In this document: in pieces, positions 1 to 53,331 of the stretch
Numbering within the stretch: position 1 is the first letter of the stretch
Layout of the letters: each line of letters starts with the position of its first letter
IMG/VR virus record: IMGVR_UViG_3300022690_001247
Location: 1 to 53,331 of that record
Strand: one strand, 5' to 3'
Length of the DNA stretch: 53,331 nt
From: a virus
Lineage: Duplodnaviria > Caudoviricetes
Notes under the pieces: model-generated
Told to the model about the DNA's origin: nothing
Databases searched by the model: none
The model's input: the letters and a program-made list of their open reading frames with translations, nothing else
Translations under genes and position numbers: made by a program

Positions 1-144
1 TTACATATGTTACAAAGCTGTTACCTAGCACTTCTATTTTATGTCCTTGTTTCATTTTCTAACTCCTCAATTTCATTTTTTATATTATAAATAGATTTTT
101 GAATGTCTTCAGTAAATACCCCATCAAAATCCTCACCCCAGACA
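1..144. repeat. Terminal direct repeat, copy 1 (identical to 53188-53331); circular-assembly overlap
   Basis: Exact 144-bp match between both ends. It lies inside coding sequence (thyX 5' end and DUF3310 3' end). Confidence 0.95.
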
Positions 145-452
145 TTATATATAGCAGCTTTAATATATTTTGATTTTATATGATCTAATTCCACAGGACC
201 ATATACACCAGATTTTATCTTATGTGATGAATAAAATAACTTACCTTGTTCATTTAATTCCATATTACTTATTTGTCTTTCTAGATACCAGATAGCTTTT
301 TCTAAATCCTGTCCAGGATTTCCTTTATCTTTATATCGCCACATATATTTAACCGCAGTTGCAATGTTAAAAGGCCAGTTTTCAATAAACTCAATACACT
401 GAACTTTACCTTGTGCATAATACTCTGGATTTATTGGATCAGAATTTTCCAT
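39..452 (-). CDS. DUF3310 family protein (T7 gp1.7-like putative nucleotide kinase)
   Basis: INPEYY...CIEFIE...AVKYMWRYKDKG...QDLEKAIWYLER signature; adjacent to thyX across the circular junction. Confidence 0.85.
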   Translation of the reverse strand: MENSDPINPEYYAQGKVQCIEFIENWPFNIATAVKYMWRYKDKGNPGQDLEKAIWYLERQISNMELNEQGKLFYSSHKIKSGVYGPVELDHIKSKYIKAAIYNVWGEDFDGVFTEDIQKSIYNIKNEIEELENETRT

Positions 453-602
453 AATTAACCTCCTTAATTTACATATATTACTTTTTTCTCTTCTGTTACT
501 TTAAATTTATCAAGTTTATATATCTTTTGTAAAGCATATTCAATGTGTTCTATAGTTCTCTCTTCCATACTTTCAATCTTTACAAAAATATGATTTTTCA
601 TT

Positions 603-938
603 TTACCTCTTATCAATTATAATTAAGTTATATTTTTTAGCCATTTGAGACATGTTTTTAGTCCCTTTACCCCCTGGAAATAAAATAACCCTGTCCGCAT
701 ACTTAGCCATATTTTCATTTCTAATAGGTCCTGCTGCTTTACTATATTTAATCCAGTCGGCTTTAAATGTTGTAACTGGTATTTCGGATATTTCACGCCC
801 GAAGAATTTACCACACTCATCAACGCCGCTTGCACCGCCATTAACAACCTCTGTGATTTTTGGGTTTAAATAGACTAAGAATTTATAATCATCTGGTTTT
901 AGCCAGTAATCTCTGCCACCTGCGATAATAGTTTTCAT
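603..938 (-). CDS. DUF2493 / SLOG (YspA-like) family protein
   Basis: MKTIIAGGRDY, GGASGVD, ADW..YSKAAGPIRN, FPGGKGT motifs; likely start at 938 rather than 1010. Confidence 0.85.
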   Translation of the reverse strand: MKTIIAGGRDYWLKPDDYKFLVYLNPKITEVVNGGASGVDECGKFFGREISEIPVTTFKADWIKYSKAAGPIRNENMAKYADRVILFPGGKGTKNMSQMAKKYNLIIIDKR

Positions 939-1160
939 ATCGCGAAATATATTATTAAAAACAATGCCCCAAACAAAACTAGGATGCCTACCAATATATA
1001 CATAAGACATCCGGAGGCTTCATCTAATGACTTTTTTGCTATGCCTCTTATTTCTTTATCTATCATGTTATCCACCATATCCCTATTGTTACTAGAATTA
1101 TTAGTATAGCTATAATTATTAACTGTATTGTCATTTTTAAATTCATAGTTGCTCCTTTGT

Positions 1161-1397
1161 TTAATCTGGAAATTTACTACTATTATTAATTCCCCATTCT
1201 CTCATATCTTTAGCACATTCACGAGCTTTAAATACTTTAGAAGGATCACAATTAACTAATTCAGCAAAACTAGCCCAAGCTTCAATTAATATTGGAGATA
1301 GTTTATCTTGTGCCCTTAATACAAATATCGGCTCATTTTCTTCAGCTTTATTTAAGCATGAATTAGGGTTTGCAATTTCAAGTTTTTTTAATCCCAT
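1161..1397 (-). CDS. Conserved phage hypothetical protein
   Basis: EPIFVLRAQDKL..AWA motif, which I recall from small phage proteins. Confidence 0.65.
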   Translation of the reverse strand: MGLKKLEIANPNSCLNKAEENEPIFVLRAQDKLSPILIEAWASFAELVNCDPSKVFKARECAKDMREWGINNSSKFPD

Positions 1398-1399
1398 TT

Positions 1400-1681
1400 T
1401 TACTCCTCTATTAGTGCGTGTAATTTTTTTAGTTCGCCTTGAATAAGTGTTTCAGATATAGACATGTAGGGTGCAGGTGCCCAAAGTAATTCGGTTTTTG
1501 CCTGTTCGTCTACCATTTTTTTTATCTTGTCTAATTTATCATGTAGTTCAACCATACTATCATATAAATCTTTTATAAAAAGAGAGGTTAGCTCCTGTTC
1601 TCCAGCGACTGAAAAAGCTTCTGGATCTTCACTCTCAGCTTTACAGATCCATTCTTTTTGTAATTCTCTTAAACTCAGCAT
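1400..1681 (-). CDS. Hypothetical protein
   Basis: ORF in a tightly packed minus-strand operon. Confidence 0.55.
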   Translation of the reverse strand: MLSLRELQKEWICKAESEDPEAFSVAGEQELTSLFIKDLYDSMVELHDKLDKIKKMVDEQAKTELLWAPAPYMSISETLIQGELKKLHALIEE

Positions 1682-1869
1682 TTAAAACCCCGATTCCATT
1701 TAATAATTGCTTCACTTTTAATATCACTCTCTGGTCCTTGCGCTTTACAAGTAAGACAAATAACATAACTTCCGATATGTTGTAAAGTGTAAACCTGTAA
1801 TCCATCTACTAACCGATTTTCTTTACAAAAAGGACACGGTTTTAATTTAGATTGGAATAATTTTGTCAT
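1675..1869 (-). CDS. Lar-like restriction alleviation zinc-ribbon protein
   Basis: LKPCPFC...VICLTCKAQGP...AIIKWNR pattern of the Lar family. Confidence 0.75.
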   Translation of the reverse strand: MTKLFQSKLKPCPFCKENRLVDGLQVYTLQHIGSYVICLTCKAQGPESDIKSEAIIKWNRGFKC

Positions 1870-2306
1870 TCAAAACCCACTGTCTTATATACAATCTCAC
1901 CTATTTTTAATAAAGCTAATTGTTCTTTAGTAATCTCTACTGTTGTTGAATCCCCTATACCATAAGACCCAAATGTCCATTGCTTGTATGGCTCATAGGC
2001 ATTCATATATTCTTTTATATACATATAATTTTGAAAACAATCTCCACTATGTTTTATACATAAGAATAAATCTCCTTTTTTTAATCTGCCTTCTAAAAAA
2101 CAGTCTCCTATTCTTACGGTTTTTGGATCGGTTATTCTCCAAAGTTTTCCTACAAGACCATCAATACGGTGCTCACCTCTTCCACAAGGAGAAGTCTGAA
2201 CAAATGTATGATCACCATAAAATTCTTGTTCAATTTCTTTAAATACATTTTTTATATTTTTCATATAATTAAAACCTCCATACATATTTAACACCACGGC
2301 CGTCAA
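1866..2306 (-). CDS. Hypothetical protein
   Basis: Packed ORF; true start probably near 2264 (MKNIK). Confidence 0.55.
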   Translation of the reverse strand: MTAVVLNMYGGFNYMKNIKNVFKEIEQEFYGDHTFVQTSPCGRGEHRIDGLVGKLWRITDPKTVRIGDCFLEGRLKKGDLFLCIKHSGDCFQNYMYIKEYMNAYEPYKQWTFGSYGIGDSTTVEITKEQLALLKIGEIVYKTVGFE

Positions 2307-2502
2307 TAAAAAAGCCTTTAAGTAAGCCTATAGAAAATACTTCAGCACCTAATAATTTTAGATCATAATCATCTCGTCTAAAACCGTATCCGTAAGTTAT
2401 TATTCCAGAGATCATTAGGCTCCAACTAGAGTTTGAGGGTTTGGAGAAACTATCCCCAGTCAATAGTATGACTGTCAAAATGAGAACAACCAGGTTTTTC
2501 AA
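2269..2502 (-). CDS. Small membrane/secreted protein
   Basis: MK plus hydrophobic signal-like N-terminus. Confidence 0.45.
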   Translation of the reverse strand: MKNLVVLILTVILLTGDSFSKPSNSSWSLMISGIITYGYGFRRDDYDLKLLGAEVFSIGLLKGFFIDGRGVKYVWRF

Positions 2503-2974
2503 TTTTAACCCCCTCTATTATTAATGCTGTAACTTGTCTAATCATTACATTTTCACGGTCTACATTATCGAAGTCACTCCATTGTGTTAATATTACTATA
2601 GACCTTTCTTGCAGGAATCCTAGAATCTTAGATGTTTTATTCCAGTTATTAATTAATATAGTTCCTATTTCAGGCTTCATTTGTTTAACTTCTTTGGTTT
2701 TAATAGGTATGTTTTTTACGTCTCCAATATTAATTGGTATATCAGAGGGTTGTGTTACAATAGAACTCAAGATATTATCAGAACCCATAGTATAGATAGG
2801 TAAAGAGAAAGCCCTGCATATATTTTTAAAGTCTTCGGAAACAGGTGAGCCGGTTAAGCTGTGTTCGTTATATGAAATAAACCAGGAATTTAAAATCTCT
2901 TGATTCACATAATCTATATCATAAATTACAGATAAGGTATACTTTTGTAATGTAGTTATATCTTCTATTTTCAT
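2450..2974 (-). CDS. Hypothetical protein
   Basis: ATGA overlap with the upstream gene. Confidence 0.55.
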   Translation of the reverse strand: MKIEDITTLQKYTLSVIYDIDYVNQEILNSWFISYNEHSLTGSPVSEDFKNICRAFSLPIYTMGSDNILSSIVTQPSDIPINIGDVKNIPIKTKEVKQMKPEIGTILINNWNKTSKILGFLQERSIVILTQWSDFDNVDRENVMIRQVTALIIEGVKIEKPGCSHFDSHTIDWG

Positions 2975-3186
2975 TTTTTCTCCTTGTTGTAAACAGCCGA
3001 AACGCTTTTTCTAACAGCTTCAATATAGTTTAAACTTACAATTTTAGTATCTTCTTGTCCCTTTCTATAATTTATCCAGACTTCTTTTTGTAAACCTCTA
3101 GGAACCATTTCCCAGTGTTTCAAACACATATGAAATTTAGGCAGTATTTCTACTTGACAACCTACTGCATGACATACATGCTTCAC
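2971..3186 (-). CDS. Conserved phage Cys/His protein
   Basis: HxCHAxGC...MCxxHWxMVPxxLQxEVW pattern. Confidence 0.65.
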   Translation of the reverse strand: MKHVCHAVGCQVEILPKFHMCLKHWEMVPRGLQKEVWINYRKGQEDTKIVSLNYIEAVRKSVSAVYNKEKK

Positions 3187-3473
3187 TTTATAACTCCAAT
3201 ATTGCGAAATATAATATCAAACTTACCGGTTTCGAAGTTCTTTTTTATTTGCTTAACCTGATCTCTGTTCAATACATCATTTTCATTATCAAATATCGGG
3301 TGTCTGGGGTTCATTATGTATATTAGTGTTGCATAAATCTCATTTTTTACAGCTATATTCTGCCACCCTTCCTTTAATTTAATGTAATCTTTTACTAACT
3401 GATATTTATCAATCTGGTATAACTTTTGTTCCAGTGCGTTCATGCGAACTTCATTTACTTTATTGTTATTCAT
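3183..3473 (-). CDS. Hypothetical protein
   Basis: ATGA-coupled ORF. Confidence 0.55.
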   Translation of the reverse strand: MNNNKVNEVRMNALEQKLYQIDKYQLVKDYIKLKEGWQNIAVKNEIYATLIYIMNPRHPIFDNENDVLNRDQVKQIKKNFETGKFDIIFRNIGVIK

Positions 3474-3688
3474 AATGATTCCTTTATTCGATATATTAGT
3501 AAAAATATTAACCCCAACGCCAATAAAGTTATATAAGTTTGAAGAATATAATATTCTGTATTTGGTACAGGTGATCCTTTGGATATTACTTTTGATAATT
3601 TTCTTTCAAAATCTACTAGTAAAGTACATAAGACTGCTAAAATTAAAATAGCTCCTATAAATACACTTAGTTCTTTACTTTCCAACAT
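3470..3688 (-). CDS. Two-TM membrane protein
   Basis: Two long hydrophobic segments. Confidence 0.55.
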   Translation of the reverse strand: MLESKELSVFIGAILILAVLCTLLVDFERKLSKVISKGSPVPNTEYYILQTYITLLALGLIFLLIYRIKESL

Positions 3689-3944
3689 AACTGCCCTCTT
3701 CTATAACTTTAAACCGGCCCGCTGGAACTAAAATACAATCTACTTCAGTTATTCCGATGGGCGTTTCCTGGTGATGGATTATTACGATACATACACTGGA
3801 AAGTGTATCAACTATATATTCTAAATGATATTTGGGTTTAGTGATTTTTATCTCTTCAGATTTTCGAAAAAATAAAGTAATAACTATGATAATAAGTATA
3901 CCTACAGCCGTTAACCATATACCTTTTTCTAAAGTTTGATTCAC
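3675..3944 (-). CDS. Membrane-anchored protein (DUF6440-like)
   Basis: N-terminal TM, then YIVDT..VC...GITEVDC. Confidence 0.5.
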   Translation of the reverse strand: MNQTLEKGIWLTAVGILIIIVITLFFRKSEEIKITKPKYHLEYIVDTLSSVCIVIIHHQETPIGITEVDCILVPAGRFKVIEEGSYVGK

Positions 3945-4264
3945 ATTAACCTCTCATGTTTTGAAACTTGCTCAACTATATACTCCTGGTCTAGCTTAAT
4001 CATTACTCTTCTAAACGAACTCAAAAGTTTTACTCTAAATTTGTATTGAACGTAATTTGGCTGGCTATGGGTGTCTACTAAATTATCTAAGTTTTGAAAA
4101 AATGCGTGTACTGCAATTACTTCAATTAATCTTGCAAACCGGGCGTACCCTGCAATTGTAACCATTCTATCTTCAGGGTTATATTTTAGTACTACTGTCT
4201 CGTCATCTAGTGAGATTTTATATTTTTCTATCATGATTTTAATTCCTTTTCCAGTGTGTTGCAC
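3941..4264 (-). CDS. Hypothetical protein
   Basis: Packed ORF; probable start 4234. Confidence 0.5.
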   Translation of the reverse strand: MQHTGKGIKIMIEKYKISLDDETVVLKYNPEDRMVTIAGYARFARLIEVIAVHAFFQNLDNLVDTHSQPNYVQYKFRVKLLSSFRRVMIKLDQEYIVEQVSKHERLM

Positions 4265-4416
4265 GCGTCCCTTATAATTTCTATGTTCCCCAGTGCTAAT
4301 TTTTTATGAATTTGTACACCTTCAAAACTTGCTAAATTATCGATAGTATCTAAACAAGTTTCCAGTTCATTCACAAAAAATTTTAAGTGGGTTATTTCTT
4401 TGTGGGACTGAATCAT
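4231..4416 (-). CDS. Hypothetical protein
   Basis: GGAG SD upstream; packed operon. Confidence 0.5.
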   Translation of the reverse strand: MIQSHKEITHLKFFVNELETCLDTIDNLASFEGVQIHKKLALGNIEIIRDACNTLEKELKS

Positions 4417-4579
4417 TATTGATTTTCTCCCACATAGGTTTCTATTGCGTAGAGAAGGTTTTGATATATAGTAGTTTCAATATTTGATTCTATAATATCG
4501 TCATCTACTATTGCTTTTTTTAGGATGATCAATAATGCGTCTGCTTCATCTTCTGTTAATTGTAAACGCACCCAGTTCA

Positions 4580-4765
4580 TCATCTCAAATCCTCCGGGAC
4601 CTTATTCAAAGCTTGAATCGTTTGGTTTAAAACCTCGAATATCCCTTTTGTGTCGACTAAAGTATAATGCATAATAGCCCAATTTACCTGACTTTTTAAA
4701 GCAGCATATTTCTTTTCAATTGTTGTGCAATCAGCGAAAAGTTGTTCTGGTAAAATTTCGCTCAT
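4580..4765 (-). CDS. Hypothetical protein
   Basis: GGAGA SD; ATGA coupling. Confidence 0.5.
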   Translation of the reverse strand: MSEILPEQLFADCTTIEKKYAALKSQVNWAIMHYTLVDTKGIFEVLNQTIQALNKVPEDLR

Positions 4766-5130
4766 GTCAAACTCTCCGGTACCTTGCCGTCTTTAGTAAG
4801 AGGTTTCCATTCTTCAATTGGAAATCCATTTCCAATATCAAATTCATCATGACTATTATGAATTAATAATTTCCCATCTTGGCCAAATTTTCCAGTAGAA
4901 ATTTTTGGATACCAACTTTTATGGCTTGGGTATTTAACCATCACCACCGTACCATTTGGGGGAGCCTCTCTATGTTTATAATGTAAGTTATATCTTTCTG
5001 CTTCAGCTATTAAATTGTTTGGCATTTCTGATTTTCTGAAGGGGCTTAAAATCATTAAAATTATAGATTCCAAAGCTTCAATTTTCATCTGTTTTGTAAC
5101 CATTATCTCACCCTCATAGGTACGTGACAT
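4762..5130 (-). CDS. Hypothetical protein
   Basis: Packed ORF; probable start 5103. Confidence 0.5.
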   Translation of the reverse strand: MSRTYEGEIMVTKQMKIEALESIILMILSPFRKSEMPNNLIAEAERYNLHYKHREAPPNGTVVMVKYPSHKSWYPKISTGKFGQDGKLLIHNSHDEFDIGNGFPIEEWKPLTKDGKVPESLT

Positions 5131-5351
5131 CTAGGGCACGGTTTCCAGCCCGCGCCTAGCTTTTTAATAAAGACGTTGCCTTTTTTAGCTTTTCCGGTTT
5201 CATCTGTGAATACTGTAGTATAATTTTTATGACCTATACGAAACTGAACTCCACAATAATCTTCGTATAGAGAATCCTGATGAGTGCCTACACACAGGGC
5301 TAACTCACCCTGGTCTGTCTGGTAATATTCGTCAACTTTAAATTTAAGCAT
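5103..5351 (-). CDS. Hypothetical protein
   Basis: AAGGA SD upstream. Confidence 0.5.
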   Translation of the reverse strand: MLKFKVDEYYQTDQGELALCVGTHQDSLYEDYCGVQFRIGHKNYTTVFTDETGKAKKGNVFIKKLGAGWKPCPRCHVPMRVR

Positions 5352-5514
5352 TTTTGAGTCCTTTTAGTGTAAGTCGTATTGCCAATTATGCATTCGATCA
5401 CAGCGTGCACATGTATACTCTCCAAATTTAGATCGGTGATTTTCATGAGCCCCTGTCTCTAACCAGTCATGGCCTCTTAAAAAACAGTAAACTTTTATTA
5501 AAAATTTAATCATC

Positions 5515-5838
5515 TTAATTCACTCCCCGAACCCAGTAACCGGGTAGTTCCGGGGTCTTGTCTACATTGTTTAAGGCGTTGTAAAAGGTGTTAATTTCAT
5601 TCGCCGCATAAGTATTTTTGTCAGTGATTGCAGCGTTATACATGGCTTTCCAGCTTTCCAGCGGGTTTTCAGGGACTACCCAACAGTCGTTAATCTCTTC
5701 GTACTCGTTATCTAACTTAGATCCGGGATTTTTTACGGCCAACTCCCCTAAGTAATCCCAGGCTTCTTCAATTGTGTACTCTATACCTTCGATTGTGATT
5801 TTCGTTTCCATTTCGTTTCCTTTTGTTAACTCATCCAT
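5515..5838 (-). CDS. Acidic early hypothetical protein
   Basis: First gene after a sigma70-like promoter; alternative start at 5811 with an AAGGA SD. Confidence 0.6.
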   Translation of the reverse strand: MDELTKGNEMETKITIEGIEYTIEEAWDYLGELAVKNPGSKLDNEYEEINDCWVVPENPLESWKAMYNAAITDKNTYAANEINTFYNALNNVDKTPELPGYWVRGVN

Positions 5839-5844
5839 ATTCTT

Positions 5845-5873
5845 ATAATACTACAAAATAATACGTTTGTCAA
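5845..5873 (-). promoter_or_regulatory. Sigma70-type early promoter
   Basis: TTGACA-17 nt-TATTAT on the minus strand in an intergenic gap. Confidence 0.75.
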
Positions 5874-5881
5874 CAAAATAA

Positions 5882-6445
5882 TTAATTATTTTTAATCCTT
5901 TCGAGTAATCTTGGGAAAGGTTCAGTTCTCCAGTCCCAAATATGAAACCATTTCTCCGCGGTGTATTTTTCAGGATTAAAATAAATTGAGATCATGCAGT
6001 CTTTTGGATAAACGTCCTTACAGCCTTTAAATTTTAGGCGACCTTTTAGAGCTACCATGACAGCTTTTTCGTAAACCCAATCATAAACCCAATTTGCAGA
6101 ACATAATGGTGTCAACATAACAGTTTGAGCACCTAATAAGCTTTCAATATAGCACTGTTGAGCCCATCCATGACTTATTTCCTTAAATGGTGGGTTTAGC
6201 CAGTTCCATTTTTTCTTAGGCCAGTCACGGACTAAAGCCCCGTCCCCATCATTCTCTGGAGAAAAAAAGTTCAGACATTTTTTATTTCCAGCGTGGGCGG
6301 CTAAATCGAATTGAAAATTAAAACGGTTACTTATAATTTTAAAGAAATCATCAGGAGTTTCGTAATCCTGTTTTGTTTGATTTTTATCCCGTGGTCTGGT
6401 TGCGTTGGGTTTAGATACCATTACGCGTTCTCCAGCGGGCACCAA
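5882..6445 (-). CDS. dam: Phage DNA N6-adenine methyltransferase (Dam-like, PF05869 type)
   Basis: YETPDDFF, FDLAA, WLNPPF catalytic motif, GRLKF. Confidence 0.85.
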   Translation of the reverse strand: MVPAGERVMVSKPNATRPRDKNQTKQDYETPDDFFKIISNRFNFQFDLAAHAGNKKCLNFFSPENDGDGALVRDWPKKKWNWLNPPFKEISHGWAQQCYIESLLGAQTVMLTPLCSANWVYDWVYEKAVMVALKGRLKFKGCKDVYPKDCMISIYFNPEKYTAEKWFHIWDWRTEPFPRLLERIKNN

Positions 6446-6743
6446 TCGGGGATTTTGGTGGAATTTGGAATGGGCGTTAATTTAAGATTACACAAATCCG
6501 GGTTCAAAGGAAATGGGTCCGTTCGCATATACGGACAATGCTCACAATCCTCAATTACTTCGGGTAGGGTTTTAGACATCATTCACCCCCACATTTATGG
6601 ATAGGATCTAAATTTTCTATTTTTGCTCTGACTTCCTCTAATTGTCTGGCCGGTCCGTAAATCAAAAAGAAATCCCCATTCAAACTGTCAATTTTATCTA
6701 ACAATTTTTTTTCTTTAGCCTTTAATTCTTCTATTCCCATGAT

Positions 6744-6980
6744 TTAATCCTTTGTGCATAGGTGGATAGATTTCCATCCTTTTGGGGTTACACGATAAAT
6801 AACATCATCTCCCATCCAACTTGGTGGAGTATGTTTAGTAGCATAACCGCCTTTTACAAGCTTCTCAAACTCCTCAGAATCTTTACATCCAAGGTCTGTC
6901 CCAAACCAATTTCGATCACTTTTATCGTTAGCTCCTAAAGCATGCTTCATTAAACCCTGTTGGAATTCAGTTATTTCCAT
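6744..6980 (-). CDS. Conserved phage hypothetical protein (winged-helix-like)
   Basis: MKHALG..RNWF...LVKGGYA...YRVTPKG. Confidence 0.55.
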   Translation of the reverse strand: MEITEFQQGLMKHALGANDKSDRNWFGTDLGCKDSEEFEKLVKGGYATKHTPPSWMGDDVIYRVTPKGWKSIHLCTKD

Positions 6981-7040
6981 TCTTTATTTCTCGAAGCCAT
7001 TCTAAATAGGTACAACCGGCATGGTGGTTAAAGTTAGGTT

Positions 7041-7370
7041 TCATAATTTCCCCAGCTTAGGAACTCCTATCATGCCGTCCGGAGGCTCCTGGTCTTTCTG
7101 TCTTTTTAGAATTGTTTTTTTATAATACTCAGCTATCATCATACTGAAATTAGCTATATCCGCACATTCCCCTATTATATCGATATCGTCTCTTCCGTTA
7201 TATTCAAGGACCTCAACGACTTCAGCTTTAACCAAATGTTTAAATTTCTTAGAGTGTTTGATTGCTGCCACCTTTATTTTAAAGAAATCTTCAGTATGAG
7301 AATTTTTCTTCCATGAACAATTTTCACAATTCGCAAAACTTCCATTTTTAAGTAATTTTATTTTCATCAT
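7041..7370 (-). CDS. Hypothetical protein
   Basis: CxxC motif and an ECADIANFSMMIA MazG-like tail. Confidence 0.5.
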   Translation of the reverse strand: MMKIKLLKNGSFANCENCSWKKNSHTEDFFKIKVAAIKHSKKFKHLVKAEVVEVLEYNGRDDIDIIGECADIANFSMMIAEYYKKTILKRQKDQEPPDGMIGVPKLGKL

Positions 7371-7382
7371 TCACCCCCATAG

Positions 7383-7613
7383 TTATACAATTGTAAATTT
7401 CATTTTCAAACCATTTTTAATTGGGCATGTTTTTGGTGGTTCTATCGTTGTTAAGCCATAATTGCAAGTTCCCCCGCCAATAGGGCACTCAATGCTTTCA
7501 GGATAGATATCTCGTTTAATTGCTTGTATAATTGGGCAATATTCCCATTCATGAGCTTCTAACCCCTCTCCTTGTTTATATATTTCTACACGGATTTTTT
7601 TTATTTTACTCAT
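7383..7613 (-). CDS. Cys-rich hypothetical protein
   Basis: Packed ORF with GGAG SD. Confidence 0.5.
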   Translation of the reverse strand: MSKIKKIRVEIYKQGEGLEAHEWEYCPIIQAIKRDIYPESIECPIGGGTCNYGLTTIEPPKTCPIKNGLKMKFTIV

Positions 7614-7825
7614 TTATCACTCCCACATTTATGGATAGGATTGGTACAACCGGGATGATGAGCCACTGCACTAATGTAAACTTGATTCCAAAAAATAAAT
7701 TTACACCCTTCAACTTCAACAGTACTGTATGGAATATTTTTTAATTTTTCGTCTAACCTTTTCTTATACTTCTCCTCATTCGGTGAGCAAAATATCAAGG
7801 CTAGGAAAAGTGGTAGGTAGTTCAT
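7610..7825 (-). CDS. Putative lipoprotein/secreted small protein
   Basis: Hydrophobic N-terminus with Cys; VEGCKFI...HHPGCTNPIH. Confidence 0.55.
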   Translation of the reverse strand: MNYLPLFLALIFCSPNEEKYKKRLDEKLKNIPYSTVEVEGCKFIFWNQVYISAVAHHPGCTNPIHKCGSDK

Positions 7826-8232
7826 GATTTTTTATCCTTTATTGTGGTACATCTAACTGAATCACTGTCTAATTCAAACATAGGATCATCGATGGGGTAA
7901 CTGCCTCTCAAAAGCCTAACACTCCGGGCGATGTATTTCCTCATTTCTAGAATACTTACACCTTCAGGCATTTCTAAAGTTACTTTAAATGAGGTTTTTA
8001 ATTTTAATTTATTTCTGTATTTTTCCTTACGATATTCCGACCATTTTTCTTTAGTTTTATTCAGGTATTTTCTACTATACTGTCTCATCTTTTCAGGATT
8101 TTTTATTCTCCATTTATTTATACTGTTTTTAATGCTTTTATTTTTCCCTTCTTGGCATTTTGTCTTATTACAGTACTTAGTTCTGAAATGTCCTGAATAT
8201 ATTTTATTACATATGATACATGTATATTTCAT
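7822..8232 (-). CDS. Zinc-finger basic protein
   Basis: CIIC...YCNKTKC followed by a K/R-rich region. Confidence 0.55.
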   Translation of the reverse strand: MKYTCIICNKIYSGHFRTKYCNKTKCQEGKNKSIKNSINKWRIKNPEKMRQYSRKYLNKTKEKWSEYRKEKYRNKLKLKTSFKVTLEMPEGVSILEMRKYIARSVRLLRGSYPIDDPMFELDSDSVRCTTIKDKKS

Positions 8233-8435
8233 TACACAGTTCTCCTCACACGGCTAAACTTTTTATCATCGATAGCGGTTTGGACTGCCAACTCCCAGTC
8301 CTCGTTACTCAGGTTATATTTTTCTAGATCCACTGGGTCACCATACCCGAATTTTAGGAAGGCTTTCAGTTCTTCTTTGGTGTGCTCAGAGATACAGTAT
8401 AGAGCGAACGCGAAACCGTTTAGTGATAGTGTCAT
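8232..8435 (-). CDS. Hypothetical protein
   Basis: Packed ORF. Confidence 0.5.
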   Translation of the reverse strand: MTLSLNGFAFALYCISEHTKEELKAFLKFGYGDPVDLEKYNLSNEDWELAVQTAIDDKKFSRVRRTV

Positions 8436-8642
8436 TTATTTAATTTCCTTTAAGCCATCTAAAATTAGTTTACGTCTAGAAATTTCGGCTAAAAGTATTT
8501 GCAATTGATCCTGTAGAAGTTCTTTATGAATGTCGGGTTTATTATCTATTAAAGAATTTAAAGCTTCTTGTTTAGCATAACATACAGCTAATTCGCATGA
8601 AAAAATACTTATAAGCATTTCTATTTCTATTGGTTTGTTCAT
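8436..8642 (-). CDS. Hypothetical protein
   Basis: Packed ORF. Confidence 0.5.
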   Translation of the reverse strand: MNKPIEIEMLISIFSCELAVCYAKQEALNSLIDNKPDIHKELLQDQLQILLAEISRRKLILDGLKEIK

Positions 8643-8655
8643 AATTATATACTTG

Positions 8656-8940
8656 CTATTCGAACCGGTTACCTAAGCTAGTTGCGACTATAAATTCACT
8701 TACCATTAATTCAGCGGTTAACTTCCTTACTGCTGGATTACAAGTTACAAAAGAAAAATATAGGTTGGCTCCCGCTAAGGTTACGTGCTTAAGTCCTTTA
8801 ACGGCTGTGTCTGAGTTAAACTTTCCCTTATCTAATAGCTTCTGGTAATTCTTAAGTAAGGGGAAAGTTAAGGTATTATATAGTGTGTTATCGTTATCGA
8901 TAAAAATCTTTAGGTCTTCTGCTAAGTCTAAGTCAGTCAT
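8656..8940 (-). CDS. Conserved phage early hypothetical protein
   Basis: LKIFIDND..LY...P.LKN..K...KGKF...AVK pattern, which I recall from environmental phages. Confidence 0.6.
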   Translation of the reverse strand: MTDLDLAEDLKIFIDNDNTLYNTLTFPLLKNYQKLLDKGKFNSDTAVKGLKHVTLAGANLYFSFVTCNPAVRKLTAELMVSEFIVATSLGNRFE

Positions 8941-9218
8941 TATTTTTTCCCTAGTTCACTGTTTATTGCATATTCTAATTCTATTCTTAAGTCTAACAAG
9001 CAAGTAATACCTTCAGGGTATACTATAAAGGTTCTTACATTATCATAACTAAAAATTTTTATTTCTCTAATAATTAAGCAGTTATTAATAATTACTTTTG
9101 CAATAGCTTTTAAAGGTTTAGCACTTTGAAGTTTTTCTTGATCATTAGGATAATAAATAGTTAAGTCTGTAATAGTTAAGTTCTCTGATAATTCTTTAGG
9201 TAAGCTTAAGTCAGTCAT
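8940..9218 (-). CDS. SpoVG-like nucleic-acid-binding protein
   Basis: ITD..I...LKAIAKVIINNCLIIREIKI....FIVYP parallels SpoVG ITDVR..MKAVASITFDxxFVIHDIKV...FIAMP. Confidence 0.65.
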   Translation of the reverse strand: MTDLSLPKELSENLTITDLTIYYPNDQEKLQSAKPLKAIAKVIINNCLIIREIKIFSYDNVRTFIVYPEGITCLLDLRIELEYAINSELGKK

Positions 9219-9247
9219 TTTTATTTCCTTACGTTATCCATATTCTA

Positions 9248-9276
9248 AGTATAACTCCTTTTACATAAGAATGCAA
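9248..9276 (-). promoter_or_regulatory. Sigma70-type early promoter driving the leftward arm
   Basis: TTGCAT-17 nt-TATACT, with an AT-rich UP-like tract upstream. Confidence 0.7.
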
Positions 9277-9791
9277 GTAAAACTTATTATTTTTTATTTT
9301 ATTGTATTATTGGGGGCAGGGATTTGGATTAGTTTGAGGATGTTGGGTTTAGGTGCTGTGAGACTAACAGAAGTGGCTAAATAAGGGCGAAATAATTGGG
9401 TAAGGGTACTTTGGCCGTCTAAAATAACTTGGCTTTAAATGGCTGTTTCCGTGTCGCTGGAGAAAGGTACTGGTTTTGTAAAAAGTGGTTTTGATGTATC
9501 GACCCGGAGGTCCTATTTTATCAAGAGCGCCGCCTTATTGGAAAATGTGAAATCTTACGAGCCCCTATTTTATCGACTGTTAAATAAATTTTGTATTAAA
9601 ATGTAGGTTTTTTACACTGCCTAAGGGTTGATAGTAGATGGTTATTTAAACATATCGTAGACTATAGATTTTTTTTTAATATATATATGTATAATGTAAT
9701 ATAGTACTGTAAGCTTAGAGGTCGTAATGAACCTTACGTGCGACATTGCAGCATCGCAAAAAAACTGCAAAAAAATAAATTATCTTTACAA

Positions 9792-9820
9792 TTGACAATT
9801 GGAGAAGAATAATGTAGATT
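9792..9820 (+). promoter_or_regulatory. Sigma70-type promoter for the terS operon
   Basis: TTGACA-17 nt-TAGATT, with A-tracts upstream. Confidence 0.65.
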
Positions 9821-9828
9821 AAAAATAT

Positions 9829-10536
9829 ATGATTAGAAAAAAATACACGCCTACTAAAGAAACGCTAAAACAGGCATGGGCATTGAGGGAAGCAGGATTG
9901 TCGATTTCAGAAATCCTAAAAGATTTGAAAATTACGAAAAGTCAATATAACAGCAAGAAATTAATGTTTAAAAATTTCTTCTCAAGAAAACGAGTTGAAT
10001 CTCAGAACGATTATCTGCTTAAAAATGTCTTACAGCCCGACAATTTAGCAAGACCGTTCAAAAAAAATAATTTAGGTAACGAAAAAAAACACGTTCGAGG
10101 AAAGCAAATGGAGCTTACAGATATGAATTTAACTGCCTTACGAGCTTACGTGCTTACAGGATGGACTAAGGATAAGATTGCTAAGGTCTTAGGGATTTCG
10201 ACACAAACCTTACGTAAGTATGCTAATACCTTTCCTATAATTAAGGAAATCCTCGATACTGAGCTAGAAAAGGCAACTTCTCAGGTTATTGAGTCCTTAC
10301 TTAAGGTCTCTAACGGTTACAGAGTTAAGGCTCGTTACTTTGCAGTGAATGACGGTAAGATTATAAGCGAAGAATATATGAAACATATTGGCCCCAGTGT
10401 AAGCGGCCAAAAATATTGGTTAACTAACACAGAACAATGGCGTAACGAGCCCAACGCTTCTTCGGTTAATAATAAAGGATCTATACTTAAGGCTTTGGAT
10501 CATATGAATTTAGATGAGGAAGTCGAAGATGAGTAA
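9829..10536 (+). CDS. terS: Terminase small subunit (two HTH-like domains)
   Basis: HTH (KIAKVLGISTQTL), then VIESLLKVSNGY...KHIGP....KYWLTN...WR as in phage TerS; upstream of terL. Confidence 0.75.
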   Translation: MIRKKYTPTKETLKQAWALREAGLSISEILKDLKITKSQYNSKKLMFKNFFSRKRVESQNDYLLKNVLQPDNLARPFKKNNLGNEKKHVRGKQMELTDMNLTALRAYVLTGWTKDKIAKVLGISTQTLRKYANTFPIIKEILDTELEKATSQVIESLLKVSNGYRVKARYFAVNDGKIISEEYMKHIGPSVSGQKYWLTNTEQWRNEPNASSVNNKGSILKALDHMNLDEEVEDE

Positions 10537-13404
10537 ACTTTTCACTAAGATGACTAGTATACATATTTGTAATATTTGTGATAGTAACTTAAGTACAGGT
10601 GAACACTCTAAGTATTGTCCTAATTTAGGTTACCCTTTAAAGTGTCGTAAATGTTATGCATATATGCCTTATACTTTACATTTTGTTGTTAACACAAGCA
10701 GGTATTCTTTCTTAACTATCATAGATGATGAAAGAGAGTCTTCATTTACCGTGATAGAAACAAACATTTGTAAAAAATGTGCTGAAACAACTACACAAGA
10801 AGAGCTAAGTAAAATTCTTAAGGATGACGAAGATGACTAAATGTTTAATTAAAATTAAAGATAAATACTTTGAGTGGTCCACTGTTAGTGATTCCCCTAT
10901 TACCTATGGAATGTCTAAAACTGAGCTTAGAGATCATATAAAAGAAGAATATGGGAATGATGGTATAGATGCCCTTCCTAAAAGGTTAAAAAGAATTTCA
11001 ATAAATGGTACGTCTGCTATTGGGGAGACATTATCTGAAACAACTTCTGTAAATAGAGCAGGAGAGTCCGAAACTTGTATCACTATACAACAGATCTATG
11101 ACAGATATAAAATTAAAAAAGAGGATGTATAGATGAAATTTGGATTTAGTAAAATTGTAAAACCAACAGGGCTAACTATTGAGGACCGGCTTGTTAGTGA
11201 GTCTATAGATAGCTTACACAAAAAAGAATCCGAAGTTTTCGAATCTGCTTTAAGGACAACAGCAGAACCGGTAATAAAAGGACCAATAACTAGATCGAAG
11301 ATAAAATGGAGAGGTATACGTATAATTAAGCAGTTCCCTTACTGTTGGCTTGAACAGAGAGGCAAAAGGATAAGTGAGAAAATAAACGGAGTTTTAGACT
11401 GTGGAATAGATTATGATACAAAGATACACAATTAAAGATGGAAAACTAACCGAGTCTGAAACCGGCGAGTTAGTATTACATAAGGATTATGGAGTTGTAA
11501 TGGAAATCGAAAGTCAGGATAAGGAAATTGAAGAGTTACATAAGGAAGTAGGTAAAGATGACTAAAAGTTTAGAAAAATATTTTTATCCTTACGATTCTA
11601 AAGATATAATAGTGCCGACAGAAGGTGATGTTAAGTTACATAAGGAATGGTTAAGCTGGAAAAAAGCTTTAAACAACTTAACTAAGGATGAAAAACGTAG
11701 GCTTATTAACTTAGGGTTACTATGCTAAAGAATATAATTAAATCAATACTTACTAAGCATTACGGTGTTTATGGTATGTTAAAACCACCATGTAACGGTT
11801 CCTTTTTCCAGCGTATGTGGTATAAGCTAACTAATAGCTTATATACATGGTCCGGTATACCTAAGCAATGGGAGGAATGGATAGGTGATTGGGAAGGTCC
11901 TATAATTACAAGGGAGTTTTTGGAAAGGAATGGTCTTTTAAAATCGTCTAGTATTTACTGGGAAGATGTTATGGATAAGACTCCAAGGCACGGTATTTAG
12001 TTATGATAAGAAAATTAATAAAAGCTTTAGGTTATAATATCAGGAATGATATAGATATGACTATAGTAAAAACAAAGGTTAAGAATCTTATTTACATATT
12101 ACTTAGATTACTTAGGTCAGTATAGTTATGACTAACGAAGAGATTAAACAAAAGTGTCTTGAATATGATAAGGAGAAAGGTACTTGGCCAGAAAGTGAAC
12201 ACGAAGGTATGAGTTTATATTATTATATAGTTACAGGTGAGATGGATCATAGTGACAGTTCTATGGAAAAGAAATGGGCAGATTGGGAAAAGGAATTAAA
12301 TGAAACCTAAAGACTTTACAGTAGACGTTAACTGTCCAGAGTGTAACTTTGAAATGTCTTTACCGTTTGAGTTTGTAAACACTGGTTGTAGTGTTACTAT
12401 AGATTATGTATATAACCCTTGGGGTTACTGTACCATTTGTAATGAAAAAGTTAATGTATTTATGAGTAAAGGTGGTATTAATGGATGAGAAGTGTGAAAC
12501 CTGTTATTACTTAGGTGAGGCTGAATATAACCCGGGTAGGGGAGCAATGGAGGCTAAGTGTTATAGATATCCAAAGGCACAGCCGGTACCTCCTGGTTAT
12601 GGTTGTGGTGAATGGAAGGACGGTAATAAGGAGAAACCTCACTTATGATTAAACGTACTCTTACACCTACTACAGCACATTATGATTTTGGGAAAGGTAT
12701 ATACGAAAATGAAAAGACTCCAGATAATCCAAGAGTTAATACTAGTCTTGTTGGTAAGGTAGAAAATGAACAATGGATAACTAGATTAAAGAAGTTGGAA
12801 GCTAACCAGCTTGAGATTTTAAAGATTTTAGAGAAGTATACACCGTATGCTAGGTTAATTATTGAGGATATGATAAGGAATATTAAATGAAAGATTTTGA
12901 TTTTAGTATAGGTAATAGAGTTAAGATACCTGACTTAGAAACAAACGGAGTGGTAATAAGTATCTGGATTACAGCTAAGGGAGTAAAGTATGAGGTTAGG
13001 TATTTCGCTAATTCAGAACCTAAAGAAGTTTATTTTTATTCAGAAGAACTTAAATTAATAGATTACTTATGACTAATGACCCACAGAAAATATTTAACTT
13101 TATTAAGGCTCATCCAATAGGGCCACATTTTAATCCTGTAAGAAGTGTGATAAATAACACTACTGATTTTATTGTAGAAATTGTATTTCCAGAGACTGAA
13201 CATAAACCTTTAAGTATATCATTCGATTGTAGTATAGATTCATTAGATTGGTGTGATTCTTTTTTTACTTTCTTAACTCTTAATTATGAAAGGATGTGTG
13301 GTACTAATGCTTAAATTAAAAGATTCTGAGTTAGGTTATAATTGGGAAATGTTAACTGAATTAGGCCACAATTCTGCTTTTAGAATTAACTTTACATTGA
13401 TATA
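10514..13404 (+). other. Cluster of about 14 small accessory ORFs between terS and terL (e.g. 10514-10840, 10833-11132, 11133-11435, 11413-11565, 11558-11728, 11722-12000, 12128-12310, 12300-12488, 12645-12890, 12887-13072, 13069-13314)
   Basis: Tightly overlapping starts and stops; several CxxC proteins. Confidence 0.65.
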
Positions 13405-14658
13405 ATGGAAGCAATAGTCGAAGAACCACTGCCCTTTAAACCTTTTAAGGAACAGAAGGATTCCTATAGGAAGGCTAAAGCCCGCCTCAATATATGGCAC
13501 GGACCAGTCAGGTCAGGTAAGACGGTCGGGTCTATTAATCCCTGGATTAAGTTCATAGGTACAGCACCTCCGGGGGTCCTCATAATGACCGGCAAGACCA
13601 ACGCCACATTATATCGTAACGTCATAAGAGTAATGGAGGGGTTCCTGGGTGATGAGATGTGGTACGGTATGAGTGAGGATAGCCGTTTAGTCAGGTTATG
13701 GGGTAGGGAGATATTCTGTTTTGGTGCTAACGATGAACGGGCAGAACAGAAGATTAGAGGTTTAACTGTTGCAGGGGCTTACGGTGATGAGGTTACTTTA
13801 TGGCCTGAGTCTTATTTCTCTATGATGTTATCTAGAATGTCAGTTCCAGGGGCTAAGGCTTTTTTAACTACAAACGCAGATCACCCTCAACACTGGTTAA
13901 AAGAACATTACTTAGATAGGATAGACGATTTAGACATGTTAGACTTTACCTGGCCTATCGATGCTAACACTACCTTAGACCCGGACTTCTTACGTAACAT
14001 TAAAAAGGAATATGTAGGTCTCTGGTATAGAAGGTTTATAATGGGTGAGTGGTGTATTGCAGAGGGTGCAGTGTACGATTTTTTTGATGAGAAGATACAT
14101 ACCGGTAGGAGGTTTCCTAATCCAGTGTATCACTTAGCTAGTATAGATTACGGTACTAACAACCCGTTTACATTCGGTTTATACGGTGTTAATAGGGACG
14201 CAGTACCTAAGATCTGGTTAATAGATGAGTATTATTGGGACTCTAAGAAGAAAGGTAGGCAGAAAACAGATAGTGAATATTCACAAGATATTAAGGAGTT
14301 CTTAGATAAGAAAAAAATAAAACCTCGTAAGATATATATAGATCCATCCGCAGCTAGTTTTGAGTTACAATTAAACCGGGATGGGTTTTACGGTGTTGTA
14401 CATGCTGATAATGATGTACTTCCAGGGATACGGACCATGTCTCAAATGCTAAAGAATGGTGAGTATATGTGGAACCGAAGATGTACCAATACAACTACCG
14501 AGGCTTACTCTTATTCATGGGATGAAAAGGCTAGTGCTAAGCTTGGTGAGGATAAGGTTATAAAGTTACATGACCATTGTATGGATAGAGATAGATACAT
14601 GTTACATAGTGAGTTCGGACAGGATCAATTGGATTACTCTAGGTTTAATAAGGTGTGA
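13405..14658 (+). CDS. terL: Terminase large subunit, PBSX family
   Basis: Walker A GPVRSGKT, GAYGDEV Walker B, IDYGTNNP, IDPSAASF, DHCMD nuclease motifs. Confidence 0.95.
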   Translation: MEAIVEEPLPFKPFKEQKDSYRKAKARLNIWHGPVRSGKTVGSINPWIKFIGTAPPGVLIMTGKTNATLYRNVIRVMEGFLGDEMWYGMSEDSRLVRLWGREIFCFGANDERAEQKIRGLTVAGAYGDEVTLWPESYFSMMLSRMSVPGAKAFLTTNADHPQHWLKEHYLDRIDDLDMLDFTWPIDANTTLDPDFLRNIKKEYVGLWYRRFIMGEWCIAEGAVYDFFDEKIHTGRRFPNPVYHLASIDYGTNNPFTFGLYGVNRDAVPKIWLIDEYYWDSKKKGRQKTDSEYSQDIKEFLDKKKIKPRKIYIDPSAASFELQLNRDGFYGVVHADNDVLPGIRTMSQMLKNGEYMWNRRCTNTTTEAYSYSWDEKASAKLGEDKVIKLHDHCMDRDRYMLHSEFGQDQLDYSRFNKV

Positions 14659-14660
14659 TT

Positions 14661-14837
14661 ATGGATAATCAACACAGAAAAATAAAAGGGTACCGGAAAT
14701 TAACCCAGGAAGAGTCTGTAGATGATCTTGCATGGGATTCAATGGTGATAAATTACGAAGAATGGAATTCTGTAAGTATTGATGATATACTAAAGAGTTA
14801 TTCAGATAAAAAAGATGTAGGTAACTATGAAAGATAA
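14661..14837 (+). CDS. Chimeric ORF with an Acb2 (anti-CBASS)-like N-terminus
   Basis: MDNQHRKIKGYRKLTQEE matches the Acb2 N-terminus as I recall it; the remainder is unrelated. Confidence 0.55.
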   Translation: MDNQHRKIKGYRKLTQEESVDDLAWDSMVINYEEWNSVSIDDILKSYSDKKDVGNYER

Positions 14838-16607
14838 ATTACCCAAAAATGATATATACCCTGTGCTTTTAAATACTTATGTAAATATAAAAGAGGTAGG
14901 TGAGGTAGAAAATATTAGATTTTTAAAGTTTGGACTTTTAAATAACAATACAGTAGCTATCATAAGAAGAGAAAATGGTGATATCGAACTTATTGATCCA
15001 AGAAAGTTAAATATGCACTGTTTCGAAGGTAGTTTTACAGAACAAGAGAGGTAATTATGTATAATAAATGTGGAGTTAATAATGAACCACCAACACCTAA
15101 CCAAGATATTAAGACAGTAGGTACCATGGTATATAAGAGTTTTTCTAATATACCATGTGTAGATTTTGAACCTGAGTTTACACAAGTAGGAGATTGTATA
15201 AACTTAGGTGGTATTTTATTTTTTGATAAAAAAACAAGAAAAGAATGGAATTTAAATAACCCCGGTAATTTATAGATGTAATTATGGAAGATAAAACATA
15301 CACAAGAGGATTTAATCCAGATGACATAGTGATAAAGGTAGGTAAGACTGTTCTGGATTGGAAAAATGAAACTTTATCTGAGGCAATGAATAGAGAGCTT
15401 AAAAGGATAGAGGATGAAGAGATAAAAAATGAATAACTTAGAGTTCGATATATTAAAAGTAATAGCTTTAAGGTACCCTTATTCCTATGAACAAATAAAG
15501 TTATTATATAATAGGTTACATTCGTATGATGAATTAATTTTTGCTATTGAATTAAGTATTGTAACTGCAATGGATTTAAACAGTGTTAAGGTTGGTGATA
15601 CAGAATCATGAAAAGACAACCTAGTACAGTTAAAAAGATACGTGAGGATTTACTTAGTGGGTTAAAATCACATGGATGTACCAAAATAAAGTTAAAAGAA
15701 GTGTTCATCTCAGATTTTGTGTATGAGATTAACTATGAAGCATTTCTTCCAGGAAAAATTCATCAAATAACAATACAAAACTCCTTAAAAAATAATGACT
15801 AAAATAAGACAACCTAGTAAATTAATACCGTTATCTGAAATACTGGATAAAGAGACGGTGGCATATAAAAAAGCCATTGAATCCATTAGGAAATGTGGTA
15901 AGACAATGCAGGATTTAAAGATACCTGCCGAAAAAGCTTCAAAAGCTTTAAATGATTATTACAATGCCGTTGGAAATAAGGATACTTATGACTAAAGAGA
16001 AGGGAAGACAAATAGTTACTGCAATGGAAAGAACAATGACTGAATTACGAGAACTTGGTGTAGACGTTCTTAAAGTAATATTTGATCCAACTCAGAATGA
16101 GAGTATACTTGATGACGGGTTAATGTTGACTGTAACATCAAGAGAAAACGGAAGAGTACATGACATGTATATAAGAGGAATTTCATATTAAAATTATTAT
16201 GACTAGAGAAAAAGGAAGATGTATAGTAGCAGCAATGTTTTATTTAAAAGAACTGTTAATAGAAGAAGGATATATGGATATGGAATTACAATACAGCCCC
16301 AAAAACAACATTGATGTATCTACTGGGTTTTTTAATATTGATGTTACAGGTGTTGATAAAACTATGGTTATAGCTTTGGTGATTGAAAATGATTAACTTA
16401 GTTTGTAAGGCAGTACTTGTAGTAGTATTCTTTTGGATTACGACTGTTATGGGTAATAGAGAATCGAATTTTAATGATTATTTATTTTTATTAGTATGCT
16501 CTCCTTTTTTATACTTACCTGCTGCATACTTATTATTCATGTCTTCCCAGAGTAACCAATTAAAACGTTTTGAATATGAACAAAATAAAATACAGGAAAT
16601 AAAATAA
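14827..16607 (+). other. Cluster of about 9 small ORFs between terL and portal (14827-15054, 15057-15275, 15284-15436, 15429-15611, 15608-15802, 15795-15995, 15988-16191, 16199-16396, 16383-16607)
   Basis: Overlapping start/stop packing; the last ORF has two TM segments. Confidence 0.65.
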
Positions 16608-18262
16608 TGCCAGTAAATAGAATAAAAAATACGATTGACTTACTACATGTTGGTTCGAATGGGTCAACTAATATACGTACTGATGGATGGTCTAATGTAT
16701 TCAGTAGACAAGGTATACAAGGTAAGGATAGGTATGTAGACGATACTTTTATAGCCGATAGATCCTTTACTGAAACTACATTAGATTCTATATATAGATC
16801 AGCAGGTTTTGGAAAAAGGATTATAGACTTACCTAATGAAGCCATGGTTCGGGATTGGTTTAGAGTAACCTCCGATACTGATGAAGATGTAAATGCCTAT
16901 CTAATGGGGATTAAGGCCAAACCTGCCATACTAACAGGTTTAAAATGGGCTGATATATTTGGAGGCTCTGTTGTACTTGTAGGTGCAGATGATGGAGCCC
17001 AGTTTTTAGAGGAGCCATTAAATGAAGATAATATACGGTCAATAGAATTTTTACGTCCATACGACAGATTTCAAGTTACCTGGAATACTGTAGATTTATT
17101 TACAGATCCTAAAGATCCTAGATTTGGAACACCTGAATTTTTCAAGATAACACCTAGCAGAATGACGGAGTTTAGAGTGCATGTATCTAGGTTGTTATTT
17201 TTTGAAGGTGAAGCAGTTTCCGATAGGCGGCGTGAAATAAACAATGGTTGGGGTGACTCAAAATACCAATCAACGTTTAGACAATTATCAGATTTAGGTG
17301 GTGTTCATCATGCGACTAGACAGATAGTAGAGGATTTTGTTCAGACTATTATACAAATTGATAATCTTCAAGATTTATTATTGAATGGTCAGGAACAGTT
17401 AATAAAAGATAGAATAAATCTTATGGATTTATCCAGACATGTACTAAACGCTGTTGTATTAGATACAAAGGAACAATATTCAAAACAAGCTTCATCTATT
17501 GCAGGGGTGAGTGATGTTATTAAAGATTTTGGAATGGCTCTAGCAGCGGTTACATCGATACCTTTTTCCTTATTGATGGGAAGAACCCCGGCTGGATTAA
17601 ATTCAGCAGGTGAAGGTGAAGAGGACCAGTGGTTTAACCATGTTAGTGATTTACAAGAGTCCAAACTACTAACACCGATGACACGACTGGTAGAGTTGGT
17701 CGAACTAACACAAGACGCTGAAGTACAATTAGAGGAGGGCTGGAAAATCGAGTTTAATCCATTGACTACACCAGATCCTAAAACAGTAGCTGAAACCAGA
17801 AAAATAATAGCTGACACTGACGCTGTATATGTATCTAATAATATATTACTACCTGAAGAAGTTAGAGAATCCAGATTCGGGGGTACGGATTTTTCTCCAG
17901 AGACTGCAATTGAAGCCGCGAACACTGCAAGGTTGTTAGAAGGTGAGGAAGCGCCAGAACCAGGTACTCAAAACGAGGATGCCTTTGTATTTTTACAAAC
18001 ATCAATAAAAAATAGACATGATCATATAGTGTTCGAACTAGATGAGGACGGCAATGGTGTAACTGATGTAGGTGGAGAAGATAACCATACCCATAGTGTT
18101 GTAGGAGGTATTATAGGGGTAGGTGGTACAGATTCACCTCATATACATATACTATTAGGATTTGAAAAACAGTTTTTTGAAAACGATAGTAGTCACCCAG
18201 TAAGGAGAAAAAAGAAAAAGAAAACCAGAAAAAGGAAAAGAATATTACCAAGATTACGATAA
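16607..18262 (+). CDS. Portal protein (DUF1073 family) with a His-rich and basic C-terminal extension
   Basis: DGWSN, RIIDLP..M.R.W, FGGS, VHVSRL, GWGDS, LMGRTPAGLNS, WKIEFNPL, PEEVR..RF. Confidence 0.92.
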   Translation: MPVNRIKNTIDLLHVGSNGSTNIRTDGWSNVFSRQGIQGKDRYVDDTFIADRSFTETTLDSIYRSAGFGKRIIDLPNEAMVRDWFRVTSDTDEDVNAYLMGIKAKPAILTGLKWADIFGGSVVLVGADDGAQFLEEPLNEDNIRSIEFLRPYDRFQVTWNTVDLFTDPKDPRFGTPEFFKITPSRMTEFRVHVSRLLFFEGEAVSDRRREINNGWGDSKYQSTFRQLSDLGGVHHATRQIVEDFVQTIIQIDNLQDLLLNGQEQLIKDRINLMDLSRHVLNAVVLDTKEQYSKQASSIAGVSDVIKDFGMALAAVTSIPFSLLMGRTPAGLNSAGEGEEDQWFNHVSDLQESKLLTPMTRLVELVELTQDAEVQLEEGWKIEFNPLTTPDPKTVAETRKIIADTDAVYVSNNILLPEEVRESRFGGTDFSPETAIEAANTARLLEGEEAPEPGTQNEDAFVFLQTSIKNRHDHIVFELDEDGNGVTDVGGEDNHTHSVVGGIIGVGGTDSPHIHILLGFEKQFFENDSSHPVRRKKKKKTRKRKRILPRLR

Positions 18263-18280
18263 CCAACGAAGGGATGAATT

Positions 18281-19033
18281 ATGAGTGAATATAGAGTTTA
18301 TTATGATGCCTATAAAATGGTACTTAAAGATTGGGAAAGTAAATCTGTTACTGATTTAGAACTTAAAACTAAACATTTACAATGGTGTGTTTCTGAATTA
18401 ACAAAAATGATTGAAGAAATACTACCTGAAATTGCACAAGTAAACAATATGAGTGAAGCTTATAAAGGTGTAATTGATAATCATAAGGGTATGATAGATG
18501 AATTGACTAAGAAAAATAAAGAGTACGAGTATATACATAAGATATCGAAGGCGGATATGATTGAAGGAAGTTTTGATCACTTAGTTAAAACAGTAAAAGA
18601 AAATGATGAACTAGCTATGAGACTAGGACAAGATTCTACTACACCTACATATAGGGCTAAAGAAATAAGTAAATACATTACTATGTTAAATAAAGAAATG
18701 AATCAACTATATAAGGAAAATACAAATTCAGGTAAAATTATTGATTCTCTTAGAAAAACCGCTGAAGAAAAAAGATTAATTATTAATGAGTATAAGGATA
18801 TACATAGAACACATGTTGGCCAGATTAATGATCTTAAAGAAGAAGTAGATCTTTTAGCCCAGCATGATAAAACTATAGAGTCTGAAGATTGGGAAAAAGA
18901 AAAAGCATTAATGTATATTGAGAATGAAAAATTAAAAACTGAAGTTTTAGTCTTAAAAAAAGGTGACCCAGAAACTGAAGTAACTTATTTAAGACGTATA
19001 GTGGAGAACGCTTCAAAATGTATAAAAGAGTAG
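18281..19033 (+). CDS. Coiled-coil hypothetical protein
   Basis: Heptad-rich E/K sequence; AAGGGA SD. Confidence 0.6.
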   Translation: MSEYRVYYDAYKMVLKDWESKSVTDLELKTKHLQWCVSELTKMIEEILPEIAQVNNMSEAYKGVIDNHKGMIDELTKKNKEYEYIHKISKADMIEGSFDHLVKTVKENDELAMRLGQDSTTPTYRAKEISKYITMLNKEMNQLYKENTNSGKIIDSLRKTAEEKRLIINEYKDIHRTHVGQINDLKEEVDLLAQHDKTIESEDWEKEKALMYIENEKLKTEVLVLKKGDPETEVTYLRRIVENASKCIKE

Positions 19034-19571
19034 AGGGCACTAACTTCGTTATCTGTATTACCCTTGCAACTTGTATAGGTCTTATAGTCGGCAGTTTTTG
19101 GATGTATTATGTATTGAATAAGGTATGCGGGTAATATGATGGTATCAAGAGTAACAACAAGAGATATAGATTATAACGAGTATAACTCTGACTTATATAC
19201 TTCAAAACAAGATGAATCTGACAGCATAGCTAGACATTATGAGAATGATTCACTAAAATTTACAGAAATTATTTCTATAATATCAGGTCTTATGTTACTA
19301 TTCTTTTTAGGTATATTTTTTACTGGTTTAATATGGATAAGTTATGTCAATAAATAAATTACATGTATCTAAGACACATCATGTTAGTGAGATCCATTGG
19401 GCTACTAGTGCTATACATATGGTATCATTAACTAGTGTTATTGAAACAACTGATGAGTTATGTTCAGGTGACGGATCATTATTTTTATCAATAGTGTTCA
19501 TGACATTAATAATTTTTAGGAATTTTTGTATTGGGTATGTTGTTATAGAGGCTCTACAATTATGTCAATAA
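19018..19571 (+). other. Three small TM proteins (19018-19134, 19136-19357, 19344-19571)
   Basis: Each has a hydrophobic helix; coupled starts and stops. Confidence 0.5.
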
Positions 19572-20440
19572 ATGATGCATTAGAGGACGCGGCTTTTCGT
19601 CTCAGAATGAGGAGAGCCAATAGTAAGATTAGAAAAATCCCGCTTAAATCTAAACGAGTTTTGAAAACGTTATTCCCTATACCGTTAGAGATTGCCTACG
19701 AGAAACAACTGTTAGGACTTGTAGCTGTAATGTCGGCTATAGTAGAGAAGATTACTTTTCCAGCGATTCCGTTATTTATAGAAACTAGAAATATTAATAT
19801 TCCTCCTGATGCTAGGGTGGACCAATGGCCGGAAGACATTGACAGGACAATGGAGACTGTCAGGTTAAATACTGAAGCTGTTAACCTTGATGAGGCAGCT
19901 TTAGTGTTATTAGTAGGTACTGGTGTCAATGCCTGGAACAAAACTCAATGGGATAAAGTAGTTAGTGGTTTCTTTGGGGTAACACCGTTTCAGCCTGAAT
20001 TTTGGTTAAATGATACTTTAGACAGTTTCGTCAGGGAAAATACACAATTAATAAGGAAAATGTCAGATGACTATATCAGAGACGTTCAGGGAATCATCCA
20101 GCGAGGAGTCCGGGGAGGTGAGTCTACCAGTACGATTGCCAGAAGAATCCAAAAAGCAACTGGTACGACTAGAAACAGAGCAAAACTTATTGCCGTTGAC
20201 CAAGTCGGAAAACTCAATGGACAGCTCACAGAACTCCGACAAACTGGTTTAGGTGTTCAAGAATATATCTGGAGAGATAAGAGGGACACCAAAGTAAGGC
20301 CTACTCACAGAAGGAATAACGGAAAAAAATTTAGATGGGATAGTCCACCTAGCACTGGCCACCCCGGTCAAGAAGTACATTGTAGGTGTAGTGCTGAGCC
20401 AGTTTTTGATGAAGTTGTTGAGTTTTTACAGGCGGCATAA
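19562..20440 (+). CDS. Head morphogenesis protein (SPP1 gp7 / Mu F-like)
   Basis: RAKLIAVDQVGKLNG, YIW...D.KVRPTH, HPGQEVHCRC. Confidence 0.92.
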   Translation: MSINDALEDAAFRLRMRRANSKIRKIPLKSKRVLKTLFPIPLEIAYEKQLLGLVAVMSAIVEKITFPAIPLFIETRNINIPPDARVDQWPEDIDRTMETVRLNTEAVNLDEAALVLLVGTGVNAWNKTQWDKVVSGFFGVTPFQPEFWLNDTLDSFVRENTQLIRKMSDDYIRDVQGIIQRGVRGGESTSTIARRIQKATGTTRNRAKLIAVDQVGKLNGQLTELRQTGLGVQEYIWRDKRDTKVRPTHRRNNGKKFRWDSPPSTGHPGQEVHCRCSAEPVFDEVVEFLQAA

Positions 20441-20604
20441 TGAAAATAGGTGATGAAATACTAGCCATAGATAAAGAAATTATGAATTTATCAACTAAAA
20501 AATACACCGGAACAGTGGTGATAACATTGAATATGAGCCAAGGTGGTATTACAAAAATGCACCTAAATTATAATCGGGAAATAAAAAAGAAAGATTTGTC
20601 TTGA
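20440..20604 (+). CDS. 54-aa small protein (DUF2292/YezD-like?), missed by the ORF track
   Basis: MKIGDEILAIDKEIMNLSTKKYTGTVVITLNMSQGGITKMHLNYNREIKKKDLS; TAATG coupling to gp7. Confidence 0.55.
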   Translation: MKIGDEILAIDKEIMNLSTKKYTGTVVITLNMSQGGITKMHLNYNREIKKKDLS

Positions 20605-20629
20605 TTTTTTAAAAAATATTTAGTAAGTT
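20601..20629 (+). promoter_or_regulatory. Possible promoter upstream of the structured leader
   Basis: TTGATT-17 nt-TAAGTT. Confidence 0.4.
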
Positions 20630-20679
20630 AAATTTACATAGGTTACTGTAAAGTCTGTCCTGACCAGGATAATTACTTT

Positions 20680-20749
20680 AAAGTCCTGCACTAGTTACTT
20701 CCCAGTTGCTCAAACTCTTGGGAAAGTCTTCTAGTGCAGGACTTTTTTT
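20680..20749 (+). terminator. Long intrinsic terminator / attenuator hairpin
   Basis: Perfect 15-bp inverted repeat AAAGTCCTGCACTAG / CTAGTGCAGGACTTT with an inner stem, ending in a T7 run. Confidence 0.75.
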
Positions 20750-20759
20750 ATGGAGAAAA

Positions 20760-21278
20760 ATGAGTGATACCAGAGATTTAAAGAACAGGTTATTTCAAGC
20801 TCTAAGTATTAATGGTGATGGTAGTGGTATTATCGACGCTGTAGGGGACTTCCAATCTGGAACGACTGAATTTTTTATACAGCCACCAGCCGATGAAGTC
20901 TTTCATATCAGGAACTTTTTACTGTACCTTGTAGATAACAGTAACCTAAAACAGACAAAATATGGAGCAAATTTAACACTAACTAACGGGATTGATGTTA
21001 AAGTATCAGGTGACGATACTCCTCCTACAGTACTCAATCCGTTTCCTATTAAAGTAAATACAGATTGGGGAATATTTGTACCGGATATGACGACTATCGA
21101 TTTTGATGGTGGTGGATCTAAGGCACTCGTAGCTAAAAGAGACTTATCTGAAGATTCTGTTTTTACTTTGCAGGGAGCTAAAAGTGAAAGATTTTCTATT
21201 TGTTTAAGTGATAATTTTACAGGGTTAACACACCAGTTCTTTATAGTTTCTGGCAGGAAAGAAGTTATAAGCAATTAA
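20760..21278 (+). CDS. Beta-rich putative virion protein (paralog A)
   Basis: GGAG SD gives the start MSDTRD at 20760; TEFFIQPPADEVF motif. Confidence 0.6.
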   Translation: MSDTRDLKNRLFQALSINGDGSGIIDAVGDFQSGTTEFFIQPPADEVFHIRNFLLYLVDNSNLKQTKYGANLTLTNGIDVKVSGDDTPPTVLNPFPIKVNTDWGIFVPDMTTIDFDGGGSKALVAKRDLSEDSVFTLQGAKSERFSICLSDNFTGLTHQFFIVSGRKEVISN

Positions 21279-21286
21279 GGGAATAT

Positions 21287-21862
21287 ATGGGAAGACCAAT
21301 AAACTATATAGATGCCCCTAGAGAGTTTTCACAACATTTAACTACTAGTGGTAGTCCTACTGGGTCATTTAATCAAGCTATTGACAATACAGGAATATCA
21401 ACGGAATTTAGAATAATCACGCCTAGTGACGAGATACTAGAAGTAAAAAGTATTACTTTAGAAATTATGAACGCTACAGGTGGTATTGTTAATGACGGGT
21501 ACATGAACTTGCCTTCCAGTGGTTTTGCAGGTGGCACGAGAATAAGTGGTCTAGTATCTAGGGCAACCCTTCCGTCTGGAACTAAAATACATTTATTTGG
21601 TGCATCTGATAACGTTGTGATATTGTCAGACTGGAAAAGATTCATGAATATTGAGATATTCAAAGAAGATGCGTCTGGTCCTAGTGTTGTATTAGGTCAA
21701 AGAGATTTTGATCCTCCAATATACTTAGACGGATCAAAAGGTGATATTATGAAATTTGTATTTTTTGAATATGATTTTAGCGGCTTTCTAAAACATGAAA
21801 TGTTTTTACGAGGTATTCGTTACAGTCTTAAAAATGAATTTTTACCTAATCCGATTTCTTAA
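21287..21862 (+). CDS. Beta-rich putative virion protein (paralog B)
   Basis: TEFRIITPSDEIL, SDW, LDGSKGD, DFSG..H.M parallel the preceding ORF. Confidence 0.6.
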   Translation: MGRPINYIDAPREFSQHLTTSGSPTGSFNQAIDNTGISTEFRIITPSDEILEVKSITLEIMNATGGIVNDGYMNLPSSGFAGGTRISGLVSRATLPSGTKIHLFGASDNVVILSDWKRFMNIEIFKEDASGPSVVLGQRDFDPPIYLDGSKGDIMKFVFFEYDFSGFLKHEMFLRGIRYSLKNEFLPNPIS

Positions 21863-21878
21863 TACTTGAGATGATATA

Positions 21879-23042
21879 ATGGAAAAAATAATACGCTGGG
21901 ATACAATAACAATAGATAAATCCAGGTCTGTTAAAACTAGTGAAGGATTTATAAAAACTGATGCTGTAGTAACCAGAACAGGAATCTTTCTTTATTCTAA
22001 TAATGATGGGACTATAAGAAAAGAACTCAGGCATCCTGATGATGTTTTTAAATCTGATAGTTTGAAGACTATGGATAATATTCCGGTAACTTTAACTCAC
22101 CCCAAAGAAAGAGTAGTTACTTCAGATAATTCAAAAGATGTTTCAGTAGGATCTACTGGAGAAAATGCCAGGCCTGATGGGTTAGGTGTAAGGATGTCCT
22201 TAGTCATTAGGGACAAGAACGCTGTGGACTCTGTAGAATCTGGCAAAACTACTGAATTGTCATTAGGGTATAGTTTGAATTTAGATGAAACCCCTGGAGT
22301 ATATGAAAATCAAAATTTTGATGCTCGTCAAACAGATATAGAATATAATCATTTAGCTTTAGTTGAAAGGGGTAGGGCTGGAAATATTGCAAAGATAGTC
22401 TTGGATCGTAACGATGGATTTCAAGTTGATGAAGAACCTAAACCTAAACAAAAATCAAAACAGGAGAAAGATAAAATGCCTAACATTAACATAGATAATA
22501 TTAACTATGAGGCTGCTCAGGAAGTCATCAACTCACATAATAAGTTGAAGACCCAAGTTGATTCCCTTAAACCAGAATTAACTACAGCAAAAACAGCCAA
22601 TACGGAAATGCAAGCTAAACTAGATACTGCACTCGCAGAAGTCAAAACTCTTAAAGAAAAAAATAATGATGAGGAAATCAGGAAAGGTGTTGAGGCAAAA
22701 ATGTCTTTAATTGTTAAAGCTACTCCGTATCTCGATGAAGAAACCATTAAGAAGATTGATACTATGTCTAATAAAGAAATACAGATTGCAGCAATTAAAT
22801 CAGTTACTAAGGACGCTGTGTTAGATGAAAAAGACGATGTATATATAACAGCCAGGTTTGATGCCGTTGTTGAAATGGTTGATCCAAAAACCGATAGTAT
22901 GTCCAGTATTAGAAAGACTATCAATACTAAGTCGGATGACCCTAGAGATAAAAATCATGTTGATTCTAAGGATGCTCGTAAGAAATATATAGACAACCTT
23001 GTAGATCGTCATAAGACTGGTGTAAATAAAGGAGGCAAATAA
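21879..23042 (+). CDS. Prohead protease/scaffold, DUF2213 family
   Basis: EGFI...VTRTGIF.Y, PVT..HP, ELSLGY, YNHLALV..GRAG; coiled-coil C-terminus. Confidence 0.92.
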   Translation: MEKIIRWDTITIDKSRSVKTSEGFIKTDAVVTRTGIFLYSNNDGTIRKELRHPDDVFKSDSLKTMDNIPVTLTHPKERVVTSDNSKDVSVGSTGENARPDGLGVRMSLVIRDKNAVDSVESGKTTELSLGYSLNLDETPGVYENQNFDARQTDIEYNHLALVERGRAGNIAKIVLDRNDGFQVDEEPKPKQKSKQEKDKMPNINIDNINYEAAQEVINSHNKLKTQVDSLKPELTTAKTANTEMQAKLDTALAEVKTLKEKNNDEEIRKGVEAKMSLIVKATPYLDEETIKKIDTMSNKEIQIAAIKSVTKDAVLDEKDDVYITARFDAVVEMVDPKTDSMSSIRKTINTKSDDPRDKNHVDSKDARKKYIDNLVDRHKTGVNKGGK

Positions 23043-23515
23043 TGTCACAAACATCTGTAAATAGGAATTTTGATCAAGCTTTTCCAGGGATGTTAGGTGA
23101 CATACGCCCTAATACTGTAGAAAGCTTTCTTGCAGAGGGTTCTGTAAGATTTGGTATAGGTCTGTCTGCTGGAACTGATGTTGATAGGCAGGTTATAGAG
23201 TCGGCATTGGTAGGAGATAAATTTAGAGGTATTGCACTACACCAACATGTTGAACAGGCTATTACTACAGGTGTTTCTCAGTATGATGACAAAGAGGCTG
23301 TGTCCGTACTTAGAAAAGGTACTGTGTGGATGCCGGTTGAGGACAGTCAAAAGGCTATAATAGCTGTAGATGACCCGGCATTTATAGAAGTTGTAATAGG
23401 GGCCCCGGAACGAGGTAAAGTTACTGGAGTATCTGCAAGTAACTTAGCAACTGGTGGTACTGTCAGAAAAGTAGATGTCGGTTTGGCTCTTGCTTTAATT
23501 GAAATTGATCTTTAA
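23042..23515 (+). CDS. Capsid decoration/cement protein
   Basis: AFPGMLGD, FGIGL, VSVLRKGTVW; lies between protease and MCP. Confidence 0.8.
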   Translation: MSQTSVNRNFDQAFPGMLGDIRPNTVESFLAEGSVRFGIGLSAGTDVDRQVIESALVGDKFRGIALHQHVEQAITTGVSQYDDKEAVSVLRKGTVWMPVEDSQKAIIAVDDPAFIEVVIGAPERGKVTGVSASNLATGGTVRKVDVGLALALIEIDL

Positions 23516-23541
23516 CACCCTAATAATGGAGAAAAAATAAA

Positions 23542-24486
23542 ATGCAATATTACAATTTAGATGCAAATGAATCAGAGTTCTTCCAAAGGGAATTAGAGTT
23601 CATCAAATCACAAACTTATGATATTTTATATCCTGAGTTGAAAGCAACACTTCTGATTCCAGTGTCCACAGAGGCTGGCGCAGGTGCAACCACTATCACA
23701 TATCGTCAATTTGACGGTGTTGGTATTATGAAAATTATAGCTAACTATGCTGATGATTTACCCAGAGCAGATGTAAAAGGAAAAGAGTTTTCAAGTATTG
23801 TGCAAACACTTGGTGGTTCTTATGGTTTTAATGTACTGGAAGTTCGCCAGGCTGCTATGGCTGGAAGGCCATTAAATGCACGTAGAGCTTCTACTGTGGC
23901 TAGAGCAAACGAGCAGAAGGTAAATAGTATTGCCTGGTTTGGTGATGCTACTTCTGGATTATTAGGTATGTTAGATCAGCCCAATGTACCCGCTGCTACA
24001 GTTCAAACCGGGGCAACTTCTGGAAATGTTACGTGGGGAGGTGGATCACCTAAAAATCCTGATGAGATTATCAAGGACTTATGTGATGTTATAGATGATG
24101 TAAGGGAATTGACACAAGGTATTGAAAACCCGAATACTGTTTTGATACCTATCGCTCAAAATTCACTTATATCATGTACACCAAGAAGCACAACTTCCGA
24201 CACTACTATTAAACAATTTTTTATGAACAATAGACCTGGTGTGGAAATTGTAGAAGTAGTGGAGTTAAAAGACGTTGACCCGCTGCCTTCTGGCGGAGGT
24301 GCTCCAAAGGATGTAATGATTGCTTATGATAAAAGTCCTGATAAATTGACTTTAGAAATTCCTTCTCCTTTTGAACAATTCCCTCCACAAGAAAGAGGTT
24401 TGGAATTTATAGTCCCAGCGATGAGTAGAATAGGTGGAGTAATAGTTTATTACCCTTTATCAATAAACATAGTTGAAGGCATTTAA
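23542..24486 (+). CDS. Major capsid protein, DUF2184 family
   Basis: FFQRELE.I, LIPV, ADDLPRADV, AWFGD...GLLG, GGVIVYYP. Confidence 0.92.
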   Translation: MQYYNLDANESEFFQRELEFIKSQTYDILYPELKATLLIPVSTEAGAGATTITYRQFDGVGIMKIIANYADDLPRADVKGKEFSSIVQTLGGSYGFNVLEVRQAAMAGRPLNARRASTVARANEQKVNSIAWFGDATSGLLGMLDQPNVPAATVQTGATSGNVTWGGGSPKNPDEIIKDLCDVIDDVRELTQGIENPNTVLIPIAQNSLISCTPRSTTSDTTIKQFFMNNRPGVEIVEVVELKDVDPLPSGGGAPKDVMIAYDKSPDKLTLEIPSPFEQFPPQERGLEFIVPAMSRIGGVIVYYPLSINIVEGI

Positions 24487-24563
24487 AATCTTCGTTGGTT
24501 TCTTCGCTGGTATACCGAAGTGCCGAACGTATACTTTAAATCACTAAATGGAGATGTATTCTT

Positions 24564-24965
24564 ATGTTACTAGAAAATACTAAAACAAAAATACTGAAAA
24601 TTGAACATATAAGATTTATGCCAGGTATGCAGAGAATTGATGGTAGCACTACAGTACTTATACCAACATCTAAAGGTGAGTCTGCCAAAAGAGGTCCCTT
24701 ACAAGACCACCCACAGTTCAAGGATTTTTTGTCAGCAGGTGTTTTTAAAGTAATTACTAAAAAAGCAGGTGGAACAGGTAGACCTACTGGAGATCCTGCT
24801 AAAATGGGGAGTAAAGAAGCCATTGAAGTTATTGAAGAGATGTTTTCTATTGCAGCATTGAATAAACTCATAGAAAATGAAAAGAAAAAACCAAATCCTA
24901 GGACAGATGTTATAACTGCTGCTGATAAACAGATTTCAGTCCTTAATGCCTCTGATGATGACTAA
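24564..24965 (+). CDS. Hypothetical head-associated protein
   Basis: Follows the MCP; GGAG SD. Confidence 0.6.
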   Translation: MLLENTKTKILKIEHIRFMPGMQRIDGSTTVLIPTSKGESAKRGPLQDHPQFKDFLSAGVFKVITKKAGGTGRPTGDPAKMGSKEAIEVIEEMFSIAALNKLIENEKKKPNPRTDVITAADKQISVLNASDDD

Positions 24966-25360
24966 TGCCTATATCCACTGCAATAGAAATTATAGGTGTT
25001 AAAGCTCCTGATATTCCACAAGATGCTAGACTCACTGATTTTGTTGATTTAGCAAAACTTATAGTAGCTGAGGCTCCTCTTGGAGCTAAGTTTCAATATG
25101 CTTTAGCTTTACTAGTACTTCATTGGATGAAGCTGGCTGATATGTCCAGTGGTCCGACTGGTGAGGTGGATGGTACTATGGGGATTTCTGGAGGTATCCG
25201 AAGAAAGAAGGAAGGTATGGTTGAGTTGGAATTCAATCGTTCTGAGAGTCTTGTAGGATCAAAGGCTTCTGAAAGGTATTATGGTCAAACAGTATTTGGT
25301 TTTGAATTTTATCAATTGTGGCAGCATTGTTTTATAGGTCCCATGAATAGGTTCACCTAA
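24965..25360 (+). CDS. Head-tail adaptor, DUF4054-like
   Basis: ALLVLHW, KEGMVELEF, QTVFGFEFYQL. Confidence 0.75.
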   Translation: MPISTAIEIIGVKAPDIPQDARLTDFVDLAKLIVAEAPLGAKFQYALALLVLHWMKLADMSSGPTGEVDGTMGISGGIRRKKEGMVELEFNRSESLVGSKASERYYGQTVFGFEFYQLWQHCFIGPMNRFT

Positions 25361-25851
25361 TGGCCAGAGTTAAAATAATAGATAAGGATTTAGGGTGGAC
25401 CTCTGTAAAACAGAATTTAAGACTTTTGAATAATAGTTTTGTAAAAGTTGGTATAGTTCAGTCATCGCTTGGGAAACAAAGACCTTCAAAAGGTAGACCG
25501 GTACATACGTCAAAAGAGTTATCTACATTCCCTTCTGATCATGAATTTGGAAATAGACTTAAGAAAATACCAGAACGATCCTGGCTTAGATCTACTTTTG
25601 ATGAGAAAAAATCAGAGATGAGCAGTTTTATAGAAAAAGAATGGACTAATTTTGTAGGTATAAGTCCAAAAAGTTCTCTAAATAAAGTAGGTAAAAAATT
25701 TTCAAGGTTTGTAAAAAATAAAATAAGAGATATAAAATTCCCACCAAATACACCAGACACTATAGCCATTAAAGGCTTTGACGACCCGTTAATAGATACT
25801 AAAAATTTTATGAGGTCTATAGATCATACAGTTGTTTTGAGGAGAGGATAA
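25360..25851 (+). CDS. Neck/morphogenesis protein (HK97 gp10-like)
   Basis: VKVG, HEFG..IPERSWLRST, PPN.P.TI..KG.D.PLIDT. Confidence 0.8.
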   Translation: MARVKIIDKDLGWTSVKQNLRLLNNSFVKVGIVQSSLGKQRPSKGRPVHTSKELSTFPSDHEFGNRLKKIPERSWLRSTFDEKKSEMSSFIEKEWTNFVGISPKSSLNKVGKKFSRFVKNKIRDIKFPPNTPDTIAIKGFDDPLIDTKNFMRSIDHTVVLRRG

Positions 25852-25852
25852 T

Positions 25853-26200
25853 ATGGTATTTCCTTGTTTTAATCAATCCTTGACAGGTACCAGGTTTGCT
25901 TCTCCAGTGATTGTAAAAGGAAAAATAAGTGGTCTAGGATCTGAAACACCTTTAAGTTTTAAAGGTAGTGTCCATCCTGTACGAGGTCATGAACTAAAAT
26001 CTCTTCCTGAAGGTAGACGTGAAAACGTAACTAAAAAAATACTTACAACATTTGCGTTACAAGGTATTGATGAAAATGCAAAAACCAATCCAGATAGGGT
26101 AGATCTTGAGGATGGTAAGTATGAAGTTGTTCATGTAACGGATTGGGGAAACAATATCATCAACCACAATGAAGTTTTTTTGTCCAGGGTAAACCAATGA
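25853..26200 (+). CDS. Head closure protein
   Basis: SV.P...L..LPEGRR, PD.V...YEV...W. Confidence 0.7.
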   Translation: MVFPCFNQSLTGTRFASPVIVKGKISGLGSETPLSFKGSVHPVRGHELKSLPEGRRENVTKKILTTFALQGIDENAKTNPDRVDLEDGKYEVVHVTDWGNNIINHNEVFLSRVNQ

Positions 26201-26769
26201 GTATCCAAGATCTGAATGCTATTCAGGAGGCTCTTTATGATTGGGCTACTAGTGTAGTTCCTACATTTTCTTTTGTGTGGGCTGACCAGAATATCCCTTT
26301 TGCCAATACTTCATCTGGTGATCCTGTTTCTCCAGTGGAGCCGTCATTTGTCTTAAGGATAGGGGCTATAACTAAAGTACATGAGGACTATTTACATTTA
26401 CCTACTGATGCTTCTACCTTAGTCGATATTGAAGGCACCAGAGATTTTATACTTGGTCTTCAGGGATTTGGTCCAGGATCTATACAACAATTAGAAAATT
26501 TACGAAGTTCATTAGCCAGACCAAGTATAAAGGATACCTTATTCACGTCTGATATAATTGTAAGAGATACAAATGTTCCGATTACTAATGTATCTGGTTT
26601 AGATGATTCTGAAATGGAAGAACGAGGAAGTGTAGATATAGGTATGAGGACTGACTCAGTAATTACAAATGAGGATGTCGGTAAAATATTGATAGTAAAT
26701 GCTGTAGGTACATACAAGAAACCTGATGGCAGTGAAGTAATAAGTAATGTAAATGTCACAACAACTTAG
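26197..26769 (+). CDS. Tail terminator/completion protein
   Basis: WADQN.P, EERG..DI; precedes the sheath. Confidence 0.7.
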   Translation: MSIQDLNAIQEALYDWATSVVPTFSFVWADQNIPFANTSSGDPVSPVEPSFVLRIGAITKVHEDYLHLPTDASTLVDIEGTRDFILGLQGFGPGSIQQLENLRSSLARPSIKDTLFTSDIIVRDTNVPITNVSGLDDSEMEERGSVDIGMRTDSVITNEDVGKILIVNAVGTYKKPDGSEVISNVNVTTT

Positions 26770-26781
26770 GAGGATGATTAG

Positions 26782-28089
26782 ATGTCTACTACAGATGGAA
26801 TAGTTACTGTCAATATATCGACTGCTGGTCCTAGTATCAGCCGTGTCGGTTTCAGTACTATAAATGTTTTTGGAACGAATAAAGCCTTTTCAACATTATC
26901 AAAGAGGTTTGCTAACAATACAGAAGTCTTGTCTTTATTTCTTTCGACTGACCCTGAAGCTATTGCTGCTTCTGATATTTTTGCACAGAATCCTACAGTT
27001 CCGGATATACTTATTTCTAGAAGGGCTACTTCTGATGTAACTACTATTACAGTAAAAACCCCTGCTATAGATAATATAGATTATACATGTACTATAGACG
27101 GAACTGTTTTTACATTTAATTCTGGAGGAAGTGCTACAGAAGATACAATTGCAGTCGGTCTTGTAGCAGCTATTGAAGCCGGTAGTGGAGTTGTAACTGC
27201 TTCTGGTGCTGCTAGTCCATATACATTGACTGCTGATGCCAGTGGTGTAGCGTACTCAGTTAAAGTTGACGCAAACCAATCATCGGCTTTTACAACTATT
27301 GACACAAATGCAAATGACCTGGCAAATATTGATGAAGAAGATGATGACTGGTACGGTCTGGTTGCCACAAGTAGGGTAGAGCAGGATCAGTTAGATGTAG
27401 CTTCTTGGGTTGAAGGTGAGTTGAAATTTTTTGCCACCGCAAGTGATGACACTGATATACCTGATACTACAGATGCAGCCGACACAACTACACTTGCTGC
27501 TCAGTTTAAAGCTTTATCTTATCGAAGGACAGAACTTATATACCATACAAAAGCTTCAACGGAGTTTATCGATGCGGCGAATCTTGGTAAAATATTGCCT
27601 CTTGATCCTGGTTCATATACTAAGAAGTTTAAAAATCTTGCTAGTGTTACGGTAGATAAGTTATCAACTTCTCAAAAGACCAACATAACTGCTAAAAATG
27701 CAAATCATTATACAACTGTCGCAGGATTAAATATTCTTAGAGAAGGTGTCGTTTCAGTAGGGGAGTTTATAGATGTGATAATATTTGTAGACTGGTTACA
27801 AGTAAGAATGGAAGAAAGAATATTTGTAACACTTACTAACACACCCAAAGTTCCATTTACCGATCCAGGTATTGCTGCGATAGAAGCTGATATAGTTGCC
27901 CAATTACAGGACGGTGTTGCAGTAGGTGGACTTGCAGCAGACCCCCCATTTACGGTAACCGTGCCTCTTGCTGCTGATATAAGTGCTGTGGATAAAGCTG
28001 CCAGGATACTTAATATACCTGATGCCTTCCAGGGGACATTGGCCGGGGCCATTCATTTTGTAACTATTAACGGAAATCTAGTAAAATAA
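26782..28089 (+). CDS. Tail sheath protein, DUF3383 family
   Basis: DWY, PGSYT.KFK.L, GEFIDVI..DWL, KVPFTD.GI, LAGAIH. Confidence 0.92.
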   Translation: MSTTDGIVTVNISTAGPSISRVGFSTINVFGTNKAFSTLSKRFANNTEVLSLFLSTDPEAIAASDIFAQNPTVPDILISRRATSDVTTITVKTPAIDNIDYTCTIDGTVFTFNSGGSATEDTIAVGLVAAIEAGSGVVTASGAASPYTLTADASGVAYSVKVDANQSSAFTTIDTNANDLANIDEEDDDWYGLVATSRVEQDQLDVASWVEGELKFFATASDDTDIPDTTDAADTTTLAAQFKALSYRRTELIYHTKASTEFIDAANLGKILPLDPGSYTKKFKNLASVTVDKLSTSQKTNITAKNANHYTTVAGLNILREGVVSVGEFIDVIIFVDWLQVRMEERIFVTLTNTPKVPFTDPGIAAIEADIVAQLQDGVAVGGLAADPPFTVTVPLAADISAVDKAARILNIPDAFQGTLAGAIHFVTINGNLVK

Positions 28090-28102
28090 AAGGAGGCTAT
28101 TT

Positions 28103-28534
28103 ATGCCAGTGCGAACATTTGATCCGGGAAAATTTATTATAACTGTAGCTGGTCTTCCAATAAATGGATTTGCAGACGGCACCTTTATAACAATAGAAAG
28201 GGAAACAGATACATTTTCTAAAGAAATAGGTGCTGATGGTGTTGTTTCCAGGGTTGCAATGAATGATAAATCAGCATTGTTAACTCTAACATTATCTCAA
28301 ACGTCACCAAGCAATGACGCCTTATCTATTCTTCATAACGTCGATGAATTGACCGCTAAAGGTGTGGTTGCTATTGCTGTAAAGGATATAACTGGACGGT
28401 CTACTTATATTTCTGGAAGTGGATGGATAAAAAAACCAGCAGGATTCGAAGGATCTAAAGAACTTACTACAAGAGAATGGGTTCTTGATATGGCTGAAAC
28501 TATATGGTTTACCGGAGGTAACGGAGAAATATAA
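28103..28534 (+). CDS. Tail tube protein, DUF3277 family
   Basis: TFDP, GFADGTFI, GADG, LTLSQTSPSN..LS, REW. Confidence 0.9.
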   Translation: MPVRTFDPGKFIITVAGLPINGFADGTFITIERETDTFSKEIGADGVVSRVAMNDKSALLTLTLSQTSPSNDALSILHNVDELTAKGVVAIAVKDITGRSTYISGSGWIKKPAGFEGSKELTTREWVLDMAETIWFTGGNGEI

Positions 28535-28573
28535 ATATAATGAAAATTCAAAAACCAACGAAGGAGATACTTT

Positions 28574-29050
28574 ATGTCATTAGAACCAGAGGAAAAAGTA
28601 ATTGACGGGGTTACTGTTCAAGTGGTCCCTTTTGCCGCATGGACGGCTTTTAGATTAAAGGCCGAACTTATAGGTTTAGTAGGACCTACACTCATAAAAG
28701 GTATATCTGGGTTAGTGGGATCAAAAGAAGATTCTTCTATTTCTATAATGGATAAAAATATTAATTTAGATAAATTAGGTGAAGCATTTATTGACTTATT
28801 AAATACATTAACTCCAGAGAAAATGGAATATATTACAAAAAAAATATTAGCTTTTACCAGGGTTGAGGGTAAGGATATATCAACCGAAGTTGTTTTTAAT
28901 GATGTATTTGCTAAGAAAATGGACTTAATATACAAAGTTTTATGGTATGCATTGGAGGTGAATTATAAATCTTTTTTGGGACTACTAGGTACTGGAAAGG
29001 AACTCATCCAAAGCAAAATGGAAATGAGTCCAGTGTCTTCAAACAGTTAG
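28574..29050 (+). CDS. Tail assembly chaperone (G)
   Basis: Lies between tube and TMP; ends EVNYKSFL over a slippery T-tract. Confidence 0.8.
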   Translation: MSLEPEEKVIDGVTVQVVPFAAWTAFRLKAELIGLVGPTLIKGISGLVGSKEDSSISIMDKNINLDKLGEAFIDLLNTLTPEKMEYITKKILAFTRVEGKDISTEVVFNDVFAKKMDLIYKVLWYALEVNYKSFLGLLGTGKELIQSKMEMSPVSSNS

Positions 29051-29214
29051 ATAAGTCTGTACAAGAGGAATATTTTTTATGGAGAGTAATATTGGAAGAT
29101 GTATTTACATACCATGACTTACATACAATCGCATCATTGGATGATGTATTTCGAGCAACTGCTGTGCTTGATATGCACAATGCTGTCAAACCTGGAAAGA
29201 GTCAGAATGTATGA
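28972..29214 (+). CDS. Tail assembly chaperone -1 frameshift extension (GT)
   Basis: T TTT TTG heptamer at 28972-28978; the -1 frame stays open to TGA 29214 (...WRVILE...HDLHTIASLDDV....VLD). Confidence 0.75.
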   Translation, partial: FFGTTRYWKGTHPKQNGNESSVFKQLDKSVQEEYFLWRVILEDVFTYHDLHTIASLDDVFRATAVLDMHNAVKPGKSQNV

Positions 29215-29525
29215 ATACTGCTTTGCAAATGGTAGTAGTAGCTATAATAACAGCTTCATTTACAGCTTTATTAACTTTTTTTCTATCTATTTTATCACAA
29301 AGAAGATACTTTCGGGACGCTATAGATATTTCACTAAAGACTCATGCCAATATACATCATAAAAAAAGTTATGAAGATTTAGAAAAATATGTCAATACTA
29401 AGGTCAGAGAAGAAAGAGAAGATATAGAAAAATTAACAAAGAAATTGGAAAATATAGATAGAACATTGGTGTGGTTGGCTTATAAAAGTGGAGCCAAACC
29501 AGAAGATTTAAACATAAATATATAA
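29211..29525 (+). CDS. Single-TM protein with coiled coil (holin-like candidate)
   Basis: N-terminal TM; ATGA and TAATG coupled between TAC and TMP. Confidence 0.55.
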   Translation: MNTALQMVVVAIITASFTALLTFFLSILSQRRYFRDAIDISLKTHANIHHKKSYEDLEKYVNTKVREEREDIEKLTKKLENIDRTLVWLAYKSGAKPEDLNINI

Positions 29526-31258
29526 TGGCTACAGTAAGAGAATTAACAGCACTGTTTAATTTTAAAGTTGATACTAGAGGTATCAAAAAATTTGATAATG
29601 CTATATTGGCCGCAAAAAAGAATGTTAATAATCTAATGGGAAATATTGAAAGAGGTGCTCAACAAGTTAGGAATTTTGGATTTGGTCTGAGTGCTTTTGT
29701 AACCGCTCCTTTAGTTGCTGCTGGAGTCGCGGCTATTAGGATGACATCTAGTTTAGAACAGTCGTTTATAGCTTTTGAAGTATTTTTAGGGTCTGCTGAA
29801 AAGGCTAAAGAACTTACTACAGATCTATTAAAATTTGCTTTACAAACTCCATTCACAATTCTGGGTGTACAAGAAACAGCTTCTCAGTTATTGGCTGTTG
29901 GTATAGAACAAGATAAAGTCATTCAGACTATGGAAGCATTAGGTAATGCAGCACGTGGAAATTCTGGTGTTTTTAAAAGGCTGGTTCAGAACTTTGGACA
30001 AGTGAAAACACAAGCCAGGTTAACTGGTTTAGATATGAAACAATTTTTACAAGCTTCTGTTCCTCTTACAGGTATACTAGCAAAATCCTTAGGTGTTGCC
30101 GAATCAGCTATAAGGGGAATGATTAGAGCAAGGTTAATAAGCTTTGAAGATGTAGAGAAAGCGTTTTTCGATGCTTCAAAGGAAGGTGGTAAATTTGCAG
30201 GGTTGATGAAAAAACAGGCAAAAACTTTAACCGGGTTGTTTGCAAGAGTAGCAGAAGTGATTCAGTTATTTGGAGCTACTTTAGGAGATGCAATAGATGA
30301 AGCATTTAACCTTAGAGAGAACATACCTAGGTTGGTAAGAGTCGTCCAGTTTCTTACTACAAGATTTAAAAATCTAAATAAAACTGTTAGAAGAATAATA
30401 GTTATAATAATATCTTTAGTAGCTGCATTAGGACCATTTTTACTGGTACTTGGACTTGTAGGTCAGGCAGTTGTTGGTGTTGCTGCATCCTTTGTATTTC
30501 TATCGGCTGCGGCTGCTATAGCCGGTAAGTCTGTACTTGCTTTGATAACAATATTTACTATTAAATTTCTCCTCATCGCTGCTGCGGTAGCTGCTATTGT
30601 TGCTGTATTGTTTTTATTCTTAGACGATTTGGAAGCATGGGTGACGGGTGGTGAGTCTTTACTTGGTGAATACTTAGGATCTTGGGTTGATTTTAAAGAT
30701 AGTTTTGTAACCTTGTGGAACAATTTGTTAGGGTTTTTTAGAAGTGTTAAAGATATTTTTAACGGTAATATAGAGGCTATGATAGACAAATTAAAAATAT
30801 TTACACAAGCGCTTTTTGGATCTTTTATTGAGTTAGATAAAAAAGTTTTAACCGGGTTGGGGCTAATTGATAAAGATGACGTAAAGGCGCTTGATGATTT
30901 TAGTGAAAAAGGTATGGCCAAAATAGGAAAACAATTTGATTTTATTAAAGAAAAAGCTCAAAGTGCTGTTGACTTTATTAAAAATTCTCAACTTTCATTA
31001 TCACAGGTATTTTCTCCATTACGAGCAGCCTTTGCTCTTGGACTACAAACCCCAAACTTAGCTGCTTCTAAAACACCAGGGAACCAGCAGAATATAAATA
31101 TTAATAGCAATATATCTTTGCAGGTCCCACAAGGTACTCCTCAAGAACAAGTAAAGCTATTGGATAATACTGCCAGAAAAGTAGTTAGAGAAGAATTAGA
31201 ATTGGCTATTACAAACACTATTATTGCTAATCCTCCTTCTGAAGAGGTTACTAATTAA
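29525..31258 (+). CDS. Tape measure protein
   Basis: MATVREL, LGSAEKA, FALQTPF, FGQV, GGKFAGLM; hydrophobic central region. Confidence 0.92.
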   Translation: MATVRELTALFNFKVDTRGIKKFDNAILAAKKNVNNLMGNIERGAQQVRNFGFGLSAFVTAPLVAAGVAAIRMTSSLEQSFIAFEVFLGSAEKAKELTTDLLKFALQTPFTILGVQETASQLLAVGIEQDKVIQTMEALGNAARGNSGVFKRLVQNFGQVKTQARLTGLDMKQFLQASVPLTGILAKSLGVAESAIRGMIRARLISFEDVEKAFFDASKEGGKFAGLMKKQAKTLTGLFARVAEVIQLFGATLGDAIDEAFNLRENIPRLVRVVQFLTTRFKNLNKTVRRIIVIIISLVAALGPFLLVLGLVGQAVVGVAASFVFLSAAAAIAGKSVLALITIFTIKFLLIAAAVAAIVAVLFLFLDDLEAWVTGGESLLGEYLGSWVDFKDSFVTLWNNLLGFFRSVKDIFNGNIEAMIDKLKIFTQALFGSFIELDKKVLTGLGLIDKDDVKALDDFSEKGMAKIGKQFDFIKEKAQSAVDFIKNSQLSLSQVFSPLRAAFALGLQTPNLAASKTPGNQQNININSNISLQVPQGTPQEQVKLLDNTARKVVREELELAITNTIIANPPSEEVTN

Positions 31259-31917
31259 TGGCTGAACAGGTTAACGTTCTCTTTGGTAAAAAAAGAGGTG
31301 GTATAATTGGTACTCTTCAATTAGATGTAACTAATGAAGAAAACCATCAATTTGAAAATCAAGTTACTGAGTTTCCTGTAGAGAACGGATTAAATGTAAC
31401 TGATTTTATTCGTCAATTACCTGATAAATTGACTATGTCCTGTTTTGTCACTAACACACCTATAGATATACGCCAGGAAAGCAATGCTGAAATAATTACA
31501 AATGCTGACGGTACTTTTGAATTTAGAGATTTTCAAAGGGCTGTAGTGAATAATAGAGTTACAGATGCTTTTGAACAGTTACTTACAATGTCTGGCAGAA
31601 AAGTAAATGGCGAGACTATAGACGCCCAAATTGTAAAAGTGGTTACTGGACTGAGGGTCTATACTAACATGGCTATACAAACTATAACTATCCCAAGAAA
31701 TTTTAGTACTGGTCAAGCACTTAGATTTAATATTTCATTTATACATATTGAGAAGGTACAATCTGAGACTATTGAACTTCCAGATTCTTTTTTGAATGTC
31801 AATGCTTCGTCTAATGTAAACATTGGGAAACAGAATAAAAAAGAAACTACAACCAATCAAGATGCTAAAGCTAAAAGAGCCTCTATAGCATTTAAGTTAG
31901 CTAAGAGGTTTTTCTAA
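31258..31917 (+). CDS. Baseplate/tail-tube initiator (Dit-like)
   Basis: LDV...E.H....VTEFPVE.G..TD, VVTGL.VY.NM.I. Confidence 0.8.
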   Translation: MAEQVNVLFGKKRGGIIGTLQLDVTNEENHQFENQVTEFPVENGLNVTDFIRQLPDKLTMSCFVTNTPIDIRQESNAEIITNADGTFEFRDFQRAVVNNRVTDAFEQLLTMSGRKVNGETIDAQIVKVVTGLRVYTNMAIQTITIPRNFSTGQALRFNISFIHIEKVQSETIELPDSFLNVNASSNVNIGKQNKKETTTNQDAKAKRASIAFKLAKRFF

Positions 31918-32273
31918 TGTCTCTTATTGTACCCATCGATAATACTTTTGCAGCGCTGTCTGAAGAGATAGATTTAGATTTATCTTCATTCAGGTTTATA
32001 TTTGTTTTTAATAGCAGGTTTAATTTCTGGGTAATGGAGATTCAAAACAGAGATCAGGAAACTATCATCGCTGGAGTAAAGTTAGTATTAAATTATTCAC
32101 TAGTTTTACAATATGTTGGAAGGAGTTTACCTTTAGGTGAGGAATATTGTATAGATACCACCGATACTGTGATAACTATAGACAGAGATAACATAGGTAC
32201 AAACCCAGAAAATATAGATCAGTTAGTTCAATTGATTTATCTTACAGAGGCCGACATTGACTCAATTTCGTAG
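31917..32273 (+). CDS. Baseplate plug-like protein
   Basis: FNSR..FW.M.I, GVKLV, L.YL. Confidence 0.7.
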   Translation: MSLIVPIDNTFAALSEEIDLDLSSFRFIFVFNSRFNFWVMEIQNRDQETIIAGVKLVLNYSLVLQYVGRSLPLGEEYCIDTTDTVITIDRDNIGTNPENIDQLVQLIYLTEADIDSIS

Positions 32274-33129
32274 ATCGGCATCTGTAACTATAGGTTCTCC
32301 GAGTGGAGATGGTCTATTGATCAAAGATTTAAAAATTGTTTTTGAAGTAACTAGAAACCTGGAGAAAACTCCAAATACTGTTAAGGTTCAGATATACAAT
32401 TTAAGTAGATCAACTAGAAACAAAATAGATTTGGCACTTCCTAAAGATAAAGAACCCGCACAAAAATTGCTTTTAAAAGCAGGATATTTAGATGGTGACG
32501 GAGAGGAAACTTTATTTTTAGGAGATATAACATCAATATCACATATATCTAGTATGCCAAACATTGTTACAACAATAGAAAGTCAAGATGGAATAAAATC
32601 TATTGCGGCTACAAAAGCTAATCTGTCTTTTGGGAAAGGTGTAAGTGGCAGAGTTGTATTAAACTCTATATTAGATTTATTTGAAAACCCTAAAGACCTT
32701 GCCAATGTAGATATCCCCAACAGTGTTTATGATACAGGTTTTGCCTTTATAGGTCCAGCAACTACAGTGTTGTCTAAAGTTACAAATTTTCTTGGCCTTG
32801 AATGGTCCTTTCAAAACGATACTTTAAAACTTTTAAATTTTGATAGTAGTGACGGATCACGTATAGTATTTCTTTCTTCAAGTACTGGGTTGTTGAATAG
32901 TCCAGAAAAAGTAAATAGAAAATTACGAAAATCTAGAGGAGTCTCAAGAAAAGTTATTCCTGGATGGAAATTTTTTACCTTTTTAGAACCTAAAATAATT
33001 CCTGGAGGAAACATATCTGTACAAAGTAATGAAATACCTAAGGTTACATTTTTCAAAGTAAATGCGGTTTCTCACAATGGGGATACTCATGGTGAAGATT
33101 GGAATACCACTATTGAGGTAGATGAATAA
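32257..33129 (+). CDS. Baseplate hub protein
   Basis: I.FEV, IYNLS, LKAGY, WSFQN, TGLL.SP, H.GDTHG.DW. Confidence 0.85.
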   Translation: MTQFRRSASVTIGSPSGDGLLIKDLKIVFEVTRNLEKTPNTVKVQIYNLSRSTRNKIDLALPKDKEPAQKLLLKAGYLDGDGEETLFLGDITSISHISSMPNIVTTIESQDGIKSIAATKANLSFGKGVSGRVVLNSILDLFENPKDLANVDIPNSVYDTGFAFIGPATTVLSKVTNFLGLEWSFQNDTLKLLNFDSSDGSRIVFLSSSTGLLNSPEKVNRKLRKSRGVSRKVIPGWKFFTFLEPKIIPGGNISVQSNEIPKVTFFKVNAVSHNGDTHGEDWNTTIEVDE

Positions 33130-33810
33130 ATGGGTGAATCTTCTTTAACCGGGGCAATTCAGACAGTCATAGACGTTGCTATGGAGTCATTTAATACTTG
33201 TCTCCCAGGTACTTTTGAGACTTATAATTTCAGCAGTCAAAAAGCTTCTGTTCAACCTATGTTAACTAAAAAATATGCTGATGGAGTAGTGCAGACTTTT
33301 AAACCAATAGCTGAAGTCCCTGTAATGTTTCCTAGGACTAAAAATTCCGGGATAACATTTCCTATTTCCAGGGGTGATGGGTGTCTGATCCTTTTTACCC
33401 AGCGGAGTATGGAACTGTATTTAAACTCTGGAAAAATATCTAATCCTGGCGATCCTAGAAAGTTTGATCTTTCAGATGCAGTAGCTATACCTGGTTTATT
33501 TACATTTAATCAAGAAAACTTGGCTTCCAATAATGATGATTTAGAACTACACCACAACGGAATAAAAATTACAATTAAGAAGAACAAGGATATTGAAATA
33601 GGTACAAATCAAAAAATTACTATAAAGTCAAATGGAGATATAGAATTAGGTACATCTTCATTATTAAAATTAGTTAATTCAACATTTCTCACTATATTTG
33701 ATACACATACACATTTATATAATCCAGGACCAGGTGCTCCTGTTGTTACAGCTACACCGTTACCTGTATCAACTTCTGGAAATTTAACAAGTAAGGTATC
33801 GGCGGAATGA
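33130..33810 (+). CDS. Baseplate spike, phi92 gp138-like
   Basis: TCLPG, VPV.FP, GD.CL..F..R, R.FDLSDA.AIPG, HTH metal-binding tip. Confidence 0.88.
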   Translation: MGESSLTGAIQTVIDVAMESFNTCLPGTFETYNFSSQKASVQPMLTKKYADGVVQTFKPIAEVPVMFPRTKNSGITFPISRGDGCLILFTQRSMELYLNSGKISNPGDPRKFDLSDAVAIPGLFTFNQENLASNNDDLELHHNGIKITIKKNKDIEIGTNQKITIKSNGDIELGTSSLLKLVNSTFLTIFDTHTHLYNPGPGAPVVTATPLPVSTSGNLTSKVSAE

Positions 33811-34184
33811 GTACAATTGATATAGCTCTTGATAAAACTACACATGATATTATTGTTTCGAACAATGATTTTTTGGTAGTTAAAGATGTGGATAAAGTAG
33901 GGCAAAAATTAAAACAACGGTTATTGTTCTATCAAGGAGAATGGTTTTTAGACACTACTGTAGGTATACCTTATTTTCAAGAGGTTTTTGTAAAGAATCC
34001 TAACATTCCTGATATTGAGAGTATTTTTAAAGTAGAAATTGTTGAGACTGAAGATGTAAATCAGTTGTTAGCATTTGATTCTACTTTTGCTAATGATGTA
34101 CGTGATTATAATATAACTTTTACTGTAGATACACCATTTGGTACTGTAGAGTTTGGTGAGACTATATTTATTGGAGGCTTATAA
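33807..34184 (+). CDS. Baseplate wedge / sheath initiator (gp25-like)
   Basis: Q.LK.RL....GEWFLD...GIPY. Confidence 0.82.
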   Translation: MSTIDIALDKTTHDIIVSNNDFLVVKDVDKVGQKLKQRLLFYQGEWFLDTTVGIPYFQEVFVKNPNIPDIESIFKVEIVETEDVNQLLAFDSTFANDVRDYNITFTVDTPFGTVEFGETIFIGGL

Positions 34185-35618
34185 GTGGCTGAATTTGGAA
34201 TAACTCCTGATGGTTTCGTAAAAAAGAAGTTGACAGATGTAAGAGATGATATTATAGGCGATCTGGTTGCCGATTTGGGACCAGTCGATACTTCCCCACA
34301 GTCTGTAGTCAGTCAATTAATAGACCCATTCGCTGAAGCTGCCAGTATATTATGGGATTTAGGAGAGGATACGTATCAGAATTTTATACCTTCAGGAGCA
34401 GCAGGTAAAAATTTAGATGACCTTTTAGATTTAAACGGTTTGAGAAGGTTAGTAGCTACCCCATCCACTGCATTTGTAAGCTTGCTTGGTGATAATCTTA
34501 CGCTTGTACCTTCTGGAACAATGTTTAAACAGTCTGGTACAAATCGTTTATTTACTTTAAATTCAGACGTGACTATTTCTTCAGCAACCTGTATAGAATC
34601 TGTATTTTCATTAAGTGTTGTAACTACCGCTACTACATATGAGATAATATTAAATGTAACTACCGTAAGTATTGTTTCATCTTCTGCTGATGAGGTCTCA
34701 ATACTTACCCAATTGGCCGGAGAAGTCACAATTGCTACCTCAGGAAACCAGACAGCCACAGTTGTAGGGCTTACTATATTGGTAGTGCCTTCTGATGGGA
34801 GAACACCCTACGCTGCCACAGCTTCCACAAACACAGATAGAGACCAGGTGTCAACGGAAGGATCTGTATTAGCAGATATTGCGGGTGCTTTATCGGTCCC
34901 TATAGGTACAATTATAAATATTGAAACTCCAGTTTCTGGATTAGATGCTGTGAACAACCTTGTGACAGGTGTTACCGGTAGAGATCTAGAAACAGATGAC
35001 CAGGCAAGGGTAAGAAGAAAACAGAGCCTCAGAGTAGCTGGAGCAGCTACAGTTCCGGCAATGGAAGCTAGAATTTCAAATGATGTGTTAGGTGTAACTG
35101 CTGTAACTATAATTGATAATAGAACTGATGTTGTTGACGGCGGTGGAAGACCGCCACATTCATTTGAGTCTATTATTACCGGTGGATCTGATCAGGATAT
35201 AATCGATATCCTTTGGGAAATTAAACCTGCTGGGATAAATACATTTGGAACTGAAAGTGGTTTTGCAACAGATTCACAAGGTACCTTACAAATAATTAAC
35301 TTTTCCAGACCTGTTGAATTAGCCATTACTGTTACTGTTGAATTTGATGAAAATACAGAGGAGGTTTTACCTTTGAATTTTGAAGATGCTATTAAGGACG
35401 CTATAGTTGCTTTCTCACTACCAGAACAGGCAGTGTCAGATGACGTTACTGTCCAGAGATATTTAGCATCAATTTATTCTATCCAGGGAGTAGGTGTCGT
35501 GACTTTACTTGAAATGAATAAACCAACAACTCCAGTGACACAAACATTGATAGTAGTCGCATCAAATGAAATAGCAACATTCAGCACTGTAAATATAACC
35601 GTAACTAAGAATCCATAA
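34185..35618 (+). CDS. Baseplate J-like protein
   Basis: GITPDGF, A.G..LD, GRD.ETD...R.R, PPHS, KPAGI.T.G, FSRP (GTG start). Confidence 0.92.
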   Translation: MAEFGITPDGFVKKKLTDVRDDIIGDLVADLGPVDTSPQSVVSQLIDPFAEAASILWDLGEDTYQNFIPSGAAGKNLDDLLDLNGLRRLVATPSTAFVSLLGDNLTLVPSGTMFKQSGTNRLFTLNSDVTISSATCIESVFSLSVVTTATTYEIILNVTTVSIVSSSADEVSILTQLAGEVTIATSGNQTATVVGLTILVVPSDGRTPYAATASTNTDRDQVSTEGSVLADIAGALSVPIGTIINIETPVSGLDAVNNLVTGVTGRDLETDDQARVRRKQSLRVAGAATVPAMEARISNDVLGVTAVTIIDNRTDVVDGGGRPPHSFESIITGGSDQDIIDILWEIKPAGINTFGTESGFATDSQGTLQIINFSRPVELAITVTVEFDENTEEVLPLNFEDAIKDAIVAFSLPEQAVSDDVTVQRYLASIYSIQGVGVVTLLEMNKPTTPVTQTLIVVASNEIATFSTVNITVTKNP

Positions 35619-35629
35619 GGAGTAGAGAA

Positions 35630-35956
35630 ATGGCTTTCGAAAAGTATATAATAGGAGATGATGGAGTAGAAACAGTGTTAAGTATTCACACATTTAGAGC
35701 TTTAGTTCATGAATTTATCTTAGGTCAAAAAACTAAAAATGATGTTCTTGATGACATAGAAACTAAGTTGGGTGTTACACTAGTTACTAATGAAAAATTA
35801 GATTTACAGGCTTTAATGGATGCTATAAACTTAGAAACAGGAATTCCTGATAAGTCAGCACTGGCAGAAGAAATGTATCATGTATTTATTCTTGCAACTG
35901 ATGGTGTAGACTATGAAACTAAGGCACTATTAAAAACAAGGCTTAGTTGGTTATGA
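35630..35956 (+). CDS. Hypothetical protein in the tail insert
   Basis: AGGAG SD. Confidence 0.6.
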   Translation: MAFEKYIIGDDGVETVLSIHTFRALVHEFILGQKTKNDVLDDIETKLGVTLVTNEKLDLQALMDAINLETGIPDKSALAEEMYHVFILATDGVDYETKALLKTRLSWL

Positions 35957-37248
35957 GTGTTTACGGGATAGTTATAAATACAACACTACCGGGTTCTAAT
36001 GGTGACTTTGACTTAACTGATCCATTAGTTACATCTACACCTAAGATGGTGTTGGTGACACTTACAGATGGTACTACTCTTGGGTTAGAAGACTCGGATG
36101 TTAAAATGAGCTGGGGTGCTTCCGATGGGAATATTCAGCAATGTTTCTCAGTTCAAGCTGATGATGGTGGTGCGTCTGCAAATGTTGAAAGGGTTCAAAA
36201 AAGTGCAGTTGGACAAAGAAAACCTACTCTTGATGGGTCATCGGACCTAGTTACATTTGTTACTTTTTTATCAAATGGTGTACGCTTAAATCTTGCAGAT
36301 GCCGCCGGTTTTAGTAAGAGAATTACTGTAACTTTATTTGGCGGAGATCAGTTAACTTCTTCGGAGGTTCTTGTTGCTGACTTAACTGCTGCATCAGGAG
36401 TACCTCAAACATTCAATTGGATAGATACATCTCTAGATGCAAATGTAATGTTGTTTTTGACAGCCGGTACAACTGCTGGTGATGGTGTCACAAGTTTTGG
36501 AATAGGTTGTCTAGGTGTAGGTATTAAAGTTGGTGGGTCAATAACTCAACGTAATTTAAATTTTAGAGTAGACCAAGATGGTGCAGCATCAGGAAACCCT
36601 GGTATGACATATAGGAATGATAGAGTATCAGGATCAATGCAAGCTAGTTCTGACTCAGTACAATGGGGTGCTAACTTGACAGATATAGGAGTAGGTGATT
36701 TTGAATTGACTCCATCTATATCTACACCTAATGACGAAATTATTTGTATAGGTCTTCAATTTAGAGATATGAATATAGGTCTTGAAAGTATAACAATGCC
36801 TACAAGTGTAGGTATTTTTGATGTAACCAGTTTTGGTTTTAGACCTATGTTTGCTCTTGGTGTATTTAGTATGCTGCCGTCTTTTAACAGTTCTGACTTT
36901 AGCGCCAATGCTGGAATTGTAAGTACATCTATTGTTAATGACAGTGGTCAAATGTTTTCACATGCTTGGAGAAATGAGGATGCAGCACCGACAATAAATT
37001 GTGGAAGTACTGTAGCAGCATCAGCAGTTCATTTTCCATTTCATAATTCATCAACTATTGCTTCAACAGCTAGTTCTACAAATGGATTTACTACAGGGTC
37101 AAATCCTGTGGTGTTTCTTTCAAATGGACTTAGATACAATTTTGATGGTGTGAATACAGGAACTAAAATGGCTTGGATACTTGCTCTAGGCCCAAAGAAT
37201 CTACCAGTTTTTAGAAGAAGAAGAAGTATGAATTATGGAGGAATGTAA
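35953..37248 (+). CDS. Beta-rich putative virion/tail accessory protein
   Basis: G/S/T-rich beta-strand repeats; GFRP motif. Confidence 0.6.
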   Translation: MSVYGIVINTTLPGSNGDFDLTDPLVTSTPKMVLVTLTDGTTLGLEDSDVKMSWGASDGNIQQCFSVQADDGGASANVERVQKSAVGQRKPTLDGSSDLVTFVTFLSNGVRLNLADAAGFSKRITVTLFGGDQLTSSEVLVADLTAASGVPQTFNWIDTSLDANVMLFLTAGTTAGDGVTSFGIGCLGVGIKVGGSITQRNLNFRVDQDGAASGNPGMTYRNDRVSGSMQASSDSVQWGANLTDIGVGDFELTPSISTPNDEIICIGLQFRDMNIGLESITMPTSVGIFDVTSFGFRPMFALGVFSMLPSFNSSDFSANAGIVSTSIVNDSGQMFSHAWRNEDAAPTINCGSTVAASAVHFPFHNSSTIASTASSTNGFTTGSNPVVFLSNGLRYNFDGVNTGTKMAWILALGPKNLPVFRRRRSMNYGGM

Positions 37249-37251
37249 GAT

Positions 37252-38817
37252 ATGAATGAAAAATATTTCAGACAATTTGATGAAGATACGGTGCTGCCTT
37301 TTACATTGACTGATCCAGACGGAATTGACTTTAATGAGTCTGTTACATTTGCAGCGGGTGATGTCCTTATAATGAGAGATGAAGGGGTAGAAAGTCAGAC
37401 TAGTCTCGGAGCAGGTACACCTGATTTATCAACATTAATAACTGATGAAGGGACTGGTTATTCAATCGCCTTGGATAAAGCTGACGTAGCTTTTAAGAGA
37501 ATAAAGATATATTTTAAAGACCAAACAGTTCCTAAAGTTTGGTTAGATGACGACCTTACAGTTGAGACTACCAATAATGTTGCAGCTCAACATCCAAATA
37601 TAAATGCTCCATCTGGTGGTGGTGGTGTTGAGTCTTTTCTTGCCAGCGGTGAGACTATAATTGGGTCAACTGGTGTAGCCGGTTCTTTCACTGACACACA
37701 AAATTCTGGAATAAGTATATTAAAATTAACAAGAGTTGCGAGTACACTAGATTATGAATTGTTATTTAATATGACTACAGATCATAATGGAATATCTATT
37801 ACTATGAGAATGGGTTTGGCGTCTGGCGGTCAACGAAAAATAGATGTTGATTTATTTAATTATAATACTATAGGTTTTGATAATGTACTTACTTTAAATA
37901 ATAATGGTGGGGCTATAGAAGAGTTTACTATTGCTGGGAAGAGTGATGATTTTGTAGACGGAAATGGAGATGTGCGTCTCAGATTTGTAGATAATTCATT
38001 AAATGATGGGGATTTTATTAATATAGATTTTGTTGTAACAAAAACAAATTCTTCTACTGGAACTATTCCTACTCCAGAAGAAATTGCTGAAGCGACTGCT
38101 GATAAACTTGCTCAAGAACACGGTCCTGCTAGTTGGGAAGGTCCTTTTATTTTTAACGCACAAATTGAATCTGTAACAAATCAAAAAACATTTGTTCTTG
38201 AAACTGCTCTAGGTTCAGATCTTTCAGATGGTGCAGCTATAGTTGTAATAAGAGATATAGATGATCTTAGTGTAAGGTCATTACATGTAATAGAATCATA
38301 TACTGACTCAACAAAAACACTTGTAGTTCGTACAAACGCAACATTTACAGTTGTTAACGATGATTTAGTTAGTTTACAAGAGTCTTCAATTAGCAAAAAA
38401 GAAACAAGAGATGCAATGGCATTGGCAACAGCAGAAACACCGGAAGTAGACTCTATAGATGATAAGTTAGATGCACTGGGAGCTGACTTAACTATAGCAG
38501 ATAATGATGGTAATAAATTGGTAATTGCAAAAGCGATTAAAGAATTTGATGCTACAGTGATAGGGTTGGCTGGTACCTCTCTATTAAGTGAGGTACTGAC
38601 TAATGTACAGAGTTCAAATTTAATTCAGGTTAATTCATTATCTACTGCTGATGGTGTAACTTTTAATAAGATATTTCAGCTTATGGCAGCAATGTTAAAT
38701 GGAAGATTTAAAACTGATACTCCTATTGCAGGACAGACAACATATTTTGAACGAGATGATGTTACTCCATTGGCTATAGTCTCAACTGACGCTCTAGAGA
38801 GAATTAGAGTACTGTAA
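37252..38817 (+). CDS. Acidic putative virion structural protein
   Basis: Long D/T-rich ORF in the tail module with a jelly-roll-like middle. Confidence 0.6.
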   Translation: MNEKYFRQFDEDTVLPFTLTDPDGIDFNESVTFAAGDVLIMRDEGVESQTSLGAGTPDLSTLITDEGTGYSIALDKADVAFKRIKIYFKDQTVPKVWLDDDLTVETTNNVAAQHPNINAPSGGGGVESFLASGETIIGSTGVAGSFTDTQNSGISILKLTRVASTLDYELLFNMTTDHNGISITMRMGLASGGQRKIDVDLFNYNTIGFDNVLTLNNNGGAIEEFTIAGKSDDFVDGNGDVRLRFVDNSLNDGDFINIDFVVTKTNSSTGTIPTPEEIAEATADKLAQEHGPASWEGPFIFNAQIESVTNQKTFVLETALGSDLSDGAAIVVIRDIDDLSVRSLHVIESYTDSTKTLVVRTNATFTVVNDDLVSLQESSISKKETRDAMALATAETPEVDSIDDKLDALGADLTIADNDGNKLVIAKAIKEFDATVIGLAGTSLLSEVLTNVQSSNLIQVNSLSTADGVTFNKIFQLMAAMLNGRFKTDTPIAGQTTYFERDDVTPLAIVSTDALERIRVL

Positions 38818-39698
38818 TGGCTCTTCAATGGATAATTACTGCTCCTGAAATTTCAGGAAGAACACTCAATCAAAAACTTGCTGTCTTCAATGGTAAGGTG
38901 TACGGTGTGGGTTTTGATTCTAGATTACTAGAGTATGACGGAACAAGTAGTTGGTCTATAAAATCTCAGGATTTAAGCGGCTCCCCTGCTTTATTTAATT
39001 TAGCTGTCCATAATAGTAAATTATATACAGTGCAATCTGATTTTCCACCTACAACTGGATTTTTATGGGAGTGGGATGATGTATCTCTGTGGATACAAAA
39101 AACGACTAATCAGGTAGTAACAGGTGATGTATGGAGATCGTTAGTTTCATTCAATGGAAAGTTATATACCGGAGTAGATATTCTATATGAATCCACAGCC
39201 TTGGGGGAGTGGGTTAATGTTGCCCCTGCTGCTACGAGTCCAGATCCTAGATTTAAATCTATGATAGTTTTTAATAGTAAGTTATACATGGGTAGCAACA
39301 GAGGAGAGTTGTTTGAGTGGAATGGTTCGAATGCCTGGGTGATAAAAGCACCGACCTTGATTATACCTGATAGAATTGCCGTGTTGTTAGTTCTAGGTAG
39401 TGACCTATATTGTATTACAGATGACACCGGTAAACTCTTAAAATGGAATGGTTCAAACATTTGGGTTTTACAAAATCCCGCAGATACTGATATAATTGTC
39501 TTAGACGGAGTTGTACATAATAGTGAAATTCATTGTTCCGGTGGATCTTTTGGATCTGTTCATGAGTTATTTAAATTTGTAGGATCTGCATGGGTACAAG
39601 TACATGATGGTATAGATGAGGTAGAAAATATAGAATCCTTAGTGTCATTTAATAATCAAATATTCGGAGCCGGAGTAGGCACTGGGGGTGGAGGATGA
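38817..39698 (+). CDS. Beta-propeller protein (about six blades)
   Basis: Repeats of L.VFN.KLY...G.L.EW.G...W. Confidence 0.75.
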   Translation: MALQWIITAPEISGRTLNQKLAVFNGKVYGVGFDSRLLEYDGTSSWSIKSQDLSGSPALFNLAVHNSKLYTVQSDFPPTTGFLWEWDDVSLWIQKTTNQVVTGDVWRSLVSFNGKLYTGVDILYESTALGEWVNVAPAATSPDPRFKSMIVFNSKLYMGSNRGELFEWNGSNAWVIKAPTLIIPDRIAVLLVLGSDLYCITDDTGKLLKWNGSNIWVLQNPADTDIIVLDGVVHNSEIHCSGGSFGSVHELFKFVGSAWVQVHDGIDEVENIESLVSFNNQIFGAGVGTGGGG

Positions 39699-40444
39699 GT
39701 GGTGCTTTATTAGTAAGCGGTGAACCAATTCCACCAGATCCAAGTCAAACTTGTTACACACCTCTTCAAATAGCAACGTTTGGTTTTCTTCAGGAAGCTG
39801 ACTTTACTAATCTTACACTAGCTACATTTGGATGGTTGTGTGGAGTAGATGCACCAAACAATATTAAATTAGATTACTGTGATGCTGCTGTTGACAGACT
39901 GGCAGAGCAGTATAAAAATAGTCCTAATATTAAAACTGTACTGTGTGCTTTTGTCAACAGGATACAGGAGTTAGAGTTTGTATTTCAGGATTTACAAACA
40001 CTTAGATCTATATCAACAGCCACTAATAATGATCTTGATGTAATCGGTGAAATAGTCGGACTGGATAGAATGGGTTTAACTGATGAGCCGTATAGAACAG
40101 CACTCAGACTTCAAATAGTTATTAACACATCTAATGGAGAACCGGAATCAGTTATAGCGTATACATTAGCATTAACTTTAAGCACTACAATTATTTTAAA
40201 AGAAATTCAACCTGCAAGAATAGTATTGACTTCAAATGGTCCTGTAGCTAGTACAGCAATTGTAAGACAAATTGAAACATCTGTAGGTGCTGGGATTGCA
40301 GTAGAGTTAAATTCTACATTTGGGAATACACCAGTATTTACTTTTCTTCCAGATGCTGGAACACCTGCAATTCCGGATTCAGCAGGGTATTCTGAACCTA
40401 CAGTACCTAATAGTGGCGGACATTATACTGAAAAATTTACTTAA
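39695..40444 (+). CDS. Baseplate wedge protein, DUF2612-like, with an N-terminal extension
   Basis: RL.EQY..SPN, A....LD.IG.IVG..R, D..YR..L...I..N.S.G. Confidence 0.8.
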   Translation: MSGALLVSGEPIPPDPSQTCYTPLQIATFGFLQEADFTNLTLATFGWLCGVDAPNNIKLDYCDAAVDRLAEQYKNSPNIKTVLCAFVNRIQELEFVFQDLQTLRSISTATNNDLDVIGEIVGLDRMGLTDEPYRTALRLQIVINTSNGEPESVIAYTLALTLSTTIILKEIQPARIVLTSNGPVASTAIVRQIETSVGAGIAVELNSTFGNTPVFTFLPDAGTPAIPDSAGYSEPTVPNSGGHYTEKFT

Positions 40445-40455
40445 GGAGAATTTAA

Positions 40456-42033
40456 ATGGCAACCGAACCTAGTGACTTACCTCTATGGTCAACAGACGAA
40501 GACCCAGTATCAAATGCAGCTCCATCTGCTGGTAAAATAGCTGCGGGTTTTGATAACCAAGAACAGCCACCTAGACAAGATCATAATTTTCTATTTAACT
40601 TAATAGGTAAGTGGACAGATTTTCATAAACAGCAGGAAAATTTATCTACCACCAACATTAATGATGTAATTACAGCGGGTGGATTTGATCCAGTAACAGA
40701 TCCTGATAAGTTACTTGATGCACTTAATATCATAATAGACAAAGAAGGTGTGTGGGTGGATGCAACTAAGCATGGTCTAGTGACAGGAAGTCCTCCGGCT
40801 GGGACAAATAAAGATGCTTTAAATGCAGCTTTCGCTGTATCTCCATTTGTATTTATGCCACCAGGAACTTATGAGTTAGACACTGTTAGTGGGGACGTTA
40901 CTCCACCTGACGGGGCTATTTTGGCAGGTGCTGGGGTTTCAACTGTAATAAAATTTACTAGTTCTGGCACAAAATTTACACTCGATGACATTGATACGAC
41001 ATTCAGAAACTTTAAAATTGACAGTAACGCTTTATCAACAAAAGCTTTTGATCCTGCTCATACTGTAGAGGCTGTGACTAATATTCTTGGTATACAATTT
41101 ACTAACTGGGGTACTGGTGCTGCTGGTGCTTCCAGAGGAATTACTACGTCTGGAGGTACTGACAAAATAGGTTTAGTCAATATTATAGGGTGTGCCTTCT
41201 CTGGTTTCTCTGGAACTTCTGTATCTATATCAGCAGGAAATGTAGGTGATACAACATCTTCTAGAGTTAACTGCGAGAATTGCTTATTTATGGACACCCC
41301 CCCTGAATTTATCGGTATTACTAAAGCACTAAGACGGTTTCATAATAATGAAATATTTAACGGTGACTTAGCTGTAGAACAGGGTTTTAACTTAATATTT
41401 ACTGACAATGAAATGGATCTTGATGGGTGGTTTTTCACTGCATCTGAAGGACCTAAGTTTATAAATAACCATCTTCCAGGGACACTGGCAAATGCTTTTA
41501 CGTTTACTACAGCGTTCGTTAACTGGAGAGATAATAAAGATATCGATGGGTTAATACAGACCCATGCAGAAAATATTAATGGTGGATCTTTTGATGCACG
41601 GGCGGCATTGCAAGCAGTCCCTGTCGCGGGACCTCCGGGCACATATCAAGTTATAACTTGGACACTTAATCAGGTTAGTAGGATCTCAAATGATCTTCTT
41701 TATACTAAGGATACTCTGTATACTGGCTCAAACGAGTTTCAAGTCTTTGGATTAGGTGATGGTCATGTCACTATTCGTGTTGAATTTACTACTACCGGAC
41801 TTACTCCAACAAGTGAAAGAGCAGCTATTTTTATAAACGGGACACTTTTTCACAGACTTTCACAGTCTTTAGGTTCGTCTAATGAGCAATATTACAGTTT
41901 TAATGGACAAATTGAAGCTAATGTTGGTGACTTAATAGACATTCGGATCTTAAATAACAGTGCTGCGGCTTTTAATGTTTTGTCTCTTGGCATAGACAAT
42001 CTAGTCAGTTTTGTGCAAGTCGAGGGTCTATAG
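40456..42033 (+). CDS. Tail fibre/spike with a beta-helix (pectate-lyase-like) domain
   Basis: N-terminal P.W...P..K...GF...PP....N.L...W baseplate anchor; ALNAAF, VFMPPGTY, L.GAG.STVI. Confidence 0.8.
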   Translation: MATEPSDLPLWSTDEDPVSNAAPSAGKIAAGFDNQEQPPRQDHNFLFNLIGKWTDFHKQQENLSTTNINDVITAGGFDPVTDPDKLLDALNIIIDKEGVWVDATKHGLVTGSPPAGTNKDALNAAFAVSPFVFMPPGTYELDTVSGDVTPPDGAILAGAGVSTVIKFTSSGTKFTLDDIDTTFRNFKIDSNALSTKAFDPAHTVEAVTNILGIQFTNWGTGAAGASRGITTSGGTDKIGLVNIIGCAFSGFSGTSVSISAGNVGDTTSSRVNCENCLFMDTPPEFIGITKALRRFHNNEIFNGDLAVEQGFNLIFTDNEMDLDGWFFTASEGPKFINNHLPGTLANAFTFTTAFVNWRDNKDIDGLIQTHAENINGGSFDARAALQAVPVAGPPGTYQVITWTLNQVSRISNDLLYTKDTLYTGSNEFQVFGLGDGHVTIRVEFTTTGLTPTSERAAIFINGTLFHRLSQSLGSSNEQYYSFNGQIEANVGDLIDIRILNNSAAAFNVLSLGIDNLVSFVQVEGL

Positions 42034-42203
42034 AACCATACTCTTTGGTTCCAGTATTAGTGAAATTTTAGGTTATATAGAAGCTTAAGCACTATAAAGT
42101 CTAGAATCTCAATTATCTCCAAAAACATTGTTGTCAAGTTTTGTATTACCTGTACCCTTTCGTACCTAGTTTATAGGTATATATTTTGACTAATACGCCT
42201 CCA

Positions 42204-42228
42204 TAACTCGTTTATTTACAATGAGTTA
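42204..42228. promoter_or_regulatory. Palindromic site with overlapping IHF-like boxes
   Basis: TAACTC-N13-GAGTTA; minus-strand AATAAACGAGTTA is one mismatch from WATCAANNNNTTR. Confidence 0.4.
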
Positions 42229-42271
42229 CGTGGTAGTTAATACATTTCTTGAAAAAAAGATATAAAAACGG

Positions 42272-42299
42272 TTGACAAAAACAATAATCTTGGTACATT
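42272..42299 (+). promoter_or_regulatory. Sigma70-type promoter for the replication operon
   Basis: TTGACA-16 nt-TACATT with a TGn extended -10. Confidence 0.65.
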
Positions 42300-42306
42300 A
42301 TTTAGA

Positions 42307-43638
42307 GTGAAAAAGGCTAGAGTTTATCAACGAGAATTTTTGGATTTTACAAAGAATGTGGACAATCCTGGTATCGGGATGGAAACCAGAATGGGAAAAG
42401 TACTTTCCGCAGTCTGGACAGTGACCCGCTGGGAGAGTTATCCTGTTCTCGTCATAGCTCCCTTTTCAGCCATGGATGGATGGGAAGAGGACCTGACAGA
42501 TGAGGGAAAATCTTTTGTCTTATTGGTCGGGAACAGAGCCCGCAGGTCGATGCTTCTAAAAACTCAAAACCCTCAATATTTTATTGCAAATAAAGAGATT
42601 TACCGGGTGTGTCCAGATATTAGGGAGCACCCCTGGAAAACTGTAATTTTTGATGAGTCGGACAGTCTGGCCAACAATACTTCTACCACCAAATTTTACC
42701 TAACTAATTTTAGAAATGTAGATCACCGAATGGTGTTATCCGGGACACCCGATTACAGAAACGGGATGGATTATATCAATCAACTCTATTTTTTAAGCAA
42801 AGATTTACTTCCAGGGAAGAATTATTGGGAATTCAGGGCTAAAAAATGTGAGCTTAAAGACCAGTACACCTGGGGAATTAAGGCAAAGTATAAGCATGAG
42901 TTTCAAGGAGTTATCGCTAAGAATTTTTTTATCGCCAAACGTAAGGACTATAATTTAGGTCGTGAAATGGTTTATAAAAAGCACATGCTTCAATTACCAC
43001 CAACAATTCAAACGGCTTACACAAAGTTAGAACAGGAATATGTTTTAGAGTTTGAAAATATTGAAACCCAGTCCAGTACTTTTGCGATAGATGTTTACAC
43101 GACAATGAGCCAGTTGTTAGGCGGGTTTATTGGAGAGAAATTAGTCTGGGACGGCAAACTTAAAGCCCTAAAAAATTTATTGCTTAAAGACTTTAGGAAT
43201 GATCCGGTGGTTATTTACTGTTCACATATAGTGGAAATTGAAGCAGTTTATGAGTATTTAAAAAATAGTTTTACAACATTTATACATCATGGTGGTCTGC
43301 CTCAAAAACTTAGACGAGTGATTAGAAGAGCATTTCAAGAAGGCCCTTACCAACTTTTAATAGCTCAGCCGGAATCTATACAGTATGGGGTTAAGTTACA
43401 CAAGGCAAGAACTATTATAAATTTTACTCCAGCGAGGGGAAAGAAAATTAGAGATCAATGTTGTGATAGGATTCAAACTCTGGATGATAAAGATATCTGT
43501 TTAGTAATCGATTTTTTAGTTAAGAATACAATTGAAGAATACCAGCACACTGCAATGAAAATTCACGATATACAAAGGAATATTTTTGAAGCCGTTATTA
43601 AGAAAATCAAACAACAAAACCAACTTTCTTACAGTTGA
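42307..43638 (+). CDS. SNF2-like SF2 helicase
   Basis: YQ, METRMGK, VLVIAP, VIFDES, LSGTP, HGG, G.KL..A, Q..DRI. Confidence 0.88.
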   Translation: MKKARVYQREFLDFTKNVDNPGIGMETRMGKVLSAVWTVTRWESYPVLVIAPFSAMDGWEEDLTDEGKSFVLLVGNRARRSMLLKTQNPQYFIANKEIYRVCPDIREHPWKTVIFDESDSLANNTSTTKFYLTNFRNVDHRMVLSGTPDYRNGMDYINQLYFLSKDLLPGKNYWEFRAKKCELKDQYTWGIKAKYKHEFQGVIAKNFFIAKRKDYNLGREMVYKKHMLQLPPTIQTAYTKLEQEYVLEFENIETQSSTFAIDVYTTMSQLLGGFIGEKLVWDGKLKALKNLLLKDFRNDPVVIYCSHIVEIEAVYEYLKNSFTTFIHHGGLPQKLRRVIRRAFQEGPYQLLIAQPESIQYGVKLHKARTIINFTPARGKKIRDQCCDRIQTLDDKDICLVIDFLVKNTIEEYQHTAMKIHDIQRNIFEAVIKKIKQQNQLSYS

Positions 43639-44092
43639 TCCCGGCTGGAATACCGGGTTAGCCTACTGGCAAGGTGATAATGAACTGCCTTGGGTAGATA
43701 TAATAACAGAGCCAGGGAAAAATAAAAAACTTAAACTCGAAGAAGATAGAATAGAGTGGATGTTTTTAAAATTTGAAGCAAAAATAAAAGCCTTACCTCC
43801 TGTGTATAATAAATGTTTTATAGAGGGTTCAGAACTGTGGACTAGTTCTCCTGTATCTATGGCGGCGGCTGCACGAGGTGATACTTTTGGACTAGCTTAT
43901 ATTATTGGTGGATATATGTTTACATGTATGAAATATAGATTAGGTGTAGAAATAATAAATCCTAAAAAATGGAAGGCTCAATTAAACAAATTAAAATTAA
44001 CATATAGGTTGAATACACTATTAGGTATGGAGTATAAGGAACATATCCGTGAGGCTGTAGGTCTAGGTCTCTGGGTGAAAGGGGTATTATGA
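43586..44092 (+). CDS. RuvC-like Holliday junction resolvase
   Basis: LTVDPG.NTGLA, FIE, NPKKWK, H.REAVGLG. Confidence 0.8.
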   Translation: MKPLLRKSNNKTNFLTVDPGWNTGLAYWQGDNELPWVDIITEPGKNKKLKLEEDRIEWMFLKFEAKIKALPPVYNKCFIEGSELWTSSPVSMAAAARGDTFGLAYIIGGYMFTCMKYRLGVEIINPKKWKAQLNKLKLTYRLNTLLGMEYKEHIREAVGLGLWVKGVL

Positions 44093-45131
44093 TTTTATTT
44101 ATATTATTTTGTCAATTAATAATTATCATTTTGGTAGTTATAAGCATATGGTTAAACTCTCAAGGTCATCACATTTTAAGAGATGACGGGGAATCAATTA
44201 TAGAAATTGTTAGTGAAATGAATAAGTTTGCCGAAAAAGTTTATAAAAGGGAATTATAATATGAAAAATATACATGTATATGAAAATCCAAAATGTCTCT
44301 GTATACAAACAGAAACAAAAAGATTCTATATAAATATTGAAAAGGATTCTATATTTATTAAAATACATGCTGAATTGGATTTTATATCAGCACGGGAAGT
44401 CGACATGAACGCCTTGAGGATTTCATAGATGTATAGTTTAGATAACTCACTTCTCAAAAAAGGTATAAAATGGAAAGTATGTCTTTCAGAAGATAAGACA
44501 CGAGTCTATATAGACCTCTCTGGAAAAACCTTTTTAATACAACAACAAAATAATAATATCAAAATAACAAGAGCGGTGAATTCAAGAAACGTTGAAAATT
44601 ATTTAAGAATTAAAATCGAAGAGAAAGATGTAGTGGAGGTTCAGTGATGAGTAGTGACAAGATTATTTATAAATTAGATGGTAAAACTGTTAAAATTGAT
44701 CATGAAAGATGGGACGGAAGAGGTGATCATTTGGTTAGAATTGAAGGTAGCAGCAAAGTATATAAGTCAGGATCGAGTGGTCGTGTAACTTTGACTCTTA
44801 AAGGCAATTATCAGGTTGATAATCTCGTAGTAGTGCCTAATAAGTTTTGGGAATTAAAAATAGTTCAATATAAAGATGAGGTGCAGTGATGAATGTGGGT
44901 GAACTAATAGACCATTTAAAAACTCTTCCAAAAGAGTCACAAATGCACGGAATTAAGGTAAGTGATATATTTGATAATTGTTTGATTAAAGTACCTGAGG
45001 TTAAAAAATTTAATGTACAAAAATCTCTAGAATTTTTATTAAAAAACGAGCATGTTAACAAGACTATGCATGATAATGAAATTGGTGATTTTGAATTTTT
45101 TATAAATTTATTGGATCTATATGAAAACTGA
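44089..45131 (+). other. Small ORFs 44089-44259 (TM), 44261-44428, 44429-44647, 44644-44889, 44886-45131
   Basis: Coupled starts and stops within the replication operon. Confidence 0.55.
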
Positions 45132-46134
45132 AATAACACCACATACAATGGGTTGGCCCGAAGACTTCTCACTGGGAAAAGTAGGTATGTCTCAATCTCT
45201 CTGGAAGATATGGGAAGGGTGTAACCGTCATTTTCTGTTTGTAATCAATGGATATGAAGGACACCAGAAAAAAGAAAAATATTTATTCGGTAAGATTGCG
45301 CACGATGTGTTAGACCAAGCGTATCATCAAACTAAAGTTCCTGATAATAAAATGGTTGAAGATTTTATTGAAAATTATACATCTTCAAACCCTGAAGTAT
45401 ATTTAACAGTTGATAAACAACTAATTGAGTATGAGTTGGCTAAAGCCCAAGCTACTATGACAGTTTATTTTGAATTTTATAAAGACGATTTTGAAAATAA
45501 ACTGTTTAGAGATATTGAAAGGCCGTTCGATATAGTGTGGAATGGTTTAAGAATGAGGGGTAAAAAAGATGGGGCTTATTTTTCCAGTGGTCGTAAATGG
45601 AATTTAGAAACTAAAAATATGGGGCGCGTTAACGAGATTTTAATACAAGAATACTTACCTATGGATTTTCAAAACCAGTATTACATCATGGCAGATCATG
45701 AGAAACCTGTAGGTACATTATATAATGTTATCAGAAATACATCTTCAAAACCGTTAAAGGATGAAACACTTCATCAATGGATGGCTAAATTAGAAACTAA
45801 GATTCTTAAAGACCCTGAATATTATTTTAAAAGATTTGAACAACCTTATACTAAAAATGATATGGATATATTTGAACAAAATTTAAATATTAAAGTAAAT
45901 GATTTGAATTCTAAAATTGGAAAATTTGTATTTCCAAATACATCAAATTGTACAAAAGAATATAGATGTGACTTTCTAAATAGTTGCAGAAGTAACAATA
46001 TGAATGGGTTAAAGAAAAACCCCGGTAAATGTAATGACTATTTATTCCAGGAAACTAAGGAGCGAACAGATGCCAGTAGCAGCACGAAGATCAAAGCAAC
46101 CCGTCCTAAAATCAAAGCGGTTAGAAGAAAGTAA
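45121..46134 (+). CDS. PD-(D/E)XK (Cas4/RecB-like) exonuclease
   Basis: S.S....CNR, FG..AH, E, GKKDG, ETK, Q..Y, C....C....C. Confidence 0.85.
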   Translation: MKTEITPHTMGWPEDFSLGKVGMSQSLWKIWEGCNRHFLFVINGYEGHQKKEKYLFGKIAHDVLDQAYHQTKVPDNKMVEDFIENYTSSNPEVYLTVDKQLIEYELAKAQATMTVYFEFYKDDFENKLFRDIERPFDIVWNGLRMRGKKDGAYFSSGRKWNLETKNMGRVNEILIQEYLPMDFQNQYYIMADHEKPVGTLYNVIRNTSSKPLKDETLHQWMAKLETKILKDPEYYFKRFEQPYTKNDMDIFEQNLNIKVNDLNSKIGKFVFPNTSNCTKEYRCDFLNSCRSNNMNGLKKNPGKCNDYLFQETKERTDASSSTKIKATRPKIKAVRRK

Positions 46135-46915
46135 AGATTACTCTCTTCCTACAGAGAGATCTGAGCCTTCTGGTAATCTTTTTGATTCTATCATAATGAT
46201 TTATGGAAAGAAAAAAATTGGCAAGACTACATTGACAGATTGTTTTTCAAAAAATATGTTTCACCTCATGGTGGAACCTATGGCGAGACATCTGAGAGTA
46301 TTTCAAGAGCCTGTGGAGTCGTATAGGGATTTAATGGGGTACTATAATACATTAAAAAGTAATGGTCACACTTTTGATGCCTGGTCACTGGAAACGTTAC
46401 ATTTATTTTATGACAAATCTATGGACTATACCTGTGGTGACATGGGAATAAACCATCCTGGTGGACAAAATGATCGTGGGTTGGCGTGGAGTAGAGTACA
46501 AAAAGATTTTCAAGATATATTAATAAAATTATTACAGCTACCTTTAGGTGGGTTTTTTAACTGTCACGAGACTATCGACGAGATTGATACAAGAAATGGT
46601 TCGTCATATAAAATTATACGCCCTGAAGGCGGGGCTCAGGTTTGGAGATTTATAAATGCTAATATAGAAAATATTTGGTATTACCATTTAAGAGGTGATA
46701 AAAGATATCTGCAAGTACGTGGTGATGATCACGCCTATGCCTGTGTATCATGGACTGATAAATTTATTACTCCCAGTGGAGAATTGATAAGTGCGATCCC
46801 TCTAGGGAATAATCCACAACAAGGTTTTGAAAATATACTGAAAGCTTTTAATAATGAGCAAAAGGAGGCTTATAGGGAAATAAAAGTTAGTAACGCTAAA
46901 AGAATAAAAAAATAA
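46070..46915 (+). CDS. Sak4-like AAA_24 ATPase / recombinase
   Basis: IYGKKKIGKTT Walker A; AAGGAG SD supports start 46070; lies between nuclease and SSB. Confidence 0.8.
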   Translation: MPVAARRSKQPVLKSKRLEESKDYSLPTERSEPSGNLFDSIIMIYGKKKIGKTTLTDCFSKNMFHLMVEPMARHLRVFQEPVESYRDLMGYYNTLKSNGHTFDAWSLETLHLFYDKSMDYTCGDMGINHPGGQNDRGLAWSRVQKDFQDILIKLLQLPLGGFFNCHETIDEIDTRNGSSYKIIRPEGGAQVWRFINANIENIWYYHLRGDKRYLQVRGDDHAYACVSWTDKFITPSGELISAIPLGNNPQQGFENILKAFNNEQKEAYREIKVSNAKRIKK

Positions 46916-46943
46916 ATAACATTAAAAAAATGAGGTAAACAGA

Positions 46944-47786
46944 ATGACAAGTTCTTTAAAAGATAAATTAAAAAATTTAGACAATGATTTTTCAGATGTA
47001 CAAGAAAAATTTGGTTCAGATACCGGTAACGGATACCCTATACTTGAGGGTGGTGATTATATAGTTGATAACATCACTGCAAAGCTGATAGAAAATACCG
47101 AAGGTACTCTAATGGTAATTAGAGGTATGACGATTCTTGAAGGTGACTTATCTGGAGAAACCGGGTCTGATATTATGAATCTTGGTTCAGAACGTGGCCC
47201 TGAGTTTTTATTAAAATGGTTAAATTTTATGGGTTACACTATAACCACATTGTCCGATGATCTAGAAGACACCCTGGAGGCAATCACTAATAATACTTCA
47301 GCAACTGCTAAAGTTCACGTAAAACAATCTGATGACCATAAGTACAATAACTTTTATTTTAATTCTTTAGAGGATACAGGTAACGTGGATGATAGTCAAG
47401 ATATTCCTGTAAAAGAATCAGAATCTAGTGAGTTAGACGATATGAATATGCCGGAACTAAAAGAATATATTAAGGAGCACAAATTAAGTATTCGAATTAA
47501 AGCAACCACTAAAAAGCCTGATCTTATAAAAAGAATACAAGCGGCTCAACAAAACGGAACACCTGTTGTGCAACAAAAGGCCACAAGAAAAAAAGCTGAC
47601 ACAAATGGAACTTTTAGGGGTTTAAAAACCTTGTGTGAGGAGTTCCAATTTAAAACTGAGGGTATAGATGACTTGGAAGGTATAAAGACATTCTTAAAAT
47701 CCTATACCTTTAGTCCAGATGAACTCAGTACTCAAGAAACTGAATTACTTGAATCGGCTGGTCTTGAAAAACTGATAACTGGTTGA
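46944..47786 (+). CDS. ssDNA-binding protein (DUF669-like) with an acidic linker and HeH-like domain
   Basis: LEGGDY.V, ILEG..G, YNN.Y; follows Sak4; LDDMNMPELK...KKPDLI. Confidence 0.6.
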   Translation: MTSSLKDKLKNLDNDFSDVQEKFGSDTGNGYPILEGGDYIVDNITAKLIENTEGTLMVIRGMTILEGDLSGETGSDIMNLGSERGPEFLLKWLNFMGYTITTLSDDLEDTLEAITNNTSATAKVHVKQSDDHKYNNFYFNSLEDTGNVDDSQDIPVKESESSELDDMNMPELKEYIKEHKLSIRIKATTKKPDLIKRIQAAQQNGTPVVQQKATRKKADTNGTFRGLKTLCEEFQFKTEGIDDLEGIKTFLKSYTFSPDELSTQETELLESAGLEKLITG

Positions 47787-47829
47787 TGTTTACGTGACTC
47801 TATATGTTACTTTCTCACCACCAACACCG

Positions 47830-47869
47830 GGCAGCGTGGGACAAAGCCCAATACCTCCGCGCTGCCTTT
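47830..47869 (+). terminator. GC-rich stem-loop, possible terminator
   Basis: GGCAGCGTGG / CCGCGCTGCC 10-bp stem (one G-U), then TTT. Confidence 0.5.
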
Positions 47870-47874
47870 AAATA

Positions 47875-48117
47875 ATGGAAATAAATAAAATGAACACTAA
47901 CCTTTGGGCTAACTTTATTAAATGTCATTTTACAAAAATCCAATTAGATGTTATTATAGTAAGACGAAAAAATAAAACTCGGTTACAAACGGCATTTATT
48001 TTAAATGTTAGTGATGCAAATGTAAAATTCCACACTAGAAATATATTACAAAAATCAGGGATGAAAAGAATGGATGCGTTTTTTAATGTGTATGGTGACT
48101 TAGTAGATAAGTTATGA
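47875..48117 (+). CDS. LuxR/GerE-type HTH protein
   Basis: FT..Q.DV.......TA..LNVS..NVKFH..NI.QK.G. Confidence 0.75.
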   Translation: MEINKMNTNLWANFIKCHFTKIQLDVIIVRRKNKTRLQTAFILNVSDANVKFHTRNILQKSGMKRMDAFFNVYGDLVDKL

Positions 48118-50031
48118 AAGACTATAAGGTTATAGATTACGAAACTACTGGTTTCAAGACTTATAAAGGTGATAAGATTTTTGCTTTTGTATTGACTGAC
48201 TCAGAAATAAGGTCTGAAGTTTACCGGCTGGATAACCAGGATACCTCACAAAATTTTAAATCTAACAGAATCCTGAAAAATTTTTTTTAGAAATTCCGAA
48301 ATTATAAAAGTTGCTCACAATGCAAAATTTGAAATGGGCTTTACTGCTATGTACTATGGTGGTACTTTACCAAAGTCTAAATGGGATGACACTATAATTA
48401 TACATCAAATGTTAAGAAACTTGTGGCCAAATCACAAACTGGAAGTATTAGCTAATAAGTATTTTAAAGAGGAGTATAAAGAAGAATGTGAACGGTGGAA
48501 ATATTACGATAAAGAAGTTAAAAAACACATGACAATGCAAAAAAGGCTGTTTAATAACTACCCTAACAGAGTAGAAAAAGAGATATTAGAACCTATGTAT
48601 GATGCTGGGATAAAACCTCTTGTTGAAAATAGAGAAAATTACGGACTTATTCCGGTAAAGATAATGAACGGTTATCAGGTAAGTGATGGTGAAAGAGGGG
48701 CTTTATTATACGAACATCTTTTTCCAATGTTGTTAAGAGATAAACCTATGTATCAAGATTATTTAAATGAAATGAAGCTTTTATTTGTGGCTCAGAAAAT
48801 GGAACAGCGTGGTATGAGGGTTTTAAAAGATAATTGTGAAAATTTAATTTTGGACTTAAAAAGAAAATGTAGTGGGTTAGAAAAACAAAAAATAAAATTA
48901 TTCGGGTTTGATATAAATTTAGATTCCCCAAAGCAACTTAGAGAGCACTTATTTGGAGGTACTTTTAATTTTAAGCCTGTTATATTAACTGATAAAAATC
49001 AGCCTTCAGCTTCAAAGGAAGCTATAGCTGAACTCGTAAAATCTAATGACCACCCGGTATTTACCTTGATTCCTAAATGGAGAGCTTATTCCAGGGGTCT
49101 AACAGCCGTTAAATCTTATTTGGAATTAGCAGGTGAGGATTTAATAATTCATCCTAATATGAATACTAATGAGGCTAAAACCAGTAGACAGTCAGTTTCC
49201 AATCCAGCACTACAAAATGTACAAAAAGAAAATTCAGCCACTTCAATGTATGGTATACCGGCTAGACGATGTTTTGGACCCCGTGACGGTTATGTTTATT
49301 TTTTACCTGACCATTCTGGAATAGAAATGAGATTGATAGTTACTGCCAGTGGTGAGACTTATTTTATAGATAGACTAAATGAAGATCCTGATTATGATTG
49401 TCATTCTGATAATGCTCATATAATATTAGGTGGTTTATTTAATCGTATTGACAATAAATCGGAAAAAAAATTAGCTCGGGATTGTGTAAAAAACACTAGT
49501 TTTGCTAAAGCTTATGGGTGTTATTTTAAGAAATATGAAAAAATGTTAGCAAAGTATTTATCACATTCTGAAGCCGTAAAAAGCTGGGATAGGTTCGAAA
49601 AGGAAAGACCTAATATATTTCACTTTACAGATAATATGATGGAAAAAGTTAAGGTGGATGGTTTTATTACTTCAGCATTTGGGAGAAAATTAGCTGCCGA
49701 TTGGGAAAATTTATATTTATGTTCTGCTCATAGAATACAGTGTGATGCTTCTGGGATTATGAAAAGAGGTCAAGTAGCTATTGATGACTATATTCGTATT
49801 TCTTGGGACGGAAATCATGATTTAATTTCTCCTTTATTATCTGTACATGACGAACTTATAATTGAAACTCATAAATCAATATTGAAAGGAAATAGACAAC
49901 AACTCTTATTAAATGACTTAAGTGATTGTATGACGAATATACCTGAAATAAACGTACCTTTAAGGACTGAGTGGAAAATGACAGAAACTAACTGGAGTGC
50001 TGCAAAACCTATAACGTTCAACACCGCGTGA
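48114..50031 (+). CDS. polA: Family A DNA polymerase with 3'-5' exonuclease, split by a +1 frameshift at 48281-48290
   Basis: ExoI IDYETTG in 48114-48290; ExoII HNAKFE, motif A DHSGIEMR, motif B RDCVKNTSFAKAYG and motif C VHDEL in the +1 frame to 50031. Confidence 0.9.
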
Positions 50032-50117
50032 GGAAGGTTATTTGTCTTTCCACGCTCTCCTTCCTCACAGGAAGACAGGGGTCCCCTATCAGCCTTAAAA
50101 CTCGGTTCCTGTCTTCC
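50028..50117 (+). other. Tandem large-loop hairpins after polA
   Basis: GTGAGGAAGG/CCTTCCTCAC and GGAAGACAGG/CCTGTCTTCC perfect 10-bp stems, 1 nt apart. Confidence 0.65.
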
Positions 50118-50134
50118 ACTTCTGTATTATAACT

Positions 50135-50356
50135 ATGGGAAAATTTCAAGATAGACTAAAGAGACTGGACAAAAAAAGCAAAGGTAAATTGTTTTTAGAT
50201 TCAATGATGACTTTTGGAAGGTATAAGGATACTCCAATTAGAGAAATTATAGATCTTGATTATAACTATATGATGTGGTTATGTGATGAAAATATAATTT
50301 TATTAGAAAATGAAGCGTGGACATATCTTCAAGATAAAGGAGGTGATTTTACTTGA
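50135..50356 (+). CDS. DUF3820 / exonuclease X C-terminal-like small domain
   Basis: MTFGRYK..PI..I...D..Y..WL. Confidence 0.7.
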   Translation: MGKFQDRLKRLDKKSKGKLFLDSMMTFGRYKDTPIREIIDLDYNYMMWLCDENIILLENEAWTYLQDKGGDFT

Positions 50357-50550
50357 CACAATATAAAGCACCGGTCCCGGTTATAATGAAAAGAATAATT
50401 AAGGAATGTTCCCTTTCAGAAGATCCGAACCAAAATTGGTATAAACTTAATAGAAGTCAGCTACTCGAATTATTATTGTATGTAGAGGAATTAAAAAAAT
50501 TATTAAATAATCAACCTGAAAGTACTAATGGGCAACTTAGCGGATCATGA
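50353..50550 (+). CDS. Hypothetical protein
   Basis: GGAGG SD, TTG start. Confidence 0.5.
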   Translation: MTQYKAPVPVIMKRIIKECSLSEDPNQNWYKLNRSQLLELLLYVEELKKLLNNQPESTNGQLSGS

Positions 50551-52585
50551 AAATTTAAAAGTATTTAAACAGCATGGATTTATATATAAAAAAGAAAATG
50601 GGGATAATGTTCAAGGGTACTCCATCTTCTCTGGAAAAAATAAATTCTTTATAAATGTAATAACAAAAAGATGGAAGTGTCACCATTCCGGCTTAGGCGG
50701 AGGTTTCCGGACATTTCTACAGGAAGTCCACAATTTCTCCTTACAGCATATGGACGGTATAAAATTGAGGAGATTACATCTAAATAAAGGGCTGAGTCGG
50801 GTTACACTACGCCACCATAAAATAGGTTATAATCCTGAAAATAAAACTTATTTGATTCCAATATGGGATCAAGAGATGGAAAAATTGTGGGACCTCCGAA
50901 TATATAATCCCAAAAATAATGTAATTATGAGTTCAGCAGGGTGTAAGACTGGATTATACGGCTGGGAGTCTATTAACGAGCACAAAACTGTATGGATCGC
51001 AGAGGGTGAGTGGGATCGGATGGCTATGTGGCAGGTTTTAAGTTCCACAGATAAATTACATACTGAAACTGTGGTCTCTGTTCCAGGGGTAAATACTTTT
51101 AAAAATGAATGGTCCAGATTATTTTTGGACAAAGATGTACGGGTTGTTTATGATAACGATCATGATAAAATGATAAAAGGGGTTAAAAGAGTAGGAGCAT
51201 CAAAAGTAGGGTCTTTGAAAGTATTTAACTTATTAAAAAATATAGTTAGTAAATTATCGTTTATACACTGGCCTAAAGAAAAGAAAAATGGTTTTGATGT
51301 AAGAGATTTTTTATTAGAAATTGGTGACTCAATAAACACCTATAAGGCTCTAAATAAATTACTTCTTAAAGATCCTCCAGTAGATAAGAAAGCTTTCCTA
51401 AAAGAAACAACAGTTTCAGTTATAAATTATGACGGTAAGTATGTACCGTATGAAGATGTATATGATGTTTATAAAAAATGGCTTTATTTACCGAATACTG
51501 ATTTATTAGATCTGCTATATGGTACTGTAATTGCCAATAGATTAGACGGTGTCCCTGTTTGGATGTTTATAGTTGGTGCTTCGGGATGTGGGAAAAGTGA
51601 AATTTTATTGAGTATTTCTGAATCTAAGGGAATAAAAAGCACCAGTTCGTTAACTCCTCACGCACTAGTTTCCGGGGCTAATTATGGAGACAAGACAGAT
51701 CCTTCTTTTATACCTAAATGGAACGGGCATACGGTCATTATAAAGGACTGGACCGCTATTTTAGATTTACCACAAAATGACAGAGACCAAATATACGCAG
51801 TATTTAGAGACATTTATGATGGGAAGTTGGAAAGAGCCTTTGGTAATGGTGTATTTAGAAGATTTTTTTCTAAGTTTGGGATAATAGCTGGTGTAACTGG
51901 AGTCATAGAAATACACGCCCAAGGTCAGACAGCACTGGGTGAAAGGTTTTTAAGATTTCCAATTGATCCACCGAAAACTCTATCTGAAACCATGCTTTAC
52001 TTAACACGAGCCCAGCAAAACTCCACTGCCCAACAAGAGATGAGACTTGAATTGCAGGAAATGGGTAGAAAGGTACTTGCCTTCGATTTTAAGAAGATTC
52101 CCAGTTTAGGCTCTAGTAATGAGCAGAAACTCCTTTATCTGGCCCAGTGGACCGCTCAAGTACGTGGAACGGTTTCCAGGGACAAGTACTCAAAGGAAAT
52201 TTTAGCCAGACCGTTTATCGAACTGGGAACCAGGTTAATTCAGGAATACGTGAAACTACTTTACGGGTGCAGTATGTTTAAAGGGATAGACCCTGGAGAA
52301 AAAGAATTTGGTATTTTAAAGAAGGTAGCCCAAGGATCTGTACCTTCAGACCTTTCCAGAATTCTAAAATATTTAATGAATAATGACCCACAAAAGCCCC
52401 ATACGGATACAGAACTTTCAGAGGCTTGTGGACTACCTTATCAAACCGCCCGGAGGAAGATAGAGGACATAGTTTTTTTAGGGGGTTTAGCCCGTAAAAA
52501 GAATAAAATGAAGCCTAATAGGTTTGAGTATCGGGTAACTAAAGACATGATTAAATTGATTGAGTTAAGCGGGGTTTATAGTTGA
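50528..52585 (+). CDS. TOPRIM primase fused to an AAA+ (MCM-like) helicase
   Basis: IAEGEWD, VVYDND, GFDVRD; GASGCGKS Walker A, IIKDW Walker B, GERFLR arginine finger, C-terminal wHTH. Confidence 0.85.
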   Translation: MGNLADHENLKVFKQHGFIYKKENGDNVQGYSIFSGKNKFFINVITKRWKCHHSGLGGGFRTFLQEVHNFSLQHMDGIKLRRLHLNKGLSRVTLRHHKIGYNPENKTYLIPIWDQEMEKLWDLRIYNPKNNVIMSSAGCKTGLYGWESINEHKTVWIAEGEWDRMAMWQVLSSTDKLHTETVVSVPGVNTFKNEWSRLFLDKDVRVVYDNDHDKMIKGVKRVGASKVGSLKVFNLLKNIVSKLSFIHWPKEKKNGFDVRDFLLEIGDSINTYKALNKLLLKDPPVDKKAFLKETTVSVINYDGKYVPYEDVYDVYKKWLYLPNTDLLDLLYGTVIANRLDGVPVWMFIVGASGCGKSEILLSISESKGIKSTSSLTPHALVSGANYGDKTDPSFIPKWNGHTVIIKDWTAILDLPQNDRDQIYAVFRDIYDGKLERAFGNGVFRRFFSKFGIIAGVTGVIEIHAQGQTALGERFLRFPIDPPKTLSETMLYLTRAQQNSTAQQEMRLELQEMGRKVLAFDFKKIPSLGSSNEQKLLYLAQWTAQVRGTVSRDKYSKEILARPFIELGTRLIQEYVKLLYGCSMFKGIDPGEKEFGILKKVAQGSVPSDLSRILKYLMNNDPQKPHTDTELSEACGLPYQTARRKIEDIVFLGGLARKKNKMKPNRFEYRVTKDMIKLIELSGVYS

Positions 52586-53242
52586 GTTATCATACATTTC
52601 CATTACCCATGGAAACCACTCTTTAGTTATTTCTTTCATAGCCCTGGCAATTTCCTGATGTTCCCATTGTGCATGATTATCATCTCTAAGTTTGAAATAC
52701 TTAATAAGATTGCTTAAATCTATATTAACCATAATTTCAGTTAGTGCACCTACTGGAAGAACTATTCTAGCCATTTCACGAGCTACACCCCAGCTTATTA
52801 ACATTTTATAGTGTTCATTACATGCATAATACAATCTCTCTACTCCACTAGAAATATTTTTATGATCTAATTCTTTAGTTTCTGCACTACTTTGTTTATT
52901 TTTAGTATCCTGTGCTCTCCATTTCTCTGGAACATAAAAACCAAGGTCAAGTTCAGTATACCTAGCAGATAATTCATTAAGTCTAAATGTCCGATGTCTA
53001 ACGAATTGTCTCATTACAAATATTGGCATCCTGATATTAAATGTAATATTCACCATTTCGAATGGTGATGTGTGTTTATTCTTAAATAGGTATCGTAGGA
53101 GTTTTTTGTCCTTATCCATTCCCTTGGATGGTTGTAAATACGACATTCTGGCAGCACCAACAATATCTAAATCAGTTCCCAAATGGTTTACATATGTTAC
53201 AAAGCTGTTACCTAGCACTTCTATTTTATGTCCTTGTTTCAT
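52565..53242 (-). CDS. thyX: Flavin-dependent thymidylate synthase
   Basis: AARMSY, HTSPFE, RQFVRHR..RLNE.SARY, E.AR.VLP, LR...HAQWE. Confidence 0.95.
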   Translation of the reverse strand: MKQGHKIEVLGNSFVTYVNHLGTDLDIVGAARMSYLQPSKGMDKDKKLLRYLFKNKHTSPFEMVNITFNIRMPIFVMRQFVRHRTFRLNELSARYTELDLGFYVPEKWRAQDTKNKQSSAETKELDHKNISSGVERLYYACNEHYKMLISWGVAREMARIVLPVGALTEIMVNIDLSNLIKYFKLRDDNHAQWEHQEIARAMKEITKEWFPWVMEMYDNSTINPA

Positions 53243-53331
53243 TTTCTAACTCCTCAATTTCATTTTTTATATTATAAATAGATTTTTGAATGTCTTCAGT
53301 AAATACCCCATCAAAATCCTCACCCCAGACA
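53188..53331. repeat. Terminal direct repeat, copy 2
   Basis: Identical to 1-144. Confidence 0.95.

What the first reader, a model, noticed from the sequence alone, without database searches (positions are those of the whole stretch)
20440..20762. Small protein plus switchable RNA leader gating the head/tail operon: candidate phage antitermination system
Seen: a 54-aa ORF missing from the track (…KYTGTVVITLNMSQGGITK…) ends in a possible promoter and is followed by a structured leader of about 120 nt. Hairpin 1 is TAAAGT..TCCT-GACC-AGGA..ACTTTA (20649-20680). It abuts a terminator with a perfect 15-bp stem (20680-20745) and T run, directly before the SD/ATG of the first head-region gene. The leader contains AAAGTC, TCCTG and CAGGA twice each, so CAGGA(20665) can pair with TCCTG(20684) in the terminator's 5' arm, an alternative fold. 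Inference: a strong terminator in front of about 21 kb of virion genes implies regulated readthrough, and the adjacent YezD/DUF2292-like mini-protein is the obvious trans factor.
Basis: partly seen in the sequence, partly recalled or inferred. Interest (0 to 1): 0.75.

Follow-up and report, generated by a model that had tools for sequence, protein, structure and literature searches.

The report
Terminator gate before phage capsid genes
A very strong transcription stop signal, accompanied by a tiny conserved protein gene, sits directly in front of the capsid-assembly genes of this sediment phage and its relatives, so capsid production must depend on reading through it; how that happens is unproven.

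Summary
The 54-aa ORF (20440-20604), hairpin 1 (20649-20680), a 15-bp-stem hairpin (20680-20745) with a T7 run, and the SD/ATG at 20752/20760 are all there. This hairpin is by far the strongest terminator-like site in the 53-kb complete phage genome.

The layout is conserved. Of 16 Mu-F-like loci with an adjacent homolog of the small ORF, 13 carry a terminator ending 95-150 nt after its stop. Of 67 F-like loci without it, 15 have any such site within 300 nt. Six lineages have a near-consensus sigma-70 promoter between the small ORF and the terminator. In five loci the head protease/scaffold gene follows directly. Read-through is therefore obligatory for capsid expression.

- The proposed alternative fold has pair probability about 1e-8.
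- No antiterminator pairing, leader motif or Rfam family is conserved.
- The window's own promoter is weak.
- The YezD/DUF2292 link is borderline only.
- Nothing shows that the small protein is the trans factor.
- Terminase, portal and minor head genes lie upstream of the gate.

Verdict: a lambda pR'-tR'-like late gate with an unknown factor, a new variant of a known kind. Interest is moderate.

The parts
19526..20440 (+). Mu-F-like minor head (head morphogenesis) gene, last large gene of the terminase-portal-F block. The start codon is uncertain.
   Evidence: PHROG 324 at E 4.4e-66. Pfam Phage_Mu_F at E 8.7e-22.
20440..20604 (+). 54-aa small basic protein. Predicted helix 3-19 plus beta-hairpin 25-30/40-45, with the conserved loop motif NM(N/S)QGGI. 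Its ATG overlaps the stop of the F-like gene (TAATG).
   Evidence: Three homologs at E <= 1e-3 besides the query itself among 1.84 billion representatives. 14 family members, none with Pfam. AF2 model at pLDDT 75.6. pI 9.4.
20601..20629 (+). Candidate weak sigma-70-type promoter: TTGATT, 17 nt, TAAGTT. The spacer holds the T6A6 palindrome 20605-20616.
   Evidence: Read from sequence. Not listed by the tool's scan at 9 of 12 or better. Same geometry in L010 (TTGCTT-17-TAAGTT) and L024 (TTGCTT-17-TAGATT). Near-consensus promoters at the same relative place in six lineages.
20649..20680 (+). Hairpin 1: outer stem 6 bp, inner stem 6 bp, loop GACC.
   Evidence: -8.1 kcal/mol. The WIN pre-terminator leader has z = -1.76 against shuffles.
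20680..20749 (+). Intrinsic-terminator-like element: a 66-nt hairpin with a perfect 15-bp outer stem and a branched top, then a T7 run (20743-20749).
   Evidence: -33.4 kcal/mol. Stem pair probabilities 0.96-1.0 for 13 of 15 pairs. Strongest such site in the genome.
20752..20762 (+). Shine-Dalgarno GGAG and the ATG of the next gene. No room for a promoter after the T run.
   Evidence: Sequence.
20760..21862 (+). Two tandem paralogous genes of unknown function (172 aa at 20760-21278, 191 aa at 21287-21862). They are the first genes behind the terminator.
   Evidence: No PHROG or Pfam family. Paralogy at E 4e-6. Homolog behind the cassette in L011 at E 5e-15.
21879..24486 (+). Capsid-assembly genes behind the gate: DUF2213 head protease/scaffold (21879-23042), a virion protein (23042-23515) and the Mu-T-like major head protein (23542-24486). 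About 18 kb of further virion genes follow.
   Evidence: PHROG 530, 563, 264. Pfam DUF2213 at E 2.9e-42. ORF map. Tail sheath at 26782-28089.

Best explanation
The 155-nt spacer 20605-20759 is an operon-boundary cassette conserved in one deep clade of phages with Mu-like heads. It holds a promoter (weak in this phage, near-consensus in relatives), a short leader of about 45-60 nt, a very strong intrinsic terminator, and then at once the ribosome-binding site of the first gene of the capsid-assembly operon.

The terminator ends transcription arriving from the terminase-portal-F-small-ORF block. It should also truncate most transcripts started at the cassette's own promoter. Expression of protease/scaffold, major head and tail genes therefore requires read-through.

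I think this is most likely a factor-dependent late gate that works like lambda pR'-6S-tR', not an RNA switch. The co-inherited 54-aa basic protein encoded immediately upstream is the best, but unproven, candidate for the factor. It could act on RNA polymerase or on the hairpin.

Shown: the anatomy, its conservation, and its linkage to the small ORF. Inferred: that the promoter fires, that the hairpin terminates, that read-through is regulated, and who regulates it.
For: Anatomy:
- Searches give the structures and coordinates.
- It is the only strong hairpin-plus-T-run in the 53-kb genome.
- The T run ends 10 nt before the ATG, so no promoter fits after it.

Linkage to the small ORF:
- 13 of 16 F-like loci with an adjacent small-ORF homolog have a terminator-like site ending 95-150 nt after its stop. 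15 of 67 without it have any within 300 nt. Fisher p = 2e-5.
- With near-duplicates merged, 10 of 13 against 14 of 61, p = 4e-4. With strict criteria, 10 of 13 against 4 of 61, p = 3e-7.

Promoter:
- Promoters scoring 9.5 or more (12 hexamer positions plus bonuses) with 17-nt spacers start 4-21 nt after the stop in L011, L030/34/38, L032, L042, L048 and L072. The -10 end lies 48-67 nt before the terminator.
- The window's TAAGTT ends 51 nt before its terminator.

Downstream gene: DUF2213 protease/scaffold in 5 of 6 locus genes scanned (the window's own protease was a seventh query).

Natural variant: L035, in the same F clade, lacks the small-ORF family and has a promoter but no terminator.

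Other contexts: outside phage heads, the small ORF is also followed by a hairpin plus terminator in L012, L014/L016, L019 and L021-23.

Mu comparison: Mu has a terminator and late promoter P_I at the homologous F/G-I boundary, as annotated in the record.

Protein properties: the family is basic, with pI at least 8.9 in 12 of 14 members.

No alternative candidate found: no Q-type antiterminator family is present in the genome.
Against: - No expression data exist. No RNA run holds the sequence.
- The window's own promoter is weak and was not picked up by the consensus scan. A mononucleotide-shuffle test gives no significant promoter for WIN, L010, L018, L025/26, L027, L043 or L080.
- On the F-protein tree, 14 of 15 small-ORF rows fall in one group. 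The F-context linkage is therefore largely one inherited state, not many independent events.
- Counter-examples: L043 has the small ORF and no cassette. L027 has a hairpin without a T run. L011 has a weak T run. Three DGR loci have the small ORF directly before a reverse transcriptase with no terminator behind it.
- No shared leader motif that could be a binding site.
- The fold of the small protein matches nothing informative: Foldseek gives no hit at E <= 0.001, and the best VIA Z is 4.4.
- A leaky terminator would explain the anatomy without any factor.
Confidence: 0.4

Rival explanations
1. Passive operon-end terminator. The hairpin simply ends the terminase-portal-F-small-ORF transcript (or, elsewhere, the small gene's own transcript). 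Capsid genes are made from constitutive partial read-through, with or without the embedded promoter. The small protein has an unrelated role, for example in head assembly or another nucleic-acid transaction.
For: - Mu has a plain terminator at the same boundary.
- Some F-like loci without the small ORF have simple terminators right after F: L033, L061, L075.
- Outside phage heads the small ORF is followed by a terminator with no promoter in between (L012, L016, L019, L021-23).
- The small protein exists without the cassette in L043 and in DGR loci.
- The F-context linkage is mostly one clade.
Against: - With the T run 5-25 nt from the start codon of the essential protease/scaffold gene, a strong terminator (U7-U10, -14 to -33 kcal/mol) would throttle the most highly needed virion proteins.
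- The promoter sits upstream, not downstream, of the terminator in six lineages. That is the opposite of Mu and makes no sense for simple insulation.
- The architecture is kept while the non-coding sequence has diverged completely.
Confidence: 0.3
2. A discrete small RNA gene. Promoter to terminator gives an abundant RNA of about 85-115 nt with a function of its own (regulatory, or even structural in head assembly). The downstream gene uses whatever reads through.
For: - Near-consensus promoters are followed 48-67 nt later by a strong terminator in six lineages.
- The window region folds with z = -4.9.
- From memory, not checked here: lambda's pR' makes the 6S RNA in the same way.
Against: - No conserved sequence or covarying structure beyond a generic terminator.
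- No Rfam family: at E <= 10, and at gathering score over 18 loci.
- The leader before the terminator is short and weakly structured.
- No RNA data.
Confidence: 0.12
3. RNA processing or stability element. The long hairpin is an RNase III-type site or protective stem-loop at the junction of two messages, as between T7 genes (T7 arrangement recalled from memory, not checked here). The U-rich tract serves as a translational enhancer for the next gene.
For: - The window's hairpin is 66 nt with a branched top, far longer than a minimal terminator. L080 has a similar 68-nt one.
- Other long-stem hairpins without T runs sit in intergenic gaps at 47786-47876 and 50031-50136.
Against: - In most relatives the hairpin is a short, canonical terminator stem with an A-tract before it and U7-U10 after it.
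- The U run is the most conserved feature of the leaders.
Confidence: 0.08
4. One reading: a switchable leader in which hairpin 1 and the terminator compete through CAGGA/TCCTG pairing, with the mini-protein choosing the fold.
For: The complementary pentamers exist. In nascent-RNA folds, 8 nt of the terminator's 5' arm pair upstream before the 3' arm is made.
Against: - Pair probability is about 1e-8.
- The forced alternative gives -36.3 against -47.1 kcal/mol.
- The window's leader/arm duplex has z = -0.96, and 18 loci range from -2.1 to +1.2 with no trend.
Confidence: 0.03

Closest known systems
Lambdoid late-gene gate: Q gene, pR' promoter, 6S leader RNA, tR' terminator
   Same: A regulator-sized gene lies directly upstream. 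A host-type promoter follows, then a short leader that ends in a strong intrinsic terminator, then the virion genes. Late expression needs read-through.
   Different: - No Q-family protein is present: PF06530 and PF03589 give no match at E <= 1 in six frames.
- The candidate factor is 54 aa.
- Terminase, portal and the minor head gene lie upstream of the gate, not behind it.
- The window's promoter is weak.
- A promoter-proximal pause element was not established.
Phage Mu F/G-I boundary: terminator of the lys transcript plus C-dependent late promoter P_I (record AF083977 as annotated; abstract of PMC2582627 seen in the listing)
   Same: The same position in a homologous head module: portal, then F, then a small gene, then the boundary, then protease/scaffold, then major head. 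It holds both a terminator and a promoter.
   Different: - In Mu the order is terminator (17908-17953) then promoter (17977-18043). Here and in six related lineages the promoter comes first and the terminator abuts the RBS.
- Mu G is 156 aa, taken from its coordinates. It was not compared with the 54-aa protein.
- The related promoters have good -35 boxes, unlike C-dependent ones (abstract of PMC2582627).
conAn bipartite antitermination of conjugative plasmids (PMC8191782; abstract and section 18 read)
   Same: A protein gene and the RNA region directly downstream of it act together, in cis, to carry RNA polymerase through terminators of a long operon.
   Different: - conAn2 is a large RNA element within a 383-bp intergenic region and itself exerts antitermination. 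Here the leader is short and shows no conserved structure.
- The context is a plasmid conjugation operon, not a phage.
DUF2292 / YezD small proteins (Pfam PF10055), function unknown
   Same: Similar size and similar predicted layout, an N-terminal helix followed by a beta-hairpin. One distant relative of the window's protein (L023) scores 16.2 bits, E 0.0078, over model positions 3-33 of 37.
   Different: - The window's protein and 12 other family members scanned give no hit at E <= 10. The six-frame search of the genome is also empty.
- hhalign of the 14-member family against 30 Geobacterales-order DUF2292 proteins gives probability 0.3%.
- The hairpin loop is longer and carries its own motif.

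Membership tests
Intrinsic (Rho-independent) terminator | Stable G+C-containing stem-loop immediately followed by a U run of about 7 or more | tested here: met
   15-bp stem at -33.4 kcal/mol, then T7 at 20743-20749. Strongest such site in the genome.
Intrinsic (Rho-independent) terminator | Releases transcripts in vitro or in vivo | not testable with these tools
   No RNA run holds the sequence.
Lambda-type Q antitermination gate | Promoter followed within about 200 nt by a terminator, upstream of late genes | tested here: inconclusive
   Met in six related lineages with promoters scoring 9.5 or more. In the window only a 7-of-12 candidate exists.
Lambda-type Q antitermination gate | Q-family protein (Pfam PF06530 or PF03589) | tested here: not met
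   No six-frame match at E <= 1 in the complete genome. PF06323 was not searched.
Lambda-type Q antitermination gate | Sigma-70-dependent promoter-proximal pause element and a Q-binding site | not tested
   Only looked at by eye. -10-like hexamers follow the promoter in some loci (a second TATAAT in L072, TAGGTT in the window and L030; sequences), but not in all.
Terminator/antiterminator RNA switch (attenuator or riboswitch type) | Alternative helix that sequesters the terminator's 5' arm, conserved among relatives | tested here: not met
   Pair probability about 1e-8. Duplex z-scores range from -2.1 to +1.2 over 18 loci.
Any Rfam family | Covariance-model match | tested here: not met
   Window 19500-21500 at E <= 10 gives only chance-level hits, best 22 bits against a 74-bit threshold. 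In 18 related loci nothing falls on the leaders at gathering score.
DUF2292 / YezD (PF10055) | Pfam HMM score at or above 22 bits | tested here: not met
   No hit for the window's protein at E <= 1 or E <= 10. None in six frames. The relative L023 scores 16.2 bits, and 9 other proteins in that call give none.
DUF2292 / YezD (PF10055) | Profile-profile similarity | tested here: not met
   hhalign probability 0.3%, with 7 aligned columns. The DUF2292 profile came from one bacterial order only, so it is of low diversity.
Mu-type late boundary (terminator then C-activated promoter) | Terminator upstream of the promoter, and a promoter lacking a -35 box | tested here: not met
   The order is reversed, and relatives have good -35 boxes. 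A Mor/C-like activator was not searched for.
conAn bipartite antitermination | ConAn1 homolog plus a large downstream RNA element | not tested
   No ConAn1 sequence was at hand. The resemblance is positional only.

The most novel reading that the evidence does not exclude
The roughly 55-aa basic helix-plus-hairpin protein is a new, minimal kind of terminator-directed regulator that travels with its target. It would form a two-part protein-plus-terminator gate used by a deep clade of Mu-like-head phages to time capsid synthesis. The same gate would be reused in front of ParB-methylase and other genes, behind Moco riboswitches in Geobacterales-type genomes, and, next to a long hairpin, in diversity-generating retroelements.
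Probability: 0.18. Interest if true: 0.8.

Novelty: new variant of a known kind. Interest (0 to 1): 0.55.

Why it matters
Late-gene timing is understood for few phage types: lambda Q, Mu C, T4 sigma factors. Here an uncultivated but widespread lineage keeps a promoter-terminator-RBS cassette at the packaging/capsid boundary across very deep divergence, together with an unannotated mini-protein family.

If the protein proves to drive read-through, it would be among the smallest antitermination factors known. It would also be a compact, portable gene-expression gate. The same protein's presence in DGRs and behind Moco riboswitches would point to a general nucleic-acid-handling role.

If read-through is passive, the finding is an ordinary, if unusually placed, terminator.

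Tried and rejected
- Expression data: no RNA holder is listed for the stretch.
- Close relatives in public runs: contigs from four runs of a second study were laid on the region and cover it at roughly 89-95% identity. The table of differences was cut off at 20474, so no covariation in the hairpin could be read. Only a T run one base shorter in one run was visible.
- Phage collection: blastn of 19500-23100 against the annotated phage collection gave no match.
- Locus searches with single proteins: the 54-aa and 172-aa proteins found nothing. Alignments were needed.
- Fold of the small protein: Foldseek against PDB gave nothing at E <= 0.001. The VIA wide search gave a best Z of 4.4, common helix-hairpin pieces of baseplate proteins and MinE. 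A PDB sequence profile search gave only chance-level hits. ESM Atlas gave unnamed viral clusters at 0.84-0.86, below the level to trust.
- Leader motif search: the best 7-mers are T-run words and reach no more lineages than shuffles do.
- Literature:
  - 'DUF2292/YezD' gave no functional paper.
  - The Mu terminator search found no paper on the lys terminator in the library.
  - The DGR survey's CH1 accessory protein is 160-169 aa and so is not this protein. Its supplementary tables, which list the minor candidates PAG1-4, could not be seen and might hold the DGR-linked small ORF.
- Earlier notes of this scan hold nothing on this genome or protein.
- A pI table for additional locus-derived proteins was not made, so pI is reported for the 14 stored family members only.
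- Complex prediction was not used, because no protein-protein claim is made.
Full report
WHAT THE WINDOW IS

The window is a complete 53,331-bp virus record with direct terminal repeats. The runs that hold it are marine-sediment metagenomes. It looks like a virulent myovirus with a Mu-like head module.

Genes on the + strand run in this order:
- terminase small-subunit-like gene, 9829-10536
- terminase large subunit, 13405-14658
- portal, 16607-18262
- an unknown 250-aa gene
- Mu-F-like minor head gene, 19526-20440
- the flagged 54-aa ORF
- the flagged spacer
- two unknown paralogous genes
- DUF2213 head protease/scaffold, 21879-23042
- major head protein, 23542-24486
- tail sheath, 26782-28089
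- further virion genes up to about 42 kb
- helicase, DNA polymerase and primase genes

The terminator therefore lies inside the morphogenesis block. It separates a packaging/portal part from a capsid-assembly/tail part. It does not stand in front of all head genes.

THE OBSERVATION

All described features are present.

ORF and its junction:
- The ORF is 20440-20604.
- Its ATG shares one base with the stop of the F-like gene (TAATG).

Hairpins and the following start:
- Hairpin 1 (20649-20680) folds at -8.1 kcal/mol.
- The large hairpin (20680-20745) has a perfect 15-bp outer stem and a branched top, at -33.4 kcal/mol.
- T7 (20743-20749), GGAG (20752-20755) and ATG (20760) follow.

How unusual it is:
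- The region is far more stable than shuffles: z = -4.9, with 0 of 200 shuffles as good.
- In my own scan of both strands it is the strongest hairpin-plus-T-run in the genome, at -32.5. The other 14 sites score -9.1 to -18.2.
- The element is unique in the genome.

The repeated words exist. AAAGTC in fact occurs three times.

THE PROPOSED RNA SWITCH

The CAGGA/TCCTG helix has an equilibrium pair probability of about 1e-8. Enforcing it gives -36.3 against -47.1 kcal/mol for the minimum-energy fold.

Across 18 loci with the same layout, the best duplex between the leader and the terminator's 5' arm is no better than with shuffled leaders. Z-scores run from -2.1 to +1.2, and the window scores -0.96.

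The leader segment before the terminator is only mildly structured. Mean z is -0.8 over 10 lineages, and the window scores -1.76.

No 7-mer is shared by more leaders than in shuffles, apart from T-run words.

Rfam gives nothing:
- chance-level hits only at E <= 10
- nothing on the leaders of 18 loci at gathering score

I therefore reject a riboswitch-like or attenuator-like fold switch.

THE SMALL PROTEIN

It is a real, rare family.

How it was found:
- HMMER over 1.84 billion representatives found three relatives at E <= 1e-3, besides the query itself.
- A profile search found 14 proteins of 48-65 aa, none with a Pfam domain.

Properties:
- The hallmark is FTGK-hydrophobic strand-NM(N/S)QGGIG-strand.
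- AlphaFold predicts helix 3-19 and a beta-hairpin at 25-30/40-45, with pLDDT 75.6.
- No informative structural or PDB sequence match was found.
- Twelve of 14 members have pI 8.9 or higher.

- no hit for the window's protein at E <= 1 or E <= 10
- no hit for 12 other members scanned
- no hit in six frames of the genome
- hhalign against 30 DUF2292 proteins from one bacterial order gives probability 0.3%

One distant relative (L023) scores 16.2 bits, E 0.0078, over nearly the whole 37-position model. A remote relationship is possible but not shown. It would say nothing about function, since DUF2292 has none assigned and the literature search found no functional paper.

COMPARATIVE ANATOMY

I collected 80 further Mu-F-like loci from viral contigs (which reports 524 confirmed relatives of which the best 80 were kept). 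To these I added the earlier ones, and I searched their ORFs with the family HMM.

Sixteen loci, the window included, have a family member directly after the F-like gene. They reduce to 13 lineages after merging near-duplicates.

Terminator linkage:
- In 13 of the 16, a hairpin-plus-T-run ends 95-150 nt after the small ORF's stop.
- Of 67 loci without an adjacent small ORF, 15 have any such site within 300 nt, at scattered distances.
- Fisher p = 2e-5.
- By lineage, 10 of 13 against 14 of 61, p = 4e-4.
- With stricter criteria, 10 of 13 against 4 of 61, p = 3e-7.

Exceptions:
- L011 has a hairpin with a weak T run.
- L027 has a hairpin with no T run.
- L043 has no spacer at all.

Two more cases were seen by eye:
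- L024 has the small ORF one gene further on, with the full cassette.
- L100 has a divergent small ORF that the HMM missed, with a terminator directly before the protease gene.

L035 belongs to the same F clade. It has an unrelated 56-aa ORF and a good promoter, but no terminator.

Promoter and downstream gene:
- Between the small ORF and the terminator, six lineages (L011, L030/34/38, L032, L042, L048, L072) carry promoters scoring 9.5 or more, on 12 hexamer positions plus bonuses.
- These promoters have 17-nt spacers and start 4-21 nt after the stop. Their -10 box ends 48-67 nt before the terminator stem.
- The window has only TTGATT-17-TAAGTT. Its -10 ends 51 nt before the terminator. L010 (TTGCTT-17-TAAGTT) and L024 (TTGCTT-17-TAGATT) have look-alikes in the same place.
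- After the T run the next start codon follows within about 5-25 nt in most loci.
- In L030, L032, L042, L048 and L100 that gene is the DUF2213 protease/scaffold. L024's partial gene gave no family.

HOW INDEPENDENT IS THE LINKAGE?

On a quick maximum-likelihood tree of 74 F-like proteins, 14 of 15 small-ORF rows fall in one 16-row group (SH-aLRT 81). L080 lies elsewhere, and the minimum is four changes. L024 was left out of the tree for lack of filled columns.

Within phage heads the linkage is thus mostly one old inherited state. It has been kept over terminal branches of 0.4-0.9 changes per site while the spacer sequence has been completely replaced. That argues for selection on the layout. 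It does not prove that protein and terminator work together.

Independent contexts add some weight. The small ORF is followed 42-57 nt later by a hairpin and terminator in these places:
- a short metagenome contig (L012)
- in front of a ParB-N/methylase gene (L014/L016)
- in front of a PKD-domain gene (L019)
- three Geobacter/Pelobacter-type genome bins (L021-23)

No promoter lies between them there.

In three DGR loci (L015, L017, L020) the small ORF sits directly before the reverse transcriptase with no terminator behind it. A roughly 110-nt hairpin with a T run lies directly in front of it.

MECHANISM

One step follows directly from the sequence. No promoter can fit between the T run and the start codon. 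The capsid-assembly genes can therefore only be transcribed by polymerases that pass the terminator.

Whether passage is passive leakage or induced is not shown. I favour induced, factor-dependent read-through, for three reasons:
- The promoter is placed before, not after, the terminator. This is the reverse of Mu at the homologous boundary, where the record annotates a terminator at 17908-17953 and P_I at 17977-18043.
- The promoters in relatives are near-consensus and so probably constitutive.
- The terminators are strong, while the genes behind them are the most heavily needed.

This is the logic of lambda's pR'-tR' gate, which I cite from general knowledge.

The genome has no Q-family gene. 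The only sigma-region-4-like match is a weak HTH in the terminase-small-subunit-like gene. The small basic protein, always next door, is the obvious candidate. The only evidence for that is synteny.

A published precedent for a protein gene acting in cis with the RNA just downstream of it is the conAn system of conjugative plasmids (PMC8191782; abstract and section 18 read). It is an analogy, not a tested relationship.

Earlier notes of this scan describe promoter-leader-terminator arrangements before capsid operons in other phages and satellites. I did not check them and use them only as context.

VERDICT

It is wrong or unproven in its particulars: the RNA switch, the strength of the promoter, the YezD identity, and the idea that it gates all head genes.

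I rate it a new variant of a known kind of late-gene control, with a previously unannotated protein family attached.

Noticed in passing
L021:3747-3864 and L023:3740-3858 (small ORFs start near 3956 and 3977); L022:4321-4411: In two Geobacter/Pelobacter-type genome bins, a Moco/tungsten riboswitch aptamer (RF01055, 63 and 62 bits) lies directly upstream of the small-ORF homolog, which is then followed by a hairpin and terminator. In a third bin a c-di-GMP-I riboswitch lies behind that terminator, before a DUF3466 gene. This suggests that this branch of the family is tied to molybdenum/tungsten cofactor status.
   Followed up: partly
L015, L017, L020: small ORF 3926-4111, reverse transcriptase from about 4108-4122: The small-ORF family also occurs inside diversity-generating retroelements. 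It sits between a roughly 110-nt hairpin with a T run and the reverse transcriptase, downstream of an Mtd-like target gene (L020:1983-3065). It is not one of the named DGR accessory genes: CH1 is 160-169 aa.
   Followed up: partly
window 20760-21278 and 21287-21862: Two tandem paralogous genes (21% identity, E 4e-6) with no PHROG or Pfam family lie between the terminator and the head protease gene. L011 has one copy in the same place (E 5e-15). Most relatives have none.
   Followed up: partly
window 47786-47876 and 50031-50136: Two further long perfect-stem hairpins (12-bp stems, -25 and -29 kcal/mol for the gaps) sit in intergenic gaps of the replication module, without a proper T run.
   Followed up: no
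window 14655-16607: About 2 kb between the terminase large subunit and the portal gene is filled with ten ORFs of 49-102 aa, two of them on the minus strand (14877-15327). This is unusual inside a packaging module.
   Followed up: no
window 20605-20616; L024 spacer after 4482: A T6A6 palindrome forms the spacer of the candidate promoter right after the small ORF's stop. L024 has T6A8 in the same place.
   Followed up: no
window 19900-21300, runs X3-X6: Contigs of 12-53 kb from four runs of a second marine-sediment study carry a relative roughly 89-95% identical over this stretch, including the hairpin. A 99-nt segment (20824-20922) of the first downstream gene is diverged beyond alignment in two of them, and one has the T run one base shorter.
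   Followed up: partly
window about 9780-9815 and 42265-42300: Good TTGACA-type promoters (TTGACA-17-TAGATT before the terminase-small-like gene, TTGACA-16-TACATT before the helicase gene) suggest the host uses standard sigma-70 promoters (read by eye).
   Followed up: no
G023, G038, G062 and other genomes of the order searched: Bona fide DUF2292 genes are common in this bacterial order: 29 of 61 genomes, often 2-4 copies a few kb apart. None of the 19 DUF2292 loci scanned has a riboswitch.
   Followed up: no
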